From: Planctomycetota bacterium
GTDB taxonomy: Bacteria > Planctomycetota > JAZDJP01
Length of the DNA stretch: 64,000 bases
Reading direction: 5' to 3'
Assembly: GCA_043803805.1 (NCBI GenBank)
Contig: JAZDJP010000084.1
Location: forward strand, 121,462-185,461
The notes beneath the pieces were generated by a model, which was given only the letters and a program-made list of their open reading frames with translations, made no database searches and was not told where the DNA came from. This document shows positions 1 through 64,000 of this stretch, in pieces (within the stretch, counting starts at the first letter, position 1; every line of letters begins with the position of its first letter). A program made the position numbers and the translations under genes.

Positions 1-1203
1 TGGCTTCACCGAGGAGGAGGGTTTTCCCGTCGGTGCTTTCCGACACGATGTCTATTTCCATCGGTTTGCGATCGAGGCCGTTTCCCCACCATGCCGCGGC
101 CGGTCTCCATTGTTTGTTGAAGAGTGCCAGGCGTGGCACGGCGGCACGGGCAAGGTCTTCCCAGACCGCCGCCACGTGGGTGGGGAATGCTTTCGCCGTT
201 TGATCGGCAACCTCGGCAATCCGACGCGCCTCCAACATCGTTCGTTCCGGTTCCGCAAACCGGAACCAGAAACGCAGAAACGGGTCCGAGATGCGATAGA
301 GGGATTGCTTGCTGTCGCGAGGGGATGCCCCGAAGGGACAATCCCGTCGAACAAGATCCAATTCGATCAATCGTTGGAGAGGACGGGACAGGGCGGTGGC
401 GGGTTTTCCCAGTCGCGAAGCGATCTCGGACGGCCGGTGGCACCCGCTCCCGATGAGTGAAAGAATGGAGACCGCGCCGGCGGTTTCCCGCATGTCCTCC
501 TGAAGAAGCCGGTCGGCCTCTCCATGGAGGACACCCAGGGGATCAAACACGAGTCGTTCCAGGGATTCCTCCCGGTTTTGGCATTCCGATGCGAGTTCCC
601 AGTATCGGGGAATTCCGCCCCATACCGCATATGCTTCCATGGCCGGAACGGCGTCTGTGATGGAGAGCGCCTTGCGGATCCATCCCGCCGGAATCGGGGT
701 AATACGCAGGATTTCGTCCGCGCGACCGTAAAGCGGCGCCGTGCGGTCGAGAATCAATCCCTGCATCATCCGCTGGGAGGAACCGCATAACACCAGATGA
801 ATTCCCTTTCCTTGTCCGGCATCCAGTCGTTTCTGCAGGATGCTCGGGACTTCCGGTGCAGCCGAGGCGAGATACGGAAACTCATCCAATACGAGAGACA
901 TCCCCGGGCGGGCGGTTTCCCACCATGCCCGGAAAAGCGCATCCCAGTCCGGATAGATCACACGGTCGAATCCAGGGAGAAGCCGGGCGATTTCCCGTGC
1001 CGTTCCCTCCCGTTGCAGGGGGCTTTCCCGTTCATCCGCGACATAGAATACGGTGGAGTCAGGAAGGAACACCTCCTGGAGCAATCGTGACTTCCCGCAA
1101 CGGCGGCGTCCGTAAAGCGTCGCGAAAGCGCCATCCCGGTGTTTTTTCATCCGTCGGAGCCGGGCGATTTCTTCGGAACGATCCAGAAATTCCAGTTTCA
1201 TGA
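1..1203 (-). CDS. AAA+ ATPase of the DUF234/archaeal-ATPase family (partial; 3' end beyond the window edge)
   Basis: Absent from the ORF track because there is no stop codon inside the window. Reverse-complement reading from ATG at 1201-1203 gives MKLEFLDRSEEIARLRRMKKHRDGAFATLYGRRRCGKSRLLQEVF... Walker A is GRRRCGKS, the Walker B-like motif is LVLDEFPYL, and AVWGGIPRYWEL is typical of DUF234 ATPases. The frame stays open down to position 1. Confidence 0.6.
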
Positions 1204-1409
1204 AATCCTTTCCATGCGTAAACCGAAAAGATATGACTGGTGTTGGATTGTGTTGTTATTATGCCACAGACGCATTATGCAGCAAGGACATAATAACCGC
1301 GGCCAATGAATCCGGGGAATTGCGATATTTATACATGCGATGAATAAATATCACGACGTGTGGGGGCTCTCGAGGGTTTATATGTGGTCAAAAACACTTT
1401 GATGAAAAT

Positions 1410-1494
1410 CCCGTTCATGGTGAGCATTCCTTCGATAAACTCAGGATGAGCGGACTTCGATAAACCTGTCTGCCGGTAGGTTCAAGATGAGCGG
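1410..1494. repeat. Intergenic motif cluster A (CCCGTTCATGGTGAGCATTCCTT plus two TCARGATGAGCGG boxes)
   Basis: Exact 23-mer also found at 32235-32257 and, inverted with 2 mismatches, at 3490-3513. The companion box ctcaggatgagcgg/ttcaagatgagcgg recurs at 32320-32333. Confidence 0.55.
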
Positions 1495-1496
1495 AT

Positions 1497-3401
1497 TTAG
1501 CGAATCCGGAAAATGCTGACGATGGAGTTCCGGAAGACCTCCTCGGTTTCCCGGCATTTCCGGAGACGCCCCCGGATTCCGGGGGCCATCCGTTCCTCGT
1601 AGGGGCCGGCCAGAACGTAGGCCGCCCGGTTCCGACGGGCGATGGAGGATATCCGGCGGGTGTCCTCCGATCGGTAGGCTTCCCAGATTTCCTCTCTCAA
1701 CGTGAGGGCGCCGGTATCGTCGGGTCTGAAGACCTGTGTGTGATAATCATCGCCAAGCACAACGTTTCTTCCGGACAGTGATGCCGGAATCGTAACATAA
1801 CGCCCCCGGGGGGGAAGAATCAGAAGCCGGTCCTCCGGACGGGTGTTCCCGGCGATCCACCGGTACGCGGCGGCCTCGTCGGACGGTATGGCCAGGTGAG
1901 CCCCGCGCAGACCGGAGGAAACCGCGACGTCCATGCCGAGGGTGAGGAGGGTGGGCAGAAGGACGCACGCGGGAAGGACGAGCGCCGGCCATCGCCGTGT
2001 TTCGATCCGTCGGGCGATTTCGGATGCGGCCAGCGCGACAAACCCGATCCCGACCACCTTGACGCTTTTCCGAAGGAAGAGTTCGGGGTTGGCGGGTTCC
2101 CCGACCGAGAGGCCGATGGCCAGTCCCGTTGCGGCCAGAAGCAGGATGTCCCGAGGGAGGCGGCCGGCGGGAAATTCCCGGCGGAGGAAGGCCAGTGTCA
2201 TGATCATCAGTCCGCCGTATTCCGCCAGGAGGTAAATCGGCAAAATTTTCCAGGCGGCCGGGTACGGGTGAAATCCGATTTGAGGGGCGCCGAAAATTCC
2301 GGTGATTCGAAAGGTGAAAAATCCGGCGGCGGCGGTGAACACGGCGTACAGGAATGGACGGAGGCGTTGTTCTTCCGGCCCGGCGGGAATCAAGGCGGAA
2401 AGAATCGCCCACGCGACGCCGATGGCGCCGATGAAGGCATCGAATCCGGTGGCGAAAACGGCCAGGGCGGTTCTCCGTCCTCCCGGCTTGAAAAGCGACA
2501 GGGACGCCAGAATGAGGGAAAGGGCCATGAGGGCATGGGGCTCGTAGAGGAAATCGCGATAAATTCCATGAGACAGGTCGGAAATCGCCAGGGGGACGTC
2601 CTCTCCCGCCGAGGGCACGCGCACAAGGCCGGGAACGAGGGACTCCACGAGCGGTCGGGCGATGGCGTAGACCCCCTTGTAACCGCCGGTCAGGAAAACA
2701 AGGGCCATTCCGGCGGTGATGCCGGTTTTGCGCGATGTGACTTTCCCGACAAGGGAGATCGCCACGCCCAGAAACAGAAATCCGGCCGCGAGGGATGAGG
2801 CCATGAGGGCGGGGATGGCGGGGGCGCCCCATCGGATCAGGGCTCCCGGAAAAAGATGGAAGAACCAGTAGTAATGAAGGGGATGGCCCGCCTGGAAGGG
2901 GGTTTCCGGAGGGAATGAACGGGAGGTGGATGAGGCGATGGCCAAGTGATGGAGAAAGTCAATGTTGAAGTAGGGAGGGTAGAGGAATCGTCCGGCTTGT
3001 TCCGTCAGAAGAAGCATGTAGGGAGGGGCGACCAGAAGAATCTGGAGGAATATGGCAATTACGAACGAACGGGCATCCGTGCCGGAATCCACGGGTGCGG
3101 GTTCCGGGGAAGGGCGTTTGCCGAATAAGAAAAGCGACAGGCTGACAAAGGCTGAAATAAGAACGAATGCGCCCGCGGGCCGGACGATACCGGACAGGAA
3201 AATCATGAGGCCGAAGGCGACCGCCGCCGCGGCCCATCCCCGGGCGGTGTCGCGTTGTCCAAAGGCGCGGCCGGCCGCGATCGCCGGCAGGAGAAACAGG
3301 GCCAGCCCTCCGAGGATTATCGGGGAATCCGGACCGGCAATAAAAATAGCGAGGATGATCGGGAATGCCGCGGCGAGGATGAGTCCGTGATAATATTTCA
3401 T
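1497..3401 (-). CDS. Large polytopic membrane protein with a C-terminal soluble domain; candidate GT-C-type glycosyltransferase or polysaccharide polymerase
   Basis: 634-aa ORF whose first ~430 aa consist of many hydrophobic segments, followed by a ~200-aa non-membrane C-terminal region. No exosortase CSG motif is present. It sits at the head of a polysaccharide locus. Function is inferred from topology and context only. Confidence 0.45.
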   Translation of the reverse strand: MKYYHGLILAAAFPIILAIFIAGPDSPIILGGLALFLLPAIAAGRAFGQRDTARGWAAAAVAFGLMIFLSGIVRPAGAFVLISAFVSLSLFLFGKRPSPEPAPVDSGTDARSFVIAIFLQILLVAPPYMLLLTEQAGRFLYPPYFNIDFLHHLAIASSTSRSFPPETPFQAGHPLHYYWFFHLFPGALIRWGAPAIPALMASSLAAGFLFLGVAISLVGKVTSRKTGITAGMALVFLTGGYKGVYAIARPLVESLVPGLVRVPSAGEDVPLAISDLSHGIYRDFLYEPHALMALSLILASLSLFKPGGRRTALAVFATGFDAFIGAIGVAWAILSALIPAGPEEQRLRPFLYAVFTAAAGFFTFRITGIFGAPQIGFHPYPAAWKILPIYLLAEYGGLMIMTLAFLRREFPAGRLPRDILLLAATGLAIGLSVGEPANPELFLRKSVKVVGIGFVALAASEIARRIETRRWPALVLPACVLLPTLLTLGMDVAVSSGLRGAHLAIPSDEAAAYRWIAGNTRPEDRLLILPPRGRYVTIPASLSGRNVVLGDDYHTQVFRPDDTGALTLREEIWEAYRSEDTRRISSIARRNRAAYVLAGPYEERMAPGIRGRLRKCRETEEVFRNSIVSIFRIR

Positions 3402-3489
3402 CAGAAGTGTGATGGGTTGATATTCCAGCGATGGTACAATTTATGCGGTTGCCTGTCCATGTTTTGATAAATCCGTTATGTTAAGTTTT

Positions 3490-3513
3490 AAGGGATGCTC
3501 ACCATGAACGGGA
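3490..3513. repeat. Intergenic motif copy B (inverted: AAGGGATGCTCACCATGAACGGGA)
   Basis: Reverse complement of the 23-mer with 2 mismatches (cat-t-cctt becomes cat-c-cctt), in the divergent promoter region between the membrane-protein and ligase genes. Confidence 0.5.
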
Positions 3514-3568
3514 TATTTGCCATAAAATCCTTTGAAACCAACGGATTGGGATTGACGATACAAGGGAT

Positions 3569-5176
3569 ATGATGCGCGGTCCGACAAACGATCGGCTGTT
3601 TCTGCCCGAAGGAAGGAAGACGGAGGGGGCGACACGCGAGGTGGTCTTCACGTTTTTCCTCGTTTTGGGATTTGCCCTGACTCTGACGGGTATTACCGTC
3701 CCTTACCGGGGGGTCCACATTCCGTTTCCGGTGATGGTGGCGCTGGGATTTCTCTTCACGGGGTATTGTCTGCGTCTGGCCCTCGAGGACTTTCATAAAA
3801 TCATGCTTCTGTTTGCCGTGTACATCCCGTTTCAAAAGGAATTGGCGGGGGACTTCGGGGGGCTCCTGCGGGCATTCAACATGACGAATATTTTAATCCT
3901 CACCATGGCCCTGGGCTGGTTTTCGCAGTCGTTTTTGGAGGGGCGTTCCGTTTATAAACGGCGTTCGGCCGATCTCCCGGTATTCCTTTTCATGTTTTTA
4001 GGTTCGATATCCCTGATTCGGTCGGAAATCACTCGTGTGGATCTGGACTTTCTTGAACTCGTGTTCGTTTTGAAACGATGGGCCGAGCCGATGCTGGTGT
4101 ATTATATTTTTGTCAATAATATCCGGGACCGCCGGGATGTCTGGTGGGTGGTGTTCGTGGTCTGTCTCATGACGGGTCTGGTCGGGATGATCGGGCTCAA
4201 GGAGTATTACATTGATATCGGGGGATTGTGGAGGTACCCGTCGTCTTTGGATAGGTGTCGCATCAAGGGCATCGCCGACCAGCCCAATCAGTTCGGGGCG
4301 TATTTCTGCTACTACTCGTTTTATATGGTCTCATTTTTTTTCCATTATCTGTATGAAAAGAAATTCTGGATTTTCCTCATCCCGATTGCGGTGTGCGGAC
4401 GCGCCATGTTGTTGTGTTTTTCCCGGGGGGCGACGATTTCCTTCGCGGTGGCGGCCTATGCGACGACGTGGTTCTGGAACCGGAAGGTGGCGTTGTTGCT
4501 TCTGACTCCGGTCCTATGTTATTTCGTGATGAATCCGGATATGATTCCTTCAGTGATTATGGGGCGTTTAAAGCCCACCGTGGAAACGGTCCGGGAATAC
4601 GGTCCCGGGAATGCGCGTGAGACCATCGGGGAAATGGATGCCAGCGCGTATGGCCGTATCAACCTGTGGTACCTTGGCGTTCAAATCGTCAAACGGAATC
4701 CTGTTTTCGGCGTTGGGTTTGGTAATTACCCGAGGGTCTCCCAGGAACTTGCTCGGGAAGGGGTGGAGGTTCCATTTGGAGGGTTGGTCACGGAGCAGTG
4801 GGATCCACACAGTACATACGTGGCCATTGCCACGGAAATGGGGGTTCCGGCGCTGATTCTGTTTTTGCTTATACTAGGGATTTTCGCGAAGAGCGCGTGG
4901 GGGATATGTCGCGGAAGTCATGACCGGTTTTTCAGGAGTATCGCGGTTGGTTATCTGGGGGGCATGGTCGGATTGCTCGTCGTCAATATTTTTGGTTCGC
5001 GCCTCTTCGACACCAACGAGGTCGTGACGCATTTTTGGATCATGTCCGCCGTTATTTTGTGCGTTCGCGATATGGTGGATGAGGAGGTTGCGAAATCCCC
5101 GGCGTCGGTGAATGTCACGGACTCCGCGTCGTCCGGACGTCATGCTGAGTTAGGCCGGAATCAGTTGGAATCGTGA
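3569..5176 (+). CDS. O-antigen ligase / Wzy_C family membrane protein (PEP-CTERM-locus type)
   Basis: 535-aa multi-TM protein with a periplasmic loop. It carries ligase-family motifs (SRGA, GVGFGNY, HSTYVAIATEMG with a conserved His). It lies next to a PEP-CTERM-type deacetylase. Confidence 0.6.
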   Translation: MMRGPTNDRLFLPEGRKTEGATREVVFTFFLVLGFALTLTGITVPYRGVHIPFPVMVALGFLFTGYCLRLALEDFHKIMLLFAVYIPFQKELAGDFGGLLRAFNMTNILILTMALGWFSQSFLEGRSVYKRRSADLPVFLFMFLGSISLIRSEITRVDLDFLELVFVLKRWAEPMLVYYIFVNNIRDRRDVWWVVFVVCLMTGLVGMIGLKEYYIDIGGLWRYPSSLDRCRIKGIADQPNQFGAYFCYYSFYMVSFFFHYLYEKKFWIFLIPIAVCGRAMLLCFSRGATISFAVAAYATTWFWNRKVALLLLTPVLCYFVMNPDMIPSVIMGRLKPTVETVREYGPGNARETIGEMDASAYGRINLWYLGVQIVKRNPVFGVGFGNYPRVSQELAREGVEVPFGGLVTEQWDPHSTYVAIATEMGVPALILFLLILGIFAKSAWGICRGSHDRFFRSIAVGYLGGMVGLLVVNIFGSRLFDTNEVVTHFWIMSAVILCVRDMVDEEVAKSPASVNVTDSASSGRHAELGRNQLES

Positions 5177-5308
5177 TCGTGTCCGACGGATCGAATGACG
5201 GCATGAGGGATGTCCTGCCGTCGCTGGCCGGGGGGAATGTCCGGGATCGGCGGATCTTCGAGCGCCACGGGGAAATGGCCGCCATCATCTTGGGAAAGGA
5301 TTTCCCAT
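5149..5308 (+). pseudogene. Possible remnant of a family-2 glycosyltransferase N-terminus
   Basis: A short open frame in the ligase/deacetylase spacer translates VRPESVGIVIVSDGSNDGMRDVLPSLAGGNVRDRRIFERHGEMAAIILGKDFP. The IVIVSDGSNDG segment resembles the GT2 DxD-region motif. There is no start codon and no upstream part. Confidence 0.2.
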
Positions 5309-5349
5309 GAGACGGCGGGGCGGTTTCGCGATCTCACGGAGATGATGCG

Positions 5350-6219
5350 ATGGCGGTGACGAACGCGCTGACATTCGATATCGAGGAGTATTTTCACGCC
5401 CATAATCTGGAGGGTGTTGTGTCACGAGGCGACTGGGAAGGTCTGCCCGGGCGCGCAGCGGAGCACACGCGGTTGATATTGCGGTTGTTGCGCGAACACG
5501 GGGTCCGGGCGACATTTTTCGTGCTGGGATGGGTGGCCGAGAGGCACCCTGACGTTGTGAGAGAGATCGTCGGGGAAGGGCATGAGGTCGGTTCCCACGG
5601 CCATGAGCACCGGCCCCTGTGCCGACAGCGTCCCGGGGAATTTCTGCGGGATCTGGACCGTTCCTGCGAAGCGATTCGGTCGGCGCTGGTGGGGTCCGAC
5701 GCCCCGCGTTGCCTGCTCCATGGGTACCGCGCTCCTTCCTTTTCCATCACGCGCGAGACGACATGGGCGTTGGATTTGTTGCGCCAGCGTGGCTTTCGGT
5801 ATGATTCCAGCATATTCCCGATATCCTTTCATGACCGGTATGGGTTTCCCGGGGCGGAGCGGCACGCCCATCGTATCCAGGAGGAATTGTGGGAGTTTCC
5901 GATCAGCACGTTGCGGATTCTCGGGAAAAACTGGCCGGTGGCCGGCGGCGGGTATCTTCGCCTCATGCCCTACGGATGGACGCGATGGGCGATCCGTCGA
6001 ATCAACCTCCGGGGGGAGCCTGCGGTGATTTATCTTCACCCGTGGGAATTCGATCCGAAACAGCCGGTCGTCCGTGGCCTCCCGGCGCTGGCGCGATTCC
6101 GCCATTACGTCAACCTGGCGCGGACCGAATCGCGCCTGAGGCGGCTGTTGCGCGATTTCAGGTTCGCCCCCCTGAGCGAGGTGTACGCCCGGGAACTGGG
6201 GGGGACGGTATGCGGATAG
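5350..6219 (+). CDS. Polysaccharide deacetylase, PEP-CTERM-locus subfamily (NodB fold plus DUF3473-like C-terminus)
   Basis: The N-terminus LTFDIEEYFHAHNLEG...HGVRATFFVLGWVAERHPDVVREIVGEGHEVGSHGHEH matches the XrtA/PEP-CTERM-associated deacetylase family. 289 aa. Confidence 0.7.
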   Translation: MAVTNALTFDIEEYFHAHNLEGVVSRGDWEGLPGRAAEHTRLILRLLREHGVRATFFVLGWVAERHPDVVREIVGEGHEVGSHGHEHRPLCRQRPGEFLRDLDRSCEAIRSALVGSDAPRCLLHGYRAPSFSITRETTWALDLLRQRGFRYDSSIFPISFHDRYGFPGAERHAHRIQEELWEFPISTLRILGKNWPVAGGGYLRLMPYGWTRWAIRRINLRGEPAVIYLHPWEFDPKQPVVRGLPALARFRHYVNLARTESRLRRLLRDFRFAPLSEVYARELGGTVCG

Positions 6220-6989
6220 CCGTCGTCACTCAGGAGGAGCCGTTTGTCATCCCCGGGATGCTCCATGCCCTGTATTCCGGCATCGGGAAGCGCGTGGTCG
6301 CCACGGTCATTCTTCCCTCGTTCAATCAGTCCCCGTGGGGGGTGGCCCGGCGCCTTTACGGATTGTACGGGCCGGGGGATTTCGCCCGGCTGGCGGTCCG
6401 GTACGCGCTGGCGATGGGGAAGGCGGGGATCAACCGGTTCCATCCCTGGTTCCATCCGGGCGGCATTCGGGATGTCTCGCGCCGGTTCGGAATCCCCGCA
6501 TACCGTCCCCGCCGGATCAACGACCCGGATTTCCTCGATGTGGTCCGAAGGGAGATCCGGCCCGACTTGCTGGTTTCCGTCGCGGCCAGCCAGAAACTGG
6601 GGCGGGATCTTCTTTCAATCCCGTCCCTGGGGGGGATCAATCTTCACTCGGCTCCGCTTCCGCGCTACCGGGGAATGATGCCCAGTTTCTGGGCGATGCT
6701 GAACGGGGAAACAGAAACCGCGGTGACCGTGCATGTCATGACGGAGGAAATTGACGGAGGAGATATTCTGGTTCAGGAGCCCGTCCGCATCGATCCGGCG
6801 AACACCCTGCACGACCTGATAAAAACATCGAAAATGGCCGGCGTGGGAGCGTTGCTTCGTGCCATCGACGGGCTGGAGCGCGGGGTGGCCACGCGCAAAC
6901 CGATGGATCTCCGGGATGGCTCGTACTTCTCCTTTCCCACCCGGGAGGACGCCGCGCGTTTCCGGAAGAAAGGGTTGAAACTGTTGTAA
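6210..6989 (+). CDS. Formyltransferase family protein (Fmt/ArnA-N-like); probable sugar N-formyltransferase
   Basis: Begins MRIAVVTQEEP and overlaps the upstream stop. Contains the formyl-transferase catalytic block INLHSAPLPRYRGMMPSFWAMLNGE...DGGDILVQE. The ORF-track entry 5889..6989 is an N-terminally over-extended version. Confidence 0.7.
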   Translation: MRIAVVTQEEPFVIPGMLHALYSGIGKRVVATVILPSFNQSPWGVARRLYGLYGPGDFARLAVRYALAMGKAGINRFHPWFHPGGIRDVSRRFGIPAYRPRRINDPDFLDVVRREIRPDLLVSVAASQKLGRDLLSIPSLGGINLHSAPLPRYRGMMPSFWAMLNGETETAVTVHVMTEEIDGGDILVQEPVRIDPANTLHDLIKTSKMAGVGALLRAIDGLERGVATRKPMDLRDGSYFSFPTREDAARFRKKGLKLL

Positions 6990-6993
6990 CCGG

Positions 6994-8121
6994 GTGCGTG
7001 AAATGAGCATGGGAGATGGCTGGCTGATCGGGTTGATGGGAATGGCCCTCTACCCGTACGTGTTCTATCCGCCGGTGGCCTGGCTGCGGGCCCGATGGTT
7101 CGGTCGGCGCGTCGAGGAGGGGGATATTTCCCCGGATGTGACGTTCATTGTTCCCGTGTGTAACGAGGCGGAATTCGTTTCGGCCAAGGTGGAGAACACG
7201 CTCGCGCTCGCCTATCCCGTCGGCCGGATGGAGATCGTGTTTGTGTCCGACGGTTCGACGGACGGGACCGCGGAGCGGATTTCGGCCCTTTCCGGAGAAC
7301 GGGGGGGGCGATTCCGGGTGATTGCGCTCCGGGAAAGACGGGGAAAGATGGGGGCGGTTGCGGAGGCCGTCCGTCGAACGCAGGGGGATGTGGTGATCTT
7401 GAGCGACGTGACGGCCGAACTCGCTCCGGACGCGGTCACGAAACTGGTCCGGGTGTTTGCCGATCCCCGCGTGGGCGTGGCGGGCGCGGATTTCGTGCTG
7501 AGGGGAGGCGGGGTGTTTCAGCGGTACCGGGGGTTCGACAACTGGTTGCGCCGTTGGGAAAGCCGATGCCACTCGTCAATCGGGCTTTCGGGGACGTGCC
7601 TGGCGTTCCGGCGACAGGTCATTTCGGATCTCCCGGGAGATGTCATACTGGACGACATCTACATCCCGCTCCAGGCGGTCAAGGCGGGGTTCCGCGCGGT
7701 CGTCGTGGAGTCGGTGCTATCGCTGGAATGGACTCGCACGGGATATCCGGAGTTTCACCGGAAGGTGAGGACACTGGCCGGCAATTACCAGATGATGTTC
7801 CGGTTTCCATCCTTGCTCATTCCGCTTCGGAGTCCGGTGGCCTTCGCCTGGTGGTCTCACAAAATACTGCGGTTGGGGACGTCGGTTTTCCTGCTGGCGG
7901 CGTACGGGCTGACTATGGCGATTTCCGGATTTCGCGGCGTGGGATTCTGGGTTCAAACGGGATTCTATCTCGGTCTGGCATTGGCGTGGCTGTTGTCCCG
8001 ATGGGGGGCGTGTCCGGCGGTGGTGCGATCGGTCGCGGACGTGTCCGTCGTGCTGGCCGCCGATCTGGTTTCTCCGCTTTGTTACTGGCGCGGATGGACG
8101 GGGGCCCGATGGCGAAAATGA
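6994..8121 (+). CDS. Glycosyltransferase family 2 with C-terminal transmembrane segments
   Basis: TFIVPVCNEAEFV...IVFVSDGSTDGT...DVVILSDVT gives the GT2 DxD-type signature. The C-terminal third is hydrophobic. Confidence 0.7.
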   Translation: MREMSMGDGWLIGLMGMALYPYVFYPPVAWLRARWFGRRVEEGDISPDVTFIVPVCNEAEFVSAKVENTLALAYPVGRMEIVFVSDGSTDGTAERISALSGERGGRFRVIALRERRGKMGAVAEAVRRTQGDVVILSDVTAELAPDAVTKLVRVFADPRVGVAGADFVLRGGGVFQRYRGFDNWLRRWESRCHSSIGLSGTCLAFRRQVISDLPGDVILDDIYIPLQAVKAGFRAVVVESVLSLEWTRTGYPEFHRKVRTLAGNYQMMFRFPSLLIPLRSPVAFAWWSHKILRLGTSVFLLAAYGLTMAISGFRGVGFWVQTGFYLGLALAWLLSRWGACPAVVRSVADVSVVLAADLVSPLCYWRGWTGARWRK

Positions 8122-8897
8122 ATTTGTTCCCCCTGTTGTTTCACGGGATATCCGGTTCCTCCCGCGAGGAGGCTGGTTTTCGCCCCGAAGAGCGGTTCTA
8201 TGTGACATCCCGGGAAAAGTTCCAGGGGTTGGCCGATTGGATTTCTCGGCGTGGATACCGGGTGCTGACGGCGGCTGATCTGCTGGGGGATGAGGAACGT
8301 CCGGATATAACGCAGGCGACGATCCTTACGTTCGACGATGCACTGCCCAGTCATCACCGGCATGCGCTTCCTGTTCTGGCCGAGCGGAAATTGCATGGCA
8401 TGTTTTTTCTGGTGACGGACGACGTTGGAAAACCGGATCGCCTCGGCTGGGGGGATGTCCGCGACCTGGATCATGCGGGCATGACGATCGGGACCCATGG
8501 CCGGACACACCGGTTGTTTTCCCATCTGGGCGCGCGGGAATTGAGGGAGGAGCTGCGGTCATCGAAACGCGAACTGGAGGATCGTCTGGGAAAGGAAGTT
8601 CATCTGTGCGCTCTCCCGGGCGGGGCGTGGCACCCGGACACGGCTGCGGCGGCGCGTGAGTCGGGATACCGGGGGCTTTTAATGTCGGGTGTTCGCCGGC
8701 ACGTTATTGATTCAGTCCCGAAAATCTGGTATCGATTTACCGTCGTGCGGAAGACTCCGTTGGACGACATGGAGGGATTTCTTCTCGGACGAAAGGTGAT
8801 TCGATTCCGTTACCGGGCACGGGCGGCGGCCGTCGCGCTGATCAAGGGTGTTCTGGGCCGGAAATGGTATCGGACACTGAAGGGGTCCTATGGGTGA
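8109..8897 (+). CDS. Polysaccharide deacetylase (NodB homology domain)
   Basis: Contains the TILTFDDALPSHHRHALPVL...HGMFFLV...IGTHGRTH deacetylase motifs. Start is ATG at 8109 or at 8118 (an ATGA overlap with the GT2 stop). The track ORF 7554..8897 is over-extended. Confidence 0.65.
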   Translation: MAKMNLFPLLFHGISGSSREEAGFRPEERFYVTSREKFQGLADWISRRGYRVLTAADLLGDEERPDITQATILTFDDALPSHHRHALPVLAERKLHGMFFLVTDDVGKPDRLGWGDVRDLDHAGMTIGTHGRTHRLFSHLGARELREELRSSKRELEDRLGKEVHLCALPGGAWHPDTAAAARESGYRGLLMSGVRRHVIDSVPKIWYRFTVVRKTPLDDMEGFLLGRKVIRFRYRARAAAVALIKGVLGRKWYRTLKGSYG

Positions 8898-10320
8898 CAA
8901 CAAGGTTGACGGCGAAAAAGACCTGACCCTTGCCGCGGACTGGCGCGGGCTGTCGGCCACGATCCTGATGGTGGTGGTTGACGTCGCACTGTACAACCTC
9001 GGGGTTGTCCTGGCGTTTTATCTCCGGTTCCAGGGAATTCCGCCCGATTACAATTTCGATTCCTACCGGAACATCACAACGTTCGTCGTGATCATCCCCT
9101 ATGTGTCCTTTCTGTTTTCCGGGGTGTACGCGATCCGATGGGCGAATGCGCGGGAGGAGGATTTTCTCGTGGTCTTCCGTGGTTGTTTCGTCGCGATGTT
9201 TCTCCTTCTTACGGCGAGTTACGTTCTTCGCGAGGACGACACCGGGCCTTTCCCAACGTCGGTGATTTTCCTGTCGTTCATCACGACCTCGGCGCTCCTG
9301 GCGGGCTGGCGATACGCCTTGAAACGCACCCGCGACGTCGAGACGCTGGCGAAGGGGGAGCCGGTGCGTGTGGCGCTTCTCGGGACGACGGGGGTGGATG
9401 CCGACATCCTGGCCCGCATCGAGCGGAGCGAAATCCCGCGGCGCCGGATCATCGGGTATTCCGGACCCCGGCGGGACGACATCCCGGGTCTGGTCTGGCT
9501 TGGGCCGGTGGAGAACCTCGGCGGGATTCTGGCCGCCCAAAACGTCGGGGGTGTGTTCGTGTCCTCCCGCGATTTCCGGCCGGAGGAGATTTTGCAGATT
9601 GTCCGCGTCTGCGAACATGCCCAGGTGCCCTACGCCGTACTCCCCGGGCTTTACGACATGATCACGAGCCGGGCCTCCGTGGATCTTGTGAACTATGTTC
9701 CCGTTCTGCGCTTTGGCCGGCCGGTCATCGGGGGCTGGCATTCCGTGGCCAAACGCATGATGGATGTGTCGGCGGCGGCGGCGGGGCTGGTTCTCTTTTC
9801 CCCGTTGTTTTGCTTCATATCCGCGGCCATCATGCTGGATTCCCGGGGCTGGCCGTTCTTCGGGCAGATGCGCGTCGGGAAGCATGGCCGGAGGTTCATC
9901 ATGCGCAAGTTCCGGACGATGATCCCCGGCGCCCAGGAGCAGGGCCCTCCCCTCACGCGTCCGGATGACGCCCGTGTCACCCGGGTGGGGCGATGGCTTC
10001 GCCGATTGAGCCTTGACGAACTTCCGCAACTCTACAATGTTCTTGTGGGCGACATGAGTCTGGTCGGCCCCCGCGCGGTCATCCCCTACGTGGCGGATCG
10101 CTTTGACGAATGGGAGAAGATGACGCTCAATATCCTCCCGGGGATTACGGGGCTTGCGCAGGTGAGCGGGCGGGACGAACTCGGCTTCCGGGACAAGGCC
10201 ATGCTCAATATTTATTACATTCGGAACTACTCGTTTATCCTGGATCTTGCCATCCTGTTCAAGACCATCCACGTCGTTATTTCCCAGGAGGGGACGGATG
10301 GAACGAGGACGGATAAGTGA
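8890..10320 (+). CDS. Exopolysaccharide polyprenyl-phosphate glycosyl-1-phosphate transferase (WbaP/EpsL-type priming sugar transferase)
   Basis: N-terminal TM segments are followed by the bacterial sugar-transferase domain MDVSAAAAGLVLFSPLF...RVGKHGRRFIMRKFRTM...DELPQLYNVLVGDMSLVGPR...RPGITGLAQVSGR. 476 aa. Confidence 0.8.
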   Translation: MGDNKVDGEKDLTLAADWRGLSATILMVVVDVALYNLGVVLAFYLRFQGIPPDYNFDSYRNITTFVVIIPYVSFLFSGVYAIRWANAREEDFLVVFRGCFVAMFLLLTASYVLREDDTGPFPTSVIFLSFITTSALLAGWRYALKRTRDVETLAKGEPVRVALLGTTGVDADILARIERSEIPRRRIIGYSGPRRDDIPGLVWLGPVENLGGILAAQNVGGVFVSSRDFRPEEILQIVRVCEHAQVPYAVLPGLYDMITSRASVDLVNYVPVLRFGRPVIGGWHSVAKRMMDVSAAAAGLVLFSPLFCFISAAIMLDSRGWPFFGQMRVGKHGRRFIMRKFRTMIPGAQEQGPPLTRPDDARVTRVGRWLRRLSLDELPQLYNVLVGDMSLVGPRAVIPYVADRFDEWEKMTLNILPGITGLAQVSGRDELGFRDKAMLNIYYIRNYSFILDLAILFKTIHVVISQEGTDGTRTDK

Positions 10321-10329
10321 TGGTGTCAT

Positions 10330-10456
10330 GGCACGAATGATGTGCGATGAAATTCCGAATGTCGAATTCCGAATTCCGAATCAGTCAAACTCTTGAACTC
10401 CGGAACTCTTCTTCGAGACTCCCAGACTCTCCGACTCGCTGACTCGCTGACTTTTT
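10330..10456. repeat. Low-complexity tandem repeats in a convergent intergenic region ((GAATTCC)3 and six or more GACTC/GACTCGCT units)
   Basis: gaattccgaatgtcgaattccgaattccgaatc ... gagactcccagactctccgactcgctgactcgctgac...aagactcgccgactctcaagac. Confidence 0.5.
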
Positions 10457-11566
10457 TCAAGACTCGCCGACTCTCAAGACTTCTTCATAGATTTTCATCG
10501 TATGTTCCACCATCGTTTCAAATCGGTGGAATTGGCGGACGTGGGCGGCGGCGTTTGTCCCGAGCCGGCGCGTCGCTTCGGGATCGGATAACATGCGGAT
10601 GATGATCCGGGCCAGGGCCGCGGGGTCGTCCGGCGGGAAAAGATGGCCGGTCTCGCCATCCCGGATGATTTCGCGGATGCCCGGGACGCGGGTGGCCGCG
10701 ACGGGGATCCCGGCCGCCATGGCCTCGAGAAGCGCGTTCGGCATCCCTTCCCAGCGCGACGGCAAAGCGAACATATCCGCGGTCTTCAGGAGTTGCGGCA
10801 CGTCGTCGCGTTTTCCGAGGAAACGCACGGCGGGGGTGATTCCCCGCCGGCGGGCCTCGTTCTCGAGCGGGCCGCGCCGGGGGCCTTCCCCCGCGATGAT
10901 AAAAATCGCGGAGGGATGCCGGTCCAGCACCTCCGGCACGGCGGCGAGGAGCGTTTCGACGGCCTTCTGGCGGTCGAGACGCGCGACGGTGAGAATCACG
11001 GGGGCGCCTTCCGGGATTCCCAGAGACTCCCGGGAAAGGGGGACGGCCGCGGCGCAGGCGTTCGCGTCGACGCCGTTCGGAATCACGGTGATTTTATCCG
11101 GCGAAATTCCTCCCTGTCGGATGGAGAAGTCCCTTACACCTTCCGACACGGCCAGATTATGGGAAACAAGTCCCTGCGTCATCCGGTCGGAGACGAGATG
11201 CCACCGGCGTTCTCCCTCCGCCACGCGGATGGAGGAAATCACCGCGGGAACGCCGGCCATCTTCGCCGCGAATCGTCCCGCCAGGTTGGCGTGAAAAAGC
11301 CAGGTATGGAGAATAACGGGGCGGAACCGTCGGAGGGTTCCTGCGAGCCGGATTGCCGCGAAGGGAAGCGAGAGGGGAGTCATCCCGAACGACTCGACCG
11401 GGATTCCGGCGTCCCGGAGCGTCGCGGCGAGGGGGCCTTCGGATTTCAGACATCCGACGGCCGGTTCGTAACGCGCGCGGTCGAGGCGGGTGACGAGCGC
11501 GACGAGGGTTTTTTCGGCGCCCCCGGGGTCGAGGTCGGTGATTAAATAATAAATGCGTTCCGCCAT
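10457..11566 (-). CDS. Glycosyltransferase family 4 (GT-B, Glycos_transf_1)
   Basis: MAERIYYLITDLDPGGAEK... N-terminus, with the C-terminal EGMPNALLEAMAAGIPVAAT motif typical of GT4. The start is placed at the internal Met (residue 24 of the track ORF). Confidence 0.75.
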   Translation of the reverse strand: MAERIYYLITDLDPGGAEKTLVALVTRLDRARYEPAVGCLKSEGPLAATLRDAGIPVESFGMTPLSLPFAAIRLAGTLRRFRPVILHTWLFHANLAGRFAAKMAGVPAVISSIRVAEGERRWHLVSDRMTQGLVSHNLAVSEGVRDFSIRQGGISPDKITVIPNGVDANACAAAVPLSRESLGIPEGAPVILTVARLDRQKAVETLLAAVPEVLDRHPSAIFIIAGEGPRRGPLENEARRRGITPAVRFLGKRDDVPQLLKTADMFALPSRWEGMPNALLEAMAAGIPVAATRVPGIREIIRDGETGHLFPPDDPAALARIIIRMLSDPEATRRLGTNAAAHVRQFHRFETMVEHTMKIYEEVLRVGES

Positions 11567-11616
11567 GGAAACCAATTTTAACTGAAACCTTCGGCCGCGC
11601 CGTGTAAAATTCCGCC

Positions 11617-12663
11617 ATGCGTTCGGAAATCCCACCGGAGGCCCTCGGGATAAAAATCCCCGGCGTCCCCGCCGCCCTCATCGCCCAGCATCCCCTGCCC
11701 GAGCGGGACGCCTCGCGCCTCATGGTTCTCGATCGTGCCCGCGGGAATATCGCCCACGCGGCCTTTCGGGACATTTCCCGGTTCCTTCGCCCGGGAGATC
11801 TTCTTGTGCTGAACGACACCCGCGTCCGGCCGGTGCGGATCCTTGGCCGGCGGGCGACGGGCGGAAAGATCCAGGCGCTTCTCGTTTCCCCGGCCGGGGA
11901 GGGTGTCTGGGTTTCGTTCATCCAATCGCGGGGGCGTTTGCGCGAAGGGGAAATATTATTATTCGAGGACCGTATCGAGGCGACGATGGCCGGCCGGACC
12001 CCGGAGGGGATGTTCCTCCTCCGGTTCGGCCGCGACGGAGCGTCGGACATCATGGCCGCGGGACGGGCGCCTCTGCCGCCGTATATCCGGCGATCCGAAG
12101 ATGATCCGTACCGCGCCGAGGATCTCGACCGCTACCAGACGGTATTCGCCCGGGAGCCCGGGGCGATTGCCGCGCCGACGGCGGGGCTTCACTTCACCCC
12201 GGCGCTGCTAAAGGCCCTCCGGGGGGATGGGATCCGGATCGCGACGGTCACCCTGCACGTCGGATTGGGGACATTTCAGCCCCTGATGGAAAATCACCTC
12301 CGCGAGGGCCGGCTTCACCGGGAATGGTACCGCTGTCCGCCGGAGACGCTCCGGGAGGTCCGGGAGGCCCGAAGCGAGGGGCGGCGCGTGATCGCCGTCG
12401 GGACGACCTCCTGCCGTGTTTTGGAGACGGTTTTCGGGGCCCGGGAGCCCGTCATCGAGGGCTGGACGGATATTTTCATCCGGCCTCCGCATCAATTTCG
12501 CGCGGTGGACGCGCTCCTGACGAATTTTCATCTCCCGGGGACATCGTTGGTTCTTCTGGTGGCCGCCTTCGCCGGAATCACGCTCACGGAAACGGCCTAT
12601 GGGGAGGCGGTCCGCCTTTCCTACCGGTTCTACAGTTATGGGGACGCGATGTTCATCGGATAG
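11617..12663 (+). CDS. queA: S-adenosylmethionine:tRNA ribosyltransferase-isomerase
   Basis: LIAQHPLPERDASRLMVLDR...GDLLVLNDTRVRPVRILGRR...GLHFTPALL...GTTSCRVLE are canonical QueA blocks. 348 aa. Confidence 0.85.
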   Translation: MRSEIPPEALGIKIPGVPAALIAQHPLPERDASRLMVLDRARGNIAHAAFRDISRFLRPGDLLVLNDTRVRPVRILGRRATGGKIQALLVSPAGEGVWVSFIQSRGRLREGEILLFEDRIEATMAGRTPEGMFLLRFGRDGASDIMAAGRAPLPPYIRRSEDDPYRAEDLDRYQTVFAREPGAIAAPTAGLHFTPALLKALRGDGIRIATVTLHVGLGTFQPLMENHLREGRLHREWYRCPPETLREVREARSEGRRVIAVGTTSCRVLETVFGAREPVIEGWTDIFIRPPHQFRAVDALLTNFHLPGTSLVLLVAAFAGITLTETAYGEAVRLSYRFYSYGDAMFIG

Positions 12664-12764
12664 TGAACGCGCAATTGAATCGGACGTACAACCCGGGCAG
12701 GTATTGACCCGGGCCGTTTATCCGTTGCAGCCCCGCGCCGACCGTGGTATCATCCGCCGCCATC

Positions 12765-13238
12765 ATGGGAAATGTCAAGGTTCTCGTTCTCCACGGGCCC
12801 AATCTGGACGTTCTCGGCAAGCGGAACCCGGCCGTCTACGGGCGGACCACCCTCGCCCGGATCAACGACATGCTCTGGGAGGAGGCCGACCGGCTCGGGG
12901 TGAGCGTGGAAACGCTCCAGTCCGATCACGAGGGGGTGCTCGTGGAGAAGATCAAGGCGACGGACGCCGGGGCGTTGGTCATCAACCCCGCGGCCTACAC
13001 CCACACGAGCGTCGCCATTCGGGACGCCATCGAGGCGAAGGGGATTCCGGCGGTGGAGGTGCATCTTTCGAACATCCATGCCCGCGAGGAATTCCGGCGG
13101 GTGTCCGTCGTCGCGCCGGTCGCGAAGGGGCAGATTTCGGGATTTGGCGCGGAAAGCTACCGTCTGGGGCTCATCGCCGCGGCGGGGCTCGCGTCCGGGA
13201 AAAAGGCGAAGCGGGCGTCAGGCGCCCGACGCCGCTGA
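12765..13238 (+). CDS. aroQ: 3-dehydroquinate dehydratase, type II
   Basis: [26 protein letters not shown]...[12 protein letters not shown] carries the type II DHQase signature. The start is taken at the internal Met of track ORF 12744. Confidence 0.85.
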
Positions 13239-13271
13239 TACACGGGACATTTTTTCATCAGGGGGGATGTC

Positions 13272-13763
13272 ATGGCGAACAAGGCAAATCCGAAAATCGT
13301 GCCGCAGACGGGGATTGTCCGCGAGGTGGCCCCGCTTGTCGAACTCATGAACGCGAACCAGCTCACCGAGGTGGAGGTGGAGAGCGGCGACCTGAAGATC
13401 CGTCTCAAGAAGGGGGTGGACGCGCCTGCCTACACGGTCATGGCGGCCCCCGCCGCCGCGCCGGTTCATGCGCCCGCCGCCGCGCCGGCGGCCCCAATTG
13501 TCCCCGCGGACGATTCGGACAAATACAAGAAAATCGTTTCCCCGATGGTGGGCACGTTCTACCGGTGCCCCCGGCCCGACGCGCCGCCGTTCGTGGACGT
13601 GGGGAAGGTCATCAACAAGGAGACGGTGGTCTGCATCATCGAGGCCATGAAGGTCATGAACGAGATCAAGGCCGAGATGTCCGGCAAGATTCACAAGGTC
13701 CTTGTGGAAAACGGCCAGCCCGTCGAATTCGGTCAGGCGTTGTTCCTCGTCGAGCCGATGTAG
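13272..13763 (+). CDS. accB: Acetyl-CoA carboxylase biotin carboxyl carrier protein
   Basis: Ala/Pro-rich linker followed by the biotinyl domain with the EAMKVMNEI lysine motif. Follows aroQ as in the widespread aroQ-accB arrangement, but no accC follows. Confidence 0.85.
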   Translation: MANKANPKIVPQTGIVREVAPLVELMNANQLTEVEVESGDLKIRLKKGVDAPAYTVMAAPAAAPVHAPAAAPAAPIVPADDSDKYKKIVSPMVGTFYRCPRPDAPPFVDVGKVINKETVVCIIEAMKVMNEIKAEMSGKIHKVLVENGQPVEFGQALFLVEPM

Positions 13764-13822
13764 TTTCGGTTGGACGAAGCGCGATGGCGGATGTTCTGCC
13801 GGGAAATTAAATAGTATTTTAA

Positions 13823-16800
13823 ATGCTAAAGCGGATTCCTGTAGCGATATCGCTGGTTTTGCTCGTATCCTGCGGCGGCGGGGGCGGCGGGGGCGGCCTC
13901 TCCAGTGGAGATCCCGGGGGGGATTCCGACGGGGATGGCGGCTCCGCGGTATATCTTCCCGTCGCCGTGACCGTGGTGGCGCCTCACGGGATAATCGTCA
14001 CGAACGCCGGATCGGTCACAGTCCGCGTCTCATACGTTTTCAAATCCGAATCTCCCGCCGGTGGTTCTTCCCGCGAAACGCCCTTCGCGCGTGCGGCTGC
14101 GTCCGAAGCCTGCCGGCTTGAACTGTTGATGGATGGCGTGGCGGTGTTTTCACGGGCGGTGGACCCGGCGACGAACGGCGAGGCGACGTTCGTGCTGGAC
14201 CTGACGGGAGCGGTCGAAGGGACGCACGCCCTGGCGGCGGCGCTCTCCGGCGGGGGGCGGATCATTAAATCGGCCGACGGGGCGCTCGTGATTGACCGCA
14301 CGGCGCCGTCGGTGGATGATCTTGAGCCGGCATCGGGGCTTTTCACGAATATCCGCAGGCCGGTCTTCCGCGGCCATCTCATGGACGGCTTTTCCGGGCC
14401 GGACGGGGACGCCGTCGAAGTCATTCTTGACGGGACGACGCTTCCCGGCGTTTCCGTGGCCGGGGAGGATTTCACCGTGACGCCGGCGGCGGACCTGGCC
14501 GATGGGGCGCATACGGTGGAAGTGCGTCTTCGGGATCGCGCGGGGAACCGATATTCGCTCGAACGTCAATTCACGGTGGACACGGCGCCGCCGGATCAGT
14601 CTCCGGGACTTGAATCGCCCGCCGCCTCGGACGGGCAGTTTCTGTTTGTGGTGGCCGGCGCGCGTCTGACGGTGACGGGGGCCCTTCCCGTGGACGGAGC
14701 GGGGGTGGCGGTTTCCGTTCCGGCGCCCGTGATTGTGGCGGGCTCCGGCGCGGCCGGCGGGCGGTGGCATGTGGATCTCGACGGGATTCCGGCCGGGGTG
14801 AGCGTCGTCACCCTGCGCGCGGTGGATCGGGCGGGAAACCATGGCCCGGCGATGAATTTTGCCATCACGCGGACGACGGACGCGATTTCGGTGACCGAGG
14901 TGGCGCCGGCCGCGGGGGCGATGGCCGGGGGCACGGCGCTGATTATTCAAGGGCAGGGTTTCACCAGCGACACCGACGTACGGATCGGGGGGGCTTCACC
15001 CGGGAACGTGAGAATCCTCTCTCCCTCGGAAATCCGGGTAGTGGCGCCGGCGGGGGTGGAAGGGGACGCGGAACTCGTCGTCCGGCGTCCGGACGGCGCC
15101 GAGGCGCGGCTCGCGGCGGCCTTTCGGTATTACGATCCGTCACGGGACAGCGACGATGACGGGATTGCCGATTATCGTGATCCGGACCCGCTTGTTCCCT
15201 TTGTTGTCATTTCAGATCCAGCCGACGGGATTCTCACGAATCGGGGCTTCATCGAGTTGTCGGGGGATGTGGATGCCTCGGCCGGGGGCGTTTTCGTCAG
15301 GAATATCTCCATGCCCGGCGCCGCCGCGGCGGCGGAGATGGATGCCGGGGGACGGTTCCGGGCGGCTGGGGTGCCTCTGGCGGCTGGAGAAAACATCATC
15401 GAGGCGCGGGCCGTGGACGCGCAAGGGGCGTTCGCGGCCCGACACCGGATCACGATTCGCGCGGATCGCACATCGCCGGGATTGACGCTTTCGCCGCCGG
15501 GCGGCCGGGTGCTCGATCAGGCGCCGGGGAATGTCGCGGCTCTCGCCGCCACCTTCACGGAATCCGGGTTTTCGGGAGGCATGGCGCCGGCGACATTCCG
15601 GGCGTGGCGGGTTTCCTGGCGTGATTTATCCCGGGTACTCCAGTCCGACGACGACGGGATGATCGCGGGGATCCTGTGGAATCTCGGTCATTTATCCTGC
15701 GATATCCTGTCGCTTTCGGTCACGGAACTCACGGGACGGTTTTCCGCGACGGAAACGGGCGCGACGCTCACAGATGCCGGGGAGGCGGGGTTCGAGAAGT
15801 TCCGGAAGAATGTTGTGATTGGCATTGTGGCCGACAAGGCGGGGAACGTCTCGTTCGCGTCGGCCGATTATGCCGTGGACGATATCCGCCCGACGGCGGT
15901 GATCCAGATGCCGGTCGCCGGAGGGGTTTACCCGTCGGACCAGGCGATTCCCGTGACGGTGCAACTCGCGGATGATTTCTCGGGGCTCAATCTCGCCGGG
16001 CTGGAGGTTGTGCTCAATGGGGACGATGTCACGTCCGTGACGGGACCTGTTCTGGATCCGCCGACGGGCGGGCCGGGGACGCCGGTCCTGGCCACCACGC
16101 TCCGTTTCAACATCCCGGCGGAACTTATTTCCCCCGGGGCGAAGAATTATCTGGAGATCACGGGCATCCGGGATCACGAGAACAACGAAATCGCGGCGGG
16201 GGTCGTTTTCGTGGCGGACGCCATCATACCCTGTGATTTCATCAATGTATGGTCGGATTTCAGTCGAAACGAGGTGGTGGTGACGCCGGGGGAGGAGGAC
16301 ACGTCGGTCACCGGGCAAGGCCTTTTTGCCATGGGCGTGGAAGGGGCCGATCTTGGCGTGGCGGGGATCGTCCTGGATCGTATATCCATGGATACGTGTC
16401 GCCTGATTGTGACGGGTCGGAGGCCGGGAGTGTTCATCTGGGATCCATTTCCCTTCATGGTGGCGGGTCCTTGCGCCGTGGAAGAACTCCTTGGGGTGAT
16501 GGTCAAGGGCGCGCGTTTCGTGAAAGCGCCCTCCCCCGACGTGATATCCCCCGGGGTGCGGCTGGGGATCGTGGAGGGGGAGATTCTCCAGGCATCCGGG
16601 GCGGACTCAACCGACATGGCCACGGTGGAATTTGGGGGAGTGGTGGACGATTCCCTCGGCCGGGAGTTCGAGGGCGCCGGCCCGACGGTGATTGATGGAT
16701 CGGGGAGATCTCTGCCGCTGACGGCGATTCATTATCCGGATCACATGCACACCCGGATTGACGGCACGGTGGGGCGGGAGACGGGGCGGTATGAATTCAG

Positions 16801-19800
16801 GGGATGTTTTCCGCTTCGCCGCGGGAGGAACACGCTTGTCTTCCGGGCGAAAAACGCCCTCGGACGCTTCGGTGTCGCGCGGGCGGGAATCGAGGTGACG
16901 GATCGCGATGGGGATCCGCTTACAAATGATTTTTCCATCCGTGTGGCGCGCGTGGAAAACGCCGCCGCGGTGGAGGGGGAAATCGGCGTGGCGGAGGGAT
17001 ATTTCGGCGCGGGTGATGACAAGACTCTTCACCTGCGCCTCCCGCGGGTCGGGGGGGACATTCTCCTGGCGGGAACCGACTCCGCGCCGTTTGCGGGGGC
17101 CGTGGTCCGCTCCGCCCGGTTCGTCCTCCAGAGGGAGGGCGATGTGGATCCGGCCGGCATCATGCCCGGATTGCCGGTATTTCTGGTGCGGGCGGGGGAT
17201 CGAATTGAGGTGGCCTCCGCCGGGTGGACGGAGGGAACCTCGGTGCGGCTGGCGGACCTGGCGTTCGCGGGGAATGGCCGCGCGGCGTCGGTCGTTCAGG
17301 ACGGCGCCTCCCTGAAAATCACCGCGTCCCTCGGGGATGCGGAACTCGAGGCCTATGAAGTCGTGTACGGGCCGATTCCGTCCGTTTCGGCCTCGGTGAA
17401 AAGTTTCGATTCACGGGGGATTGTCCCGCCGAATGCCGCCGGTGAGACGCCCTACACGCAGACGGTGACGTTGTCCCGCGTCCCGGGAACTCCGGTGTTC
17501 CGGAGCGACGCGGTGATGTTCCAGACGGGCTCGTCGGGGGCGGGGATGCGTCATCGGATGGCGCCGGAGGGGCGCATCACGGTCACGGCGGACTTCCCGC
17601 CGGGAATTCCCGACCTGTCGCGATCGGTCGCGGCGGGGGGGTATCGTTCGACGCTCCAGGAGGCCGTGACCGGCAACACGCCCGAAGGCGGCCGCGGGGT
17701 CCAGCTTCATAACGGCGAATTTGTGTATTCGGCGACGGACCTCGCCGGAAACACCGCGTACGGGCCCGGGTTCGCCTTCACGCGGACCTATCGAAGCCGG
17801 ATCCACCATGACGGTCCGCTCGGACACGGCTGGGATCATGTTCTGAACCAGAGGATGGTCGCGCGTGACGAGGACGGGGACGGCGACATGGACGTCGTGT
17901 TTTATGACGGCTCCGGCCGCCGGGACGTGTTCACGGGGGACGGCAACGGCGCATTCCTTCCTCCTCCGGGGCGGTACGAAAAATGGGATGTCGCGGCGGG
18001 AGAAGCGAGGCGTCTCATTGGGGACGGATCGGTGTGCCGATACGTGGGGCTGGCCGCGCGGCCCGGGGAATATGTCCTGGATTCGGTGACGGACCGGTGG
18101 GGGAACCGCCTTTCACTGTTCCACGACGCGGCGGGGCGGTTGGTTCGCGTGAACGATCCCCACGACCGCGACACCGTTCTCCGGTATGAGGGGAACGGCC
18201 GGATCTCGGAAATCGAGGACTTCGCCGGACGGATCGTCACGTTCACCTACGACGCGGCGGGGGATCTCGCGCGGGTCGAGCATCCCGACGTGGACGCGGA
18301 GGGGATGGGGCATATCCGGCCGGCGTGGCGTTACACCTACGAGACCGGGGACCCCGACCCGGCGCGGAATCACAATATGACGGCCGTCACCTCCCCGCGG
18401 GGGAACGGAGTTTTGGAAAACGAATATGATTCCAGCGACCGCGTGGTTCTCCAGAGGACGGGGCCGGCCCTGACGGAATTCGCGTATCCGGCCGGGGAAA
18501 CCCGCGTCACGGACCCGCGGCGGCAGGTGTGGAAATTCGTCTGGTCGGCGGGGCATCCGGAACTGGCCGAAAGAATAATTGACCCGACTCTGGCGATGAC
18601 CTATTTCGAGCACACGGCGGATCTCGAGACGGGGGTGGTCATCCGGCCTCTCGGGAACAAAATCGAATACCGTTACGACATCGCCAGCCCGAACCCGGTG
18701 AAGCGCGGGAATCTTCTCGAGACGCTGATTTCGCCCGACGCGCGGGGGACGGGGGGGAGCGGCGCGGTCCTTCGGACGCGGCTCACCTGGACGGCGGCGG
18801 CGGATTTCCCCGGCGGTCCCGGGGCCGCGGAGGATTGGAACTTCGTGAAGACGTCGGAGGACGAGGCGGGATTTGTCACGACATACGATTATGACGCGGC
18901 GGGAAACCGCGTCGCGGTCCGGCCGCCCGGGGTGACGCTTTCCGACGGGCGGAAGGACGATCGCACGGTGCGGTATCGTTTCAATTCCCGGGGACAGGTG
19001 GAGGCCGTCCGCACGCCGGACGGGGCCATGACGTGGCACGAATATTATCCCTCGAACGGCCGCCCGGCGGACCCCTCGGACGCCGAGGGATTTCACCGGC
19101 GGGAGATCCGGTCGGTGGGGCGCGGCTACGACATTGCGTCGCCCGTTCCAACGAATCCCCGGGAAAGCGCGGACTGGCTTGTCACGGAATACGCGATGGA
19201 TTCGCGGGGGAATTGTGTCACGGTGACGGACGAAACGGGGCGGGCCTCCCTCCGTGTGTTCGACGCCCTTGACCGGTCGGTGGAGACGCTTTCCCCTCCT
19301 GTCTTCGGCGCCGCGAGGAACCGGACCCGGCAGTATTTCGACGCCGACGGGAATTCCGTCCGGACCGTGACCGAGACGCCGGTGCCCCGGGACCCCGGGG
19401 GGACTGCCCACGATGTTCACACGAGCACGGTGACGCGCACGGTGGACGCCTGGGATCGGGTTCTGGAAGTGAGCGAGGACGGGCGGGTGACGACGTACGC
19501 CTACGACGCCGGCGGATTGCAAATCATGCGGCGGATGCCGTCCGGGATCCGGCATACCACCGGATATGACGCGCGGGGGCTTCCCGAACGGGATGTGGAC
19601 GGGGACGACGACGATGACGCCGCGACGGCGCCGGCGGGGGCGCGTGTGGTGGAGATGGCCTGCGACGCGAACGGAAACGTGATCGGGACGAAGGAGAACA
19701 CGGTTCCGGTTTCCGAGCAACGCCACGACGGCTACGACCGCCTGGAAACAACGCGCGATCCCCGGCGGGGGGCGCTTGTCCGGCAGTGGCGGGACAACCG

Positions 19801-22800
19801 GGGGCTTGTCACGCGGACCGCGGCCGGATCCGGGGATGCCGGTGGAAATTTCGCCCAGGTCGAAAATGACGATGAATACACCCATAACGAGGCTGGGGAA
19901 GCGTGGAAGCGGCGGGATCTGGCGCGCAAGACCGCCGACGGGGCGCCCCTGCCGCCGGCGGAATTCACGAGCGACAGGCGTATCGCCGCCGGGGAATCCG
20001 TGTCCTATGATCCCGAAGTGGCGGATGCCGTGACGGTGACGCGGACCGATGGCGCCGACAGGACGGTCGAGACGAATTTCCCCGACGGGAGCCGTGTGAC
20101 GCGCGTCTTCAATAAAGACAATACGGTGGCCGCGGAAACCCTCGACGGGAGCGGTGTCGCCGGCGCGAGGGACGCCATCAGGACCCGCACCACGGTGTAC
20201 CGGTATAACGGCCTGGGACATCTCGTTGAAGAGGAGCGGCCCGACGGCGCCATCACGCGAACCACCCGGGACGGCGCGGGTCGGGCGGTGTTCGTCACGG
20301 CTCCGGGCGGGCGCGTGATTCACAATGCCTTTAACGCGAAGGGCGAGCTTCTTTCCACGACGAGCGGATGGGGCTCCGCCCATCCGATCACGCGAAGCTT
20401 CACGTATGACGACGCCGGACGCCCGGCAAGCGTTTCCCAGGGGGATCTCACCACGGAATACGCCTATGACGCCCGCGGGAATGTCGCCGAGGTCCGGTAC
20501 CGGCTCGGGGGCGGCGCGAATGTCGAAACGGAACGTTATCTCCACGACTCCCGGAATCGTCTCGTGACGCACATCCGGCGGGACGGGGCGATCCTGGCGT
20601 TCGTTTATGATCCCGATACGGAACACCTCGCTCGCGTCGAGGATGGCGTCGGGCGGGCCTTGCGGGAATTCTCGGATTTCGACGCGGCGGGCCGGCCGCG
20701 GACAATCGTGGAGAGGAACGGCCCCGGCGCCGAGGACGACGTCACCACGCGGAAGGTCTACAATTCCTACGGCCAGCTCGCGCGGGATCGCCAGGAGGCG
20801 TTCGGGTATTTCAACGACGTGATGAGTTACCATGCCGACGGACCCACGAACCGGGCCGGCAACCGGACGGCCCTGGAATATCCGTCGGGCGGATTCGCGG
20901 CGTATTATTCCCACACCCGGACGAATCTCCTCGAGAAAATCGGCACCGCGCCGGGCGGCCAAAACATACTCCGGTACGTCCATGACGGATTCGGGCGGAT
21001 CGGCGGCTTCACGGTGAATTCCGGCGGGGCCTCGCCGGTGACGGCGGAGATGACCCGGGACAGGAACGGCTGGCTCGTGGCCATGAATGTTGGATCTGTC
21101 GGGGAAATGGCCCTCACCCGGAACCTGGACGGGCTGAAGACCGTCGTCGAGCGGCCCGGGGTGCGGGGGGCGTTCGGCTACGACGCGCATGACCGGCTCA
21201 CAAGCGCGGCCTACGCGGGTCCGGGCGGATTCGGTCCGGATGAATTCAACCTGGACGATCTCGACAATCGGACAAACGGGAATCTTGTCGCGGGGACGTC
21301 CACGGATTACCGCATCACGGATTCCACGCGGATTCTCGACGTCCGGACGCCCGCCGGGACCCATGCGGTGCTCTATGACGCCCGCGGCAACACCATCGAG
21401 GACGATCACCACCGGTACGTCTGGGACGATTTCGACCGGCTGGCGCGGGTGGAGAACAAACGCGCCCGGGTCGAATTCAATCCGTGGACGCCTGTGGATT
21501 CCGTCGCGGACGCGCCGATGGTGGACGGGAAAAACGCCCGGCGCATCACGATTGTTTATGAATCGCCGAAACTGATGAATTACGCCGACGTCGCCGGCAT
21601 CGCCCCGGAGAACGACATCCGTGTGGAATTCAAGGGCGGCGAACTGGCCGGCGAAGAGATCTGGGTGAGGACGCCGGTGACGGAGCGCGGGGCGGGGCCG
21701 GGGGGGATTCGGATTGAATTTCTGAACGTGGAGACGGCGAAATTACGCATTACCGAAATCGAGGCCGGCGGCGTTCCGGGGATGGCGGCCGCGGTGGCGG
21801 GGCTGAAGACCGTCCATCCCTGGCGGAACATTATTTATGCCTATGACGGCGACGGCCGGCGGGTCGCGAAAATCGCCGATAATGAAAAATACCGATACGT
21901 TTACGACGGCGTTCAGTTGATTGAAGTCCGCCGGATCCGGGACAATCGTCTCCTGTGGCAATTCGTCTACGGGGCCGCCGTCAACGAACCCGTGGCGATG
22001 TACGATCGGGAGGGCGGGGCGGGGTATTTCTTCGTTCGGGACGACCTGAATAGTGTTCTCGCGCTCACGAACGCCCAGGGGCAAATCGTCGAAAAATACG
22101 AATACACGGCGTACGGGGAAACCCGGATCATTGACGCAATAACGGGCCTCGCCCGTTATTGGGATGACGACGCGGATGACGCCAATCACGACGGCCGGAT
22201 TGACGCCGGCCTGCCCGGCGCGGGTCTCCCCGCGACGCCCCAGGTGCCCCAAACCGCCTCCGACGCCGGAAATCCATTCGGTTATGCCGGAATGTGGCGC
22301 GACACTCACACCGGGCACTACCACACACTCTACCGCGAATACTCTCCCGAGATGGGCCGCTGGCTCACCCCCGATCCGGCGGGATATGTGGACGGTCAGA
22401 ACCTCTACGCCTACTACCCGGGGCCGAATGGAGTGGATCCGTTGGGGTTGGCGTTGTACGCGTTTGATGGGACGTGCAACGACCGGTCCAAGATGAAGAA
22501 CCCGACGAATGTGGCGGTGCTTTGGGATTTGTATGAAACAACCAATGAAAAAGGAAGATTTTACATCAAGGGGGTAGGCACAAATTGGTGGTCAAAAGTT
22601 TTTGGAGGTTTTTCAGGTATAGGAGCTGGGATTCGATTGGAAAAAGCGTATGAATCACTTCTGGAGAATTTCAGAAATCATGATGAGACGATAGATATTA
22701 TCGGTTTCAGTCGCGGCGCGGCAACGGCGTTGGAATTTGCCAATATGATTGCCACAAGGGGAATTCCCGATGAAAGTACCGCAAAGACAGTGGCGGATCC

Positions 22801-23314
22801 CCGGCGACCTGGGACGAAGGTTATCTATGGGAGAAAGCGGATCCCTCAAATTCGGTTTTTGGGGTTGTTTGACACGGTTGCCTCCTTCGGATGGCCGGGA
22901 AATTCATGGGATCCGTTTATGCGCCTGACCGTTCCATCCAACGTGGAGAATGTCCGTCATGCGGTGGCGCGGGATGAGGTAAGAAGTTTGTTCCCGCTCA
23001 CATCCATGCTCAAGGGGCCGGGTTGGGAGGATCCGACGGGTCGGATATTGGAACAGGTATTTCCGGGGGTACACAGTGATATTGGCGGCGGCTATGACAA
23101 TAATCTGGCTTCCTACGCCCCGCTGCGTTGGATGTGGCAGCAGATGACGGATTGCGGTATTCAAATGGGGGAATTGGACGAAAAGTACACGCAAGACATC
23201 GCAGGTCCAATCGAGTATCATGATTCGCGCTATCGAATGGACAAGTTTCGTTCGGGGTGGCGTCGCTTGTGGGGTGGGACCTACAAACGAAAAATCTACT
23301 ACCAGCGGAAATAG
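13823..23314 (+). CDS. Giant Rhs/YD-repeat lipoprotein (3163 aa) with Ig-like/IPT-TIG and TSP3-like N-terminal domains, an RHS core ending in DPLGL, and a C-terminal DUF2235/Tle1-like lipase toxin domain
   Basis: Lipoprotein signal MLKRIPVAISLVLLVSCGGGG. IPT/TIG-like block VTEVAPAAGAMAGGTALIIQGQGF. Acidic DPSRDSDDDGIADYRDPDP calcium-binding-type repeat. Dozens of YD repeats (YDAAGNR, YAYDARGN, YRYNGLGHL...). RHS-associated core ...YREYSPEMGRWLTPDPAGYVDGQNLYAYYPGPNGVDPLGL. Then a tip with FDGTCND, GFSRGA (GxSxG), FDTVASFG and HSDIGGGY motifs. Marked G+C drop from about 22450 onward. Confidence 0.85.
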   Translation: MLKRIPVAISLVLLVSCGGGGGGGGLSSGDPGGDSDGDGGSAVYLPVAVTVVAPHGIIVTNAGSVTVRVSYVFKSESPAGGSSRETPFARAAASEACRLELLMDGVAVFSRAVDPATNGEATFVLDLTGAVEGTHALAAALSGGGRIIKSADGALVIDRTAPSVDDLEPASGLFTNIRRPVFRGHLMDGFSGPDGDAVEVILDGTTLPGVSVAGEDFTVTPAADLADGAHTVEVRLRDRAGNRYSLERQFTVDTAPPDQSPGLESPAASDGQFLFVVAGARLTVTGALPVDGAGVAVSVPAPVIVAGSGAAGGRWHVDLDGIPAGVSVVTLRAVDRAGNHGPAMNFAITRTTDAISVTEVAPAAGAMAGGTALIIQGQGFTSDTDVRIGGASPGNVRILSPSEIRVVAPAGVEGDAELVVRRPDGAEARLAAAFRYYDPSRDSDDDGIADYRDPDPLVPFVVISDPADGILTNRGFIELSGDVDASAGGVFVRNISMPGAAAAAEMDAGGRFRAAGVPLAAGENIIEARAVDAQGAFAARHRITIRADRTSPGLTLSPPGGRVLDQAPGNVAALAATFTESGFSGGMAPATFRAWRVSWRDLSRVLQSDDDGMIAGILWNLGHLSCDILSLSVTELTGRFSATETGATLTDAGEAGFEKFRKNVVIGIVADKAGNVSFASADYAVDDIRPTAVIQMPVAGGVYPSDQAIPVTVQLADDFSGLNLAGLEVVLNGDDVTSVTGPVLDPPTGGPGTPVLATTLRFNIPAELISPGAKNYLEITGIRDHENNEIAAGVVFVADAIIPCDFINVWSDFSRNEVVVTPGEEDTSVTGQGLFAMGVEGADLGVAGIVLDRISMDTCRLIVTGRRPGVFIWDPFPFMVAGPCAVEELLGVMVKGARFVKAPSPDVISPGVRLGIVEGEILQASGADSTDMATVEFGGVVDDSLGREFEGAGPTVIDGSGRSLPLTAIHYPDHMHTRIDGTVGRETGRYEFRGCFPLRRGRNTLVFRAKNALGRFGVARAGIEVTDRDGDPLTNDFSIRVARVENAAAVEGEIGVAEGYFGAGDDKTLHLRLPRVGGDILLAGTDSAPFAGAVVRSARFVLQREGDVDPAGIMPGLPVFLVRAGDRIEVASAGWTEGTSVRLADLAFAGNGRAASVVQDGASLKITASLGDAELEAYEVVYGPIPSVSASVKSFDSRGIVPPNAAGETPYTQTVTLSRVPGTPVFRSDAVMFQTGSSGAGMRHRMAPEGRITVTADFPPGIPDLSRSVAAGGYRSTLQEAVTGNTPEGGRGVQLHNGEFVYSATDLAGNTAYGPGFAFTRTYRSRIHHDGPLGHGWDHVLNQRMVARDEDGDGDMDVVFYDGSGRRDVFTGDGNGAFLPPPGRYEKWDVAAGEARRLIGDGSVCRYVGLAARPGEYVLDSVTDRWGNRLSLFHDAAGRLVRVNDPHDRDTVLRYEGNGRISEIEDFAGRIVTFTYDAAGDLARVEHPDVDAEGMGHIRPAWRYTYETGDPDPARNHNMTAVTSPRGNGVLENEYDSSDRVVLQRTGPALTEFAYPAGETRVTDPRRQVWKFVWSAGHPELAERIIDPTLAMTYFEHTADLETGVVIRPLGNKIEYRYDIASPNPVKRGNLLETLISPDARGTGGSGAVLRTRLTWTAAADFPGGPGAAEDWNFVKTSEDEAGFVTTYDYDAAGNRVAVRPPGVTLSDGRKDDRTVRYRFNSRGQVEAVRTPDGAMTWHEYYPSNGRPADPSDAEGFHRREIRSVGRGYDIASPVPTNPRESADWLVTEYAMDSRGNCVTVTDETGRASLRVFDALDRSVETLSPPVFGAARNRTRQYFDADGNSVRTVTETPVPRDPGGTAHDVHTSTVTRTVDAWDRVLEVSEDGRVTTYAYDAGGLQIMRRMPSGIRHTTGYDARGLPERDVDGDDDDDAATAPAGARVVEMACDANGNVIGTKENTVPVSEQRHDGYDRLETTRDPRRGALVRQWRDNRGLVTRTAAGSGDAGGNFAQVENDDEYTHNEAGEAWKRRDLARKTADGAPLPPAEFTSDRRIAAGESVSYDPEVADAVTVTRTDGADRTVETNFPDGSRVTRVFNKDNTVAAETLDGSGVAGARDAIRTRTTVYRYNGLGHLVEEERPDGAITRTTRDGAGRAVFVTAPGGRVIHNAFNAKGELLSTTSGWGSAHPITRSFTYDDAGRPASVSQGDLTTEYAYDARGNVAEVRYRLGGGANVETERYLHDSRNRLVTHIRRDGAILAFVYDPDTEHLARVEDGVGRALREFSDFDAAGRPRTIVERNGPGAEDDVTTRKVYNSYGQLARDRQEAFGYFNDVMSYHADGPTNRAGNRTALEYPSGGFAAYYSHTRTNLLEKIGTAPGGQNILRYVHDGFGRIGGFTVNSGGASPVTAEMTRDRNGWLVAMNVGSVGEMALTRNLDGLKTVVERPGVRGAFGYDAHDRLTSAAYAGPGGFGPDEFNLDDLDNRTNGNLVAGTSTDYRITDSTRILDVRTPAGTHAVLYDARGNTIEDDHHRYVWDDFDRLARVENKRARVEFNPWTPVDSVADAPMVDGKNARRITIVYESPKLMNYADVAGIAPENDIRVEFKGGELAGEEIWVRTPVTERGAGPGGIRIEFLNVETAKLRITEIEAGGVPGMAAAVAGLKTVHPWRNIIYAYDGDGRRVAKIADNEKYRYVYDGVQLIEVRRIRDNRLLWQFVYGAAVNEPVAMYDREGGAGYFFVRDDLNSVLALTNAQGQIVEKYEYTAYGETRIIDAITGLARYWDDDADDANHDGRIDAGLPGAGLPATPQVPQTASDAGNPFGYAGMWRDTHTGHYHTLYREYSPEMGRWLTPDPAGYVDGQNLYAYYPGPNGVDPLGLALYAFDGTCNDRSKMKNPTNVAVLWDLYETTNEKGRFYIKGVGTNWWSKVFGGFSGIGAGIRLEKAYESLLENFRNHDETIDIIGFSRGAATALEFANMIATRGIPDESTAKTVADPRRPGTKVIYGRKRIPQIRFLGLFDTVASFGWPGNSWDPFMRLTVPSNVENVRHAVARDEVRSLFPLTSMLKGPGWEDPTGRILEQVFPGVHSDIGGGYDNNLASYAPLRWMWQQMTDCGIQMGELDEKYTQDIAGPIEYHDSRYRMDKFRSGWRRLWGGTYKRKIYYQRK
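22451..23314 (+). other. Polymorphic C-terminal toxin domain of the Rhs protein: DUF2235 / T6SS Tle1-like alpha-beta-hydrolase lipase (sub-feature)
   Basis: Begins directly after the DPLGL autoproteolysis motif (22436-22450). Motifs YAFDGTCND, IIGFSRGAATALEF (nucleophile elbow), LGLFDTVASFG and GVHSDIGGGY. Sequence is conspicuously AT-richer than the upstream 8.6 kb of the same gene. Confidence 0.7.
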
Positions 23315-23321
23315 GAGGAAT

Positions 23322-23679
23322 TATGCGACTTGGCATGGTTGTTGTGTGTGTGTGTGTGGCAGGATGTATGAGTCAAAAATATAGCATCATAGTTAGAAAT
23401 ACGGGCAGCGAGAAAATCACTCATGCCAGCGTGAATTATAATGATTTCAAGTCCGGAGGAGGCAATTTGCTTCCGGGGGGAGGAGCACAGCACGCATGGC
23501 CCGACGAGCCCATCCCTGAGAAAGCGAAAGTGGTGTGGCGTGACGCGAAGGGGGTGGATCACGAGAAGGATGTGGAGGTGAAGAAGAACATTCCGAAGAA
23601 CATCCGCGGGGACAAGGACCTCATATTCGAAATTGGCGATAACGACGATGTCACGATGAAAGTGAAGGCGGTGAAGTAG
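23322..23679 (+). CDS. Small periplasmic lipoprotein; candidate cognate immunity protein for the Rhs lipase tip
   Basis: MRLGMVVVCVCVAGCMSQ... has a lipobox (VAGC). 119 aa, low G+C like the toxin tip, and starts 8 bp after the Rhs stop. Tle immunity proteins are typically periplasmic lipoproteins. The immunity role is inferred from position only. Confidence 0.5.
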
Positions 23680-24052
23680 AGAAGAGGATTTTTCGGGGAA
23701 TCTGGGCATATGTGGTGTGGCGGGGTTCGGGAAGCGTTCTCGCGGGACGCGTGTCGCCGACATCCTGTCGGCTCCGCGCTCGGAGATGCCGCCCCTCCCG
23801 ACGTCCTGTCTCCGCGTGAGCGGGACGTTGTCCCCCGTGCGGCTTCGCCACGGGGGACTCACGTCCCGGGGCGTCATCTACGCCCGCTCACCCGCCTCCC
23901 TCGCCCCGCCATTGCCGCGACCCTCGGCCTCATGGAAACCATGCTTGTCATGGGGGTGGGGAATGACCTTGACCGGTGTTGGCGGGGGCAGTAGCATCCG
24001 GGCGCAGAAGGAGCCGAATACGTTCATCGTTGGGCTCTGAAAGACGGAGGTT

Positions 24053-27000
24053 GTGCCTGTGAGCAACGCGTCGCGTCAACAGGTGGTCGTCGAGGCAGTT
24101 CGTCAATGGCAGACCCGGTTGTTGCAACTTGACCGGCGAAACGCGCTCCTCTACTTCTCGATGGGGAGGCGCGGGATAACACTTCGGAACATCGAACCAA
24201 ACGTTCTTCTCGAACGGCTCGCAACGTCACGCTCGGGGCTCGCGTTCACGTACGCGGAGCAAACCCGCGCGAGCGGTGGCGATCACTTCGACATCCCCGC
24301 AGCGTCCGACGATGCGGAGCTTGAGCCGCAAGTGCGCGTACGCCCCGGTGACCTCGACACGGATCTCGCGCCTCTTGAACTTCAGAAGAGGCTTGGCGCA
24401 CTCAACAGGAGGAGTCGGGAATGGCAGGAGGAGCAAGGACTCAACGTCTTGTTTATCGCGCTCGGTTTCCTGCGCTGGGTGGACGAGGATCAGGAACCGG
24501 CATGTTCGCCGATCCTCCTCGTTTCGTGTGAACTGAAACATGAGTCACCTCGTGATCCATACGCGCTCGTGGGGGAAGATTCTGATGACGCCGTCGTGAA
24601 CCCCACGCTCCGCCACAAACTCACTACGGCGGCAAATATCATCCTTCCCGAGATCGGCGAAGAAACGGTTGCGGAGTACTTGGCCGCGGTCTCGCGTCTC
24701 ATCGCGGGCCGTGAGGGCTGGTCCGTAGAAACAACCATCGTGGTTGCGACTTTTCCTTTCTCTAAACTCGCGATGTGGCAAGATCTCGATCAGATGGCCT
24801 CGACCGGTGTCACTCATCCTCTTGTCTGCCGCCTCGCAGGCGATGCAGATGTGCCCATCGAGGAATCGGAGAGCGGAGCAGTCGCAATCCCGAAGGACGA
24901 TATCCGGCTTCAGGGAGCGAAACTTGATGATCTGCTCGATGTCCGCGATCAACACGCCGTTGTGGATGCCGACTTCAGTCAACTTCGGGCGATCACGCTT
25001 GCGCGGTCGGGGAAGAATCTCGTGATCCATGGTCCACCGGGAACGGGGAAGAGCCAGACAATCGCCAACATTATTGCCACGCTTATCGCCGAGGGGCGTC
25101 GTGTGCTTTTTGTGAGCGAAAAGACGGCGGCGCTTGACGTCGTCAAGCGGCGACTCGCGGACGTCGGACTCGGTGCGTTCTGCCTTGATCTTCATAGTGA
25201 TCGCGGCAAGAAGGCCTCGGTGTATGCACAATTGCGCGAAGCACGGGATCAGCCTTTGGCCGCCGATGCGGATGTGTTTCCCTATGAGCGGTTACTCGCG
25301 CGACGTCACGAACTGAACACTACCGTGAGAGCGCTTCATGAAGTTCGCCAGCCACTCGGCTTGTCTGTTTTTACCGTGCATGGGCGCGTGGCCGCGATTC
25401 GCGAGGTGCCACAAGTAAATGTCCTTGTTCGTGACGTTGCCACCCTCGACGAAGATCGCCTGCGCCGCATCCAAGATGCCGCGCGTAGGATCGCTCGCCG
25501 CATATTGGAGTTTTGCGATCACCACACGAGCCGATGGCGTGCGCTCGGCGCCGTTGCCCCTTCCCCACGCCTAGCGGATGCCATACGTGGTGATCTCATG
25601 GCCATAAGTTCGGCGATCGACTCCATCGTGCGGGTGCTTGCGCGCGCGTCCGCGGCCTGTGGCGTCGATGCGCCGACAACGCTGGTTGAGGCGGAAAATC
25701 TACTGCGTCTGCTCAGTCACCTCATGAATGCTCCGGGATCGGTTCCTGCGCAATGGATCGAGTCCGAGGGGCTGGGACGTGCGCGAGATAGTGGGGACGC
25801 ATTGCGGCAAGAGCTCGCAGATCGGAAAAGATATCTTGATACTCTCTCATCGTCAATCAGCGGCGCACCTCCGGGACTACGAAGCCTCGATTGGCTTGAC
25901 ATCGCGCACGCTGTTGCGGCTGAGGCCACGCGTTGGGCCAGGGTAGCCGGTTCCGAATGGGATACAGTCTTGCTCGCGAACCCCCGGATTTGTGCGACGA
26001 AGTGGAATGACATTTCAACATCACTTGACGCGCATCTCGAAGCGTCGATCCACCTGCAAGTAATGCTAGGTGTTACGCAGCCCAATGATTCGCGCGCGGC
26101 CGCGGAATCAGCTGTGAGCGTTGCCACCCGACTACTACGGATAGGCAAGGTTCCCGTCACGTGGAACAGTTTGGAAGCAACCACCGGAATTTGCTCGGTG
26201 GTCACTGCCGCGCACAAACTTCGCGATGAACTTGTGGCGATGAGGCGAACGCTCGGGAGCCTTTTCGGCCCCGAGATCGTTGAGTGCGTTGACGACAAGA
26301 TGCTCGTTCGATTCCGGACCGACCATCAGTCGTTCTGGCGATGGTTGCGACCGGCGTATCGGCATGACTACAGGATGATCCGAGGTTGTCTCAAACAGCC
26401 CGTGAAGTTATCGCTGGACGCTTGCGTCAAGGCGATCGAGCAATCGTTGGCCGTCCGAAAACTTCGTTCGCGTTGGGCGGAAACGGAGCATCAGCTCCAA
26501 GTTGTTCTCGGTGACCGATTCGCCGGCCTTGAGTCAGATTGGACAGGCATCGAATCCGATCTTGTTGCCGTTGCGGACATCTACCGCGAGTTCCCTGCAC
26601 AGACGGTTGCGATTCGCTCAATTCTCGTGGATGCTCCGACGCTCGCGCTCCTCAACGATGCAATTCGCGCGGTGAAAGAACGCGCAACGGTTCTGGATAC
26701 CATCTGGCCGGAAGGCCTTTCCCATCGAGACGCCCATATTCCGGATATGTCATCTGACGCGCGAGCGTTCGCCAACACTTCGGGAAGGATTGGCGACATC
26801 GTTGATGCTCTCGGTCCCTTTGTGCGGCCTTTGGTCAATCTCGATGGCCTCATCAAGTTGCTGAAGGTCTGCGTGCAACTACAGAAACTCGAAGAGCATG
26901 CCGCTGCGGTTTTTGAAACGCGCTCTCGCGAGATCGGCACACTCTTTTCCGGATGGTCAACGGACTTCGACATATTCAACCGCACGATCGCCTGGACTCA

Positions 27001-29695
27001 AGAGATCGTTGCGCTGATGCGGTGTCCTTTGCCTGAAGGGTTGGTGGATCGCGCAACACGATCGCGTCCGTCGGCAACATACGAAGTTGAGATACGTGCG
27101 GTCATTGAGGCAATTAATCTGTTACGCTCCACCTGTTCTGCCTCGACCTCCATGTTCCCTGAGGCGCAGTGTCCCTGGAAATCCTGGGGACAAGCACCGT
27201 TTGCTGTCGCGCGGGCATGGTGCGATGATCTTTGCGCGCACGCTGACGAGGCCAGCGATTGGGTGGAGTACCGGTCCGCAGTCGAAGATTTGAATAATGA
27301 GATCGGTGCGGAAATGGCTGATGCTCTACGAGCAGCCACGGACGACGGGGAAATGGTTCCCGATATCGTGCTTCGCCACGTGTATATTTCCTGGCTTGAA
27401 TACATCTACCAGGAAGTGCGTGAACTCCGATTCTCGCCGAAAGACTTGGAGGGCACCGTAAAAAAAGAGTTCAGAGAACTCGATGCGCGTCTCCCGCGAG
27501 CGGCGCGCGAACGCGTCCGGGCGAAATGTCTCGCGGCGTATCCCTCGGATCGATCGAACTCGAACGGCATGGGTGAACTCGGAGTGTTGGGCCATGAACT
27601 CTCGAAGCGAAAACGCCTGATGCCCGTTCGCAAGTTGGTGGCAAGGATTCCCAACTTGCTCCAACGGTTGAAACCCTGTTTTATGATGAGTCCATTGGCC
27701 GTGAGTCAGTACCTGCCGCGTGGCGTCACTGACTCCGACACCTTGGTCTTCGACGCGGTAATCTTCGACGAGGCTTCGCAGATCTTTCCGGAAGATGCGA
27801 TTCCCGCGATCGCGCGTGGTCGCCAGTGTATCGTCGTCGGCGACCAGCAACAACTTCCCCCTTCCAGTTTCTTCCGGAGCGAAGATGTAGTGGATGAAGA
27901 TGGCGAAGCGACGACGGACAATCGTTTGCTCGATGTCGAGAGCATCCTCGACGTTCTGGTCGGGATGCGCGGGGCTGGTGTGGACGATGTCCATTTGCAG
28001 GTGCATTACCGGAGTCAGCATGACGACCTGATTCGGTATTCGAACCACTACTTTTACGACGACCGACTGCTGACATTCCCCTCCGCTTTGGGCACTTGTA
28101 AAGGCTTGGGGATTCGATCCGTCTATTTACCAGAGGGACGTTTCGAAGCCGGTGGAAGCAGGACGAACCGGGTGGAGGCGGAACAGGTCGTTCGCATCGT
28201 ATTCGAGTTGATGGAAACGCAACCCCCGATCGAGAGCATCGGTGTCGTTGCGTTGTCGCGGCCGCAGGCGGACCTCATCCAGGAGTTGATCGATCAGTAT
28301 CGGTTGTCGGACCGGCGATTCGACGAACGGTTTTCCGATGAGATGCACGAACGTTTCTTCGTGAAGAACTTGGAGAACGTTCAGGGGGATGAACGAGATC
28401 ATGTTATCTTGAGCATTGGGTACGGTCCGACAACGGCCTCGGGCGCTGTGCCCAATCGGTTCGGTCCAATCAACGTTGAGGGTGGACATCGGCGTCTGAA
28501 CGTGGCTGTGAGCCGCGCTAGGAGAAGTATCACGGTTGTGCACTCGCTTCGCCCGGAAGACATTCACTCCGAGGTGGAGGGGGCCAGGTTGCTTCGCCGC
28601 TACCTTGAGTTCCTTAGAAGCGGCGAGGCGTCAATTGAAGGCGTTGTGAATTCATCACCCGGCGGTGAAGCCGAGAGCCCGTTCGAGGATGCCGTGGGTC
28701 GCGCGTTGGAGCGATTGGGATATCGCATCGCACGCCAAGTGGGATGCGCGAAGTACTCGATCGATATCGCGGTCAAATCCGAGGACGGGAGCGGGTTCGA
28801 CCTTGCGATCGAGTGCGATGGCGCCGCCTATCACAGATCACCGAGTGCGCGAGATCGTGACCGGTTGCGTCAGGAGATTCTTGAACGCATGGGATGGCAG
28901 GGGCGAATTCATCGTGTCTGGTCGACGGCATGGATTCGAAACCCGAAAGCAGAACTTGCTGCGATTGAACATGCCATACGTGAAGCGCGTTCCGCACCAC
29001 GCGGGGGGCATACGTCAGCAAGCCTTCGCTTTGAAGTGCCGCCGAAGACACAGACTGCGACGCGTCAGGAAGGACATATCACCCCCAATCCATCTTCCGC
29101 GATGCCAGCGATAGAACGCCCACTGCTCGCAACCTATGTGAAAGTGGATCTGGATTGCTTCGCTAACGTCACCGATTTGAGACAGGTGCCTTCGTCACGA
29201 GTTGCGGATATGATTGATGTTGTCGTGAAAGTGGAGGGTCCCGTCCACGTCGATATAGTAGTCGAACGCATTCGGCGCCACTATCGGTTCGGTCGTGCAG
29301 GACGGCTCGTTCGAGACGCGGTACTGGCGGGATTGAAGGTGGCGCTTCGACGCGGAACCGTTCTGTGGTTGCCTCTGCTGGTCTCCAACAAGCAAAGGAG
29401 TGACTTCCTCGTCGTGGCCGCGGATCTGGAGATTGTGCCCCGCGGCCCCTTGCAGGATGGGACAGTGCGAGATATTGACCATCTCTGTGATGATGAGATC
29501 GAGGTTGCCGTGGTGCGTGTCGTGCGTGCGATGGTTGGCGCGACGAAGAACGAGGTGGTCACAACAACAGCTCGCGCGTTAGGCTATGCTCGAATTAGCG
29601 ACCACATCGAAAAACGTATATGCAAGTCAGTCGACCGGCTAATTGAGACGCGGAAACTTGTCGAACGGGTAGGTTCCTTGGTGTTGTGTGATTGA
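24053..29695 (+). CDS. 1880-aa DUF4011 / SF1 (Upf1-like AAA_11+AAA_12) helicase / Vsr-DUF559-like endonuclease / DUF3320 protein; Hhe-like candidate antiphage defence protein
   Basis: GTG start with the GGAGG-containing stretch gacggagg 7 bp upstream. DUF4011 hallmark LLQLDRRNALLYF. Walker A LVIHGPPGTGKSQTIAN. Walker B/motif III VIFDEASQ...CIVVGDQQQLPP. Motif IV HYRSQ, motif V NVQGDERDHVILSIGYG, motif VI LNVAVSRAR. Nuclease block YSIDIAVKSEDGSGFDLAIECDGAAYHRSPSARDRDRLRQEILERMGWQGRIHRVWSTAW. DUF3320-like tail. G+C is lower than the flanks. Confidence 0.8.
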   Translation: MPVSNASRQQVVVEAVRQWQTRLLQLDRRNALLYFSMGRRGITLRNIEPNVLLERLATSRSGLAFTYAEQTRASGGDHFDIPAASDDAELEPQVRVRPGDLDTDLAPLELQKRLGALNRRSREWQEEQGLNVLFIALGFLRWVDEDQEPACSPILLVSCELKHESPRDPYALVGEDSDDAVVNPTLRHKLTTAANIILPEIGEETVAEYLAAVSRLIAGREGWSVETTIVVATFPFSKLAMWQDLDQMASTGVTHPLVCRLAGDADVPIEESESGAVAIPKDDIRLQGAKLDDLLDVRDQHAVVDADFSQLRAITLARSGKNLVIHGPPGTGKSQTIANIIATLIAEGRRVLFVSEKTAALDVVKRRLADVGLGAFCLDLHSDRGKKASVYAQLREARDQPLAADADVFPYERLLARRHELNTTVRALHEVRQPLGLSVFTVHGRVAAIREVPQVNVLVRDVATLDEDRLRRIQDAARRIARRILEFCDHHTSRWRALGAVAPSPRLADAIRGDLMAISSAIDSIVRVLARASAACGVDAPTTLVEAENLLRLLSHLMNAPGSVPAQWIESEGLGRARDSGDALRQELADRKRYLDTLSSSISGAPPGLRSLDWLDIAHAVAAEATRWARVAGSEWDTVLLANPRICATKWNDISTSLDAHLEASIHLQVMLGVTQPNDSRAAAESAVSVATRLLRIGKVPVTWNSLEATTGICSVVTAAHKLRDELVAMRRTLGSLFGPEIVECVDDKMLVRFRTDHQSFWRWLRPAYRHDYRMIRGCLKQPVKLSLDACVKAIEQSLAVRKLRSRWAETEHQLQVVLGDRFAGLESDWTGIESDLVAVADIYREFPAQTVAIRSILVDAPTLALLNDAIRAVKERATVLDTIWPEGLSHRDAHIPDMSSDARAFANTSGRIGDIVDALGPFVRPLVNLDGLIKLLKVCVQLQKLEEHAAAVFETRSREIGTLFSGWSTDFDIFNRTIAWTQEIVALMRCPLPEGLVDRATRSRPSATYEVEIRAVIEAINLLRSTCSASTSMFPEAQCPWKSWGQAPFAVARAWCDDLCAHADEASDWVEYRSAVEDLNNEIGAEMADALRAATDDGEMVPDIVLRHVYISWLEYIYQEVRELRFSPKDLEGTVKKEFRELDARLPRAARERVRAKCLAAYPSDRSNSNGMGELGVLGHELSKRKRLMPVRKLVARIPNLLQRLKPCFMMSPLAVSQYLPRGVTDSDTLVFDAVIFDEASQIFPEDAIPAIARGRQCIVVGDQQQLPPSSFFRSEDVVDEDGEATTDNRLLDVESILDVLVGMRGAGVDDVHLQVHYRSQHDDLIRYSNHYFYDDRLLTFPSALGTCKGLGIRSVYLPEGRFEAGGSRTNRVEAEQVVRIVFELMETQPPIESIGVVALSRPQADLIQELIDQYRLSDRRFDERFSDEMHERFFVKNLENVQGDERDHVILSIGYGPTTASGAVPNRFGPINVEGGHRRLNVAVSRARRSITVVHSLRPEDIHSEVEGARLLRRYLEFLRSGEASIEGVVNSSPGGEAESPFEDAVGRALERLGYRIARQVGCAKYSIDIAVKSEDGSGFDLAIECDGAAYHRSPSARDRDRLRQEILERMGWQGRIHRVWSTAWIRNPKAELAAIEHAIREARSAPRGGHTSASLRFEVPPKTQTATRQEGHITPNPSSAMPAIERPLLATYVKVDLDCFANVTDLRQVPSSRVADMIDVVVKVEGPVHVDIVVERIRRHYRFGRAGRLVRDAVLAGLKVALRRGTVLWLPLLVSNKQRSDFLVVAADLEIVPRGPLQDGTVRDIDHLCDDEIEVAVVRVVRAMVGATKNEVVTTTARALGYARISDHIEKRICKSVDRLIETRKLVERVGSLVLCD

Positions 29696-29729
29696 GTTCA
29701 TGGAAGTAAACGGGCTCAAATTGTAATTT

Positions 29730-29820
29730 GACGGAACGGAATCATGGCTTATCCCACCGTCGAACCGGATTGCATCCGGGGCCTCGCGCGCCGCGTGGCG
29801 GAAATCGCCGCGGAACCGCG
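29730..29820 (+). repeat. Direct repeat copy 1 of the URO-D-like gene leader plus first ~27 codons (~88% identical to 32358-32458)
   Basis: aacggaacggaatcATGGCTTATCCC...TGCATCCGGGGCCTCGCG(C/T)GCCGCGTGGCGGAAATCGCCGCGGAACCGCG is shared. Both copies encode MAYP...CIRGLA(R/C)RVAEIAAEPR. Confidence 0.7.
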
Positions 29821-29839
29821 CTCGATGGACGCTGGGGCG

Positions 29840-32173
29840 ATGAAGATGGGTCGGATTGCTTTCCGGGGCGCGTTGGCGCTGGCCTTCACGGTTTTTCTGG
29901 CCTTGCCCGCGCGCGCGGCCGAGCCGGACACGGCCGGCGACGCCGGCGGCTGGCGGCCGGTGGGCATCTCCGGGGGCGGCTCGATGTTCGGGCCGGCCAT
30001 CAGCCCGGTTGACCCCAGGCTCATGATCATCAATTGCGACATGAGCGGCGCCTACCGCTCGGCCGACGGCGGCCGGAACTGGCGGATGATCCACCACGCC
30101 CAGTTGGGCGGGAACACCTTCTGCCGCCCGGCGTTTCATCCCACGGAAGCCCGGACCGTCTTCGCCGCCTCCGGCTGGTCGGGAAATCTCAAGGTCAGTC
30201 GCGACGCCGGCGTGACGTGGGCGGACATCGGCAACCTCCCGGCCGGCCTCAAGGGCGAAATCGCCATTGACCCCGGGGAGCCCAAGATGATGCTCGCCGG
30301 CGTCAGGGATGAGGTCTGGCGCTCGGCCGACGGGGGCCTCACCTGGGCCAGGTGCGCCGGGCCCAAGGGCGCGGCGGCCGGCTTCCACTTCGACCAGACC
30401 AGCCCCTCCGGGCGGCGCCGGTGCTTCGCGGCCACCGCCGAGGGCGTCTGGCGCTCGGACGACGGCGGCGCGAACTGGGCGGAGAAGTCGGCGGGCCTGC
30501 CCTGGCGGGGGATGCGCAGTTTCGCGGGAGGGTCGAGCGCGGCCGGGAATGTCTGCGCGCTCTACGGTGCGGTGCCCAGCAGGGAGCAGGACGGCAAATT
30601 CGCCGGCGGCGTCTTCCGTTCGACCGACGGCGGCGAGATCTGGGAGTCGGCCATGGGCGAGGGGATCAACAAGGACGTCCGCGCCGCCGACCCGTGGGCC
30701 ATGGGCGGCATCGCCGAGTACCGCTGGGTGCTGGCCACGGACGCGAAGCCGCTCACGGTCTACGCGCTCAACACAAACACCGGCGTGAAGCCGCCGCACC
30801 ACGCCACGGTCTACCGCTCCGACGACGGCGGGCGGACCTGGCGCGCCACATTCACGCCCGACCAGCGCTTCGGGGGCCTCAACGTCGAGCTCGACTGGCG
30901 CACGGCCGGCGCCGGGCAGTTCTACCAGGAGGTCCCCTTCGGCGCGGCGGTCTGCCCGTCGGATCCCGACCGGGTGGTCTTCTGCGGCTCGATGGGATGC
31001 TACCTCACCGAGGACGGTGGAAAGAGCTGGCGGTCGGGCCACACCGCGCGCGCCGCCGGCGACGCCGGCAAGGGGCCGGACTCCCGCTGGCTCTGCAACG
31101 GTCTGGTGGTCACCTCGACGTGGCATTACTACGCCGATCCCTTCGAGCCGCGGAGGCGCTACATCGCCTACACCGACATCGGCTTCGCGCGCTCGACGGA
31201 CGCGGGCGCGAGCTGGATGTGGTGGGGGCCGGGCCGCTGGGCGCCCTGGCAGAACACCTGCTACGAGCTCGCCTTCGATCCGGAGACCAGGGGCCGCGTC
31301 TGGGGCGCCTTCTCGAACGTCCACGACATCCCCAACGACAACGTCATCTCCGGCCGGCACAAGGCGGACCGCCCGGGAGGCGTCTGCTTGAGCGCCGATT
31401 TCGGCACGATCTGGAAACCCTGCGGAACGGGGCAGCCCGCCGCGCCGGCCACCGCGGTGGTCCTCGACCCCGGGAGCCGCGCCGGCGCGCGGACGCTCTA
31501 CGCGGCCTTCTTCGACCAGGGCGTATACAAGTCGGTGGACGACGGCGCGACCTGGACGAAGGCCGGCAAGGGGCTGGGCGCCCCCGGGAACATGCGCGTT
31601 TGCCGGCTGCATCGGCACCCCGACGGGACGCTCTTCGCGCTGGTCACCGCCAAGCGCGAGGGCAAGCGCTTCATCCCGGAGGGGCCGGGGCTCTACCGCT
31701 CGACGGACGGCGCGGCGATCTGGGAGCCGGCGGGCGCCTCGCGGCCGCTCCTCTGGCCCAAGGACTTCGCCGTCAACCCGCGCGACAGCCGGACCATCTA
31801 CGTGGCCGCGGCCGACGCGGGGGCGGAGAAGCAGGGCGGGCTCTACCGCACCTCTGACGGGGGAAAAACCTGGACGCTCCTGGCCCGCAAGGGGCCGGAG
31901 CACTTCGGCGTGGCGCTCCATCCCCGCCGGCCGGGCTGGATCTACATGACTCTCTGCGAGGGCGCGCCGGGATCGGGCCTGTGGCTCAGCCGCGACGACG
32001 GCGCCAGCTGGGCGCCCTTCGATGATCTGCCCTTCAGGAACATCCAGAGGGTGGAGTTCGTCCCGGGCGAGGAGTCCGTCATCTACGTGACCACCTTCGG
32101 CGGCAGCGTCTGGCGCGGGCCGGAGGAGCCGCGCGGGGGCGGAACCGTGGGGGGTGTGAACGGTGAATTGTAA
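29840..32173 (+). CDS. Secreted BNR/Asp-box repeat protein (sialidase/VPS10-like beta-propeller fold)
   Basis: Signal peptide MKMGRIAFRGALALAFTVFLALPARAAEP, then about eleven SxDxGxTW-type Asp-box repeats (SRDAGVTW, SADGGLTW, SDDGGANW, STDGGEIW, SDDGGRTW, TEDGGKSW...). The track ORF 29744..32173 adds a 32-aa N-terminal extension that is a duplicated leader of the downstream gene. Confidence 0.65.
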   Translation: MKMGRIAFRGALALAFTVFLALPARAAEPDTAGDAGGWRPVGISGGGSMFGPAISPVDPRLMIINCDMSGAYRSADGGRNWRMIHHAQLGGNTFCRPAFHPTEARTVFAASGWSGNLKVSRDAGVTWADIGNLPAGLKGEIAIDPGEPKMMLAGVRDEVWRSADGGLTWARCAGPKGAAAGFHFDQTSPSGRRRCFAATAEGVWRSDDGGANWAEKSAGLPWRGMRSFAGGSSAAGNVCALYGAVPSREQDGKFAGGVFRSTDGGEIWESAMGEGINKDVRAADPWAMGGIAEYRWVLATDAKPLTVYALNTNTGVKPPHHATVYRSDDGGRTWRATFTPDQRFGGLNVELDWRTAGAGQFYQEVPFGAAVCPSDPDRVVFCGSMGCYLTEDGGKSWRSGHTARAAGDAGKGPDSRWLCNGLVVTSTWHYYADPFEPRRRYIAYTDIGFARSTDAGASWMWWGPGRWAPWQNTCYELAFDPETRGRVWGAFSNVHDIPNDNVISGRHKADRPGGVCLSADFGTIWKPCGTGQPAAPATAVVLDPGSRAGARTLYAAFFDQGVYKSVDDGATWTKAGKGLGAPGNMRVCRLHRHPDGTLFALVTAKREGKRFIPEGPGLYRSTDGAAIWEPAGASRPLLWPKDFAVNPRDSRTIYVAAADAGAEKQGGLYRTSDGGKTWTLLARKGPEHFGVALHPRRPGWIYMTLCEGAPGSGLWLSRDDGASWAPFDDLPFRNIQRVEFVPGEESVIYVTTFGGSVWRGPEEPRGGGTVGGVNGEL

Positions 32174-32210
32174 TTTAGAGCAATTCACGATTAACGGAAT
32201 CCTCAGTGCC

Positions 32211-32333
32211 GCTCATGGTGAGCCCTTATGAATACCCGTTCATGGTGAGCATTCCTTTAAATTACAATAATTGTCGAACCACGAACCATGAGCAGAGCAC
32301 GGGCTCATCCTTCGACAGGCTCAGGATGAGCGG
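32211..32333. repeat. Intergenic motif cluster C (half-copy GCTCATGGTGAGCCCTT, full 23-mer, AATTGTAATTT boxes, TCAGGATGAGCGG box)
   Basis: Same elements as cluster A, located between the BNR gene and the URO-D-like gene. Confidence 0.55.
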
Positions 32334-32357
32334 TTTTATCAATTCGTGAACTGCTCT

Positions 32358-32458
32358 AACGGAACGGAATCATGGCTTATCCCGCCGGAGAACTGGAGTG
32401 CATCCGGGGCCTCGCGTGCCGCGTGGCGGAAATCGCCGCGGAACCGCGGATGACGGCG
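32358..32458 (+). repeat. Direct repeat copy 2 (native 5' end of the URO-D-like gene)
   Basis: See copy 1. Confidence 0.7.
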
Positions 32459-33595
32459 ATTCTCGCCCGCTGGCGCGACGTGAGCGCCCTTCGCAAACCC
32501 GACCGCGCCCCCGTCTGGTGCAAACCCGTCGGCTGCTGGTCCGAAATCCTTCCGACGTCGTCGCTTGTGTGCCGGGATCCCGGGTTGCGGGATATCGAGT
32601 TGGAACTTCGGAAAATCGTGTTCAAGCGCGAGGTGGACGATGATACGCCGGTACCTCCATACATCGAGGCGCCGGCGGTGTTTCAGGTCACGCCCAGGAA
32701 CATTTACGGCCTTGAGATCAATCACACGCCGTCCGATTCGCCCGGGGGCGCCTGGGCGTACGATCCGCCGCTGAAAAGCGAAGCGGATTTCGATCGTCTC
32801 GTCCTGCCGGAATACCATTACGACGCGGCCGCGACGCGGGCCAACCGCGACCGGATGCGGGAGATTCTCGGGGGCGTCCTTCCTGTGAAAGTGGCCGTGA
32901 ACGTGTCCTGGGAAGGGACGCTGGGGACCGCCGCGGCCAATCTGCGGGGGCTCGAGACGATGATGCTCGACACCCTGGATCATCCGGATTGGCTGCATCG
33001 GCTCATGGCGGTCGTCCGGGACGCCGCGCTACGCCATCTGGATTGCGCCGAAGCGACGGGGGTGCTGCGCACGAACGCGTACGACCCGATGATGGGGAGC
33101 GGCCCGGTCGGCGCCATTCCGCCTGGAGGCCGGCCGACGTGCGCCAACCTCTGGTGCATGGCCAATTCGCAGGAGTTTGATCAGGTGTCGCCCGCCGCGT
33201 GGCAGGAGTTCTGCCTCGAGTACCAGAAGCCGATTCTCCGGCGCTTTGGATTCACGGGATATGGGTGCTGTGAGAATCTGACGCGAAAACTGGATGGCGT
33301 GCTCACCATTCCCAACCTTCGCATCGTGACCTGCGGCGCCTGGACGAATCTGGACACGGTCATCGAAAAAACGAACCGCCGGTATTGCATCATGTGGCGG
33401 CAAAAGGCGTCCGACGTGGTTTTTGCCAGGCGGGAGGATGAGATCCGAGGGCCCCTGGAGGACGGCGCCCGGCGTCTGCGGGGATGTTATTACCAGATCG
33501 TCCTTCGCGAACTTCAGACGATGGCCGGCCATTCCGACCGGCTCCACGTCTGGACGCGGTTGGCGAAGGAGGCGGCGGAGAAATACGCATCGTGA
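32372..33595 (+). CDS. Uroporphyrinogen decarboxylase (URO-D)-like family protein
   Basis: 407-aa cytoplasmic protein whose overall pattern resembles the URO-D/MtaA-like family common in PVC genomes. Its first ~27 codons are duplicated upstream of the BNR gene. Confidence 0.35.
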   Translation: MAYPAGELECIRGLACRVAEIAAEPRMTAILARWRDVSALRKPDRAPVWCKPVGCWSEILPTSSLVCRDPGLRDIELELRKIVFKREVDDDTPVPPYIEAPAVFQVTPRNIYGLEINHTPSDSPGGAWAYDPPLKSEADFDRLVLPEYHYDAAATRANRDRMREILGGVLPVKVAVNVSWEGTLGTAAANLRGLETMMLDTLDHPDWLHRLMAVVRDAALRHLDCAEATGVLRTNAYDPMMGSGPVGAIPPGGRPTCANLWCMANSQEFDQVSPAAWQEFCLEYQKPILRRFGFTGYGCCENLTRKLDGVLTIPNLRIVTCGAWTNLDTVIEKTNRRYCIMWRQKASDVVFARREDEIRGPLEDGARRLRGCYYQIVLRELQTMAGHSDRLHVWTRLAKEAAEKYAS

Positions 33596-33615
33596 AAATT
33601 TTGTGAAAAAAGGGG

Positions 33616-33644
33616 TTGAAATTCCTGCTTGCGTGTGCTATTAT
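33616..33644 (+). promoter_or_regulatory. Near-consensus sigma70-type promoter (TTGAAA-17 bp-TATTAT)
   Basis: ttgaaa (33616-33621), a 17-bp spacer, then tattat (33639-33644), about 150 nt upstream of the ATG at 33802. The TTG of the -35 box is what the ORF track used as a spurious start for ORF 33616..36477. Confidence 0.4.
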
Positions 33645-33801
33645 GCGACTAAGTGGGTGTGCGTGGCGGAAACGGAATGCCGGACGAGGATGGGAGGTTC
33701 GTGTGGATGTCTTGTATTCTCCGGTGACCGATGTACGATTCCCGATGGTTCGCCGGCCAACGGTCAACGGAAACGCATTTCGTGAGAGGATGCCTTTTCC
33801 C

Positions 33802-36477
33802 ATGAAGAAAGAAACGCGCATCACCGGCATCGTTCTGGCGGCCCTGTATTACGCCGTCATGTTCCCGAGCCCCGCCCATGCCGTGGTGCCGGTCCTTGTG
33901 GGACCTCTCCAGGCGTTGATGGCGCTGCTCCCGGCCATTCTCGCGGCGCTGGGGGGGATGCTCCTGGCCGTGTTCAAGCCGTCCGCCATGAAAAAGTTCC
34001 TTCAGCTCCTCTGGGCCCAGAAACTCCAGGTCCTGGCCACGGTGGCCGTCATTGCCGGGTTGGTATACGGGTGCCAGGCGCTCTTCCCCGGCTGGAGCGG
34101 GCCGGTGAAGGAACTGGAGAAGGCCGATCGCGAATCACCCATGTTCCGCGGCGGGCCGGAACGGCGGGGCGTGGCCGACAACATGCCCGGGCCCGTCGAG
34201 AGCAGCATCAACTGGGCCTTCACCAAGGACGTCCGGACGTTTTATTCCACCCCCTCCGTGGTCGGGAACCGGGTATACGCCACTTCCGCGGACAAGGGGC
34301 CGTTCCGGGACAGCGGGGCGGTGTACTGCCTGGACGCGGATACGGGAAACGTCGTGTGGAAGGTGTCTCCGAAGGGGTTCCGGGCCACGTTCTCCTCCCC
34401 GGCGGTATCGGGTAAATATCTGGTCTGCGGGGAGGGGCTTCATTTCACCCGGGATGCCCGCGTCTTCTGCCTGGACATCAGCGATGAGAAGAATGTCAAG
34501 ATCCTTTGGGATTACCGCACCAAGAGTCATGTGGAATCTTCCCCCTGCATCGCGGACGGGCGCGTTTACGTCGGGGCCGGAGATGACGGATATTATTGCT
34601 TCGACCTCGCTCCCGGGCCGGACGGCCAGGCGAAGGTTCTCTGGCATACGGATACGGCCAAGGTTCCCGACGCCGAGACCTGTCCGGCGGTGGCGGGCGG
34701 AAAGGTGTATGTGGGGCTCGGGGTGGGGGGCAACGGCGTGGCGTGTCTGGACGCGGCCACCGGCGCCGTGGCGTGGAAGGCGGCGACGCCCTATCCCGTG
34801 TTTGGCCCGCCGACCGTGGTGGGCGGAAAGGTCATCGTGGGGATGGGGCTGGCGAATTTCATCGAATCCGAGGAGCAGGTCATCCTCAAGGAGACGGAGA
34901 AGTTGAAGAAGAAGGGACTGCCCGAGGCCGAACTGAAGGCGGCCCTGAAGGAGTTCAAGGTCACCGGAGAAGTGTGGGCGCTGGACGCGGCCACGGGGAA
35001 TCCGGTCTGGAAATTCACGGCCCCCCGGAGCGTCCTGGGCGCGGTGGCGGCGGCGAATGACAAGTTGTTCTTCGGTTGTAATGACGGGTCGTTCTTCCGG
35101 CTGAACATGGATGGGAAGAAGGAACTCGCGTGGAACGCCCGCGCGCCCGTCCTCACGTGTCCGGCCGTCACGGATGACAACGTATATATCGTGACGACGA
35201 CGGGGAAACTCTACGGGTTGTCCGCCGACACGTTCGAACTGGTCCTGGAACACACGGTTGGCACGACGGGGTTGTTCCTGAGTTCGCCCACGGTCGGACG
35301 GAGCCACGTGTATGTCGGTTCCAGCGATTTCGGCCTGCAGTGCCTGGGGCTTCCCAGCGGCGTCCGGAAGGAGCCGGTGTGGGCCGGGCACATGGGCGGC
35401 GCGGGGGGCGCGGGATGGATTGATGGAAGTCCCCTCCCGGCCAGTGGCGTTCTGGCCGGCCGGTACCCCGAGGCCCCGGAAGGCGAAGAGACGGCTCCGG
35501 CCGCGGTCATCTCCGCGCCGTCGGCCGCCTCCAGGGACATGCTCTTCGTTCCCGTGGCGGACGGCGCCCGGAAGGGTCTCGCCGGCCTTGCCACCGGGAA
35601 AAAACTCGCCGAGAAGTGGTTCGTGGCGACGCCCAACGGCGTTTCGATATCCCCGGCGGCCGGGGGCGACCGCGTATACGTCACGGACGGCGGGAACGGC
35701 GACGGCAATCGGAATCTCCAGTGTCTGGATGCCGCGACCGGGAACGTCAAATGGAAGATTCCGGTGGCTCCGGGGGTGTCCGGCGCTTTCCTCCTGGCGG
35801 AGGACGTCGTTCTGGTGCAGGACAAGCCGGGCGTCCTGGTCGCGGTGGATGTCTCGGGGCAGGCGGCCTGGCGGCGGACCGTCGGGGAGATGATCGGCAC
35901 CGCGGCCGTCGCGGAGACGGTCATCGCGGTGGCGGTGAAGGATCCGCCGTCTCTGGCGCTTCTGGATCGCGTGACGGGCCGCGAACTCTGGCGCGTTCCG
36001 GTGGAGGCGGGTGTGACGACGGGGCCGGTCGTCCGCCCGGATAATGTCATTTGTGTCGGGACGAAGGCCGGCGTCGAGGCGCGGAATCCCGCCGACGGCG
36101 CGAAGGCCTGGACGGCCGATGTCGGGGCGGTGTCCGGGACGCTGGCGACCGCGCGGAACTTCATCGCCGGCGCCTGCCCGGGAACGTCGGACATCGCGAT
36201 CCTCGACGGAAACGGGAATATCCTCACCCGTCTCGCGGAGGCCCTGCCGGGGATGCCGCCGGTGATGGCCCGCGACGCCCTCCTGTATTTTTCCACAACG
36301 AAGGAGATCCGGCGGGTGGAGCTGGAAAAATGGAATCCTCTGATCTGGACGAAGACGGACTTCCTCGGCGAGGTCACGTCGCCGGCGGTCCTGGTGAATT
36401 CGCAGGTGTATTTCGGCGTCCGCCGTCAGGAGGATGGGAAAATCGGTCTCGTGGTCGAAAAGGGGAAAAAGCAATGA
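33802..36477 (+). CDS. Membrane-anchored protein with multiple PQQ-like beta-propeller repeats (BamB-like)
   Basis: MKKETRITGIVLAALYYAVMFPSPAHA plus a second hydrophobic segment, followed by many repeats of the G..VY.....G.....LDA.TG...W type characteristic of PQQ beta-propellers. About 890 aa. Confidence 0.6.
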   Translation: MKKETRITGIVLAALYYAVMFPSPAHAVVPVLVGPLQALMALLPAILAALGGMLLAVFKPSAMKKFLQLLWAQKLQVLATVAVIAGLVYGCQALFPGWSGPVKELEKADRESPMFRGGPERRGVADNMPGPVESSINWAFTKDVRTFYSTPSVVGNRVYATSADKGPFRDSGAVYCLDADTGNVVWKVSPKGFRATFSSPAVSGKYLVCGEGLHFTRDARVFCLDISDEKNVKILWDYRTKSHVESSPCIADGRVYVGAGDDGYYCFDLAPGPDGQAKVLWHTDTAKVPDAETCPAVAGGKVYVGLGVGGNGVACLDAATGAVAWKAATPYPVFGPPTVVGGKVIVGMGLANFIESEEQVILKETEKLKKKGLPEAELKAALKEFKVTGEVWALDAATGNPVWKFTAPRSVLGAVAAANDKLFFGCNDGSFFRLNMDGKKELAWNARAPVLTCPAVTDDNVYIVTTTGKLYGLSADTFELVLEHTVGTTGLFLSSPTVGRSHVYVGSSDFGLQCLGLPSGVRKEPVWAGHMGGAGGAGWIDGSPLPASGVLAGRYPEAPEGEETAPAAVISAPSAASRDMLFVPVADGARKGLAGLATGKKLAEKWFVATPNGVSISPAAGGDRVYVTDGGNGDGNRNLQCLDAATGNVKWKIPVAPGVSGAFLLAEDVVLVQDKPGVLVAVDVSGQAAWRRTVGEMIGTAAVAETVIAVAVKDPPSLALLDRVTGRELWRVPVEAGVTTGPVVRPDNVICVGTKAGVEARNPADGAKAWTADVGAVSGTLATARNFIAGACPGTSDIAILDGNGNILTRLAEALPGMPPVMARDALLYFSTTKEIRRVELEKWNPLIWTKTDFLGEVTSPAVLVNSQVYFGVRRQEDGKIGLVVEKGKKQ

Positions 36478-39290
36478 AGCGCTGGATTTATTTTTTCGGG
36501 GACGGCGCGCCGGAGATCGATTCCGGGCGGAAGGATATCCTGGGCGGGAAGGGCGCGAGCCTCGTCGAGATGAGCCACGCGGGCCTTCCGGTGCCGCCCG
36601 GGTTCATCATCTCCACCGAGGCCTGCCAGGCTTATTTCGAGGGCGGGAATCTCTGGCCGGAGGGGCTTGAGGCGGAGGTGAGGACGAATCTCGCGCGCCT
36701 GGAGAAGGTTACGGGCCAGCGCTTTGGGAGCGGGAAACAGCCGCTCTTTGTGTCCGTGCGTTCCGGCGCCGCGGTGTCCATGCCGGGCATGATGGACACG
36801 ATTCTCAATTGCGGCGTCTATCCCCGGATATGGTGCCCGGGGGCCGGCACGTGCGCCACCCACCCCTGCGCGATCCTCAACTGCGGCATCTATCCCAAGC
36901 TTGTGGAGGAGGTCGGCGACACGCCGATTTTCTGGAGGGTCTATCTCCAGTTCGTGGCGCAATTCGCAAAAACCGTTCACGAGATTCCCTCGGAATCGTT
37001 CATGCGACACGGAAGCGCGAAACCGGAGGATTTTTCGTTCGCCTCCGCCCAGCGCGCCCTTCGTCTCTACCGGGACAAGACGCGGTCGGATTTCCCCGAG
37101 GAGCCGTGGGCGGCGCTTGCCGCGTGCATCAACGCCGTCTTCAATTCCTGGAACAACGAACGGGCCATCGCCTACCGCAAGCGGAACGACATCCGGAAAC
37201 TCTTCGGAACGGCGGTCACGGTGCAGTCCATGTTCCCGTCGCACCTTTCGGGGATTCTTTTCACGCAGGATCCGAACAACCTGGCCGCCAACCGCATGAT
37301 CATCGAGGCCTCCTACGGCCTTGGGGAGGCGGTCGTTTCCGGCGATGTCACGCCGGACCGTTTTGTCGTGCCGCGCGACAATCCGGCCGTTTACGAGACG
37401 GTGCTGGGGAACAAAAACGCGCTCGTCCGGGCCTTTGGCGACGAGGACCCCGTGGATCCGGCGGTCCCGTGCCTTTCGAAGGAACAGGTTGCCCAGCTCT
37501 GCGAGGCCGGACTCAAAATCGAAAAACATTTCGGCCGGCCGCAGGACATCGAGTGGGGATTCGCGAGGGGGAAATTCGCGCTTCTCCAGTGCCGGTCCAT
37601 ACGCGGCCTGGATATTCTGGAGGACGTGGAGCGTGGACGGAAGGCGGAGATCGAACGCCTGACGGCTCTGGCGAAGGACCGCGCCCGCGTCTGGGTGACT
37701 CACAACCTCGGCGAGACCCTGCGGGTGCCCACGCCGCTCACCTGGGACATTGTGAAACACTTCATGAGCGGGGACGGCGGTTTCGGCCTCATGTACCGGC
37801 AGTTGGGGTACCTCCCATCCAGGGAAGTGTGTCGGGACGGGTTCCTCGATCTCGTGAACGGGCGCATTTACGCCGATCCGGAACGCCTTTCCCAGTTGTT
37901 CTGGGAGGGGATGCCGATGGCATACGACCTCGATGCGGTGCTCAAGGACAAAAATCTGCTCGATCAGGCGCCGTCGCGGTTTGACGCCGAACGGGCCGAC
38001 GGAAAGTTCCTGGCCAAACTGCCCAAGACGGTGATCGCCATGCTCCGGAGTTCCCGGATCACCAAGCGGATGCGGAGGAACGCGAAGGAATATTTTGAGA
38101 ATGAGGTTCTCCCCACGTATCTGGCCTACGTGAAAGCGAAGCGCGGGCAGGACCTGACGAAGAGGACCACCGCCGAAGTCGTGGCGGAACTTCGGGAACG
38201 GACGCGGAAGGCGCTGGATGAATTCGGCCCGGAGTCCCTCAAGCCCGGCTTTTTCGCCGGGGTGGCGTACGGCGCCGTCGAGGGGACGCTCATCGAGATC
38301 CTGGGCCCGGAGGAGGGTGGGGCTCTCGCGCGGACGCTCACGATGGGGCTCGATGGCGACACCACCGTTGAACAGAATCTGATCCTTTACCGGGTGGCGA
38401 AGGGGGACGCGACGATTTCCGAATTTCTGGAGCGGTTCGGCCACCGCGCGGTGGGGGAGATGGAACTTGCCGAATCGCGCTGGCGCGAGGATTCCACGTA
38501 CATCGAGCAGATGGTGGCCACCTTCAAGACCATCACGGGACGTTCCCCGCACGACATCCATGAGGAGAACTCCGTCAAGCGCGCCGTCGCCGAAAAATCG
38601 CTCCGTGAAGCGCTGACCCGGGGCGGGGGGGCGGCGCTTCTCGAGGATATTCAGGCGAATCTCAAGGACGCCCAGGCGCTCCTTCCGTATCGCGAAAGCG
38701 GCAAGCATTATCTCATGATGGGATACGAGGTCATCCGTCTCGCCATCCTGGAGTTGTCGCGGCGGTGGGACCTCGGCCGGGACGTTTTCTTCCTGCGCCT
38801 CGACGAGCTGGACCGTTACGAGGCCGAGAAGGCCCGTTTGTCGGGCGAGATCGCGGCGCGCAAGCTCCGGTGGCAGTCCGCCCAGCGTCTCGAGATGCCC
38901 GACGTCATCGACTCGCGAAATCTGGAAAAACTCGGTCTCCCCCAGGAGTACGCCTCGGCGACGGAATTCAAGGGGGATGCCGTGGCCTCCGGTGTCGGCG
39001 TCGGCCCGGCGGCCATCGTCTTCGACCCGCGGGAGGCGGGGGACATCGGGACGGGATATATTCTGGTTTGTCCCTCGACCGACCCCGGATGGACGGCCCT
39101 GTTCATCAACGCGCGGGGGTTGATTGTGGAACGCGGCGGGATCCTTTCCCATGGCGCCATCGTCGCCCGCGACTTCGGCATTCCCGCGGTGGTCCTGCCG
39201 GGGGCCACGAGCCGCATTCCGAAGAAGGCGCAGATCCGGGTGGATGGGAACCGCGGGAGTGTCACGGTGCTTGACGTGAAGCAATCCTAG
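36474..39290 (+). CDS. PEP-utilizing phosphotransferase (PPDK_N ATP-grasp plus C-terminal phosphohistidine swivel domain; PEP synthase / rifampicin-phosphotransferase-like architecture)
   Basis: Start ATG overlaps the upstream stop (ATGA). N-terminus GGKGASLVEMSHAGLPVPPGFIISTEA matches the PPDK N-terminal motif. C-terminus VLVCPSTDPGWTALFINARGLIVERGGILSHGAIVARDFGIPAVV matches the PEP-utilizers mobile domain with the catalytic His. The track ORF 36051..39290 is over-extended. Confidence 0.7.
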   Translation: MKRWIYFFGDGAPEIDSGRKDILGGKGASLVEMSHAGLPVPPGFIISTEACQAYFEGGNLWPEGLEAEVRTNLARLEKVTGQRFGSGKQPLFVSVRSGAAVSMPGMMDTILNCGVYPRIWCPGAGTCATHPCAILNCGIYPKLVEEVGDTPIFWRVYLQFVAQFAKTVHEIPSESFMRHGSAKPEDFSFASAQRALRLYRDKTRSDFPEEPWAALAACINAVFNSWNNERAIAYRKRNDIRKLFGTAVTVQSMFPSHLSGILFTQDPNNLAANRMIIEASYGLGEAVVSGDVTPDRFVVPRDNPAVYETVLGNKNALVRAFGDEDPVDPAVPCLSKEQVAQLCEAGLKIEKHFGRPQDIEWGFARGKFALLQCRSIRGLDILEDVERGRKAEIERLTALAKDRARVWVTHNLGETLRVPTPLTWDIVKHFMSGDGGFGLMYRQLGYLPSREVCRDGFLDLVNGRIYADPERLSQLFWEGMPMAYDLDAVLKDKNLLDQAPSRFDAERADGKFLAKLPKTVIAMLRSSRITKRMRRNAKEYFENEVLPTYLAYVKAKRGQDLTKRTTAEVVAELRERTRKALDEFGPESLKPGFFAGVAYGAVEGTLIEILGPEEGGALARTLTMGLDGDTTVEQNLILYRVAKGDATISEFLERFGHRAVGEMELAESRWREDSTYIEQMVATFKTITGRSPHDIHEENSVKRAVAEKSLREALTRGGGAALLEDIQANLKDAQALLPYRESGKHYLMMGYEVIRLAILELSRRWDLGRDVFFLRLDELDRYEAEKARLSGEIAARKLRWQSAQRLEMPDVIDSRNLEKLGLPQEYASATEFKGDAVASGVGVGPAAIVFDPREAGDIGTGYILVCPSTDPGWTALFINARGLIVERGGILSHGAIVARDFGIPAVVLPGATSRIPKKAQIRVDGNRGSVTVLDVKQS

Positions 39291-39302
39291 GAGAGAGCGA
39301 AC

Positions 39303-40169
39303 ATGGAAGTCCTGAACTGGCTGAATCAGATGGTCCTGGATCTGATGGATCCCGTCCTCGGGTGGATGCTGGCGCTGCACCGGGACGTCATCATCATCGC
39401 CATCGGGGTGGTGACGGGAGCGATCCTGGTCGCGGTTCGGTTGTTTTCCACGAATCAGGATCTTCTCAAGCGGGTCTTCGAGGACAAGAAGCGTCTCGGC
39501 GCGCTCATCAAGGAAGCCAAGGCCGGGAAGGACAAGGCCGCCCTTCAGCGCCACCGGAATGTGAATGGCTCGATCGCCATGAAAGCCATGATGCAGGAGG
39601 GCTGGCCGCTTCTGGCGTCACTCCTTCCGATCGCGCTTCTGGGGACGTGGGCGTTCCAACGGCTCGAGTTCCATCCGCCCGGGGCGGGGGAGCTCGTGGA
39701 GGTCGTTGCGTACTACCCGGTTTCCGCCGTGGAGACCGTGATTCACATCGTTCCGCAGGAAGGGCTGGTTCCCGAAGGCGGCTGGGTCCGGCAACTGAAG
39801 GAAGTCACGGATCAAGGGCAGGTGTATGCCGAGGCCACCTGGAAAATCAAGGCCGATCCGCGGCCCAAGCCCTACGTTTTGGAATTCCGTCACAAGGCCG
39901 GGACGGTGTCGAACACGGTGCTCGTGGGGCAGAGGACGTACGAGCCGGCGATCACGGATTGCGGGAAGGAACGGATCCTCGAAGTCCGGATGAAACCCGT
40001 GAAGATGTTCGGATTTATCCCGGCCCTTCCTCCCCCTCCGCCGCTCCTGCCGGTCGGATTCTTTCAATATTGGCCGGCGGTGCTTGTCCTTCCGCCCTGG
40101 CTGGTGGGGTATTTTATCGTCGCCATACCTTCCGTAAGCCTTTTCAAAAAGGTGTTCGGCATTTATTGA
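39303..40169 (+). CDS. Hypothetical membrane protein (3 TM segments, Lys-rich coiled region, PPPPP tract)
   Basis: 288 aa. Starts 12 bp after the PEP-utilizing gene, which suggests operon membership. No confident family assignment. Confidence 0.45.
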   Translation: MEVLNWLNQMVLDLMDPVLGWMLALHRDVIIIAIGVVTGAILVAVRLFSTNQDLLKRVFEDKKRLGALIKEAKAGKDKAALQRHRNVNGSIAMKAMMQEGWPLLASLLPIALLGTWAFQRLEFHPPGAGELVEVVAYYPVSAVETVIHIVPQEGLVPEGGWVRQLKEVTDQGQVYAEATWKIKADPRPKPYVLEFRHKAGTVSNTVLVGQRTYEPAITDCGKERILEVRMKPVKMFGFIPALPPPPPLLPVGFFQYWPAVLVLPPWLVGYFIVAIPSVSLFKKVFGIY

Positions 40170-40179
40170 CCGGAAGGTG

Positions 40180-42432
40180 TTATTCCAGCACCAGCGTCCC
40201 CAGTTTGTCCTCGGGCGATTTTGATTCGTATGTGACGCCCCACGCCGAAATCTCGCTTCCGTAACGCGCCGGGGGATTCCTGCCGGGGGAGGTCTCCATT
40301 CGGAAGACGTTGAGTCCGAGTTTCGTTCCCGTTGGCGGCGCGGCGTCAAATCCGAGATCGGCCCACGGGATGCGGATTTCGGCCGTCCATTTTTTGCCGT
40401 TTGCGTTCTTCCGTGTCGCCGCCGTCCATGCGCCGTTCCATGACGGGTCCCGGTTCCGGGCGTCATGGAGAATGCCGATGCCGGTCACCACAAAACTCCG
40501 GAAATCCTTCCCGTCGGGGGTTTGGGATATCAGCAGATTCAGGTGTTCGTCCTGGAGACACTCCTTCGAATCGCGCGCCTCGGCCCTGGCGCGGCCGACG
40601 TTGGCGTTGTCGTCGGCGCAATCGGCGGCGAAATAGAGGCCGTCGGGCCCCCGGAGGACCTGTACGGTTGTGGGGACATCGGGTGGCGTGCCATCGTAAT
40701 CCATCGTGAAGGCACCCAGCGTGGCCGCGGCGCTCCAGACGGCATCCGTGAGGCTCCCGTTCACACGCGGGGCGGTCCCGGCGGGGGCGAAGACTCCGGG
40801 GGCGGCGTACACCCGGATATGCCGCCGATGGCGGAAGATCCTCTGACCCCCGGGATCCACCGCGAATAAAAGGGCGGGCACGGGGAAGGGGGCGCCGCCC
40901 GCGGGGAGGCGCACCCGGAACGAAAATTTTGCCTCCTTGCCGGGCGCAACCGTGAAATCCGTCGCCGGCGGATCGAAGGTCCATCCCGGCGGGGCGGGTT
41001 CCCAAACGGCTTTCCCGGAAAGGGTCCGCGGCGTGAGGTTGGGGTACACCGCCTCGACGGTCGCGTCAATGGGATCGTCAGGCGATTCCCGTTTCACGGA
41101 CATGAATTTCGTTTTCTCCCAAAGGACGTTCCGGGCGATATCCCGTGTGAGCGTGTCGGCCACCTCGGCCTTCGTGATCGTATCCGGAAGGGGGCCTTTG
41201 CGGGGGATGGTGAACGTGTCGAGCGTCACCCCGTCGGGGGTGACGGCCCGGGCCTCTATTTTTTGAGCGGAAACGTCCACGACGACGTGGTGGAGTCCCT
41301 TCGACTTCACGGCGACAAACGGCAGTTCCGGCAGGGGGGCCTCCGGCGCTCCGCCCCGGGCGGAAATCACGTAGGTGATGCCTCGCGCCCCGGCCTCGGG
41401 CGCGATGGGTTTCAGCCGCGCATAGTAGTGATTGTGGCCGCAGAAGGCGATATCGGGGGTCAGGCGTTCGAGGAGCGGTGCGAGGTTGATGTAAAGGGGG
41501 ATGAGCAAGGATCCCGGAGTTCCGCTCGGATGCGGAACGTGGGGCGGCACGTGCATCTGGGCGATGAGCCAGTTTTTTCGGGGACGGGCGATCTCCTCCT
41601 CGAGCCATTTCGTCTGGGCGCTTTTCCCGTCGAATTTATCATAACTGTCGAGGGTGAGGATTCTTACGGGTCCGGCGTCCGCGGCATGGTAGAACGTCTC
41701 GCCCGGGAGGTCGAAGAGTTTCCGCAGGGTTGGGGAGTGCTCTTCATGGTTCCCGAGGGCAGGGAGGATGGGGACGTGGGCGGCGAGAGCCCGCGCCGGG
41801 CCGAAATATTCCGTGTCCCACAGGGCATCAATGGTGCCTTGCGAAACGAGGTCGCCCGAAATGAGGACCAGACGCGGCCGGTCCCGGAGAATGGCATCGG
41901 CCACGGCCTTGTGGTCGTCGGGGTTGGATCGGGTGTCGCCGTACACCACCATCCGGAACGGGCGGCTCTCGTCCCCATCCCGGGGCATCGTCATGAAGGT
42001 GAAGGGGCCCGCGGTCGTTCCGGCGACGGACACGGTGTACCGGCAGACGGTGTCGGCCGGGAGCGACGAGATACGGATGAAAAAGGAGTCCCGCTCCGGA
42101 ATGAATTTCCCGCGGCCCTCGACCGGTTTTCCACCCTCGGGCGATACCCGTACGATGACCTCGGTTCCCAGGAGGGCCGGCACGGGTTTCCCGAGGAAAC
42201 TCGCCCCGTCCGCGGTGACCCGTTGGATGACCGGGCCGCGGTCCAGAAGGGTTTTCGCGGCCTCCACGGCGGCCATGTTGGCCGGCGGGGGCAACGGGAT
42301 GACGGGTTCTCCGGCCCGGGCCCATCCGGACGCAATCAACAGCAGCGCAATGGAGGGGGATCGGAGGAACAATAATCGTGGGGACGTGTTCACGCGCGGT
42401 CCTCCGGTCTCATGGGATTGGCGGATCCACAA
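40180..42432 (-). CDS. Secreted calcineurin-like metallophosphoesterase (purple-acid-phosphatase-like) with extra N- and C-terminal domains
   Basis: Signal-like N-terminus. Phosphoesterase motifs VVYGDTRSN, LISGDLVSQG, ALGNHE and CGHNHYY (GHxH). 750 aa. Confidence 0.65.
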   Translation of the reverse strand: MWIRQSHETGGPRVNTSPRLLFLRSPSIALLLIASGWARAGEPVIPLPPPANMAAVEAAKTLLDRGPVIQRVTADGASFLGKPVPALLGTEVIVRVSPEGGKPVEGRGKFIPERDSFFIRISSLPADTVCRYTVSVAGTTAGPFTFMTMPRDGDESRPFRMVVYGDTRSNPDDHKAVADAILRDRPRLVLISGDLVSQGTIDALWDTEYFGPARALAAHVPILPALGNHEEHSPTLRKLFDLPGETFYHAADAGPVRILTLDSYDKFDGKSAQTKWLEEEIARPRKNWLIAQMHVPPHVPHPSGTPGSLLIPLYINLAPLLERLTPDIAFCGHNHYYARLKPIAPEAGARGITYVISARGGAPEAPLPELPFVAVKSKGLHHVVVDVSAQKIEARAVTPDGVTLDTFTIPRKGPLPDTITKAEVADTLTRDIARNVLWEKTKFMSVKRESPDDPIDATVEAVYPNLTPRTLSGKAVWEPAPPGWTFDPPATDFTVAPGKEAKFSFRVRLPAGGAPFPVPALLFAVDPGGQRIFRHRRHIRVYAAPGVFAPAGTAPRVNGSLTDAVWSAAATLGAFTMDYDGTPPDVPTTVQVLRGPDGLYFAADCADDNANVGRARAEARDSKECLQDEHLNLLISQTPDGKDFRSFVVTGIGILHDARNRDPSWNGAWTAATRKNANGKKWTAEIRIPWADLGFDAAPPTGTKLGLNVFRMETSPGRNPPARYGSEISAWGVTYESKSPEDKLGTLVLE

Positions 42433-43261
42433 TCCGGCGTTTCCGCATCTCCTCGAGGAGTTGCTGCAGGAGGACGCCGTTGGCGTTGTCTCCGGAATCC
42501 GCGTAGGCCCTCGAAAGATTTCGCAGGACCCGTTCCATGATCGCCGCGGCGGGGACCGCGCTTCGCAGAACGCCCCGCGGGCCGCCCGGGAGGGCGGGGT
42601 TCATGGCGAGGATGTCGCTCTCGGTCAGGAACCGTCCGCCCTCGTAGCCGTCCACAAGGTACATATCCTTCCCGACGTATACCCGCGCGAGGAAATGGCC
42701 GGGATAGTTGCATCCCTCGATGGCCATGTTGAGCCGGTGGCCGACGAGTATGAAAATGGAGGCCAGGCTGATGGGAAGCCCCGCGCCTTCCTCGATGACG
42801 TACACCAGGTTGCTCAAGTGGGGGTTCTTCAGGTCCGTCCGCGCGCCCCGGAGGCGTTGCGCCTTGAACAGGAAATTCGACAGGCTGAAGGGATCCTGCT
42901 TCACGTGGTGGTCGGTGTATTGGGCGGCGAGCAGGTCAAGGAGGTCTTTCAGTTTCGCCGGATAATGGCGGCCGTTCTGGAAGTCGGCGATGAGGGCGTG
43001 GGCGGCCTCCAGTTTCTCGTTTTCGTAGGGGATGTCGAGCCAGGCGAGCCAGTTCTTCCGGAGCCATGTCCGGCTGTGTTCCTCGAGAATGTCCTGGAGG
43101 CGCGCCTTTTGGGCGGGGGTGGGGCTTTCCGGGAGCCGGACGATCTCGTCCTCGAGGGATGGGCCGAAGGCGCGCAATTCCGCCACGATGCGTTTCCGGA
43201 TCATCGGCGAATCGTCGTCGAGGAGTTTGATGAGGTAGGGGAGTTGGCGGGGATCAGGCAT
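42410..43261 (-). CDS. Transglutaminase-like (SirB1/UPF0162-type) protein
   Basis: 283 aa with the CNYPGHFLARVYVGKDMYLVDGYEGG block typical of transglutaminase-like cysteine-protease-fold proteins with TPR-like tails. Confidence 0.45.
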   Translation of the reverse strand: MPDPRQLPYLIKLLDDDSPMIRKRIVAELRAFGPSLEDEIVRLPESPTPAQKARLQDILEEHSRTWLRKNWLAWLDIPYENEKLEAAHALIADFQNGRHYPAKLKDLLDLLAAQYTDHHVKQDPFSLSNFLFKAQRLRGARTDLKNPHLSNLVYVIEEGAGLPISLASIFILVGHRLNMAIEGCNYPGHFLARVYVGKDMYLVDGYEGGRFLTESDILAMNPALPGGPRGVLRSAVPAAAIMERVLRNLSRAYADSGDNANGVLLQQLLEEMRKRRIVDPPIP

Positions 43262-43359
43262 GCGTTCCGATTATAGGGGGCGCATGAAGTCAATCAAGCG
43301 CCACGTCGTGTGTTTTCGATTGCCTTGCGTCGCCGCTCACGGCAAGATGGCTGAAAGTT

Positions 43360-44105
<746 letters not shown>

Positions 44106-44112
44106 ACAAAAA

Positions 44113-44136
44113 CCGCCCGAGAGGGCGGTTTTTTTA
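44113..44136 (+). terminator. Rho-independent terminator after tRNA-fMet
   Basis: ccgccc-gaga-gggcgg hairpin followed by a run of 7-8 T. Confidence 0.7.
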
Positions 44137-44203
44137 TTGATTGACTCGACCGTCAGGATTTTTACGATAGCCAGCGCTTTCGGTTGACGAAGAAGATGTG
44201 TTC

Positions 44204-44276
44204 GGGCAGGTAGCTCAGTTGGTAGAGCATGGCACTGAAAATGCCGGGGTCGGCGGTTCAACTCCGCCCCTGCCCA
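44204..44276 (+). tRNA. tRNA-Phe (anticodon GAA)
   Basis: GGGCAGGTAGCTCAGTTGGTAGAGCATGGCACTGAAAATGCC...GGTTCAACTCCGCCCCTGCCCA forms a cloverleaf with anticodon loop CTGAAAA. CCA is not encoded. Confidence 0.8.
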
Positions 44277-44424
44277 TATGGAAACGATTCCGGGTGTTTT
44301 CCGGCTGATCCCCGGTATTTCCTTGTTCGTAACCCTGCACGTCGAGATCGTTATCGGGATTCCCAACGTCTTGCATTGGCGGATTCTGGCGATATACTGA
44401 TTTAATCGCGACTGCGGTGATTTC

Positions 44425-44997
44425 ATGGAAATTCCAAACCGACAACCCGACATCCTGCATCGGATGGATTCCGTTTCCGACGAGGCGCTTTTCGATCGTT
44501 TCCGCCGATCTCTTGATGAAACGGCATTTGCCGGACTTTCGGATCGTCTGACCGCTTCCGCCCTTTCCTATGCCCGGAGTCTTCTGGGATGCCGCCACGC
44601 CGCGGAGGATGCCGTTCAGGAGGCCTTTCTGCGCGTCATCCGATGCCGGGACCGTTACGACCCGTCCCGGTCGTTCCGGGGGTGGTTTTTCGCCATTTTA
44701 AGAAACGCCTGTCTGGACGAACACCGCCGGCGTCGGCGGGAGAAGAATTCGATGGTCCGCCTCGGCGAGGCTGTGGAATGTTCATCAGAGGGGGAGGATC
44801 CGGGGGAGGTTCTCCGGGCGCTCGACCGCCTTCCCGATGAACTCCGGGAACCCCTGGTCCTCCGTCTCTGGGGGCATTTGGAATTCTGCGAGATTTCCCG
44901 GATCTGCGGATGCTCTCTGGATGCGGTGAAAAAACGAATCCAGCGGGCCCTGGCGCGGCTCCGTGAGAGAATTGCATCATCGGAGTATCTTTCGTAA
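44425..44997 (+). CDS. RNA polymerase sigma-70 factor, ECF subfamily
   Basis: Region 2 block AVQEAFLRVIRCRDRYDPSRSFRGWFFAILRNACLDEHRRRRR and region 4 HTH EFCEISRICGCSLDAVKKRIQRALARLRE. Confidence 0.8.
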   Translation: MEIPNRQPDILHRMDSVSDEALFDRFRRSLDETAFAGLSDRLTASALSYARSLLGCRHAAEDAVQEAFLRVIRCRDRYDPSRSFRGWFFAILRNACLDEHRRRRREKNSMVRLGEAVECSSEGEDPGEVLRALDRLPDELREPLVLRLWGHLEFCEISRICGCSLDAVKKRIQRALARLRERIASSEYLS

Positions 44998-45063
44998 AAT
45001 CCTGAAATTCCTGTCCCGCGGGCATATCCTTTCGCGTAGTCGATATGATGGGGATATCGCGAC

Positions 45064-46461
45064 ATGAACTGCGGCATTGCGGAAAAACATCTTTCTGATC
45101 TGGCGTTGGGCATCCTTTCCGGGGAGACGCGATCCGGTGTGGAGGCCCACGTGGCGGAGTGTGTTATTTGCCAGGTCGAGTTTGACCGATTGCGGGAAAT
45201 CCTGCGGGAGGCGGAGCGCGTGGCGGAACGGGAGGTCCCGGCGGATTTCCGGGATCGTCTCGGCGTCGCTGTCGCGGGGGAGATCGCCCGGGTCCGGGGC
45301 TCTCACCATCGAAACCGGATATTCCGGCGCTGGATCGCCGTGGCGGCGATGATTCTTCTTCTGGTCGGGGCGGGGATGATGCATCTCCGACGGACAACCC
45401 CGCCGGCCCCTGCCGCATCCTCGGAATCGGTCATCGCGCATCCTTTGGAAGCGGTTTGGCGGGCCCGGGCGGAAGGATACGCGGCCGGGCGGTTTTCCCA
45501 TGTTCCGGTTGTTGCCGGGGAACGGGTGTTCGGTGTCCGCATGGCCGGCGGGCGGGAACGCATTTTCGCCCGGGATGCCCGGACCGGCGGGGAATTGTGG
45601 ATTTCCGGAGAGTCTTCCGGGGGCTTTCTTTCCGCCGACGGGGAACGGGTATACGCCATGCGCCGGGAGGCCGGACGGGAGATTCTGACGGCGTATCGCG
45701 GCGGGGATGGCGGACGCCTGTGGGAGGGGGAGGTGGGATCCGTTACGGGCGGGACATGGCATCCCGTTGTCTGCGGAAACGTCGTCGTGGTCGGAAATGG
45801 GGGCATTCTGGCCGCTTACGACGCCGTCACGGGGGCGGAACTGTGGAGGACGGACGGCGCCGGCCCGCGCTCGCGCCCGGCGCAGACGTGCGGGGCGCTG
45901 AATTACGTGACGGCCGGCGGTGTTCTCCGGTCGGTGGAATCACGGACCGGCGCGGTGCGCTGGGAAACGCCGATTCCCGCGGATGACGCCGGCCGGCGGC
46001 AATATGCCGTGACCGCATCCGGGGGGCGTGTGTTCGTTCTGCCGGTGGACGGCGGCACGGGCGACCGGCGCCTTGCGGCCTTCGACGGCGTCACGGGACG
46101 ATTCCTCTGGGAACGGAGAACCGTCGCCGGAATCCATCTGGCGGCCACGGGGGATTTCGTGTTCGTGAAGGGGATGGATCTCGAGGCATTCCGCGCCGCC
46201 GATGGCGCCTCGCTCTGGCGAAAATCCTTCGGGAATTGCGCCCCCGTCACCTGCGGCCGGGATGTGATTTACGCCGTCCGGACCTCGGGACGCGATTCCG
46301 AGGTGGCCGCGGTGGACCCCCGGTCCGGGGGCATCCGATGGACCCAGCAGGTGTCGAAGACCTGCGCCGGAATTCTCCTTGCGGACAATCACGCGTTTCT
46401 TGAAGGTTTGGATGGAATTCTGTATGCTTTCGCTTTCCGTCCCAGAGGCGGGATCATTTAA
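45064..46461 (+). CDS. Anti-sigma factor (zf-HC2 N-terminus, one TM) with a periplasmic PQQ-like beta-propeller domain
   Basis: HVAECVICQ zinc-finger anti-sigma motif, a TM segment WIAVAAMILLLVGAGMM, then repeated ...G.LW/RW... propeller blades. Directly downstream of the ECF sigma gene. Confidence 0.65.
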   Translation: MNCGIAEKHLSDLALGILSGETRSGVEAHVAECVICQVEFDRLREILREAERVAEREVPADFRDRLGVAVAGEIARVRGSHHRNRIFRRWIAVAAMILLLVGAGMMHLRRTTPPAPAASSESVIAHPLEAVWRARAEGYAAGRFSHVPVVAGERVFGVRMAGGRERIFARDARTGGELWISGESSGGFLSADGERVYAMRREAGREILTAYRGGDGGRLWEGEVGSVTGGTWHPVVCGNVVVVGNGGILAAYDAVTGAELWRTDGAGPRSRPAQTCGALNYVTAGGVLRSVESRTGAVRWETPIPADDAGRRQYAVTASGGRVFVLPVDGGTGDRRLAAFDGVTGRFLWERRTVAGIHLAATGDFVFVKGMDLEAFRAADGASLWRKSFGNCAPVTCGRDVIYAVRTSGRDSEVAAVDPRSGGIRWTQQVSKTCAGILLADNHAFLEGLDGILYAFAFRPRGGII

Positions 46462-46474
46462 AAGGGAGAGAGAA

Positions 46475-47860
46475 ATGAGATTTTCCGCGGCGCTATTGCT
46501 GGGGGGGGTGTTGGGAATCACGGGCATTTCGTCGGCGGGGGAGGTCTCCCCGCCCGCCGGAAACGAGTTGGATGCCCTTCGCGGCCGCGTCGAGGCGTTG
46601 GAAAAACAGGTGAATGAGAAAAACACAGGGCATTCGACGGTCACCCTGCCCGGGAGCCGTGGGCTTTCGATTTCGGGCGATTTGCGCCTTCGTTATGAAT
46701 TCCGGCGGATCAAGGGATATGCCAATGCCACTGACCTGGACGCCTCTCCGGATCTTGTCTATGAACGAGCCCGCCTGAAATTCGATGTGGATGTGGCGGA
46801 GGGAATCCGCGCGGTGGTTCAATTGCGGGATTCCCGGCAATGGGGGGAGGAGACGACCCCCACCACGGACATGGAAGGATTGGATCTTCACCAGGGATAC
46901 ATGGCCTTTGAATGGAAGCCGGCCGCCGGCCCGTCATACGCCCTGACCGCCGGACGCCAAGAGATGCGTTTCGGATCGACCCGGATGGTGGCGCTCAACA
47001 GCTGGAACAATACCGGACAGACGTTCGATGGGGTCCGGGGGGATGCCCGGGGGGGACGGATGGAAGGGACGTGTTTTGCGACGATCGTCAAGGAGGGGGG
47101 GGATCACGCGGATGACGACCGGGTGTTCGGAGGGGCGTTTCTGACGGGGAAAATCGGCGCCGCCGGAACGGCCGAGGGGTATCTGTATCACCGGCAATTC
47201 ACCGATAATCTTTGTACCAATGAGTCGGGGCTGACGGGCGATCTGGTGGACACCACCCTGGGCGGACGCTGGACGGGGAAGGGTCGGGGATGGGACGCGG
47301 AAGTGGAAGCGGCCCACCAGTTCGGGACATATGCCCATGACGACGTAAGCGCTTGGATGGCGGTTGTCGGGGGCGGCTGGAAGTTTGAGAATGCCCGGTG
47401 GAAACCCCGCATCGGCCTGGAATACGACTACGCCTCGGGGGACAAGGACCCGGCGGATGGCAAGCATCAGGGATGGGATGATCTTTTTGGATGCCGGCAT
47501 GATGTTCTTGGCTATGCGGACCTCACGGGACGGAGCAACCTTCATGACATCCTGCTACAGGTGACGGCCGCCCCCCGCGCGGACACGGGGCTGGAACTGG
47601 GAATCCACCGGTTCCTGTTGGCCCAGGAGAAGGACGCCTGGCGGACGAGTTCCCTCGGGGTGATGCGCCGGGACCGGACGGGCGCGAGCGGCCGGGATCT
47701 CGGCTGGGAGGCGGACACGGTGGTCCGCTGGAAATCGAAAGTGGTTGAGATCGAGGGCGGCGCGGCCTGGTTCCTGCCGGGGGATTACGTCGAAAAGACC
47801 GGGGCCGGGACGGATTGGGCCGCCGCATGGTATTATCTTCAGATGACGGGGAAATTTTAA
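46475..47860 (+). CDS. Outer-membrane beta-barrel protein, alginate-export (AlgE)-like family
   Basis: Signal peptide MRFSAALLLGGVLGITGISSA. Coiled-coil LDALRGRVEALEKQVNE, then alternating beta-strand pattern. C-terminal aromatic (…TGKF). A GGAG-type RBS precedes the ATG at 46475. Confidence 0.45.
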   Translation: MRFSAALLLGGVLGITGISSAGEVSPPAGNELDALRGRVEALEKQVNEKNTGHSTVTLPGSRGLSISGDLRLRYEFRRIKGYANATDLDASPDLVYERARLKFDVDVAEGIRAVVQLRDSRQWGEETTPTTDMEGLDLHQGYMAFEWKPAAGPSYALTAGRQEMRFGSTRMVALNSWNNTGQTFDGVRGDARGGRMEGTCFATIVKEGGDHADDDRVFGGAFLTGKIGAAGTAEGYLYHRQFTDNLCTNESGLTGDLVDTTLGGRWTGKGRGWDAEVEAAHQFGTYAHDDVSAWMAVVGGGWKFENARWKPRIGLEYDYASGDKDPADGKHQGWDDLFGCRHDVLGYADLTGRSNLHDILLQVTAAPRADTGLELGIHRFLLAQEKDAWRTSSLGVMRRDRTGASGRDLGWEADTVVRWKSKVVEIEGGAAWFLPGDYVEKTGAGTDWAAAWYYLQMTGKF

Positions 47861-47870
47861 CGGATGAACC

Positions 47871-48575
47871 ATGAGGGTATTCCTGGCGAATTTTCGCGGC
47901 AGCCCGGTCATCTTCCGGAACCGGTGGTGGGAGTGGCTGGTGTCCGGCATCGTCGTGGCGGGGCTGTTTTTATTTGTATGGTGGTATCATCATTTGCGGG
48001 GACGCTCTTACGATCTTTTCGCGGCGAACAAGTCCCTCGCCATCGGTTCCTTCATCGCGATCTGTCTCTCGCTTTCTCTGGGGTCTCTGCGTCGGCTGGC
48101 CGGTCTCCCGGAGGTGATATTCCGGTTGCGGCGCCCCCTCGGCGTACTCGCGGTCGTCGCCGTCGTTCTCCATTCCGTGATTTCCCTGTTTTTGTTGCCC
48201 GCACACTTCGGATGGAGTTTCTACGGAAAGAAACCCGTGGCGAGTCTCCTCGGGGGGGCGGCCCTGGTTGGTCTTGGACTCATCGCGGCCACTTCATTCA
48301 AACGGATGTTCGAGCGTCTGGGGCCGGTGGCCTGGAAGCGGATTCATAACCTTGGGTATGTGCTGGTCGGGATGATCATGATTCATTATCTGTTGCTGGG
48401 GAAACCCCAGAACTGGGTGATATGGGTCATGCTCCATGACCAGCCGGTTCCCCCGGGCACGATGCTGGCCTCCGTGTTTGGTCTCGCGGCGCTTCTTCTG
48501 GAGACGATGGACCTGGCGGTGGGATTGTTTCGTCGGGAGGACGGTCCCGGGATGAAATCGGAGGCGATCACGTGA
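47871..48575 (+). CDS. Ferric-reductase-like transmembrane domain protein (MsrQ/YedZ-like)
   Basis: 234 aa with about 6 TM segments and conserved His residues in TM helices (HSVISLF, IMIHYLL). Confidence 0.4.
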   Translation: MRVFLANFRGSPVIFRNRWWEWLVSGIVVAGLFLFVWWYHHLRGRSYDLFAANKSLAIGSFIAICLSLSLGSLRRLAGLPEVIFRLRRPLGVLAVVAVVLHSVISLFLLPAHFGWSFYGKKPVASLLGGAALVGLGLIAATSFKRMFERLGPVAWKRIHNLGYVLVGMIMIHYLLLGKPQNWVIWVMLHDQPVPPGTMLASVFGLAALLLETMDLAVGLFRREDGPGMKSEAIT

Positions 48576-49339
48576 AGAAATTGTTGACTGCGGGAGCGGC
48601 GGCGGGAATTCTTCTGGCGGCGGGGGCCTGCGGCCGGAAGACGCCGCCCCCCGCGCCTCCCGCGACGGAACTGGTGATATTCTGCGGGGGATCGTTCCAG
48701 AAACCCGTGGAGGAATTGCGGGCGAAGTTCACGACCGCCACGGGAATCCCCACAATCATGAGCGTGGGGGGGAGCGAGGATTTTCTTCCCGTCGTCACGA
48801 CGGCGGGCAAGGGGGATGTTCTCATCACCCACGACCCGTTTCTGGATTATGTCCGCGATGCCGGACGCCTCGGCGCCCATGCCCGCGTCGGGACGGTCGC
48901 GCCGGTCCTTGCCGTCCGGAAGGGGAATCCCCTGAAACTGGAGAAGATTGAGGATCTGGCCCGGGAGGGACTTCGCGTGGCCCTTCCCGATCCGAAATAC
49001 TCGACATGCGGGGAAATGGTGGACCATCTTCTCGTGAAAAAGGGTATTCGGGACGGCGTGATGAAAAACGTGGGGACCCGGCTCACCAAGGGGCACGGGC
49101 CCATCGGGACGTTTCTCCAGACGGACGCCGTGGATGCCGCCATCATGTGGAACGGCGTGGCCTGCACGTTTCGGGAATCCGTGGACATTGTGAAGACGGA
49201 CGAGGTTTACGACCGCGAGATCGGGGTTCATGTCATCGGACTGAATTACACGAAATCCCCCGGACTCCTCGCCAAATTCATGGCATTCGCCGGGAAGGAA
49301 GGGGAGAACATTTTCAAGGAGCATGGCTATGCCAAATAG
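48572..49339 (+). CDS. modA: Molybdate/tungstate ABC transporter substrate-binding lipoprotein (ModA-like), copy 1
   Basis: GTG start with GGAGG RBS and lipobox LLAAGACG. SBP_bac_11-type fold (ELVIFCGGSF...DVLITHDPF...). Confidence 0.6.
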   Translation: MKKLLTAGAAAGILLAAGACGRKTPPPAPPATELVIFCGGSFQKPVEELRAKFTTATGIPTIMSVGGSEDFLPVVTTAGKGDVLITHDPFLDYVRDAGRLGAHARVGTVAPVLAVRKGNPLKLEKIEDLAREGLRVALPDPKYSTCGEMVDHLLVKKGIRDGVMKNVGTRLTKGHGPIGTFLQTDAVDAAIMWNGVACTFRESVDIVKTDEVYDREIGVHVIGLNYTKSPGLLAKFMAFAGKEGENIFKEHGYAK

Positions 49340-50153
49340 AATGATGAAATCAGCCATTTTGTCCACCATCGTCCTGTCCCTGGCGGGATGCGGCAAGGCC
49401 ACATCGGTGGCGCCGGTCGCTTCCCCGCCCCCGCCGCCGGAAATCATGCTTTATTGCGGCGCGGCGTTCCGGAAGCCCGCGGAAGAGGCGGTGGCGGCTT
49501 TTGAAAAAACGGAGGGTTGTCGCGTCATCGTGGATTACGCCGGGAGCGAGACGCTTCTGTCCCGGATAAAACTTTCCCGGCAGGGAGATGTCTACTGGCC
49601 GGGCGACAGTTATTATTCGGATCTTGCGGAGAAGGAGGGGCTTATCAGCGTCGGTTCGAGGAAGACCGTGGCCTATTTCGTCCCGTGCATATTTGTCGCC
49701 AGGGGCAACCCGAAAGGGGTGAAGTCGCTCCCGGATTTCCTCCGGGATGACGTCCGCGCGGGGCTGGGTAATCCCAAGGCATGCGCCATCGGGAAGACGT
49801 CGGAAGAACTATTCAAAAAGAACGGAATCCCCTGGGAGAAAATTGGTCCGCAACTTCGATTCCAGTCGGCGACCGTGAACGAACTGGGAACGCAGATCCA
49901 GACCGGGAGTCTGGATGCTGTCGTTCTCTGGGATGCCATCGCGGCGATGTATGCCGAGCACGGGGAGATGGTGGCGATTCCGGTCGAACAAAACATCGTG
50001 GTGACCGTGGACATGGGGGTTCTCACGTTCGCGAAGAACCCGGGCGCGGCGGCAAAATTCGTTGATTTCATGACTTCGGAGAAGGGGCGCGAAATTCTGA
50101 AAAAGCACCAGTTCCGGGTGGACGCGCCTTCCGGATCGCCGGGGAAACCGTGA
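49323..50153 (+). CDS. modA: Molybdate/tungstate ABC transporter substrate-binding lipoprotein (ModA-like), copy 2
   Basis: Lipobox LSLAGCG. A paralogous SBP (IMLYCGAAFRKPAEE...GDVYWPGDSYY) placed tandem to copy 1. Confidence 0.6.
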   Translation: MAMPNRMMKSAILSTIVLSLAGCGKATSVAPVASPPPPPEIMLYCGAAFRKPAEEAVAAFEKTEGCRVIVDYAGSETLLSRIKLSRQGDVYWPGDSYYSDLAEKEGLISVGSRKTVAYFVPCIFVARGNPKGVKSLPDFLRDDVRAGLGNPKACAIGKTSEELFKKNGIPWEKIGPQLRFQSATVNELGTQIQTGSLDAVVLWDAIAAMYAEHGEMVAIPVEQNIVVTVDMGVLTFAKNPGAAAKFVDFMTSEKGREILKKHQFRVDAPSGSPGKP

Positions 50154-50974
50154 AGAACAATCCCGAACCCGTCCGCGGACCCTCCGGCCGGTTTTTCACT
50201 GGGACGGGATTCTTTTTCGTCATTTTATTTGTCGCCTTCCTCGTCATCCTCATCGCGGCGGATGTGTTTTACGTGGACAGGAAGGGCTGGATGTCCGTCG
50301 CGACGGAGCCGTTTGTCCGGGACGCCCTCTGGCTCACCGTGTGGACGAGCGCGTTCTCGACGGCGCTGTGCCTGATCGTCGCGGTCCCCATGGGATACAT
50401 CATGAGCCGCCACCGGTTCCCGGGGCACGTGGTAGTGGATACCCTGGTGGACCTGCCTGTGGTTTTCCCTCCTCTCGTCGCCGGGATGACGCTTCTGGTG
50501 TTTTTCTACCAGACGGAATTCGGCCGGTGGCTGGGAAGGAGGGGGTTGGAGTTCGCTTTCCAGCCCAAAGGCATTGTCCTCTGCCAGTTTTTCCTCTCGG
50601 CCAGTTTCGCCATCCGGGCGGCGCGGACGGCGTTCGACGAGGTGGATCGGCGACTTGAAAATGTCGCGCTCACACTCGGTTGCAACGAGTGGACGGCGTT
50701 TTTCCGGGTGGCGTTGCCTCTGGCCCGGAACGGCATTCTCGCGGGGGGCATACTCGCCTGGATGCGGGCGTTCGGGATATTCGGGCCTCTGATTATTTTT
50801 GTGGGCACCTTTCGCGGGCGGACCGAGGTCCTGAGCACCACCATCCTGCTCGAGCAATCGGTGGGAAATCTGGGAACGGCCCTGGCCATTTCCATCCTGA
50901 TGATATTCCTGGCGCTGGTCGCCATCATCGTGGTTCGCCTCGTGGACCGGCGTCACCGGGAGAGGATGGGATGA
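50150..50974 (+). CDS. modB: Molybdate-type ABC transporter permease
   Basis: 6-TM BPD_transp_1 permease with the EAA-like loop ...AARTAFDEVDRRLENVALTLGCNEW.... Confidence 0.65.
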   Translation: MKNNPEPVRGPSGRFFTGTGFFFVILFVAFLVILIAADVFYVDRKGWMSVATEPFVRDALWLTVWTSAFSTALCLIVAVPMGYIMSRHRFPGHVVVDTLVDLPVVFPPLVAGMTLLVFFYQTEFGRWLGRRGLEFAFQPKGIVLCQFFLSASFAIRAARTAFDEVDRRLENVALTLGCNEWTAFFRVALPLARNGILAGGILAWMRAFGIFGPLIIFVGTFRGRTEVLSTTILLEQSVGNLGTALAISILMIFLALVAIIVVRLVDRRHRERMG

Positions 50975-52002
50975 TCCGCGCCGAACGTCTGGAACTCATC
51001 GCGGGGGACTTCCATCTGGGGGGGATTGATCTGGAGATTTCCCGGGGCGAATACTTCGTCATCCTTGGGCCGACGGGCTCGGGCAAGACGCTTTTTCTCG
51101 AGAGCCTTTGCGGCCTGCGGCGCCTCGCGTCGGGACGGGTCTGGATGGACGGCCGGGACGTGACGGCGCTCGAGCCCCGCCGGCGCAATATCGGATACGT
51201 TCCCCAGGACTACGCGCTCTTCCCGCATCTCACCGTCGGGGAGAATCTCCGTTTCGGCGCGGCCGCGCAGGGCCTTCCGGATCCCGCGGGCAAGGCCTCG
51301 TCCGTGGCGGAACTTCTCGGGATCCGCCCGCTTTTGAATCGGCGCATCCGGGATTTGAGCGGCGGGGAAAAACAACGCGTCGCGTTGGGGCGCGCCCTCG
51401 CCATCGAACCCGATGTGCTTCTGCTCGACGAACCCGTGAGCGCCCTCGACGAGGTGACCCGGGACGCGGTCTGCGCGGAAATCCGGCGGCTTCAGAGGTT
51501 GCTCGGGATGACCACGATTCACGTCAGCCACAATCTCGAGGAGGCGTTTCTCGTGGCGGACCGGGGAGGGATCCTGCGGTCGGGGAAATTCGAGCAGACG
51601 GGAACTCTGGAGGATCTCCTCCGGCGGCCGCGCACCGGGTTCGTCGCCCGGTTCATGCGGTGCGAAAACGTGTTCGAGGGGGATTTCCCGCCGTTGCCGG
51701 CGGCGGCGTTGATGCTGGGGGGCATGGCGATTCATGTCCCCGGCGCCGGGGCGCCGGGGCGCCGGTCGTTTATGATCCGTCCCGAGGACATCATACTCGC
51801 AAAATCGTGCCCGCCTGGAATTCCCTCCATGCCGGTGCGAATCGCGTCTCATGTGGACCGCGGGGCCTTTGTCCGGGTCGAGGCGGAAGGCGACGTCCGC
51901 CTGGTTGTCTACATGACCCCGGCCGCGTTCCGGGAAATCGGGGGCGGGAGCGGAAGCCTTCGCGCCCTCATCCGCCCGGAGGCGGTGCACGTCATCGGGT
52001 GA
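50971..52002 (+). CDS. modC: Molybdate-type ABC transporter ATP-binding protein with a C-terminal TOBE-like domain
   Basis: Walker A GPTGSGKT, signature LSGGEKQRVALGRAL, Walker B LLLDEP. Start ATG overlaps the modB stop. The track ORF 50680..52002 is over-extended. Confidence 0.7.
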   Translation: MIRAERLELIAGDFHLGGIDLEISRGEYFVILGPTGSGKTLFLESLCGLRRLASGRVWMDGRDVTALEPRRRNIGYVPQDYALFPHLTVGENLRFGAAAQGLPDPAGKASSVAELLGIRPLLNRRIRDLSGGEKQRVALGRALAIEPDVLLLDEPVSALDEVTRDAVCAEIRRLQRLLGMTTIHVSHNLEEAFLVADRGGILRSGKFEQTGTLEDLLRRPRTGFVARFMRCENVFEGDFPPLPAAALMLGGMAIHVPGAGAPGRRSFMIRPEDIILAKSCPPGIPSMPVRIASHVDRGAFVRVEAEGDVRLVVYMTPAAFREIGGGSGSLRALIRPEAVHVIG

Positions 52003-52093
52003 GGTCTTCCCGGGGTGAACCGTCCCGTCTCGCGCCGGGTGTTGTGCAATTCCCGGCGGACGTTACAATAATAAAGAGCTAAGGAGCGTCGTC

Positions 52094-53197
52094 ATGAAAC
52101 GGATACTTCTCGGCGTGGCCGCGGCGATTTTGGTTGCCGTGCCGGTTGTTCTGGCCTGCAACATCCCTGTTTTTCGGTATGCCCTGGAGCGGTGGGAGCC
52201 GGATTCTTACGAGTACACCATTTTCACCCGGGGCAAACTTACTCCCGATCAGGAAAAGAACGTGGCCGAACTCGCCAGCCCCTATGGTGACAAGGGACCG
52301 TTCCCGAACCTCCGGGGCCGGGTATGTGACGTTGACGGGAAACTGGACAAGGACATGACGGCGTTATGGGCGGTCCAGAAGGATGCCCCTTTGCCCTGGT
52401 TGGTGCTGCGATATCCGGGCCGTGAAAATGGCGATGAGCAGCGGACGGCCTGGACCGGGGCCTTCACGGAGGAAAACGTCCGACGCATCGTGGATTCTCC
52501 CGCGCGGCGGGAAGTCGCCCGGCGCATCCTGGCCGGAGAATCCGCGGTGTGGGTGATGCTGGAGAGCGGCGACCGGAAGCGGGATGACGCCGCCGTGAAA
52601 ATTCTGGAGGGATCCCTCGTCGGGATGACCCGGAACATCCGCCTTCCCGAGGAAGAGGAATTGGAAGGGGTGGATATGCCGCGGTCCAAAATCCCGCTCA
52701 AAATCGCGTTTTCCACCGTCCGTCTGTCCGCGGCGGACCCGAATGAGGCGGTGTTCAGGGCCATGATTCTCAAGTCGTCCCAGGATCCTTTGCCGGACGG
52801 GGAGCCGGTGGCGATTCCGGTGGTCGGTCGCGGACGGGCCCTTTTCCCCCTGGCTGGGAGCGGCATCAACCCTGAAAGCATCGAGGGGGCGTGTTCGTTT
52901 GCGGCGGGGCCCTGTTCCTGCCAGGTCAAGGATATGAATCCGGGGGTGGACCTCATCATGGCGGTGGACTGGGCGGGGGCTGTCGGCGGTGATCTCACGC
53001 CGACCGAAGCCATGCCGGCCCTCCGCGGATTCTCGGAATTCATGCCCGCGAGTCCGGCGCCCGCGACGCCCGCGGCGGCGCCCCCGGCGCCCGCGGCCGG
53101 CATATCCTTCAGTTTCGGGCTCGTTGTCGTGGCGGGGGTGATCCTCGTCGTGGTGGCTGTGGTGACGATTCTCATCATTTCCAAGCGGGGCCAATGA
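52094..53197 (+). CDS. Hypothetical exported protein with a C-terminal membrane anchor
   Basis: Signal peptide MKRILLGVAAAILVAVPVVLA, a Pro/Ala-rich linker, and a C-terminal hydrophobic tail. Precedes a FtsX/ABC exporter pair and overlaps it by 4 bp. Confidence 0.45.
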   Translation: MKRILLGVAAAILVAVPVVLACNIPVFRYALERWEPDSYEYTIFTRGKLTPDQEKNVAELASPYGDKGPFPNLRGRVCDVDGKLDKDMTALWAVQKDAPLPWLVLRYPGRENGDEQRTAWTGAFTEENVRRIVDSPARREVARRILAGESAVWVMLESGDRKRDDAAVKILEGSLVGMTRNIRLPEEEELEGVDMPRSKIPLKIAFSTVRLSAADPNEAVFRAMILKSSQDPLPDGEPVAIPVVGRGRALFPLAGSGINPESIEGACSFAAGPCSCQVKDMNPGVDLIMAVDWAGAVGGDLTPTEAMPALRGFSEFMPASPAPATPAAAPPAPAAGISFSFGLVVVAGVILVVVAVVTILIISKRGQ

Positions 53198-54459
53198 ACA
53201 TCGCCCGGCTGGTTTTCCGCGAGATTTCCCTGCGTCGGGTCCATTTCGTCCTGGGGTGCCTTTCCGTCGCGGTCGCCGCGGGGATCATCACGGGCACCCT
53301 CGTCCGCCTTCGCGCATACGATCGCGTCACCGAGGCGATGGCGGCCGATCGGGAGCGCGAGACGCGTCGGGAGATGGCGAAACTCGAGGACGACTACCGC
53401 AAAATCACGAAGAATCTCGGCTTCAACGTGCTCATTCTGCCGCGCGAGCAGAATCTCGCCGACCTCTACGCGGACGACTACGCGGTGAAGGATATGCCGG
53501 AGGAATACGCCCAGCGTCTGGCGGATGCCCGCGTGATCACCATCAATCACATTCTTCCGAGCCTTCAGAGAAAAATCAAATGGCTCGAGGCGGACCGGGT
53601 GGTGATTCTCATCGGGACGCGGGGGGAGACGCCCACGGCCGGCGCGGACGCGAAGAAACCGGTCCTCGATCGTGTCGCCCCGGGCACGATGATTCTCGGA
53701 TACGAACTGCATAAAAACCTGAAACTCGCCGAGGGGAGTCCGGTGAAGTTCATGGGCCGGGAATTCACCGTCCGGAAATGCCATCCCGAGCGGGGGACGA
53801 AGGATGACATCACGGTCTGGATCAACCTGAAGGAGGCCCAGGAAATTCTGGCGAGCCCCGGGCGCATCAATGCCATTCTCGCCCTCGAGTGCGTGTGTGC
53901 GGCGGACAGTCTGGAAAAAGTCCGGACGGAGATCGCGAAGGTTCTGCCCGACACCCAGGTCATCGAATTTCGGACCCAGGTGCTCGCCCGGGCGGAGGCC
54001 CGCCGACGGGCGGCCGAGGCCGCGCGGGACGGGGTGGAGGGGGTCCGGCGTGACCGCGCCCTCCAGAAGCGTCAGAGCGAGAAGTTGGTGGCGGTTCTGG
54101 TTCCGCTGATCGCCTTGGCCGCGGCGGCATGGGTGGGGTTCCTCATGTGGGGGAATGTCCGGGAGCGCCGGGCGGAAATCGGGATCCTGCGGGCCATCGG
54201 GCTCCCGGCGGGGCGGATTCTGATTTTGTTTCTCGCTCGCGCGGGACTGATGGGGCTGGCGGGAGGAATGGCCGGGTGGGCGGCGGGGTTTTTCGCCGGG
54301 GTCTGGCGATCGGGCCTGACCGCGTCGGCGCTTTTTGACGCGCGGCTTCTGATTCTGGTGCTCGTCTTTTCTCCGGCGGTCGCGAAGGTGGCGGCATGGA
54401 TTCCGGCGCTCCTGGCGGCCGGGGCGGATCCGGCGGAAATCCTGCGGGAGGGCGTCTGA
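53194..54459 (+). CDS. ABC transporter permease, FtsX/MacB-LolC-like
   Basis: N-terminal TM, a large periplasmic domain, and a C-terminal FtsX 3-TM bundle (GILRAIGLPAGRILILF...). Confidence 0.65.
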   Translation: MNIARLVFREISLRRVHFVLGCLSVAVAAGIITGTLVRLRAYDRVTEAMAADRERETRREMAKLEDDYRKITKNLGFNVLILPREQNLADLYADDYAVKDMPEEYAQRLADARVITINHILPSLQRKIKWLEADRVVILIGTRGETPTAGADAKKPVLDRVAPGTMILGYELHKNLKLAEGSPVKFMGREFTVRKCHPERGTKDDITVWINLKEAQEILASPGRINAILALECVCAADSLEKVRTEIAKVLPDTQVIEFRTQVLARAEARRRAAEAARDGVEGVRRDRALQKRQSEKLVAVLVPLIALAAAAWVGFLMWGNVRERRAEIGILRAIGLPAGRILILFLARAGLMGLAGGMAGWAAGFFAGVWRSGLTASALFDARLLILVLVFSPAVAKVAAWIPALLAAGADPAEILREGV

Positions 54460-55112
54460 TGCTCGAACTCGCGGGGGTGAGCCGGACATGGCGGGGACCG
54501 GCCGGACGCGTGGCTGCGGTCCGGGAGGCGTCATTTCATCTTTTTCCCGGCGAATTTGTGGCCGTCCGGGGGGCGAGCGGGTGCGGGAAGACCACGCTCC
54601 TGCTGACGGCGGGGGGGTTGCTCGCCCCGGATGCGGGGCGGGTCGTGGTGAACGGTCAGGATCTGTATGCCCTGTCGGCCGGGGCGCGGGCGGCCTTCCG
54701 GGCCCGGACGATCGGATTCGTCTTCCAGCAATTCCATCTGATTCCGTATCTTACGGTATTTGAAAACGTTCTCGCGCCGTCCCTCGCGGGGGAGATCCCG
54801 GACGCCCGGCGGCGGGCGGAGGAACTGATCGGGAGATTCGGTCTTTCCGAACGTCGCGGTCACCGCCCCGGTGAACTTTCCGTGGGCGAATGTCAGAGGA
54901 CCGCCCTGGCCCGGGCGCTTCTTTCCGGACCGAAACTTCTTCTTGCCGATGAGCCGACGGGGAATCTTGACGAGGTGAACGCGCGAGCGGTGCTGGATGC
55001 CCTCGCGGACTTCGCGAAGGGGGGCGGGGCGGCGCTTCTCGTCACCCACGACGCGCGCGCCGCCGGACATGCCTCCCGCACGTTCGGAATGCGGGAAGGC
55101 CGGATGGAATGA
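54459..55112 (+). CDS. ABC transporter ATP-binding protein (MacB/LolD-like)
   Basis: Walker A GASGCGKTTLL, signature LSVGECQRTALARAL, Walker B LLLADEPTGNLD. ATG overlaps the upstream stop. Confidence 0.75.
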   Translation: MLELAGVSRTWRGPAGRVAAVREASFHLFPGEFVAVRGASGCGKTTLLLTAGGLLAPDAGRVVVNGQDLYALSAGARAAFRARTIGFVFQQFHLIPYLTVFENVLAPSLAGEIPDARRRAEELIGRFGLSERRGHRPGELSVGECQRTALARALLSGPKLLLADEPTGNLDEVNARAVLDALADFAKGGGAALLVTHDARAAGHASRTFGMREGRME

Positions 55113-55142
55113 ACAGGTTGCGGATGGCGATGGATTGAGGAG

Positions 55143-55349
55143 ATGGACATGACCCCGTGGATTTCCGAGTCGAAGAAGGATGGGTTGGCGCCGAGACCCG
55201 GACTGACGATCCCGGCCCCGTGTTCGCACGACGATATTGCCCGGCTTGCCTACCTTCTCTGGGAGAAGGAGGGCCGCCCGAAAGGCACGGATCTGCATTA
55301 CTGGTTGAAGGCGGAGAGGATCCTGAAAGAGAAACGGGTGGTGATCTGA
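55143..55349 (+). CDS. DUF2934-family small protein
   Basis: SHDDIARLAYLLWEKEGRPKGTDLHYWLKAERIL matches the DUF2934 signature. 68 aa. Confidence 0.55.
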   Translation: MDMTPWISESKKDGLAPRPGLTIPAPCSHDDIARLAYLLWEKEGRPKGTDLHYWLKAERILKEKRVVI

Positions 55350-55399
55350 CCGGCGGGCGCGGCGCTACGGCGGCGCACGAAGCCGCCGGGAGAGAAAAG

Positions 55400-55470
55400 T
55401 TGCCCCGCTAGGATTCGAACCTAGACCACCTGGTTCAGAGCCAGGTATCCTACCATTAGACGACAGGGCA
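55400..55470 (-). tRNA. tRNA-Gln (anticodon CTG)
   Basis: Reverse complement reads TGCCCTGTCGTCTAATGGTAGGATACCTGGCTCTGAACCAGGTGGTCTAGGTTCGAATCCTAGCGGGGCAA. 7-bp acceptor with one G-U pair, anticodon loop CTCTGAA, T-arm GGTTCGAAT. Confidence 0.75.
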
Positions 55471-55556
55471 ATTACATGATGCACATAATAACCAAAAACC
55501 GGGGGTGTGCAACCCGGTATCAGGCCGACTGACGGTAAAATTTTCCGGAGGGCATC

Positions 55557-57725
55557 ATGAGGCGCATCCGCGGTATGATTCTGGTTGGAATGGCGGGGCT
55601 GGTCCTGGCGGCGGCGCCGGTCCGGGCGGAGGAGGATCCTTATCTCACCTACGTTCGGAATGCCCCGGAATTCAAGCCGGTGCGGCAGGACCCGGCCGGT
55701 TGGACCACCCGGTGGGACACCTGGATCTACATGCCGTGGCGATATCAGTGGGCCATCGGGGAGGGCGACGAAGGCGGACAGTTCTGCCGGGATTATGGTT
55801 TTATCGGCGGCTTCACGGACCATGGCGACACCGGCGTTCTTCCCTGGCTCGATAAGTGGGGTTTGAAATTCTACAACGACCATACCGCAAGCAAGGGGTG
55901 GCTTTACCTGGATCCGAAGGGCGACTTCAAGAGTTACATGCGGGAGCCCCGTGCCGTCCGGGAGGGGGGCAAGGGGCCGGCGCCGCTCAACGGGGAATTG
56001 CTTGAAAGACTGAAGAAGTTTGTGACCGACCGGGTGAACGGCCTCACGAAGAGCCCGATGCGCATCGCCTATGCCCTCGACGACGAGATTTCGGTGGGAT
56101 CGTTTCGGAAACCCATCGCCTGGCGGGTGAACGATGATGACAACGCCTATGAGACGTGGCTGGCGGGATATTACGGGAAGAATCCTCCGAAGGCCCGGTA
56201 TGTTTCGCCGGATTTTGTTCTGGATCAGCACGATCGGGCCCTCAAGGATCTCGACTTCTCGCCGCTTCTCGACCGGATCACCTACAACGATTCCGTCTGG
56301 GCGAATTTTCTCGGGTCTCTCGTGGAATGCGCCAACACCGCGGACCCCGACACCCCGTGCGGTTTCGTGGGGTCGCAGTCGCCCAATATGTGGGGCGGAT
56401 TCGACTACGCCAAGTTGACCAAAAAAATACAATTCGTCGAGGCCTACCTGGGCACGGCCCAGTCCATCATCCGATCGCTCGGGCCGGTCATTCCGCAGGT
56501 CACCACTCATTTTCATAACGACACGCTGGGCACGCCGAACGACATCTGGCAGACCTGGTGGTGTCTGGCCCACGGCAACCGCGGCATGATCGGGTGGGTG
56601 GAGGGATGGTTTGACGGGAAGACCCCCCGGAAGTGGCTGGCGGAATTCCGGGACACGAACCGGGAGGTCTCGTCCGTCCAGGGATTGAAAGTCGCCGGGG
56701 CGAAGTGGATCCACGACGGCGTTGCGTTGTATTACTCCCAGCCCTCGATTCAGGTCTCCTGGTGTCTGGATATCGAACCGCATGGAAAAACCTGGACGAA
56801 TCGGAACGCGGACGGCGAACATGGCACCTGGCATCTCACGCGCAAGGCCTGGGAGCTGTTGTTGGCGGATTCCGGGGTTCAATACAACTGGGTGGCCTAC
56901 GACGAGGTCGTGGTGAACGGCGTGCCGAAGGAATACAAGGCGCTCATTTTGCCCGCGTGCTACGCGCTTTCGGACATCGAGGCGAAGCGGATACGCGAGT
57001 TCTGCGAGGGGGGCGGGACGGTCGTGGCCGACTTCGCCTGCGGGATTTTCGACCAGCACGGAAAGGGGCGCTCGCGCGGGGCCCTGGATGATTTGTTCGG
57101 CGTCACGCACGACGGGAGTGAAACGAAAAAGAATTTCTTCGACGGCAAACTTTGGGTGGAGACCGATCAGGACGCGGGATTCGGGTATGCGTCGTTCCGC
57201 AGGTTGTTTGACACCCTTTCGCCGAAACTCGAGGGCGGTTTCGCCGTCGCGGAGAAGAATCTCCCCGTGAAACGCGCAAGGAAGGTCGGGAAGGGGATGG
57301 CGGTCCATCTCAATCTCTCGCCCCAGCGGTATCACATGTATCGGGAGGAGGGGAAGACGGAGGACGCCCAGCGCGCCGTGTTCATGGGGCCGGTCCTCGC
57401 CGCCGGCGTAACGCCCTGGGTCCGGGTGACCTCCGGTGGGAGGCGTCCGGCCGACATCGAGGCCACATATTTTACGAAAAATGGACGGACGTGGGTGTTC
57501 GTTGTCCAGAACGCCCGCGTGACCTCCACCTCTCTTGGGGACACGAAGACCCACGGGTTGGGGGGAGGAAAGATACCGGTCGAGGTGGAACTCACGGCCC
57601 CGGTCAGGGACGTGGTGGACGAGCGCGCCGGCAAAAAACTCGGAGACGGGGCGAAATTCGCGTTCGAGTTCAACGCGTCCGAGGCGGTGTTCTTCAGTTT
57701 TGCGGGGGCCCCGCCGGGGAAGTAG
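55557..57725 (+). CDS. Secreted glycoside-hydrolase-like protein with a GH42-type trimerisation (class-I glutamine-amidotransferase-like) domain
   Basis: Signal peptide MRRIRGMILVGMAGLVLAAAPVRA. The segment YKALILPACYALSDIEAKRIREFCEGGGTVVADFACGIFDQHGK resembles the beta-galactosidase trimerisation domain. 722 aa. Confidence 0.4.
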   Translation: MRRIRGMILVGMAGLVLAAAPVRAEEDPYLTYVRNAPEFKPVRQDPAGWTTRWDTWIYMPWRYQWAIGEGDEGGQFCRDYGFIGGFTDHGDTGVLPWLDKWGLKFYNDHTASKGWLYLDPKGDFKSYMREPRAVREGGKGPAPLNGELLERLKKFVTDRVNGLTKSPMRIAYALDDEISVGSFRKPIAWRVNDDDNAYETWLAGYYGKNPPKARYVSPDFVLDQHDRALKDLDFSPLLDRITYNDSVWANFLGSLVECANTADPDTPCGFVGSQSPNMWGGFDYAKLTKKIQFVEAYLGTAQSIIRSLGPVIPQVTTHFHNDTLGTPNDIWQTWWCLAHGNRGMIGWVEGWFDGKTPRKWLAEFRDTNREVSSVQGLKVAGAKWIHDGVALYYSQPSIQVSWCLDIEPHGKTWTNRNADGEHGTWHLTRKAWELLLADSGVQYNWVAYDEVVVNGVPKEYKALILPACYALSDIEAKRIREFCEGGGTVVADFACGIFDQHGKGRSRGALDDLFGVTHDGSETKKNFFDGKLWVETDQDAGFGYASFRRLFDTLSPKLEGGFAVAEKNLPVKRARKVGKGMAVHLNLSPQRYHMYREEGKTEDAQRAVFMGPVLAAGVTPWVRVTSGGRRPADIEATYFTKNGRTWVFVVQNARVTSTSLGDTKTHGLGGGKIPVEVELTAPVRDVVDERAGKKLGDGAKFAFEFNASEAVFFSFAGAPPGK

Positions 57726-57860
57726 ACTCTTGGTTGCGAAATCTTGTGAGAAACGGCAAGGAAATATCCGTTTGCGAAGTGATAAAACCGCTCATCGAGC
57801 GGCATTGAGGGTTCGACCTGTTTGATTCCGGCTCTGCCGGGTTGGGATCGGGCCGGGGAA

Positions 57861-59762
57861 TCACGCGGTGGACCGCCGCATTTCCTCCTGACGGTGGCGG
57901 AGTTCCGTGAGGAGGGACTGGGCGCGTCGGGTCCACCAGCTTTGTTCCGCGATGGAAAGGAAGGCCTGAAGGGCTCCCACGGATCGTTCGAGGCGCGCCG
58001 CCGCCCCGAAATCCAGATGGGATTCATCGGGCGGCAGGCGGCAGGCGGCGGCGATCCCCCAGCAGGCCGCGACGTGGCGCGAGTCGAGTTTTCGCGCGCG
58101 GTCGAAGCAGGCCAGGGCCTTTGGGAAGTCGTCCTTCATCCACAGCAGGCATCCGAGCCGGTGGTAATCCTCGGCGCCGGCCTCGCGGCCGTTGCATCGG
58201 GCGCGGAACTCCTCCAGAATCTCGGCCCGGCGCGCAAGCGAGATTCCCCGGAGCTCCCGGGGAATCATGGGGCCGCGGGTGGAGGGGGCGATTTTGGCCT
58301 CGAACCACGTCCGGATTTCCCCCGGAAGCACCGGCTGCCCCGCGGCCTCGCGCGTGGCCCAGGTGGTGTAGGCCCGGACGAATGTCCGGATCTGGGCCTG
58401 AACCGACCGGGCCATCCCTCCGAGCCGGCCCCAAGGGATGTCATCCGTAAAACTCCGCCAGATCTGGCCTTCGTTCAGGGATTTGTCCACGTCGCGGCGA
58501 TAGAGGGCCAGCGCGTACGCCGAGGCCTCGAGAAGGCTCTTGGGGCTGGTCCGCGGGATGATGAGGACATTCGAGCGGAAATCGTAGGAGCCGTTGCCGA
58601 TGCCCGGGGTGATGACGACCGCCGGCCGGCCGTCGCGTTCCACCTTCCGGTTGGCGAAGAGGCCGGGATCGAAGTCCTCGACACGGCGGATGGCCTCGAT
58701 CACGGCGGCGGCGGAGTTGAGATCCCGGTTCTGGAGGAGGGCGGGGCTCGCGGTGGTCCGTCCCCAGCGGCTGCACAGGGTGATGTCCTCGCGGATCTCG
58801 GCCAGGCGCATCTCCAGTTCAGCCCGGCGGCGGGGAAGCAGTGCAACCGCGGTCGCCTGAAGTTCCGTCAGGGCGACGTTGGTGTCCTCGAGCTTCCGAT
58901 GATGTTGGACGGCGGCAAGTTTGAGTTTGTAGATGCGGTCGTTCAGGGCCTCCAGGGGCCGGCCGGACGGCCCGATGTGGTGGAGGATCTGGCGCCGTTT
59001 CTCCCGGGCGTCGTGGAGGGCCGAGAGGAGCCAGGCGTATTCGCGCATCTGCTCGCCGGGGAGCCCGCCGCTCTTCTTCGTCACCTCCATGTTCGCCAGG
59101 GTTACCACGGACCCGTCGATGAACCGGTCGAGCTCGGTCAGTTTTCCGCGTTCAAAGGGCGGGAGCGCCCCTTCGGCGTTGAAGCGTTGGGTGATGCCGG
59201 TGGACACCTCATGGGCGAGAGTTTCCAGGAGCTGGCGAAGTTCGGCCACCTCCTCGGCGAGCTTCCGGCGTTGGGGCAGGAGGAGGAGGTTGGCGTCGGC
59301 CACCGCGAGGTGCTGGCGGAGGCCGCGCGTCGTGTAGACGGGGTCGCGAAACTCCCCTTCCGATATCAATTTTTCCGGGGGGAAAAGGCGCGGGTCCACC
59401 CAGCCGAAGTCGAAGAGTTTTTCATCGTCGGGTCCGAACACGAGTTCGTCCGGGGGGCTTGAGGACACGACGTCGTTCAGACGCGCCAGAAGCCGCCGCC
59501 AGTACTCGTTATTGATCCGTTCCCGGCAGGCGCGTTCGGCGTTGGCGTAATCATCGTCCCGCAGTTCCTCCGGGACGGCCCGGAGTTCCAGGTATTCATC
59601 CAGGAGTTCATCGAGTGGTTCGGGCTCGGCGGAATCGGATTCCGGAGGGGTCTCATCGGCGGGGGAATCCGCTTCCAGAGGCGATTCCTCCGGAGGCGGG
59701 GCGGATGCCGGAACCGGATCCATGGGACGCTCGTCGGACGTGTTGAATTTGTCGGTAGTCAT
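57861..59762 (-). CDS. Hypothetical protein with an acidic, Pro/Glu-rich N-terminus
   Basis: 633-aa ORF with normal (non-shadow) amino-acid composition. No recognisable catalytic motif. Confidence 0.45.
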   Translation of the reverse strand: MTTDKFNTSDERPMDPVPASAPPPEESPLEADSPADETPPESDSAEPEPLDELLDEYLELRAVPEELRDDDYANAERACRERINNEYWRRLLARLNDVVSSSPPDELVFGPDDEKLFDFGWVDPRLFPPEKLISEGEFRDPVYTTRGLRQHLAVADANLLLLPQRRKLAEEVAELRQLLETLAHEVSTGITQRFNAEGALPPFERGKLTELDRFIDGSVVTLANMEVTKKSGGLPGEQMREYAWLLSALHDAREKRRQILHHIGPSGRPLEALNDRIYKLKLAAVQHHRKLEDTNVALTELQATAVALLPRRRAELEMRLAEIREDITLCSRWGRTTASPALLQNRDLNSAAAVIEAIRRVEDFDPGLFANRKVERDGRPAVVITPGIGNGSYDFRSNVLIIPRTSPKSLLEASAYALALYRRDVDKSLNEGQIWRSFTDDIPWGRLGGMARSVQAQIRTFVRAYTTWATREAAGQPVLPGEIRTWFEAKIAPSTRGPMIPRELRGISLARRAEILEEFRARCNGREAGAEDYHRLGCLLWMKDDFPKALACFDRARKLDSRHVAACWGIAAACRLPPDESHLDFGAAARLERSVGALQAFLSIAEQSWWTRRAQSLLTELRHRQEEMRRSTA

Positions 59763-59942
59763 CGGGGCGGCCGCCTTGATTATACCTCATCGCCCGTGCC
59801 ATGCCAAGAAAGTGATATGCAGTTCAGGGATTTTCGACCCCGGCGCGGCCGTCGGCGCGGTTGGGGACGGCACAATAATCCGGGGGGATGTCTTACACCC
59901 GAAACATATCCCAGCGGACAAGTAAGAAATCATGTCGTCGCA

Positions 59943-60473
59943 ATGAGTGTGGTATGGTTAATAACGGGATTGGCGTGTGGGATGACCATTGTCGTTTCAG
60001 GGATTAATTCGTCGCCACGTAAAGTGTTTGAACGGTTGGTAAGCGAATTAGCGGTCAAGAATGTTGTGGTTGAGGAAGTGTACGGGATGAAAACCATCAG
60101 ATGGGCCGAGTGGTACTTACGGTTTAAAAGTGATGACGGAGATTCGTTGAAGAAGATGCAAGAGCATGGGTATGTTGAATGGGGTTATCCCGATTACGTC
60201 AAAGCGATGAGACAATCTAGAATGTTGGGGAAGAAGTTACTCTCGGAAGGTGCTTGTAGTCAGATATATGCAAAAGCGTTCGGATACGATGGAAAATTTA
60301 TTGTGAGAGGCGTGAACGGTGAATTGATGTTCTACAACATATACGGTTCCCTGAATGAGTTGCCGATACCGGAGGGAAAGCCTATCCCGCCTTGCGGGCC
60401 GAGCGGAACGGACGGTGCCATCACAACAACACCCGCCTCCCGTGACAACGCTCCCGCAGGGGAGGGGAAGTGA
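59943..60473 (+). CDS. Small membrane-anchored hypothetical protein (low G+C)
   Basis: MSVVWLITGLACGMTIVVSGINSS signal anchor. 176 aa. Base composition is clearly AT-richer than the surroundings. Confidence 0.45.
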   Translation: MSVVWLITGLACGMTIVVSGINSSPRKVFERLVSELAVKNVVVEEVYGMKTIRWAEWYLRFKSDDGDSLKKMQEHGYVEWGYPDYVKAMRQSRMLGKKLLSEGACSQIYAKAFGYDGKFIVRGVNGELMFYNIYGSLNELPIPEGKPIPPCGPSGTDGAITTTPASRDNAPAGEGK

Positions 60474-60507
60474 GGGTGGGGTTGGTTGTCGGTTGCTTCA
60501 GCGATTC

Positions 60508-60532
60508 TCCGCCTTCAAACGTCGTTTGAACG
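60508..60532. repeat. Palindromic element copy 1 (tCCGCCTTCAAACG-T-CGTTTGAACGC)
   Basis: A perfect 8-bp inverted repeat TTCAAACG/CGTTTGAA around a single central base, with conserved GC-rich flanks. It is 35 bp downstream of the small membrane-protein gene. Confidence 0.6.
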
Positions 60533-60616
60533 CCGCTCCCCGGAATCCGGGGACCATGCTTACGAGATTTCCGTAAAATCGCGGACTGACCGCCATTTCC
60601 CGTCGCCGTGGACACA

Positions 60617-60643
60617 TCCCGCCTTCAAACGACGTTTGAACGC
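60617..60643. repeat. Palindromic element copy 2 (TCCCGCCTTCAAACG-A-CGTTTGAACGC)
   Basis: The same element 84 bp after copy 1. Its right arm continues straight into the recombinase-remnant reading frame. Confidence 0.6.
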
Positions 60644-60832
60644 ACACATATCTTCCGCCACACCTGCGCCACGCTGATGCTCGAAAACGGGGCGGATGTC
60701 CGTTTCGTGCAGGCGCAACTGGGCCATGAGAAACTGGACACGACCATGCTCTACACCCATGTGGCGATTAATATGCTCAAGGAAGTCCACCGCAGGACGC
60801 ATCCGGCGGGGAGGGAGGAGGGGAAGACGTGA
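60620..60832 (+). pseudogene. 3' remnant of a tyrosine recombinase (XerC/XerD/phage-integrase family) gene
   Basis: Translates ...[44 protein letters not shown]..., i.e. the HxxRH...LLGH...Y catalytic C-terminal box only. There is no upstream core or N-terminal domain. Confidence 0.6.
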
Positions 60833-60875
60833 GGGGCTGGACCTGCTTCAAAATCGTGGCAGGGGTATGCGGGAA

Positions 60876-60884
60876 TGCTATAAT
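60876..60884 (+). promoter_or_regulatory. Extended -10 promoter element (TGcTATAAT)
   Basis: tgctataat lies 8 bp upstream of the ATG at 60892. Confidence 0.3.
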
Positions 60885-60891
60885 ACAGCCA

Positions 60892-61368
60892 ATGAAGAAA
60901 CTGAAACTCTACGTCGAGACGAGCGTGTGGAGCCACCTGCTGGCGGAGGATGCGCCGGAGTCGCGGGCGGCGACGGAGGCGTTCTTCCGGGAAATCGGAC
61001 AATATGAGATTTACATTTCACAGCTGGTGAAGATTGAAATCGGGAATACGCGGGATGCTCGGAAGCGGGAGGCCTTGAGTCAACTGGTTCAGCAATATGG
61101 ACCCGTTGAAATCGAATTGACGGACGAGGCTGCCGCATTGGCGCGAAGGTATTTGGATGAGGGGGTTGTTGCGAGAAGCGCGAAGGACGATGCGTTGCAT
61201 GTGGCAACGGCGACGGTCGAGGAACTGGATGTGATTGTGAGCCTGAACATGCGCCATATCGTGTCGCTCAAAACACGCAGGGGCATTAACGCGGTCAATG
61301 CGCTGGCGGGATATCGTCCTATTGAAATCGCAACGCCGCAGGAGGTGGCGATTCATGGAGAAGATTAA
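60892..61368 (+). CDS. PIN-like domain protein; candidate toxin of a TA pair
   Basis: MKKLKLYVETSVWSHLL...EIYISQLVKIEI...AKDDALHVATATVEELDVIVSLN has the spacing of the PIN acidic residues, with Glu in place of the first Asp. 158 aa. Confidence 0.4.
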   Translation: MKKLKLYVETSVWSHLLAEDAPESRAATEAFFREIGQYEIYISQLVKIEIGNTRDARKREALSQLVQQYGPVEIELTDEAAALARRYLDEGVVARSAKDDALHVATATVEELDVIVSLNMRHIVSLKTRRGINAVNALAGYRPIEIATPQEVAIHGED

Positions 61369-61534
61369 GGAATCGAAGGTCATGGTGGAGTTGGAGGAGA
61401 TGCGGGCGCGGCATGCGAAAGAACTGGAAGGTCTCACGGATGCCGAATGCGTGGCGCGGTACAAGCAGGAAGCAGAGGCGGCGCAGCGTGTTCTGAAATG
61501 GAACCTTCCCGTTTTGGCCCGGTCGCGTCGGTAG
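61355..61534 (+). CDS. Small helical protein overlapping the PIN-like gene end; candidate antitoxin or partner
   Basis: MEKIKESKVMVELEEMRARHAKELEGLTDAECVARYKQEAEAAQRVLKWNLPVLARSRR, 59 aa. It overlaps the PIN-like gene stop by 14 bp. Confidence 0.3.
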   Translation: MEKIKESKVMVELEEMRARHAKELEGLTDAECVARYKQEAEAAQRVLKWNLPVLARSRR

Positions 61535-61546
61535 AATGTTGCGATT

Positions 61547-62005
61547 GTGGCGAGGGAAGCAGTAAGGCCGGGGAAAATCCTCATGCTCGTCGGAATCGCC
61601 TCCGGGAAAAATTCGATGCGCGCCCGGAAAATCGCCTCTGGGAAAATTTTCGCGGTCCTTGTCGGATTTCTCGGTGTTGTTTCGATGCAACCTCAAGCGT
61701 TGCCTCAGGAAAATGTGTATACGATTACGATTTCGGCGTCAGGCCGTTTAATCTATCCCGATTCCGGCGTGGTGGCGTACACGTACGATTTGGATGGGAA
61801 ATTGGAGACTCGGACGGACCAGAAGGGCCAGGTCACGACGTATTCATATAATAATCGCGACCTCCTCACCACCAAAGTCTACGACGACGGCGGCGCGAAC
61901 GAGGGGACGCAGACGTTTACGCATGATTCCTTGCGGAGGATGACGGGGAACACCGACGATAACAGCGGCAATAAAGATGTCACGGCCTCCTTCATGCGGC
62001 ACTAG
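61547..62005 (+). pseudogene. Orphan N-terminal fragment of a YD/Rhs-repeat protein
   Basis: Signal-like KIFAVLVGFLGVVSMQPQA followed by YTYDLDGKLETRTDQKGQVTTYSYNNRDLLTTKVYDDGG YD repeats, then a stop after about 150 aa. Confidence 0.45.
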
Positions 62006-62123
62006 GGGACGTACATGAAATTATGACAATCTCTGATTGAAGGACACGGTGGCTGAGACAATGTGTGCTGATGTCGCCGCGGCCGCGCGGGGTTTTCCCC
62101 GACATCCGAGGCATCCGTTTTGT

Positions 62124-64000
62124 TCAAGACGCCGTTTCATCCGCTTCGCATTTTCGCATGGGCGCGAATCCGGTCACGAGCCGCTTTTCCCCGTGGCCGC
62201 GGAACCGGATGCGCACCTTCGCCCTGGCTCCAAATCCCTCGACCGTGAGGATCCGGCCGAAGCCGTATATGTCATGGCGGACGAGATCTCCGACACGGTA
62301 GGCGTTTTCGTCCTCGACGTCGTCCAGAGCCAGGGAATCGCGGTGGATCTCCGGCGGTTGGGACGCGGGCGTATCGAGTCCCGGGAAGGGGTCGGCGAGA
62401 TCCTGGAGATCGAGTTCCTCCCGGGGGAGTTCCCGCAGAAAACGCGACTCGGGGTTCCGGAATCCGCCGCCGCCGAACCGGTCGCGCGTCACCGCGAAGG
62501 TGAGGGCGAGGTGCTGTTTCGCCCGGGTCATCCCGACGAACAACAACCGGCGCTCCTCCTCGATCTCGACGTCGGAATTCACCGATCGGGAATGCGGGAG
62601 AAGGCCCTCCTCGAGTCCCGTGACGAAGACCGCGGGGAATTCCAGCCCTTTCGACGTGTGGAGGGTCATGAGGGACACCGCCGGGGCGTCCGGGTCCAGT
62701 TTGTCCGCGTCCGAGACAAGCGTCACGACGTCCAGAAATCCCTCGATTCCGGCCTCGGGGTTCTGCCGCTCGAACTCCTCGCAGGCGCGGACGAGTTCCC
62801 GGACGTTCTCCACGCGGTCCTCCGCGGCGGCATCCCCGAATTCCTTCAGGTATTTCTCGAATTCCGTCTCCTGGAGGATCTGCTTGAGGAGGAGGGAAGG
62901 CCCCTTGTCGCGTCCCACGCCGAGTTTCACGAGGAGATTGTCAAGGGCGGCGGCGGCCTTGACGGCGGAGGATTTCAGCCCCTCGACCCGGCGGACCTGG
63001 GGGATCGCCGCGCGCAGGGGAATGCCCGTTGCGGCGGCGTGACGCTTCAAGGCCTCCACCGAGGTCTTCCCGATGCCGCGGGTGGGGACGTTGATGATCC
63101 GTTCCATGGCCAGGTCGTCCGCCGGATTCACCAGGCACCGGAGGTACGCGAGGAGATCCTTGATTTCCCGGCGGTGGTAGAATTCGGTGCCGCCGATGAT
63201 GCGGTAGGGGATGCCGGAATCGCGCAGGCCCTCTTCGAGCGACCGCGACTGGGCGTTTGTCCGGTAGAACACGGCGATGCCGGAGGGCGGGATCCCGGCG
63301 GAAAGGAATCCCGCGACGCGTTCGGCGATGACGCGCGATTCATGTCGGGCGTCCTGACAGCGGAGGACCTCGACGGGGGCGCCCGTCTCGTTTTCGGTGA
63401 AGAGGGTCTTCTCCAGGCGGCCGGCGTTGTTCTCGATGAGGCGCTGGGCGGCGGCCAGGATTTTCGCGGTCGAGCGGTAATTCCGTTCGAGTTTCACCAC
63501 CTTCGTCTCGGGATAATCCTTTGTGAAATCGAGGATGTTCCCGAGGTCGGCCCCGCGCCAGCCGTAGATGGACTGGTCGGGATCCCCCGTGACGCAGAGG
63601 TTCCGGTGGGCCTCCGCCAGGCGTTGCGCGATGAGGTATTGGGGCCGGTTCGTGTCCTGATATTCGTCCACGAGGATGTAGCGGAAACGCGTCTGACAGG
63701 CGCGGAGGGCTTCCGGGTCCTTGTCGAACAGGATGAGGAGTTTCATGAGGAGGTCGTCGAAATCCAGGGCCTTGCGGGCGGCGAGGACTTCCTCGTAGCG
63801 GGCGTAGAGGCGGGCGATCAGACGGTCGGGATGACTCGCGGCGCGTTCGGCGAACTGCGCCGGGAGGACAAAGGCGGTTTTCGCCTGGCTGATGGCCTGG
63901 GCGGCGGCGGCGGGCTTGAGGGTCTCCGCCGGGATGTCGAAATCCTTCAGGATGTCCCGGAGGGTTCCGAGGGTGTCGTCGGTGTCGTAGATGGACAACT
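62124..64000 (-). CDS. ATP-dependent DNA helicase UvrD/PcrA family (partial; N-terminus beyond the window edge)
   Basis: UvrD motifs FRYILVDEYQDTN, VTGDPDQSIYGWRGA, ERNYRST, TLHTSKGLEFPAVFV and VGMTRAKQHL. The frame is open to the window end. Confidence 0.8.
   Translation of the reverse strand, partial: LSIYDTDDTLGTLRDILKDFDIPAETLKPAAAAQAISQAKTAFVLPAQFAERAASHPDRLIARLYARYEEVLAARKALDFDDLLMKLLILFDKDPEALRACQTRFRYILVDEYQDTNRPQYLIAQRLAEAHRNLCVTGDPDQSIYGWRGADLGNILDFTKDYPETKVVKLERNYRSTAKILAAAQRLIENNAGRLEKTLFTENETGAPVEVLRCQDARHESRVIAERVAGFLSAGIPPSGIAVFYRTNAQSRSLEEGLRDSGIPYRIIGGTEFYHRREIKDLLAYLRCLVNPADDLAMERIINVPTRGIGKTSVEALKRHAAATGIPLRAAIPQVRRVEGLKSSAVKAAAALDNLLVKLGVGRDKGPSLLLKQILQETEFEKYLKEFGDAAAEDRVENVRELVRACEEFERQNPEAGIEGFLDVVTLVSDADKLDPDAPAVSLMTLHTSKGLEFPAVFVTGLEEGLLPHSRSVNSDVEIEEERRLLFVGMTRAKQHLALTFAVTRDRFGGGGFRNPESRFLRELPREELDLQDLADPFPGLDTPASQPPEIHRDSLALDDVEDENAYRVGDLVRHDIYGFGRILTVEGFGARAKVRIRFRGHGEKRLVTGFAPMRKCEADETAS

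Follow-up and report, generated by a model that had tools for sequence, protein, structure and literature searches.

The closest described counterparts of the gene reported here are Hhe and ProA, each a single gene whose protein carries, like ours, a DUF4011 module, a split SF1B helicase, and an MTES_1575 nuclease. Hhe is covered by the models NCBIfam NF042953 and PADLOC PDLC02194, its reference is a 1911-aa protein from Klebsiella pKP6401 (WP_021314612.1), and copies on Klebsiella plasmids are annotated with the GO term "defense response to virus." A review attributes hhe to Gao et al. 2020 (Science 369:1077); the initial annotation of our locus had credited the PADLOC authors, but neither PADLOC paper's text mentions Hhe. 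ProA is defined by NCBIfam NF058533, "anti-phage protein ProA," and has as its reference a 1963-aa protein from Klebsiella quasipneumoniae p397-1 (WP_064360768.1); a megablast search of E. coli genomes for ProA gave no match. Both NCBIfam entries carry anti-phage names. PADLOC also holds a single-gene candidate system, PDC-S37 (PDLC05009), with a model of 1550 positions. No publication behind the names ProA or PDC-S37 could be traced in the literature searched.

We analyzed a stretch of 64,000 nucleotides from a Planctomycetota contig, hereafter the window, in which one gene encodes a protein of this kind. The gene and the parts of its product are as follows.

24053..29695, + strand: helicase-nuclease gene, a 1880-aa ORF with a GTG start, encoding DUF4011, SF1B helicase, Vsr-fold nuclease, and DUF3320
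24053..24832, + strand: N-terminal alpha/beta module, aa 1-260, including Pfam DUF4011 at aa 22-190
24950..25252, + strand: first part of RecA1, aa 300-400, with Walker A GPPGTGKSQT at aa 327-336 (nt 25031-25060)
25250..27547, + strand: all-alpha insert of ~770 aa, aa 400-1165, splitting RecA1 between Walker A and Walker B
27620..28582, + strand: remaining RecA1 and RecA2, aa 1190-1510, with Walker B, GDQQQLPP, HYRS, QGDER, and RRLNVAVSRAR
28682..28978, + strand: Vsr-fold PD-(D/E)xK nuclease, Pfam MTES_1575, aa 1544-1642 (E 1.6e-31)
29129..29692, + strand: C-terminal tail, aa 1693-1880, with Pfam DUF3320 at aa 1712-1754

A Pfam profile search was run with the gathering cut-offs (DUF4011 22.2, AAA_11 27, AAA_12 27, MTES_1575 38.2, DUF3320 25, and DUF559 20.6). 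DUF4011 (94.4 bits), AAA_11 (64.5), AAA_12 (59.3), MTES_1575 (108.7), and DUF3320 (37.5) all scored above cut-off, and DUF559 fell slightly short at 20.2 bits. The search bore out the order of DUF4011, helicase, Vsr-like nuclease, and DUF3320 given in the initial annotation, and every motif quoted there was located in the protein: besides Walker A, these are LDRRNALLYF (aa 26-35), Walker B FDEASQ (aa 1238-1243), GDQQQLPP (aa 1263-1270), YRSQ (aa 1319-1322), QGDERD (aa 1444-1449), VSRAR (aa 1486-1490), and, in the nuclease, DLAIECDGAAYH (aa 1583-1594) and RDRDRLRQ...WSTAW (aa 1600-1627). The Walker B DEAS lies at aa 1239-1242 (nt 27767-27778); a second DEAS, at aa 1065, is there by chance.

Across 49 homologs sharing 39-73% identity, the catalytic residues of the helicase and the nuclease are invariant except for G330 and H1594, each of which is kept in 90% or more of them. 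Walker A is invariant from G327 to T336 save G330, helicase motifs I, II, III, V, and VI are intact, and in the nuclease the invariant residues D1571, E1587, D1589, and R1600-D-R-D1603 together with H1594 preserve the D...ExD...H core. The N-terminal module has near-invariant motifs of its own (LLQLDRRNxLLYF, WxxEQG, and GxxxWxD).

The insert in RecA1 is built of long helices, with at least four helical-hairpin repeats of ~68 aa marked by W495, W568, W636, and W704; its AF2 model has a pLDDT mostly between 85 and 93, and comparing it with itself by hhalign gave repeat self-matches with P up to ~86-87%. Our searches found no structural homolog of DUF4011 or of the insert, the latter giving generic helical-bundle or coiled-coil matches only. 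The nuclease domain is modeled with a pLDDT >90, and its assignment to the Vsr fold follows that of MTES_1575 in PMC3710099. In the tail, two helix-helix-helix-strand-strand units are predicted, which we read as putative tandem winged-helix (wHTH-like) domains; a wHTH pair overlapping DUF3320 is described in the same paper (PMC3710099). We found no solved structure of any family member, and the DUF4011 and insert folds were traced to no paper or structure searched.

In sequence, the helicase core matches the Upf1, IGHMBP2, Sen1, and Dna2 type (E 1e-13 to 1e-10), and its top Foldseek matches are IGHMBP2, Upf1, Sen1/SETX, Aquarius, Dna2, and nsp13 (E 1e-9 to 1e-7), the RecA1/RecA2 fold agreeing with that of Upf1/IGHMBP2. 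Domains 1B and 1C of Upf1 are insertions into RecA1, and the window protein likewise has accessory domains set into RecA1. It goes beyond Upf1-like helicases in its ~770-aa helical-repeat insert, DUF4011, Vsr-fold nuclease, and wHTH tail. In Dna2, by contrast, the nuclease is of another type and sits at the N-terminus.

The domain order had initially been matched to Hhe, and this part of the annotation did not stand. The window protein scores 765.6 bits on the NCBIfam Hhe model against a cut-off of 2000, whereas the genuine Klebsiella Hhe scores 2735 bits; the PADLOC Hhe model matches only the C-terminal half of the window protein. Hhe shares the single gene, the N-terminal DUF4011, the split SF1B helicase, and the MTES_1575/DUF559 nuclease, and BLAST aligns the helicase-nuclease blocks at 42% identity. 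When the two proteins are aligned, identity is 45% in the helicase core and 53% in the nuclease, but 27% in DUF4011 and 15% in the insert. The window protein extends ~235 aa past the nuclease, DUF3320 included, while the Klebsiella Hhe gives no DUF3320 match and lacks this tail, of which 79 positions can be aligned at 16.5% identity.

ProA has the same order as the window protein through to the DUF3320 tail, and its model is the top-scoring NCBIfam model. The score of 1152.8 bits is nevertheless under the cut-off of 1500; five relatives of the window protein score 1133-1236 bits, all below 1500, and the Klebsiella reference scores 2224.9. Falling under both curated cut-offs counts against a defense role. 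Identity to ProA is 44% in the helicase core and 26% in the tail. The reference ProA has ~370 extra N-terminal residues, its DUF4011 beginning at aa 375 rather than at aa 22, and a shorter insert that cannot be aligned by BLAST with that of the window protein. Residue 6 of one relative (P0028) aligns with position 352 of the ProA model. A 1876-aa "DUF3320 domain-containing protein" on the Ralstonia solanacearum megaplasmid (QLR11987.1) has the architecture of the window protein, without the N-terminal extension, and is alignable with it up to the final residue (33-36% identity by BLAST, 46% in the core). This protein lies narrowly over the ProA cut-off at 1521.4 bits, unlike the window protein, and since it does so without the extension, the ~350-370 N-terminal residues may not be essential to ProA. 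The Ralstonia protein is conserved on 108 records, whereas the clade of the window protein is scattered.

The top PADLOC match of the window protein is PDC-S37 (E = 0, 1222.3 bits, three stretches, reaching the C-terminus). The same model gives 1267 bits for the true Hhe, 1183 for ProA, and 1798 for the Ralstonia protein, the best fit among the sequences tested; because it is this broad, the match assigns the window protein to the superfamily without singling out a specific system. The helicase core is about equally far (44-46% identity) from Hhe, ProA, and the Ralstonia relative, and the insert is just 15-16% identical to any of them. As judged from these alignments, the window protein is therefore in a third clade, next to Hhe and ProA, whose members come mostly from uncultured Planctomycetota, Gemmatimonadales, and Chloroflexota. 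The wider family has thousands of members, with ~5,600 DUF4011 cluster representatives, and this is an ordinary further one and no new kind of system; within the window, the result is a routine refinement of the annotation and holds no surprise.

The base composition of the gene is foreign to its surroundings, as had been suspected and as its GC, GC3, dinucleotide, and codon-bias profiles all bear out. Its GC content is 57.8% against 62.4% for the whole window, in the lowest 4% among windows of the same size, and its GC3 is 0.62 against 0.72-0.81 in typical genes of the window. Its dinucleotide-signature distance of 165 x10^-3 exceeds that of all scanned windows (mean 63, SD 29), the highest of which (164.4, from position 24001) itself overlaps the gene; by this signature, the gene is the most atypical 5.6-kb stretch within the 64-kb window. 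Codon bias is 0.348, compared with 0.155-0.32 for reference genes. The gene had also been described as AT-richer than flanks of 65-70% GC; its lower GC and GC3 hold, but the flanks are not uniform, with ~50% GC in the Rhs toxin tip and immunity gene, 66% in the 373-bp spacer, and 72% in the BNR gene. Searching metagenome contigs for exact 31-mers of the locus gave no match. When the downstream 407-aa gene was used as an anchor in GTDB genomes, none of 39 loci exceeded 61% identity, was syntenic, or carried the helicase. An Rfam search for structured RNA near the gene detected nothing there, its only matches being three tRNAs at other places in the window.

The immediate neighbors are those that the initial annotation had named, a Rhs toxin-immunity pair on one side and a direct-repeat cassette on the other.

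13823..23314, + strand: Rhs protein, 3163 aa, whose DPLGL motif (nt 22436-22450) precedes a low-GC Tle1-like/DUF2235 lipase toxin tip
23323..23679, + strand: 118-aa lipoprotein with the lipobox VAGC and no Pfam match, likely the immunity protein of the Rhs lipase tip
23969..23997, + strand: sigma-70-like promoter match TTGACC-17-TAGCAT, ~60 nt 5' of the helicase-nuclease start
29731..32448, + strand: cassette with a BNR/Sortilin gene (29744-32173) between 90-nt direct repeats at 29731-29820 and 32359-32448

The window has no recognized defense gene within 10 kb of the helicase-nuclease gene, an observation that speaks against a defense role. An ORF at 23717-24040 was considered as an upstream partner gene and discarded, as it appears noncoding.

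We propose that this helicase-nuclease of the DUF4011 superfamily stands alone and was acquired horizontally, that it belongs to the third clade next to Hhe and ProA, and that it most likely serves as a single-protein defense against phages or plasmids, a reading that we hold to be probable. A single-gene immune role is plausible from database names and guilt by association. The genomic contexts of ten relatives (43-71% identity to the window protein) bear on it most directly. Nine of the ten loci, a small sample without a statistical background, adjoin defense or mobility genes: IS21 and integrases; integrases with AlpA and HEPN_AbiV; a Type I R-M system with Mrr and a toxin-antitoxin pair; serine recombinases; MazE/PIN and Cas6; an MmeI-type R-M system with GmrSD; and a Shango-like trio of TerB, BrxC-like ATPase, and DEAD genes. 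These loci have no synteny in common, even at 63-71% identity, and no conserved flanking ORF, the small ORFs beside the relatives being unrelated to each other or to ORFs of the window; the initial view that the gene has no partner holds. The lack of synteny and of a partner gene, together with the nine loci near defense or mobility genes, argues for an autonomous, mobile anti-phage or anti-plasmid function. The label of defense candidate holds, and the 1222 bits of PDC-S37 accord with it. Having been called the best candidate for an acquired, poorly characterized immune module does not make the gene novel, in a family thousands strong.

An alternative to host immunity is a weapon in competition between mobile elements, or an addiction module, carried as cargo that would, for example, exclude rival plasmids or prophages and benefit the host only secondarily. 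Relatives adjoin serine/tyrosine recombinases, IS21/IS110/IS5 elements, and DUF2924/RAMA genes; they occur on 498 plasmid records, 350 of which are predicted to be conjugative or mobilizable, and in 20 IMG/VR contigs predicted to be viral, a mobility that also counts for the preferred reading of defense. The window gene, on the other hand, is flanked by no integrase, transposase, or att-like repeat, and the closest tRNA genes are >14 kb away. The mechanism of such a weapon overlaps that of defense, and the sequence does not separate the two; we regard this role as unlikely. Slightly less probable again in our judgment is housekeeping genome maintenance, in which the protein would process replication or repair intermediates (flaps, R-loops, or mismatches) as Dna2 or Vsr does, and the defense neighbors would be incidental. 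The Dna2/Upf1-like helicase core and the nuclease of the Vsr (very-short-patch repair) fold would suit this role, and one relative (L053) lies in housekeeping surroundings, between RtcB/Archease and peptidase genes, which also counts against the defense reading. In P. aeruginosa, a large DUF4011 gene, PA14_RS11765, belongs to the core genome, being present in every isolate (PMC10250203), and with the 108 Ralstonia megaplasmid records, this indicates that some lineages keep such genes stably. Against maintenance stand the foreign composition of the window gene, the varied contexts of its relatives with their integrases, IS, and defense genes, and the presence of family members on conjugative plasmids, flanked there by IS elements, and in viral contigs; moreover, the gene is dispensable in Ralstonia, as IS5 or a group II intron interrupts some of its copies (H30-H31).

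The initial annotation had singled out the Rhs neighbor as a notable pairing, and the gene might be tied functionally to the toxin island, for example as orphan effector, as accessory factor, or in connection with immunity. It does share a strand with the Rhs immunity gene, from which it is separated by 373 bp on the 3' side, and it too is low in GC. The spacer between them is host-like in GC, however, which makes two separate low-GC patches, and DPxGL, PAAR, and secretion-associated domains are absent from the protein. Ahead of the helicase-nuclease gene is the promoter-like site listed above (one site, where shuffled sequences would give 0.2), which is a hint only that the gene has its own promoter. 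None of the relatives' loci examined has a Rhs, Tle1-like, or immunity homolog, and the pairing therefore looks incidental; a functional tie to the Rhs locus is in our estimation highly improbable.

Under the preferred reading of single-protein defense, the Upf1-like SF1B motor would load on single-stranded or branched nucleic acid of the invader and move along it, driven by ATP, presumably 5'->3' by analogy with related motors. The two putative C-terminal winged-helix domains would hold the DNA, and the Vsr-fold PD-(D/E)xK domain would nick or cut it, with the DUF4011 module and the ~770-aa insert holding the enzyme inactive until it meets a cue specific to the invader. The enzyme could destroy invader DNA directly or bring about abortive infection, the sequence fitting either. 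The anatomy of the protein is directly evident, and the coupling between its parts is what we infer from it. If active, the protein would extend one-protein helicase-nuclease immunity of the Hhe/ProA type to Planctomycetota and other little-studied phyla, and it marks out a well-populated clade that the present curated NCBIfam Hhe and ProA models leave unnamed. As the family mechanism, like the DUF4011 and insert folds, was traced to no paper or structure searched, a tractable representative would be useful. The third clade might even be a functionally distinct DUF4011 immune helicase in which the insert of ~68-aa repeats senses phage proteins or DNA structures and gates the Vsr-fold nuclease; we consider this quite unlikely, and if true, it would be a new coupling of pattern recognition to an SF1B motor.

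The gene is, as first described, one unbroken ORF, intact over its 1880 aa. Its true start is likely the GTG at 24059, giving a protein of 1878 aa. This start is favored by a ribosome-binding site ahead of it and by the length of the corresponding NCBI protein.

24046..24050, + strand: Shine-Dalgarno sequence GGAGG, 8 nt ahead of GTG 24059

That NCBI entry, [quoted passage not shown] is 1878 aa long and 100% identical to the gene product.

The helicase gene is a single uninterrupted ORF, as the initial annotation had claimed, and every motif quoted there was found in the window protein where expected. The domain-level description was likewise correct, and both the DUF4011 domain and the Vsr-like nuclease were detected by Pfam above the gathering score, as were the other domains listed below. 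Walker B proper is FDEASQ at aa 1238-1243; the earlier 'DEAS' (aa 1065) resembles the motif by chance. As a GGAGG (24046-24050) lies 8 nt from GTG 24059 and only 2 nt from GTG 24053, GTG 24059 is the likelier start. An NCBI entry of 1878 aa ('MAG: DUF3320 domain-containing protein [Planctomycetota bacterium]'), located on a 185.7-kb contig, is 100% identical to the window protein.

Domains (Pfam) and active-site motifs (alignment of 49 full-length homologues, 39-73% identity) of the window protein
Helicase gene ORF: 24053-29695, + strand, GTG start, 1880 aa, no interruption
DUF4011: aa 22-190
AAA_11: aa 308-370 and a second stretch
AAA_12: aa 1311-1496
REase_MTES_1575: aa 1544-1642 (E 1.6e-31)
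DUF3320: aa 1712-1754
Walker A: G327-PPGTGKSQT
Walker B: D1239-EASQ
Helicase motifs: G1263-D..QLPP, H1318-YRS, Q1444-GDER, R1480-R.NV...RA
Nuclease residues: D1571, E1587-C-D1589-G, H1594, R1600-DRD

All of the listed catalytic residues are invariant across the 49 homologues except G330 and H1594, both conserved at 90% or above. Because the helicase and nuclease residues are conserved in this way, the window protein looks active as an enzyme. The helicase core matched IGHMBP2, Upf1, and Sen1 in sequence and IGHMBP2, Upf1, Sen1/SETX, Aquarius, Dna2, and nsp13 in fold, and its motor is therefore Upf1-like SF1B. In AlphaFold models built from the same alignment, the N-terminal module (aa 1-260) is alpha/beta, RecA2 and the nuclease are modelled confidently, and an all-helical insert of ~770 aa (aa 400-1165, window 25250-27547; pLDDT mostly 85-93) interrupts RecA1, separating Walker A from Walker B. 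This insert, the fastest-diverging part of the family, contains helical-hairpin repeats of ~68 aa (hhalign self-matches with P up to ~86-87%), each with a conserved P/G-x-x-W (W495, W568, W636, and W704, spaced 68-73 aa apart). The tail (aa 1693-1880) is modelled as two helix-helix-helix-strand-strand units, consistent with the '2 wHTH overlapping DUF3320' that Anantharaman et al. 2013 (PMC3710099) described together with a 'Vsr REase fold'.

The proposed match to the single-protein Hhe system did not hold. The window protein scored 765.6 bits on the NCBIfam Hhe model (NF042953; cut-off 2000) and 534 bits on the PADLOC Hhe model, the latter over its C-terminal half only. The Klebsiella plasmid Hhe reference (2735 bits on the Hhe model) shares DUF4011, the helicase, and MTES_1575/DUF559 with the window protein but lacks DUF3320. 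ProA (NF058533) was rejected as well, with 1152.8 bits against a cut-off of 1500; its K. quasipneumoniae plasmid reference (2224.9 bits) has the window protein's domains plus ~370 further N-terminal residues. Five relatives gave the same pattern (1133-1236 bits for ProA, 735-785 bits for Hhe). A Ralstonia megaplasmid protein with exactly the architecture of the window protein narrowly exceeds the ProA cut-off (1521 bits), whereas the window protein falls under it. PADLOC PDC-S37, which gave the window protein 1222 bits, is a broad model: its score is 1267 bits for Hhe, 1183 for ProA, and 1798 for the Ralstonia protein.

Identity to the window protein in the helicase core is 44% for ProA, 46% for the Ralstonia protein, and 45% for Hhe, but only 15-16% for each in the insert; in the tail it is 26-28% for ProA and the Ralstonia protein, the Hhe tail not being comparable. 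In a crude neighbor-joining tree of the core, the window protein and all its metagenomic relatives clustered together, with the three references falling outside. Given the profile scores and conserved motifs, the window protein almost certainly belongs to the DUF4011 helicase-nuclease superfamily; the scores, regional identities, and tree place it in the DUF3320-bearing part, as an equivalog of neither Hhe nor ProA. The crediting of Hhe to the PADLOC authors also needs correction: according to a 2025 review, hhe is one of the systems from Gao et al. 2020, and the text of neither PADLOC paper refers to Hhe.

The window protein is of a known, widespread kind, and its clade carries no name in curated models. 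Among the candidates scored, the whole protein had more than 4,500 matches at E <1e-10; its full-length relatives belong to Planctomycetota, Gemmatimonadales, and Chloroflexota as well as to numerous unnamed metagenomic bins. The N-terminal 300 aa with DUF4011 alone matched 5,654 cluster representatives at E <=1e-3 and 97 at <=1e-30 (among 1.84 billion). Relatives were encoded on 20 IMG/VR contigs and in 498 plasmid records, the plasmid relatives all being below 60% identity; these records include 241 from Klebsiella (mostly hhe in the sampled rows) and 108 Ralstonia megaplasmids. The Ralstonia relative (L048) often lies at a near-constant coordinate, and in some strains either IS5 or a group II intron disrupts it (plasmid matches H30 and H31); it is conserved yet dispensable.

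The helicase gene has a GC content of 57.8% (window, 62.4%) and a GC3 of 0.62, against 0.72-0.81 in typical window genes. Its dinucleotide-signature distance from the remaining window (165 x10^-3) exceeds that of all scanned 5.6-kb windows (mean 63, SD 29), and its codon bias relative to the pooled window genes is 0.348, the pooled genes themselves giving 0.155-0.32. The lower GC content noted initially was thus confirmed, but the flanks are not uniformly 65-70% GC. GC drops from 65.8% to ~50% immediately downstream of the DPLGL motif of the Rhs gene (nt 22436-22450) and does not recover across the toxin tip and immunity gene; a 373-bp spacer of 66% GC precedes the helicase gene, and the downstream BNR gene has 71.9% GC (GC3 92.7%). 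The helicase gene thus forms an independent low-GC patch, distinct from the Rhs tip. Other patches of 52-57% GC (3001-5000, 44001-45000, and 60001-62000), that at ~44 kb adjoining tRNA-Met and tRNA-Phe (44029-44276), may be further acquired segments.

Loci carrying relatives of the helicase gene (identity; neighbors)
L001: 71%; IS21 istAB, tyrosine integrases, RadC
L003: 67%; two integrases, AlpA, HTH_17, HEPN_AbiV
L004/L005: 66%; Type I R-M directly downstream, Mrr, NucS-like, Gp49/HTH pair
L006: 52%; serine recombinase, DUF2924
L007: 63%; MazE/PIN, Cas6
L050: 68%; serine recombinase, DUF2924, RAMA
L051: 51%; MmeI-type R-M upstream, GmrSD_N and Hypoth_Ymh downstream
L052: 50%; TerB_N/TerB/TerB_C, BrxC-like ATPase, and DEAD helicase (Shango-like trio) directly upstream
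L053: 43%; mostly housekeeping genes

A check of neighborhood conservation found no synteny among these loci, and their small flanking ORFs are mutually unrelated. Such a pattern of neighborhoods is typical of single-gene cargo of defense islands and mobile elements and argues against a core housekeeping role for the window protein's clade. The defense genes directly adjoining the helicase relative lie at 1526-7514 in L052 (the Shango-like trio), at 4444-7770 and 16024-17619 in L051 (the MmeI-type enzyme plus GmrSD), and at 16575-22389 in L004 (the Type I R-M operon). Additional systems that lack annotation may be present among the numerous ORFs without domain matches in these metagenomic defense islands. 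In the window, the helicase gene is flanked by the Rhs gene with a Tle1-like lipase tip, the lipoprotein immunity candidate, BNR/Sortilin, and a PQQ beta-propeller, with no defense genes among these neighbors.

The intact SF1B motor and Vsr-fold nuclease, the two wHTH-like domains, and the large repeat insert occur in a gene of foreign composition whose relatives sit in mobile or defense contexts, and we consider anti-phage or anti-plasmid defense its probable function, with modest confidence. In the proposed mechanism, the motor would track 5'->3' along invader nucleic acid at the expense of ATP, the wHTH pair would bind DNA, and the nuclease would cut; more speculatively, DUF4011 and the insert would gate the enzyme. 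A genome-maintenance role was also considered; in its favor, a DUF4011 gene is core in P. aeruginosa (PMC10250203) and the Ralstonia relative is conserved, while the relatives' neighborhoods speak against a housekeeping function in the window protein's own clade.

Defense is likewise preferred to a role as a weapon between mobile elements, which we considered, and to a functional link with the Rhs locus, for which support is poor. The Rhs toxin-immunity neighbor highlighted in the initial annotation is present in the window, but no Rhs, BNR, or other window genes were found in the relatives' loci, so the Rhs pairing is not a family trait.

The Rhs protein itself (13823-23314, 3163 aa) carries its Tle1-like/DUF2235 lipase tip after DPLGL (PF09994, 1.2e-37). 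The following gene (23323-23679) encodes a 118-aa lipoprotein (lipobox VAGC; no Pfam match) that is likely the Rhs immunity protein. A (TG)8 run (23343-23358) lies within its signal-peptide coding region (peptide VVVCVCVAGC), and the gene might be phase-variable because slippage at this run would change the frame. Downstream of the helicase gene, a 90-nt direct repeat (29731-29820 and 32359-32448, 93% identical) spans, in each copy, the ribosome-binding site and first 26 codons of a gene, namely BNR/Sortilin (29744-32173) and the next gene (32372-33595). The sequence AATTGTAATTT occurs just 5' of the first copy (29720-29730) and recurs where the BNR gene stops (stop codon, 32167-32177). This arrangement suggests that insertion of a very GC-rich cassette duplicated the start of the gene it targeted. 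The 407-aa ORF at 32372-33595 has no Pfam domain. Its homologues, found at 39 loci in MAGs (Planctomycetota, Verrucomicrobiota, Kiritimatiellae, Lentisphaerae, Latescibacterota, Hydrogenedentota, Armatimonadota, and Chloroflexota), are mostly 48-61% identical to it, and the ORF represents a widespread uncharacterized family.

Follow-up and report, generated by a model that had tools for sequence, protein, structure and literature searches.

The region between positions 24,053 and 33,595 of the window (the whole 64-kb stretch of DNA that was analysed, taken from a metagenome-assembled genome) contains a helicase-nuclease gene, a BNR-repeat gene and a URO-D-like gene in the same orientation, and the start of the last of these is repeated in front of the BNR gene. 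The features of this region are given below, where L001 and L002 denote the loci that carry close relatives of the BNR gene.

24053–29695, + strand: helicase-nuclease gene of defence type, 1880 aa, with Pfam domains DUF4011, AAA_11, AAA_12, MTES_1575 and DUF3320
29719–29820, + strand: left repeat copy, a stub of the URO-D-like gene made up of AATTGTAATTT, one base, the 13-nt leader ACGGAACGGAATC, ATG 29744 and 25 further codons
29744–32173, + strand: BNR ORF of the public annotation, 809 aa (P0121, V1809_09730), which joins neighbour stub, linker, foreign gene and a 10-aa tail
29821–29839, + strand: ragged left junction, 19 nt, CTCGATGGACGCTGGGGCG, from local alignment and the alignment with L001
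29840–32142, + strand: acquired BNR/Sortilin-type beta-propeller core, from the most likely native ATG (Met33) to the end of homology with relatives
32143–32165, + strand: right-junction filler, 23 nt, AACCGTGGGGGGTGTGAACGGTG, past the point (about 32142) where similarity to L001 and L002 stops
32166–32176, + strand: right repeat copy, first part, AATTGTAATTT, holding the TAA at 32171–32173 that is the present end of the BNR ORF
32177–32357, no strand: MITE-like palindromic element, 181 bp, within the right repeat copy, with terminal inverted repeats, TA flanks and REP-like units inside
32358–32448, + strand: right repeat copy, second part, with the leader and codons 1–26 of the intact URO-D-like gene
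32372–33595, + strand: resident gene with a predicted URO-D fold, 407 aa (P0001, V1809_09735), assigned from homologues, AlphaFold2 and Foldseek

The direct repeat of the URO-D-like leader and N-terminus, which had been noticed in a first-pass annotation, was recovered by a repeat search and by blastn-short (E 3.5e-33), and the MAFFT alignment agreed. The two copies of its core (29731–29820 and 32359–32448, spacing 2628 nt) are identical at 84 of 90 positions, and the 93% identity measured over these 90 nt is higher than the ~88% originally given. The core comprises 13 nt before the ATG, the ATG itself and 25 further codons, with Arg as codon 26 in both copies (CGC/CGG); a repeat of leader and codons had been rightly described, and its size (14 nt and ~27 codons) and its end at 32458, about 10 nt beyond the actual end at 32448, are corrected here. 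When the 181-bp element at 32177–32357 is excised, the full repeat is 102 nt long with 95/102 positions identical (29719–29820 vs 32166–32176 together with 32358–32448), and it takes in 26 codons from the start of the resident URO-D-fold gene with the 25 nt before them. It is the sole long direct repeat of the 64-kb window and exists there in exactly two copies. Five of the seven mismatches between the copies fall within 15 nt (P 0.018), and this uneven spread is unlike the prediction of simple neutral decay from identical copies. All six coding changes are nonsynonymous and none is synonymous (P 0.16 under neutrality).

The motif AATTGTAATTT was found at the three positions reported before, exactly at 29719–29729 and 32166–32176 and with 10/11 matches on the minus strand at 32259–32269, and a fourth copy with one mismatch lies inside a gene at 56424. 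These four matches compare with 0.35 expected, and none of 100 shuffles reached four. The motif had been taken for separate boxes at both ends of the cassette. Because removal of the 181-bp element restores the 102-nt collinearity, two of the three boxes belong to the repeat, of which they are the first 11 nt. Repeated boxes beside a repeat may thus be a single repeat that was split by a later MITE insertion. The GAATTG...CAATTC palindrome described at the BNR stop is visible in the sequence and spans 32165–32186.

The 181-bp element, whose excision brings the repeat copies into register, has terminal inverted repeats TTAGAGCAATTCACGA and TCGTGAACTGCTCTAA that match at 15/16 positions, and TA stands on both sides of it, so that three equivalent excision cuts can be drawn. 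Terminal inverted repeats with flanking target-site copies are the marks of a MITE, although TA alone is weak evidence, being too short to prove a duplication. The spacer that holds the element folds with z −3.5, and none of 200 shuffles folded as well. TA-duplicating MITEs include the Correia elements of Neisseria and the IS630/Tc1-type MITEs, and REP-like palindromic units are also known. The present element resembles such MITEs in its size of 100–200 bp, its terminal inverted repeats and TA flanks, its strong hairpin potential, its intergenic place beside a gene start and the related units found elsewhere. REP-like sub-units recur at 1410–1453, 3490–3512 and 57775–57796. It differs from known MITEs in having no second full-length copy in the window, where its terminal repeat occurs at this site only, and it is likened to them by features and not by sequence. 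The inverted near-copy of AATTGTAATTT at 32259–32269 lies at the centre of this element (shuffle P 0.004), a placement for which the insertion history given below does not account.

The resident gene downstream has 845 homologues with full-length proteins of about 405 aa, and the nearest of them, in a search among 5.8 billion proteins, shows 62% protein identity. The N-terminus is conserved family-wide, and E7, R12, L14, A15 and P25 were invariant among the 15 proteins compared. No Pfam or NCBIfam match was obtained for this protein at E up to 0.01, a profile search against the PDB gave E 0.023, and PF01208 is precomputed in some homologues, faintly where its strength is given. The AlphaFold2 model (pLDDT 91.2, pTM 0.89) matched URO-D or MtaA-type methyltransferases in the top 26 Foldseek matches against the PDB (best E 1.2e-8, TM 0.5–0.6, 10–15% identity). 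The model thus assigns a URO-D fold to the resident gene, an assignment of fold only, HemE orthology being a separate claim. In the same model, the 26 duplicated codons would form helix 1 and lead into helix 2, so that the stub would be cut mid-hairpin. No BNR neighbour was present at four loci with URO-D-like homologues.

The BNR protein scored 82.1 bits with the Pfam family Sortilin-Vps10 (cut-off 33) and 57.1 bits with BNR (cut-off 27), and eight Asp-box-bearing repeats (repeat family D1) were seen in its gene. Its assignment to the F510_1955 family of glycosylhydrolases (NCBIfam NF045728) was rejected, as the score of 144.9 bits is below the curated cut-off of 175 bits. The ORF can indeed be read with the 32-aa MAYP extension observed previously, from ATG 29744 ahead of MKMGRIAF. 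Because 10 of the 11 BNR homologues start at the column of Met33 (the remaining one is annotated with a longer N-terminus), this extension is taken as a stub of the neighbouring gene. A signal peptide, MKMGRIAFRGALALAFTVFLALPARA, follows Met33 with a hydrophobic core and an ARA/AE cleavage motif, and the similarity to the L001 gene begins at GCGATGAAGA, which the alignment shows to be common to both gene starts. These observations suggest that the native start is most likely ATG 29840 and that the publicly annotated 809-aa protein most likely starts at Met33, its first 32 residues coming from the neighbour's stub. The ATG now in use may be this one; translation may instead, or also, begin at 29744, in which case the extra 32 aa would precede the cleavable signal peptide and go with it. 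The GGAGG upstream of the L001 start pairs with the anti-Shine-Dalgarno sequence at −10.2 kcal/mol, and it is replaced here by a sequence scoring −4.7. The native ribosome-binding site and the native stop codon of the BNR gene are both absent at this locus, and the 10-aa tail of the ORF ends at the TAA inside the right repeat copy.

The composition of the BNR gene (GC 0.72, GC3 0.93) differs from that of the host genes (GC3 0.72–0.84). By segment, GC3 was 0.78 in codons 1–32, 0.91–0.95 in codons 33–797 and 0.67 in the tail, and it was 0.79 in the URO-D-like gene. The steps are sharp at both ends, falling exactly at ATG 29840 and at about 32142, and the binomial probability was 0.006 for a donor-like stub and 0.0005 for host-like codons 33–132. 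The gene is 85.5% identical in DNA to L001 over 2.2 kb (29941–32141) and 78.6% identical to L002. All genes but one at these two loci have GC3 between 0.88 and 0.99, with about 0.95 for the L001 contig, and their gene neighbourhoods are unrelated to the one seen here. No common neighbourhood, no BNR/URO-D pair and no helicase were seen when the loci of the two closest BNR homologues (81% and 73%) were inspected together with those of three URO-D-like homologues. The BNR gene is therefore foreign and comes from a much GC-richer bacterium, and the GC3 steps together with the 85.5% identity to L001 show an insert foreign to its flanks, as a horizontal insertion implies. The flanking repeats derive from the target, the right copy being the start of the URO-D-like gene and the left copy matching it at 95/102 positions with host-like GC3.

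The helicase-nuclease gene upstream, which PADLOC assigned to PDC-S37 (1222 bits) and Hhe (534 bits), has a GC3 of 0.62, below that of the host genes, and stops 23 nt short of the left repeat copy. In the locus prior to the insertion, its end would have stood 48 nt upstream of the URO-D-like start. At the left junction, CGCTGGGGCGA resembles CGCTGGCGCGA at 32468–32478 of the URO-D-like gene, and the repeat may have run on into these 19 nt and decayed there (31 of 2000 shuffles reached the alignment score); there is also a possible GCGA microhomology at this joint, at the BNR start. At the left joint the window and the donor-like DNA overlap by only about 10 nt, and at the right joint they share no sequence. 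The last 10 nt of the filler at the right joint, together with the following AATTG, match 60312–60326 exactly.

Because a foreign gene sits inside a duplicated resident gene start, we interpret the repeats as the scar of an insertion and not as a shared regulatory leader. The history that we favour, with a probability of roughly two-thirds, is that the gene was inserted horizontally by illegitimate recombination that duplicated the target and that a MITE came in afterwards, the repeat being a scar and not a functional element. A gene for a secreted BNR/Sortilin-type beta-propeller protein from a much GC-richer lineage would have entered within the first 26–36 codons of the URO-D-fold gene by illegitimate and not site-specific recombination, and the target would have been copied over at least 102 bp in this event (26 codons and the 25 nt ahead of them). 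The left copy would have stayed as a stub that reads in frame into the newly arrived ORF, and the right copy would head the intact URO-D-like gene. The incoming DNA would have been trimmed to a few bases from its start codon and to just short of its stop, which would have removed its Shine-Dalgarno sequence, and the ORF would now close at the TAA of the right repeat copy. Later the 181-bp MITE-like element would have entered a TA of the right copy, parting AATTGTAATTT from the remaining repeat. This order, and a single event for both insertion and duplication, are inferred; the enzymology could involve either end joining at a staggered break or a switch of template in the course of replication. 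The earlier description of the BNR gene as an inserted cassette thus holds in that the gene is foreign and has a repeated part of its resident neighbour on either side, whereas the route then proposed, recombination between leader copies, appears unlikely and is not the simplest. What is seen here is ordinary genome scarring, and it gives no indication of a novel regulatory element or mobile system. It offers a worked example of how a gene arriving without a ribosome-binding site or a stop can come to sit behind a resident start while the resident gene is spared.

The arrangement was compared with known modes of gene acquisition. Transposons and insertion sequences are recognised by target-site duplications of 2–14 bp, terminal inverted repeats and a transposase, and transposases make target duplications far shorter than the 102 bp seen here. 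No integrase or transposase domain was found in any scanned ORF of the window. A transposon or insertion sequence was rejected on the 102-bp duplication, on the lack of a transposase domain and on the absence of an inverted repeat joining the ends of 29821–32165 among the 25 longest pairs. The locus resembles an integron cassette in having a single promoterless ORF behind resident expression signals, and differs in that the insert end has no attC-type imperfect palindrome and the repeats are the neighbour's coding sequence; as no integrase domain was found among the ORFs scanned across the window, and a repeat copy with the MITE-like element stands on the 3' side of the ORF, this class was also rejected. 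The element e14 in icd of E. coli and the islands in tRNA genes carry a replacement gene end and a gene for a site-specific recombinase, and their usual targets are 3' ends. With these the locus has in common that part of a gene end is repeated beyond the insert, that direct repeats flank the insert and that the target gene is intact; here, in contrast, a single ORF without a recombinase is present, it is the 5' end that occurs twice, and in composition the stub is host-like and not element-like. An integrative element of e14/icd type was rejected, as only the BNR ORF and no recombinase lies between the repeats. Further parallels come from Acinetobacter baylyi, in which de Vries and Wackernagel reportedly described homology-facilitated illegitimate recombination in 2002, and Hulter and Wackernagel are said to have described double illegitimate recombination in 2008. 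The shared traits are foreign DNA without its own recombinase, little or no homology at the joints, filler at one joint and rearranged recipient sequence at the site. The locus differs from those integrations in that a 102-bp target duplication flanks the insert, the target gene is intact and the event is deduced from one sequence. A literature search on short-patch illegitimate recombination returned nothing relevant.

An identical final arrangement would be reached if the URO-D-like gene or its 5' region had been duplicated in tandem, as happens commonly, and two illegitimate joints had then put foreign BNR DNA in place of the body of the upstream copy, sparing its first 26 codons; the ragged stretch at 29821–29839 might be what is left of such a longer copy. 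This history is unlikely, as it needs three events against one or two, the sequence 32143–32165 matches nothing downstream of the URO-D-like gene, from which a tandem joint would be expected to come, and no other URO-D-like remnant lies between the copies, the BNR core being matched by its homologues without a break from Met33 to the C-terminus. Recombination between leader copies, in which a circular or linear intermediate carrying a copy of the URO-D-like 5' end beside the BNR gene integrates by a Campbell single crossover or by homology-facilitated illegitimate recombination, appears slightly less probable again. Direct repeats of the common segment are the invariable outcome of a Campbell integration, and the cluster of five mismatches in 15 nt could mean donor/recipient divergence on one side of a crossover. 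However, the stub (GC3 0.78 vs 0.93 in the cargo) and its 25 nt of host non-coding sequence are host-like, so a GC-rich donor would not carry it and the intermediate would imply a prior illegitimate event in the host lineage; the lack of synonymous differences is unlike two alleles diverged under purifying selection, and no recombinase lies in or near the insert. There is very little chance that a chimeric contig, with another organism's BNR gene spliced in at repeated k-mers, accounts for the locus. Such mis-joining is conceivable in a metagenome-assembled genome when the composition of an insert is that of another organism, but the seven differences between the copies imply distinct sequences in the reads, the overlap with donor-like DNA at the joints is too little for k-mer mis-joining, and a chimera must leave and re-enter the host genome at the same 102 nt. 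We consider it similarly improbable that the insertion reflects a dedicated, recombinase-independent capture, for instance through integration of a copy made from mRNA or through template switching at replication, that places promoterless foreign ORFs behind resident translation starts. The insert is cut nearly to the ORF, beginning 0–5 nt before the ATG and ending just short of the stop, and if such a route were true, similar stub-plus-ORF arrangements should recur in this and other genomes.

The other proposal made from the repeat, a shared 5' segment kept by selection as an RNA leader, leader peptide or N-terminal module that co-regulates both genes, is highly improbable. Both copies retain the ATG, the 13-nt leader and the family-invariant E7, R12, L14, A15 and P25, the stub is fused in frame to a BNR gene that has no Shine-Dalgarno sequence of its own, and a functional leader might be read from these. 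Against it, the in-frame join has a one-in-three chance, the BNR homologues have no such N-terminal extension, and the conservation of the segment is explained by the protein, its coding part being helix 1 of a globular enzyme, which the model shows cut mid-hairpin in the stub. Folding of the repeat did not rise above shuffles (z +1.17 and +1.19 for the 90-nt copies, −0.48 and −0.33 for their 132-nt contexts), and an Rfam search of 29000–33000 at E up to 1 gave nothing in the repeat and a single meaningless lncRNA match inside the BNR gene. A cis-regulatory RNA leader or riboswitch is not supported by these results. No third copy of the repeat stands before another gene among the about 45 genes of the 64 kb. 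The 22-mer GTGGCGGAAATCGCCGCGGAAC, searched against genome and metagenome contigs other than the source genome, gave one match in each, in FtsZ-like genes that encode VAEIAAEQ by chance. Capture of the neighbour's promoter by the BNR gene, also proposed earlier, is doubtful, as only 25 nt upstream of the ATG were duplicated and a scan of 29300–32700 found no sigma-70-like promoter there or elsewhere. Two terminator-like sites in the same interval equal the chance expectation, and one of them is the REP-like hairpin at 32319–32331.

The BNR gene, whose product belongs to the Sortilin-Vps10/BNR beta-propeller family, is foreign to its host and lies between two direct copies of the 5′ end of its downstream neighbour, a resident URO-D-like gene.

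Features of the locus and its upstream side (window coordinates)
13823–23314, RHS-repeat protein with a C-terminal T6SS Tle1-like phospholipase domain, 3163 aa, upstream of the locus
24053–29695, helicase-nuclease, 1880 aa (DUF4011, AAA_11/12, MTES_1575, DUF3320), upstream of the locus
29719–29820, left copy of the repeat
29744–32173, + strand, BNR gene as annotated, 809 aa, locus tag V1809_09730
32166–32176 and 32358–32448, right copy of the repeat, in two parts
32372–33595, + strand, URO-D-like gene, 407 aa, locus tag V1809_09735, the right copy being its true start

The BNR gene has a GC content of 0.72 and a GC3 of 0.93, against a GC3 of 0.72–0.84 for the other in-frame genes of the window; GC3 is about 0.78 in the URO-D-like gene and 0.62 in the upstream helicase-nuclease. 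Along the annotated ORF it was 0.78 in codons 1–32 (stub and linker), 0.91–0.95 in codons 33–797 and 0.67 in the last 12. Over 29941–32141 the gene's DNA identity with a contig from a JGI metagenome (L001) is 85.5%; with a second contig, from ENA (L002), the identity is 78.6%. Because all but one of the genes on these contigs have a GC3 of 0.88–0.99, the BNR gene is compositionally at home in donor-like genomes. The gene neighbourhoods of L001 and L002 have nothing in common with the window, and a BNR neighbour was absent at four loci carrying three URO-D-like homologues. The best protein homologue is 81% identical for BNR versus 62% for the URO-D-like product (5.8-billion protein set, the source itself aside).

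The direct repeat (29731–29820 and 32359–32448) spans 90 nt, of which 84 are identical (93%); its spacing is 2628 nt. No other long direct repeat is present in the 64-kb window, where this one has exactly two copies (blastn-short E of 3.5e-33, copy against copy). It is made up of a 13-nt stretch, ACGGAACGGAATC, followed by the ATG and another 25 codons. The first-pass annotation had recognised this repeat, with an identity of ~88% that proved too low when the copies were aligned and a right end at 32458 that was ~10 nt too far, as the repeat ends at 32448.

The URO-D-like product is identical to a hypothetical protein on record from a Planctomycetota MAG (P0001), encoded there on a 185,672-bp contig. 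A homology search returned 845 proteins, the top 120 of which are mostly ~405 aa long, and most of the listed homologues align from their first residues; E7, R12, L14, A15 and P25 are invariant among 15 of them. The protein had no match in Pfam or NCBIfam, and its family profile was borderline against solved URO-D chains (E = 0.023). The AlphaFold2 model is confident (pLDDT 91.2), and its structural matches were to uroporphyrinogen decarboxylases and to methyltransferases of the MtaA type (E down to 1.2e-8, TM 0.5–0.6), so "URO-D-like" is the correct name for the fold. In the model, the 26 duplicated codons correspond to helix 1 and run into helix 2 of a globular enzyme. The left copy is therefore a stub, the neighbouring gene in truncated form.

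A 198-nt spacer separates the BNR stop from the URO-D-like ATG. It folds far better than its shuffles (z = −3.5) and carries an inverted repeat of 16 nt, formed by TTAGAGCAATTCACGA at 32175–32190 with its complement at 32344–32359 (15/16). Removal of 181 bp from it joins AATTGTAATTT to (A)ACGGAACGGAATCATG, and the arrangement upstream of the left copy is AATTGTAATTT(G)ACGGAACGGAATCATG. Three cuts are equivalent (32176–32356, 32177–32357 and 32178–32358) because TA is present on both sides. The full repeat with the 181 bp excised is 102 nt long, with 95 positions identical. The motif AATTGTAATTT occurs exactly at 29719 and 32166 and with 10 of 11 bases on the minus strand at 32259; at up to one mismatch, four matches were found in the window against 0.35 expected. 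The sites at 29719, 32166 and 32259 had been described earlier as three boxes, and their positions hold, but as the excision restores the 102-nt repeat, two of the three are its first 11 nt and not separate elements. The 181-bp piece has terminal inverted repeats and TA on both flanks, encodes no ORF, and is MITE-like in its behaviour, working as TA-duplicating MITEs do. REP-like palindromic units, for example CCCGTTCATGGTGAGCATTCCTT and CTCAGGATGAGCGG, were found in intergenic spacers at 1410–1494, 3490–3512, 32209–32333 and 57775–57796, and those of the 181-bp element were found again at 1410–1453, 3490–3512 and 57775–57796; CTCAGGATGAGCGG gave five matches at up to two mismatches against 0.72 expected.

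The third box (32259–32269), an inverted near-copy of AATTGTAATTT, forms the centre of the 181-bp element. When extended (32251–32268), it is complementary to 32167–32184 at 16 of 18 positions and to 29720–29736 at 15 of 17. Only 0.4% of shuffles of the element gave an 11-mer match of this kind (P about 0.004), which makes a chance origin unlikely, and the box possibly reflects a target preference of the element.

The two 102-nt copies differ at seven positions (29730, 29756, 29760, 29761, 29766, 29770 and 29789), five of them packed into 15 nt (29756–29770; P = 0.018). All six coding differences are nonsynonymous (T5A, V6G, P8L, D9E, R16C) and none synonymous (P = 0.16 under neutrality), and they fall on sites that vary within the URO-D-like family. 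This pattern is not that of two alleles diverging under purifying selection, and simple neutral decay accounts for it poorly; the cluster may stem from one multi-base event. Between the left copy and the BNR start lie 19 nt (29821–29839), in which CGCTGGGGCGA aligns with CGCTGGCGCGA at 32468–32478, a score reached by 31 of 2000 shuffles. Possibly the repeat once ran on into these 19 nt and has decayed there, in which case the left joint would fall on the GCGA common to the donor-type start.

The limits of the foreign DNA were set against the homologues. From ATG 29744 the BNR ORF reads 32 residues, MAYPTVEPDCIRGLARRVAEIAAEPRSMDAGA, ahead of MKMGRIAF..., an extension before the signal peptide that the first-pass annotation had reported and that the ORF listing bears out. 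Ten of 11 aligned BNR homologues start at the Met33 column, and the annotation of the remaining one begins further upstream. The residues after Met33 have the make-up of a typical signal peptide: K/R residues, a hydrophobic core spanning 38–52 (annotated ORF numbering) and ARA/AE. GCGATGAAGA is common to the window and the start of the BNR gene on L001; upstream of it, L001 carries a GGAGG that scores −10.2 kcal/mol against the anti-Shine-Dalgarno, where the window has an unrelated sequence (−4.7). On the 3′ side, the match with L001 and L002 ceases at ~32142, a few bases before their stop codons, and is followed by 23 nt of unrelated filler and then a TAA within the next AATTGTAATTT. From these limits, the foreign piece is little more than an ORF, lacking a ribosome-binding site and a stop codon of its own. 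The 809-aa protein of the public record takes in the neighbouring gene's stub. The BNR protein may be translated from the resident ATG 29744 as an in-frame fusion, with the extra 32 residues predicted to precede a cleavable signal peptide and so to be lost on export; alternatively, translation may start weakly at 29840. With either start, the predicted mature N-terminus is AEPD.... At the right junction, the 15-mer GTGAACGGTGAATTG (32156–32170) has an exact match at 60312–60326, within a low-GC ORF (59796–60473, GC 0.50, no Pfam match), and is read in the same frame at both sites as VNGEL preceded by a Gly codon; with a blastn-short E of 0.011, the match may be fortuitous or may show where the filler at this junction came from.

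The simplest account of this arrangement has two events. Illegitimate recombination would first have placed foreign DNA in the 5′ end of the URO-D-like gene and duplicated at least 102 bp of the target, whether a staggered break was filled in and its ends joined or the template was switched in replication; a MITE-like element would then have entered a TA of the right copy. The arrangement and the gene's foreign origin are demonstrated by the sequence comparisons; that one event made both insertion and duplication, and its enzymology, we infer. Such an arrangement works like the scars already known to be left where foreign DNA integrates illegitimately. The locus requires no new kind of system; it adds a new, well-resolved example of an event type already known, together with a correction of the BNR start codon. 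It also resembles the gene-end duplications of integrative elements, yet the locus failed to qualify as a site-specific element, a transposon or an integron. No recombinase or transposase was found between the repeats or in any scanned ORF of the window, and no inverted repeats at the insert ends, which leaves transposition, integron capture and prophage-like integration unsupported. The earlier inserted-cassette reading is kept as to a foreign gene between target copies, the simplest route being illegitimate recombination rather than recombination via leader copies. A tandem duplication followed by replacement is an unlikely origin of the two copies, and Campbell-type or homology-anchored integration via a pre-existing leader copy slightly more unlikely. 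We give very little weight to an assembly chimera, and a dedicated route of ORF-precise capture is highly improbable.

A shared leader kept by selection, the functional reading proposed earlier, would likewise be very improbable, as tests of folding, Rfam, promoters and window copies all gave it no support. Folding of the 90-nt copies is less favourable than that of shuffled sequence (z = +1.17 and +1.19), their 132-nt contexts fold unremarkably (z = −0.48 and −0.33), an Rfam scan of the repeat gave no match, and no such leader was found before other genes of the window. Capture of a promoter is also doubtful: only 25 nt are duplicated 5′ of the ATG, too little for a promoter, and no sigma-70-type promoter was predicted over 29300–32700. 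The left copy begins 23 nt past the helicase stop. The 9-mer AACGGAATC occurs seven times in the window against 1.65 expected (4692, 8803, 29735, 32193, 32363, 44467 and 49821; 1 of 100 shuffles reaches seven), and outside this locus it does not stand before start codons. DNA scans of two collections (genome and metagenome contigs) for the pre-insertion site gave chance matches only, in FtsZ-like genes.

The locus is the edge of an accessory region. The RHS/Tle1-type toxin gene and the helicase-nuclease are both partly atypical in composition, and the latter, its GC3 lying under that of host genes, was probably acquired too; against PADLOC it scored 1222 bits with the candidate defence family PDC-S37 and 534 bits with Hhe. 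Over 22400–23600 the GC falls to 0.48–0.55, as expected of a swapped toxin tip and immunity region. Downstream, the listed ORFs 33616–36477 (PQQ/BamB-like beta-propeller) and 36051–39290 (PEP-utilising enzyme) overlap by ~430 nt, and the real start of the latter is probably much later, near MKRWIYFFGDG.

Follow-up and report, generated by a model that had tools for sequence, protein, structure and literature searches.

The window (64,000 nucleotides of a Planctomycetota contig) contains three open reading frames, all on the forward strand, which encode a membrane-anchored propeller protein (P1), a His-swivel dikinase (P2), and a membrane protein (P3) (Table 1). The TGA stop codon of P1 (36475-36477) and the ATG start codon of P2 (36474-36476) form an ATGA overlap, with an AAGGGG Shine-Dalgarno-like run 8 nt 5′ of the P2 start, and the TAG stop codon of P2 (39288-39290), itself overlapped by an AGGAGA sequence, precedes a 12 nt spacer and the P3 start (ATG 39303); the P3 stop codon is at 40167-40169. 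The co-directional trio, the overlap at 36474-36477, and the 12 bp P2/P3 spacing described in an earlier note on this DNA are all found in the ORF coordinates. The true start of P1 is ATG 33802, with a possible alternative at ATG 33790, and position 33616, previously given as the start of the unit, is not a gene start: the open frame has its first TTG there, coinciding with the −35 hexamer of the candidate promoter.

The candidate promoter sits in a 206 nt gap, with the stop of the unrelated preceding gene at 33595. Both the TTGAAA-17-TATTAT element and the ~150 nt leader noted earlier are present; a scan gave 2 such sites in 9 kb compared with 1.4 expected from shuffles. Promoters of PVC bacteria are poorly defined, and it is only by its position that the element is a plausible promoter. 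The proposal that the leader could hold a regulatory RNA is not borne out, with an Rfam scan of the leader returning no match at E ≤ 1, a minimum free energy (−49.1 kcal/mol; shuffle mean −52.6, z = +0.86) not better than that of shuffled sequences, and hence no evidence of a structured regulatory RNA from Rfam or folding.

Table 1. Features of the three-gene unit, in window coordinates.
Feature	Position	Strand	Basis
sigma70-like promoter candidate	33616..33644	+	TTGAAA, 17-nt spacer, TATTAT, TG extension; 10/12 matches
Putative 5′ leader, ~150 nt	33645..33801	+	between promoter candidate and P1 ATG
P1, membrane-anchored, two tandem beta-propellers, 891 aa	33802..36477	+	alternative ATG 33790
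P1 signal-peptide-like segment ending AHA, aa 1-27	33802..33882	+	sequence; N-terminal comparison of 40 homologs
P1 conserved two-TM hairpin with basic loop FKPSAMKKFLQLLWAQK, aa 28-95	33883..34086	+	conservation and model
P1 propeller 1, aa ~115-520	34144..35361	+	model secondary structure; invariant columns
P1 propeller 2, aa ~545-891	35434..36474	+	model secondary structure
P2, RPH-type His-swivel dikinase, 938 aa	36474..39290	+	Pfam, profiles, conservation, PDB matches
P2 ATP-grasp nucleotide-binding domain, aa 1-380	36474..37613	+	PPDK_N; aligns to PPDK 2x0s 4-366
P2 in-frame 24-aa insertion ILNCGVYPRIWCPGAGTCATHPCA	36801..36872	+	unique to window copy; not in 24 aligned homologs
P2 central domain, RPH-type, aa 381-830	37614..38963	+	profile positions 615-912 vs RPH structures
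P2 phosphohistidine swivel domain, aa 831-938	38964..39290	+	PEP-utilizers; invariant residues
P3, DUF106 (EMC3/TMCO1/Ylp1)-type Oxa1-superfamily membrane protein, 288 aa	39303..40169	+	profiles and model
P3 TM1 (aa 27-49), basic hairpin (aa 52-100), TM2 (aa 101-121)	39381..39665	+	model; MJ0480-aligned region
P3 beta-sandwich insertion between TM2 and TM3, aa ~125-235	39675..40007	+	model strands E131-229
P3 TM3, aa 265-285	40095..40157	+	model helix H265-285; invariant W266, Y270

P2 lacks a signal peptide or TM segment and is predicted to be cytoplasmic. Pfam matches to PPDK_N (7e-60) and PEP-utilizers (1.6e-19, aa 861-928), together with the motifs GGKGASLVEM, PVPPGF, and GGILSHGAIVARDFGIP, bear out the ATP-grasp and C-terminal phosphohistidine domains recognised in the earlier note, and precomputed Pfam assignments give PPDK_N, Rph_4th, and PEP-utilizers. 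The catalytic residues are intact, with K26, R96, D358, E360, Q372, and R374 of the ATP-grasp domain invariant (25 homologs), and the invariant residues of the swivel domain including C866, P867, S868, T869, D870, P871, W873, E886, G888, G889, L891, S892, and the catalytic H893 (codon 39150-39152). Imperfect direct repeats of 24 nt, at 36801-36824 and 36873-36896, flank the insertion in the ATP-grasp domain. The closest solved relatives of P2, and the first PDB matches of its family profile, are the Listeria RPH structures 5FBS, 5FBT, and 5HV1 (E 1e-88), with the matches spanning the central and swivel domains and the profile aligning through the central domain to residues ~561-867 of 5HV1/5FBS.

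Judged from its sequence, P2 is of RPH type, with an ATP-grasp domain, an RPH-type centre presumed to bind substrate, and a C-terminal His-swivel. P2 shares this three-part architecture, the ATP-site residues, and the GG-x-x-S-H motif with RPH and the small-molecule dikinases (PigC/RedH/HapC, HpeHI, CreHI, PpsAB), a family acting on hydroxylated hydrophobic compounds (PMC12167813). P2 nevertheless scores far under every curated cutoff of these families (252 bits against 999 for the RPH equivalog model), its central domain bears strongly conserved motifs of its own (HNLxETL, PTPLTWD, MSGxGGFG, and LPYRExGKHYLMMGYE), and a resistance, pigment, or aromatic-catabolism context is absent around it. 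P2 is instead almost always encoded beside a DUF106 membrane protein and a propeller protein, and we know of no characterised RPH-type relative reported with such neighbours.

Whilst NCBI and JGI name P2 homologs “pyruvate, water dikinase” or “PEP/pyruvate-binding domain-containing protein”, and the ATP-grasp and swivel domains are homologous to those of PpsA and pyruvate phosphate dikinase, with strong ATP-grasp similarity to PPDK, it is barely credible that P2 serves central carbon metabolism as a true PEP synthase or PPDK. This assignment is contradicted by the architecture, with the PEP/pyruvate-binding TIM barrel (PEP-utilizers_C) not found in P2 by Pfam and the His domain C-terminal rather than central, and by scores roughly a quarter of what the equivalog models require (TIGR01418 PEP_synth, 193 bits against 740; TIGR01828, 242 against 843). 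Together with the RPH matches, these results agree with the earlier placing of P2 outside central PEP metabolism.

P1 was previously described as a membrane-anchored PQQ beta-propeller, which is consistent with its PQQ_2 match (Pfam, E 1e-53; best stretch aa 677-811) and its conserved two-TM hairpin. The two propellers are eight-bladed and BamB/YxaL-like, with BamB-like propellers the top-ranked structural matches and a conserved helical insert in propeller 1 at aa 357-383; they are not of the quinoprotein dehydrogenase type. In contrast to the PQQ-like propellers of the BamB, YxaL, and Rv3035 type, P1 has two in tandem, is anchored by the hairpin rather than a lipid, and falls below the BamB equivalog models (136 vs 285 bits). 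The signal-peptide-like segment is missing from many of the 40 homologs compared. Within the hairpin (model helices H33-57 and H60-94), P60, W71, and K74 are invariant and V28, P30, G34, P35, Q37, L39, L43, P44, and L70 near-invariant, and the presence of invariant residues in the hairpin and its loop suggests a specific contact. The basic loop is predicted to face the cytoplasm by the positive-inside rule.

P3 is the most unusual member of the unit. The earlier “small membrane protein” was correct as to the membrane and missed the identity of P3, which is a divergent DUF106 (EMC3/TMCO1/archaeal Ylp1) protein of the Oxa1 superfamily. Its homologs are named DUF106 or bear PF01956, which is matched at E ≤ 0.1 by 27/31 family members (best 1.8e-9), with the window copy at 0.012, under the Pfam gathering threshold. 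The sole PDB match of the family profile is MJ0480 (5C8J, E 2.8e-4), with hhalign giving E 2e-4 against MJ0480 and no signal against human EMC3, human GET1, or B. subtilis SpoIIIJ; TMCO1 is a structural match. In the Oxa1-superfamily fold three helices form a lipid-exposed hydrophilic groove, accompanied by a basic cytoplasmic helical hairpin. The AF2 model of P3 (pLDDT 90.5) has helices H27-49, H52-74, and H78-121, with R46, Q52, D53, L54, L55, D61, E99, P102, W116, and R120 invariant from TM1 to TM2 and the basic hairpin predicted to be cytoplasmic, whilst TM3 aligns weakly to MJ0480 173-197 and is not significant alone (i-E 1.9e+03). P3 shares with Ylp1/MJ0480, EMC3, TMCO1, and GET1 an N-terminal helix, TM1, a basic cytoplasmic hairpin, TM2, and TM3; however, its host is bacterial (PVC), whereas the publications consulted place the DUF106-type family in archaea and eukaryotes, it is paired with a dikinase, unlike these relatives, and it carries an Ig-like beta-sandwich of ~110 aa where MJ0480 has a short unaligned linker between matched stretches. 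The sandwich is predicted to be periplasmic, with Foldseek returning weak Ig-like matches alone (E ≥ 0.03).

The neighbourhood is strongly conserved, so that the possibility named in the earlier note as refuting, a neighbourhood conserved nowhere else, does not apply. A set of 85 non-redundant loci was drawn from Planctomycetota, Verrucomicrobiota, and Lentisphaerota; in 73 of them P2 immediately precedes P3, and in 2 more it lies just downstream of P3. P1 immediately precedes P2 in 46 of the 48 loci that are informative. Junctions in the first 31 loci are mostly −25 to +1 nt (P1/P2) and −8 to +4 nt (P2/P3), and the recurrence of the same order and tight junctions on dozens of unrelated contigs indicates linkage of the trio beyond chance. 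The earlier view of the trio as one coupled unit is supported, and the three genes are probably co-translated. Linkage is kept where the order is rearranged (P1-P3-P2 in L012 and L080, P2-P3-A-P1 in L053) and where a PIN toxin gene is inserted (L095), with some loci holding a lone P3 (L001/L035), P1-P3 without P2 (L041/L043), or P2-P3 without P1 (L006 and L095). P2 is the best conserved protein (identity to homologs mostly 52-60%, compared with 38-50% for P1 and 35-47% for P3), its conservation extending to the central domain. The window's own flanking genes show no conservation at other loci. Genes for a secreted FG-GAP protein and a secreted GH123-like hydrolase, found in 17/35 and 14/35 loci of ≥12 kb respectively, are absent from this window.

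These loci bear on the reading of P2 as an antibiotic- or xenobiotic-inactivating RPH-like kinase, or a catabolic HpeHI/PpsAB-like one, with P1 and P3 as chemically uninvolved operon mates. RPH is its closest solved relative, JGI labels some homologs “rifampicin phosphotransferase”, and antibiotics and phenolics are substrates of the family. This reading is nevertheless very unlikely. Besides the low RPH equivalog score, P2 and P3 are neighbours at 75 loci in several PVC phyla, and at the 31 loci where junctions were measured these as a rule overlap or nearly abut, which a mobile resistance gene would not be expected to show; nor is any gene for catabolism or resistance conserved near the trio loci.

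P3 could alternatively be an insertase, as are Ylp1, EMC3, TMCO1, and GET1, with P1 and P2 its partners in a dedicated membrane-protein biogenesis machine, a rather doubtful proposal. The P1 hairpin would then be an intramembrane partner similar to EMC6, GET2, or Elp1, its propellers a scaffold or holdase similar to BamB or EMC1, in keeping with their BamB-like top matches, and P2 would regulate or power the machine from the cytoplasm, somewhat like Get3 docking on the Get1 coiled coil. The Oxa1-superfamily fold of P3, with archaeal Ylp1 closest and all characterised relatives insertases, is consistent with this. The EMC itself pairs a membrane-anchored PQQ-like propeller, EMC1, on the non-cytoplasmic side with the DUF106-type EMC3. 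The resemblance of this pair to P1 and P3 is by analogy only, with EMC1 outside the top 60 structural matches to P1, EMC1-specific Pfam matches in P1 marginal, the P1 anchor N-terminal, unlike EMC1, P3 nearer Ylp1 than EMC3, and no dikinase in the EMC. DUF106-type insertases use partner TM proteins (PMC5868721; 10.1101/2020.12.20.422553), and P1 homologs without the signal peptide have a short N-out tail before the hairpin, a YidC-type topology. In contrast, a His-swivel dikinase is found in no known insertase, P2 keeps an RPH-type central substrate domain more conserved than P3, and there are apparently two modules in at least one MAG, and two P1 copies on one contig, as would be expected of a specialised rather than a housekeeping system.

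In a further, unlikely, alternative, the trio senses across the membrane: a ligand bound by the P1 propellers in the periplasm would activate or silence P2 by way of the TM hairpin and P3, with the phospho-product as output, much as in AfsK, PknD, and PkwA-type kinases with their PQQ, NHL, or WD40 sensor domains. The sensor propeller at the C-terminus of AfsK, a Ser/Thr kinase, is matched by P1 (NF053615, 3e-20), which also has an invariant loop on the predicted cytoplasmic side, and co-translation is consistent with a stoichiometric complex. Conversely, no regulator or output gene is conserved near the trio loci, the part of an Oxa1-type protein in signalling is left unexplained, and the P2-P3 link is tighter than P1-P2 and persists without P1.

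The earlier proposal of a membrane-associated phosphotransfer or small-molecule-modification module, apart from its leader RNA, remains the best reading given an RPH-type P2 and a conserved neighbourhood, and we tentatively suggest that this three-gene envelope module may be a membrane-tethered small-molecule or lipid dikinase complex. P2 adjoins the genes of two predicted inner-membrane proteins, usually overlapping or abutting them, and would be held at the membrane in a physical complex by the P3 hairpin and the conserved basic loop of P1. The beta-phosphate of ATP would pass to His893 and then to a hydroxyl of a second substrate in the central domain, yielding AMP, Pi, and the phospho-product. 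That P2, central domain included, is the best conserved partner points to a single conserved substrate, possibly an amphiphilic membrane-resident molecule (a lipid, polyprenol, glycolipid, or aglycone), whose polar head could be exposed or moved across the bilayer via the P3 groove. For YidC, one report states an additional lipid scramblase activity (PMC11997395). The periplasmic propellers of P1 would bind or process the same molecule outside, perhaps assisted, at loci that have them, by the secreted FG-GAP and GH123-like proteins. Coupled transbilayer movement could run in either direction, inward with the molecule trapped once phosphorylated, or outward as a phosphorylated intermediate.

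Counting against a dikinase complex are the loci missing a partner and the absence of the FG-GAP and GH123-like genes from this window; secreted proteins of these types are common in Planctomycetes anyway. Furthermore, to our knowledge the primary role of all Oxa1-superfamily members so far characterised is to insert proteins rather than to handle small molecules, and the RPH-family enzymes characterised to date are soluble, with no membrane partner needed.

We found no published description of the P1-P2-P3 combination. The module is specific to PVC bacteria, and its interest lies in the coupling of a dikinase to an Oxa1-family protein, which is without known precedent.

The gene for an intact dikinase of the rifampicin phosphotransferase (RPH) type adjoins that for a DUF106-type membrane protein, and usually also one for a tandem propeller on a transmembrane (TM) hairpin, across the Planctomycetota/Verrucomicrobiota/Lentisphaerota (PVC) group. 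The family of the DUF106-type protein (P3, 288 aa in the window) was used for a pattern scan across 185,579 species-representative genomes, which returned 31 loci, all from metagenome-assembled genomes (MAGs) and most labelled Thermoguttaceae, Pirellulales, Planctomycetia, Phycisphaerae, Brocadiaceae, Fuerstiella, Lentisphaerae/Victivallales or Verrucomicrobiota; the gene trio is also present in the few whose labels look out of place (Anaerolineales, Anaerolineaceae, Nealsonbacteria). A metagenome scan contributed 71 further loci, giving a combined set of 85 that are non-redundant by P3 DNA. The dikinase gene (P2, 938 aa) lies directly upstream of P3 in 73 of these 85 loci and just downstream in two (order P1-P3-P2), with P2 absent or the locus too short to judge in the remaining 10, and of the 48 loci informative for the propeller gene (P1, 891 aa), 46 have it immediately upstream of P2. 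The earlier note had put its reading at risk should the neighbourhood prove unconserved in other genomes, and the recurrence of the trio order in P3-family loci clearly removes that objection. Among the first 31 loci, the P1/P2 junctions mostly measure -25 to +1 nt, often with an ATGA overlap, and the P2/P3 junctions mostly -8 to +4 nt.

Exceptions to this arrangement are a lone P3 (loci L001/L035), P1-P3 pairs without P2 (L041/L043), and P2-P3 pairs without P1 (L006, L095), with no informative substitute gene found in the partner-lacking loci L001, L041, and L095. In the divergent locus L095, where RecD2 precedes P2, the P2-P3 association has additionally outlasted the insertion of a PIN-domain (VapC-like) toxin gene (6954-7346) that separates the two. 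The order is rearranged to P2-P3-A-P1 in L053, with the association of the trio kept, and reads P1-P2-P3-P1' in L061, where the two P1 copies (4587-7220 and 10994-13603) are 75% identical. One MAG (ELA715) appears to hold two distinct modules (L008 and L011; P3 66% and P2 80% identity), which, together with the second P1 of L061, indicates that the module can be paralogous within one genome, unless the bin is mixed. The window's own flanks of the trio, a 407-aa upstream gene and a BNR gene, are not conserved at the other loci.

Pfam searches of P2 identify an ATP-grasp domain (PPDK_N, PF01326, E 7e-60) and a C-terminal His swivel (PEP-utilizers, PF00391, E 1.6e-19, aa 861-928), with no match to the TIM barrel PEP-utilizers_C (PF02896), and the precomputed Pfam annotation of P2 collection entries places Rph_4th (PF27448) between PPDK_N and the swivel. 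Across 25 homologs there is no variation at the nucleotide-site residues K26, R96, D358, E360, Q372, and R374, nor, in the same alignment, at the swivel residues G888, G889, L891, S892, and H893 (motif GG-x-LSH). The ATP-grasp domain aligns to the PPDK structure 2x0s, and a PDB search with the single P2 sequence returns PPDK as the best match via this domain, with Listeria RPH structures matching residues 646-934. A search with the 25-sequence family profile places RPH structures, of which 5HV1 and 5FBT are examples (PMC12167813), at the top (E 1e-88), the match spanning the swivel and some of the central domain, with profile positions 615-912 aligned to RPH residues ~561-867. P2 therefore combines the ATP-grasp, RPH-type central domain, and His swivel of the RPH-type small-molecule dikinases, and the Pfam architecture, the RPH-first profile search, and the invariant residues mark it as an intact member of that family and, as judged from sequence, neither PpsA nor PPDK; its predicted chemistry would turn ATP into AMP + Pi and a phospho-substrate by way of a phospho-His.

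P2 falls far below the cutoffs of all NCBIfam models listed for it (PRK06241-type “PEP synthase”, RPH, PPDK, RedH/PigC, and PpsA). Whilst P2 shares the architecture of RPH, it fails the curated rifamycin-inactivating equivalog NF041857 (251.6 bits, cutoff 999) and NF000283 (160.9 bits, cutoff 1700), and was rejected as a true RPH; likewise, the absent TIM barrel and the missed cutoffs of TIGR01418 (PEP_synth, 192.8 bits, cutoff 739.75) and TIGR01828 (PPDK, 242.2 bits, cutoff 843.45) led to its rejection as PpsA or PPDK. Failure against every curated equivalog places P2 in what its sequence presents as a new clade of the RPH family, one that shares the RPH architecture and is predicted to work like RPH. 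That P2 is a PEP synthase after all is scarcely credible: this is the name, along with “pyruvate, water dikinase”, that thousands of database entries of the P2 clade bear, but the domain architecture contradicts a PpsA identity, which the earlier note had named as the second ground that would refute its own reading, and these entries are misnamed.

Window P2 also carries a 24-aa in-frame insertion (ILNCGVYPRIWCPGAGTCATHPCA) directly behind the ATP-grasp motif MPGMMDT, an insertion that is missing from all 24 aligned homologs. The DNA of the insertion forms an imperfect 24-nt direct repeat (3 mismatches) around 48 nt of new sequence, with Tandem Repeats Finder reporting no repeat over it, and may reflect either a duplication-type event or an assembly artefact.

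To our knowledge, every RPH-family enzyme yet characterised is soluble, the substrates being antibiotics, pigments, and phenolics. A stand-alone resistance or catabolic kinase is one way to read P2. Identity between loci is mostly 52-60% for P2, 38-50% for P1, and 35-47% for P3, with the central domain of P2 sharing in the high conservation of the whole protein; this argues for one conserved substrate rather than diversifying xenobiotics. We regard a stand-alone kinase of this kind as very improbable.

P3 has no match in Pfam at the default threshold. Its homologs are labelled “DUF106 family” at JGI, some carrying PF01956 (EMC3_TMCO1), and this model matches 27 of 31 aligned P3 relatives at E<=0.1 (best 1.8e-9), with window P3 scoring 15.8 bits (E 0.012), under the gathering cutoff of 27.1. 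The sole PDB match of the P3 family profile at E<=10 is MJ0480 (5C8J), an archaeal, YidC-like Ylp1 of the DUF106 group (E 2.8e-4), with the significant stretch spanning the N-terminal helix, TM1, hairpin, and TM2, and TM3 aligned though non-significant alone. Comparison by hhalign returns the same pairing at E 2e-4 and a probability of 46%, and gives no signal with human EMC3, human GET1, or B. subtilis SpoIIIJ. In the AF2 model of P3 (pLDDT 90.5), the N-terminal helix is followed by TM1, a long helical hairpin, TM2, a beta domain (aa 131-229), and TM3. P3 shows the core of three TM segments seen in the DUF106 group, in which TM1 and TM2 are separated by the hairpin, predicted to be cytoplasmic; a Foldseek search of P3 yielded nothing significant, with Ig-like noise alone for the beta domain.

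P3 pairs the DUF106 fold with a sequence link to archaeal Ylp1 that is specific, though weak, and is best read as a divergent bacterial representative of the Oxa1 superfamily's DUF106 branch, bearing a novel, predicted periplasmic insertion. The earlier note had recognised a small membrane protein here, correctly as to the membrane, but had missed this identity. DUF106 (Ylp1/EMC3/TMCO1) has been described as archaeal and eukaryotic (PMC5868721; 10.1101/2020.12.20.422553), and nothing relevant was found in the literature searched that links DUF106 or EMC3 with Planctomycetes. Yeast “ECM3” (YOR092W; PMC8887752 supplement) is not EMC3-like in appearance and was left out of the comparisons. A dedicated insertase machine, with P2 serving as its regulator or energiser, would sit with the Oxa1-superfamily membership of P3; with P2 as the most conserved component, we consider it unlikely.

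P1 matches PQQ_2 and related propeller models in Pfam, with its AF2 model (pLDDT 85.6) showing two eight-bladed propellers. The N-terminus of window P1 consists of a signal-peptide-like segment ending AHA, and then a two-TM hairpin whose loop is basic; the hairpin is strongly conserved, and many homologs begin directly with it. By the positive-inside rule, the loop would be cytoplasmic and the propellers periplasmic. The hairpin and loop carry invariant residues, suggesting a specific contact. P1 was rejected as BamB itself, both on missed cutoffs (TIGR03300, 136.5 bits against 285.2; NF008351, 100.8 against 423) and on its tandem propellers on a TM hairpin rather than a single lipoprotein propeller, and as a PQQ-dependent dehydrogenase, with family cutoffs again missed (TIGR03075, 59 bits against 480; TIGR03074, 21.6 against 833) and dehydrogenases standing below BamB/YxaL-type propellers in the structural ranking. 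The AfsK cutoff is also failed. A dikinase controlled by P1 as a propeller sensor might draw on the invariant loop and the predicted periplasmic placement of the propellers, although we hold this to be quite improbable. At loci L033/L034 (3931-7251), P1 is longer (1106 aa) with a C-terminal Golvesin_C domain, and Peptidase_M14 and CBM9 genes follow the module.

A membrane protein with tandem PQQ-like propellers alongside a DUF106 protein is reminiscent of EMC1 with EMC3. EMC1-specific propeller models match P1 marginally at best, and EMC1 is not a preferential structural match, so the likeness is treated as an analogy. Every part of the module comes from a known family, and we could find no counterpart for its fixed PVC-wide combination.

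Coordinates of the trio and other features in the window
Feature	Position	Strand	Remarks
RHS-repeat protein gene	13823-23314	+	3163 aa; N-terminal Ig-like domains, C-terminal Tle1-like phospholipase effector domain
Helicase-nuclease gene	24053-29695	+	1880 aa; DUF4011, AAA_11, AAA_12, MTES_1575 REase-like, DUF3320
Antisense ORF	29639-32188		full-length, opposite BNR gene
BNR/Sortilin-type gene	29744-32173	+	F510_1955-like glycosylhydrolase; 72% G+C vs ~62% around
Promoter-like pattern	33616-33644		TTGAAA-17-TATTAT
P1	33802-36477	+	start ATG 33802, possibly 33790
P1/P2 junction	P1 stop TGA 36475-36477, P2 start ATG 36474-36476	+	ATGA overlap
P2	36474-39290	+	
P2 insertion with its flanking repeat	36801-36896		24-aa insertion, in frame
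P2/P3 junction	P2 stop TAG 39288-39290, P3 start ATG 39303	+	AGGAGA overlapping P2 stop codon
P3	39303-40169	+	
P3 end	40169	+	convergent gene's end at 40180
Convergent metallophosphoesterase gene	40180-42432	-	secreted, calcineurin-like (purple-acid-phosphatase-like), CBM9 domain
zf-HC2/PQQ_2 fusion and porin genes	45064-47860	+	N-terminal zf-HC2 (anti-sigma-like) fused to PQQ_2 propeller, then overlapping Alginate_exp-type outer-membrane porin gene

The three ORFs run in one direction, and the co-directional unit with a P1/P2 overlap described in the earlier note is present in the sequence; an AAGGGG run lies 8 nt upstream of the P2 ATG, and the products appear at NCBI as V1809_-tagged proteins on a 185,672-bp contig of a Planctomycetota MAG. 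The promoter-like pattern ahead of P1 has 10/12 matches and a TG extension. It exists as the note described. The 9 kb scanned hold two such sites where chance predicts 1.4, and position alone speaks for this candidate. Position 33616, taken by the note as the beginning of the unit, belongs to the -35 hexamer and to the earliest TTG in frame with P1 within its open frame, with the gene start further downstream and a leader of ~150 nt between. A regulatory RNA in this leader, which the note had thought conceivable, was rejected, with no Rfam match at E<=1 in 33300-34000, which covers the leader, and predicted folding that does not exceed that of dinucleotide shuffles (z = +0.86).

Of the 35 loci that measure at least 12 kb, 17 encode a secreted FG-GAP propeller protein (~640 aa), usually directly upstream of P1, and 14 a GH123-like hydrolase, with homologs of neither found within the 64-kb window. 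In two distant loci (L072, 2689-3699; L074, 11300-12310), a homolog of the convergent metallophosphoesterase gene immediately follows P3 and shares its strand; a periplasmic phosphatase beside a kinase module could be meaningful, but recurs in just 3 loci. PADLOC defence models gave no match for P1, P2, or P3, and the trio was rejected as a defence system. Elsewhere in the window, the helicase-nuclease matches the PADLOC candidate defence models PDC-S37 (1222 bits) and Hhe, the RHS-repeat protein looks like a polymorphic toxin, the zf-HC2/PQQ_2 fusion represents a second use of a PQQ-like propeller, and the ORF antisense to the BNR gene is probably a high-GC shadow.

A lipid-facing hydrophilic groove is typical of the Oxa1 fold. 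In the reading we tentatively favour, at somewhat less than even odds, P1, P2, and P3 would form a complex in which P2 is held at the membrane by the basic hairpin of P3 and the loop of P1, and would phosphorylate a hydroxyl of an amphiphilic membrane-resident molecule. The polar head of this molecule might be exposed or moved via the groove of P3, and the same molecule handled outside by the periplasmic propellers and, at loci that have them, by the FG-GAP and GH123-like proteins. Such a scheme is coherent with RPH-family chemistry on the hydroxyls of hydrophobic compounds and the suggestion that such kinases trap diffusing substrates (PMC12167813), and with YidC reportedly being a lipid scramblase as well (PMC11997395). 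The membrane-linked, non-PpsA phosphotransfer module of the earlier note is retained as an interpretation, apart from the leader RNA and the overlooked identity of P3. A further, more doubtful possibility is a previously unrecognised PVC membrane machine in which the DUF106 Oxa1-type protein, His-swivel dikinase, and tandem propeller are obligate partners, and in which a lipid, glycolipid, or polypeptide segment would be moved or inserted by way of an insertase-type groove, with this step coupled to phosphoryl transfer from ATP.

An RPH clade fixed beside membrane proteins points to a conserved membrane substrate and widens the biology of the family. The bacterial DUF106-type subfamily is sizeable, with 279 representatives at E<=1e-30 (604 at 1e-10 and 907 at 1e-3) among 1.84 billion 50%-identity clusters, and brings a new, predicted periplasmic domain and fixed partners; it offers a setting for studying an archaeal-type fold and bears on the spread of the Oxa1 superfamily. 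The module marks a putative PVC-wide envelope function, with secreted glycan-related proteins adjoining it in many lineages. If true, groove-coupled phosphoryl transfer would be a new energy-coupling principle for the Oxa1 superfamily and would give the RPH enzyme family a new, non-soluble role, and the DUF106-type “archaeal YidC” would not be restricted to archaea and eukaryotes.
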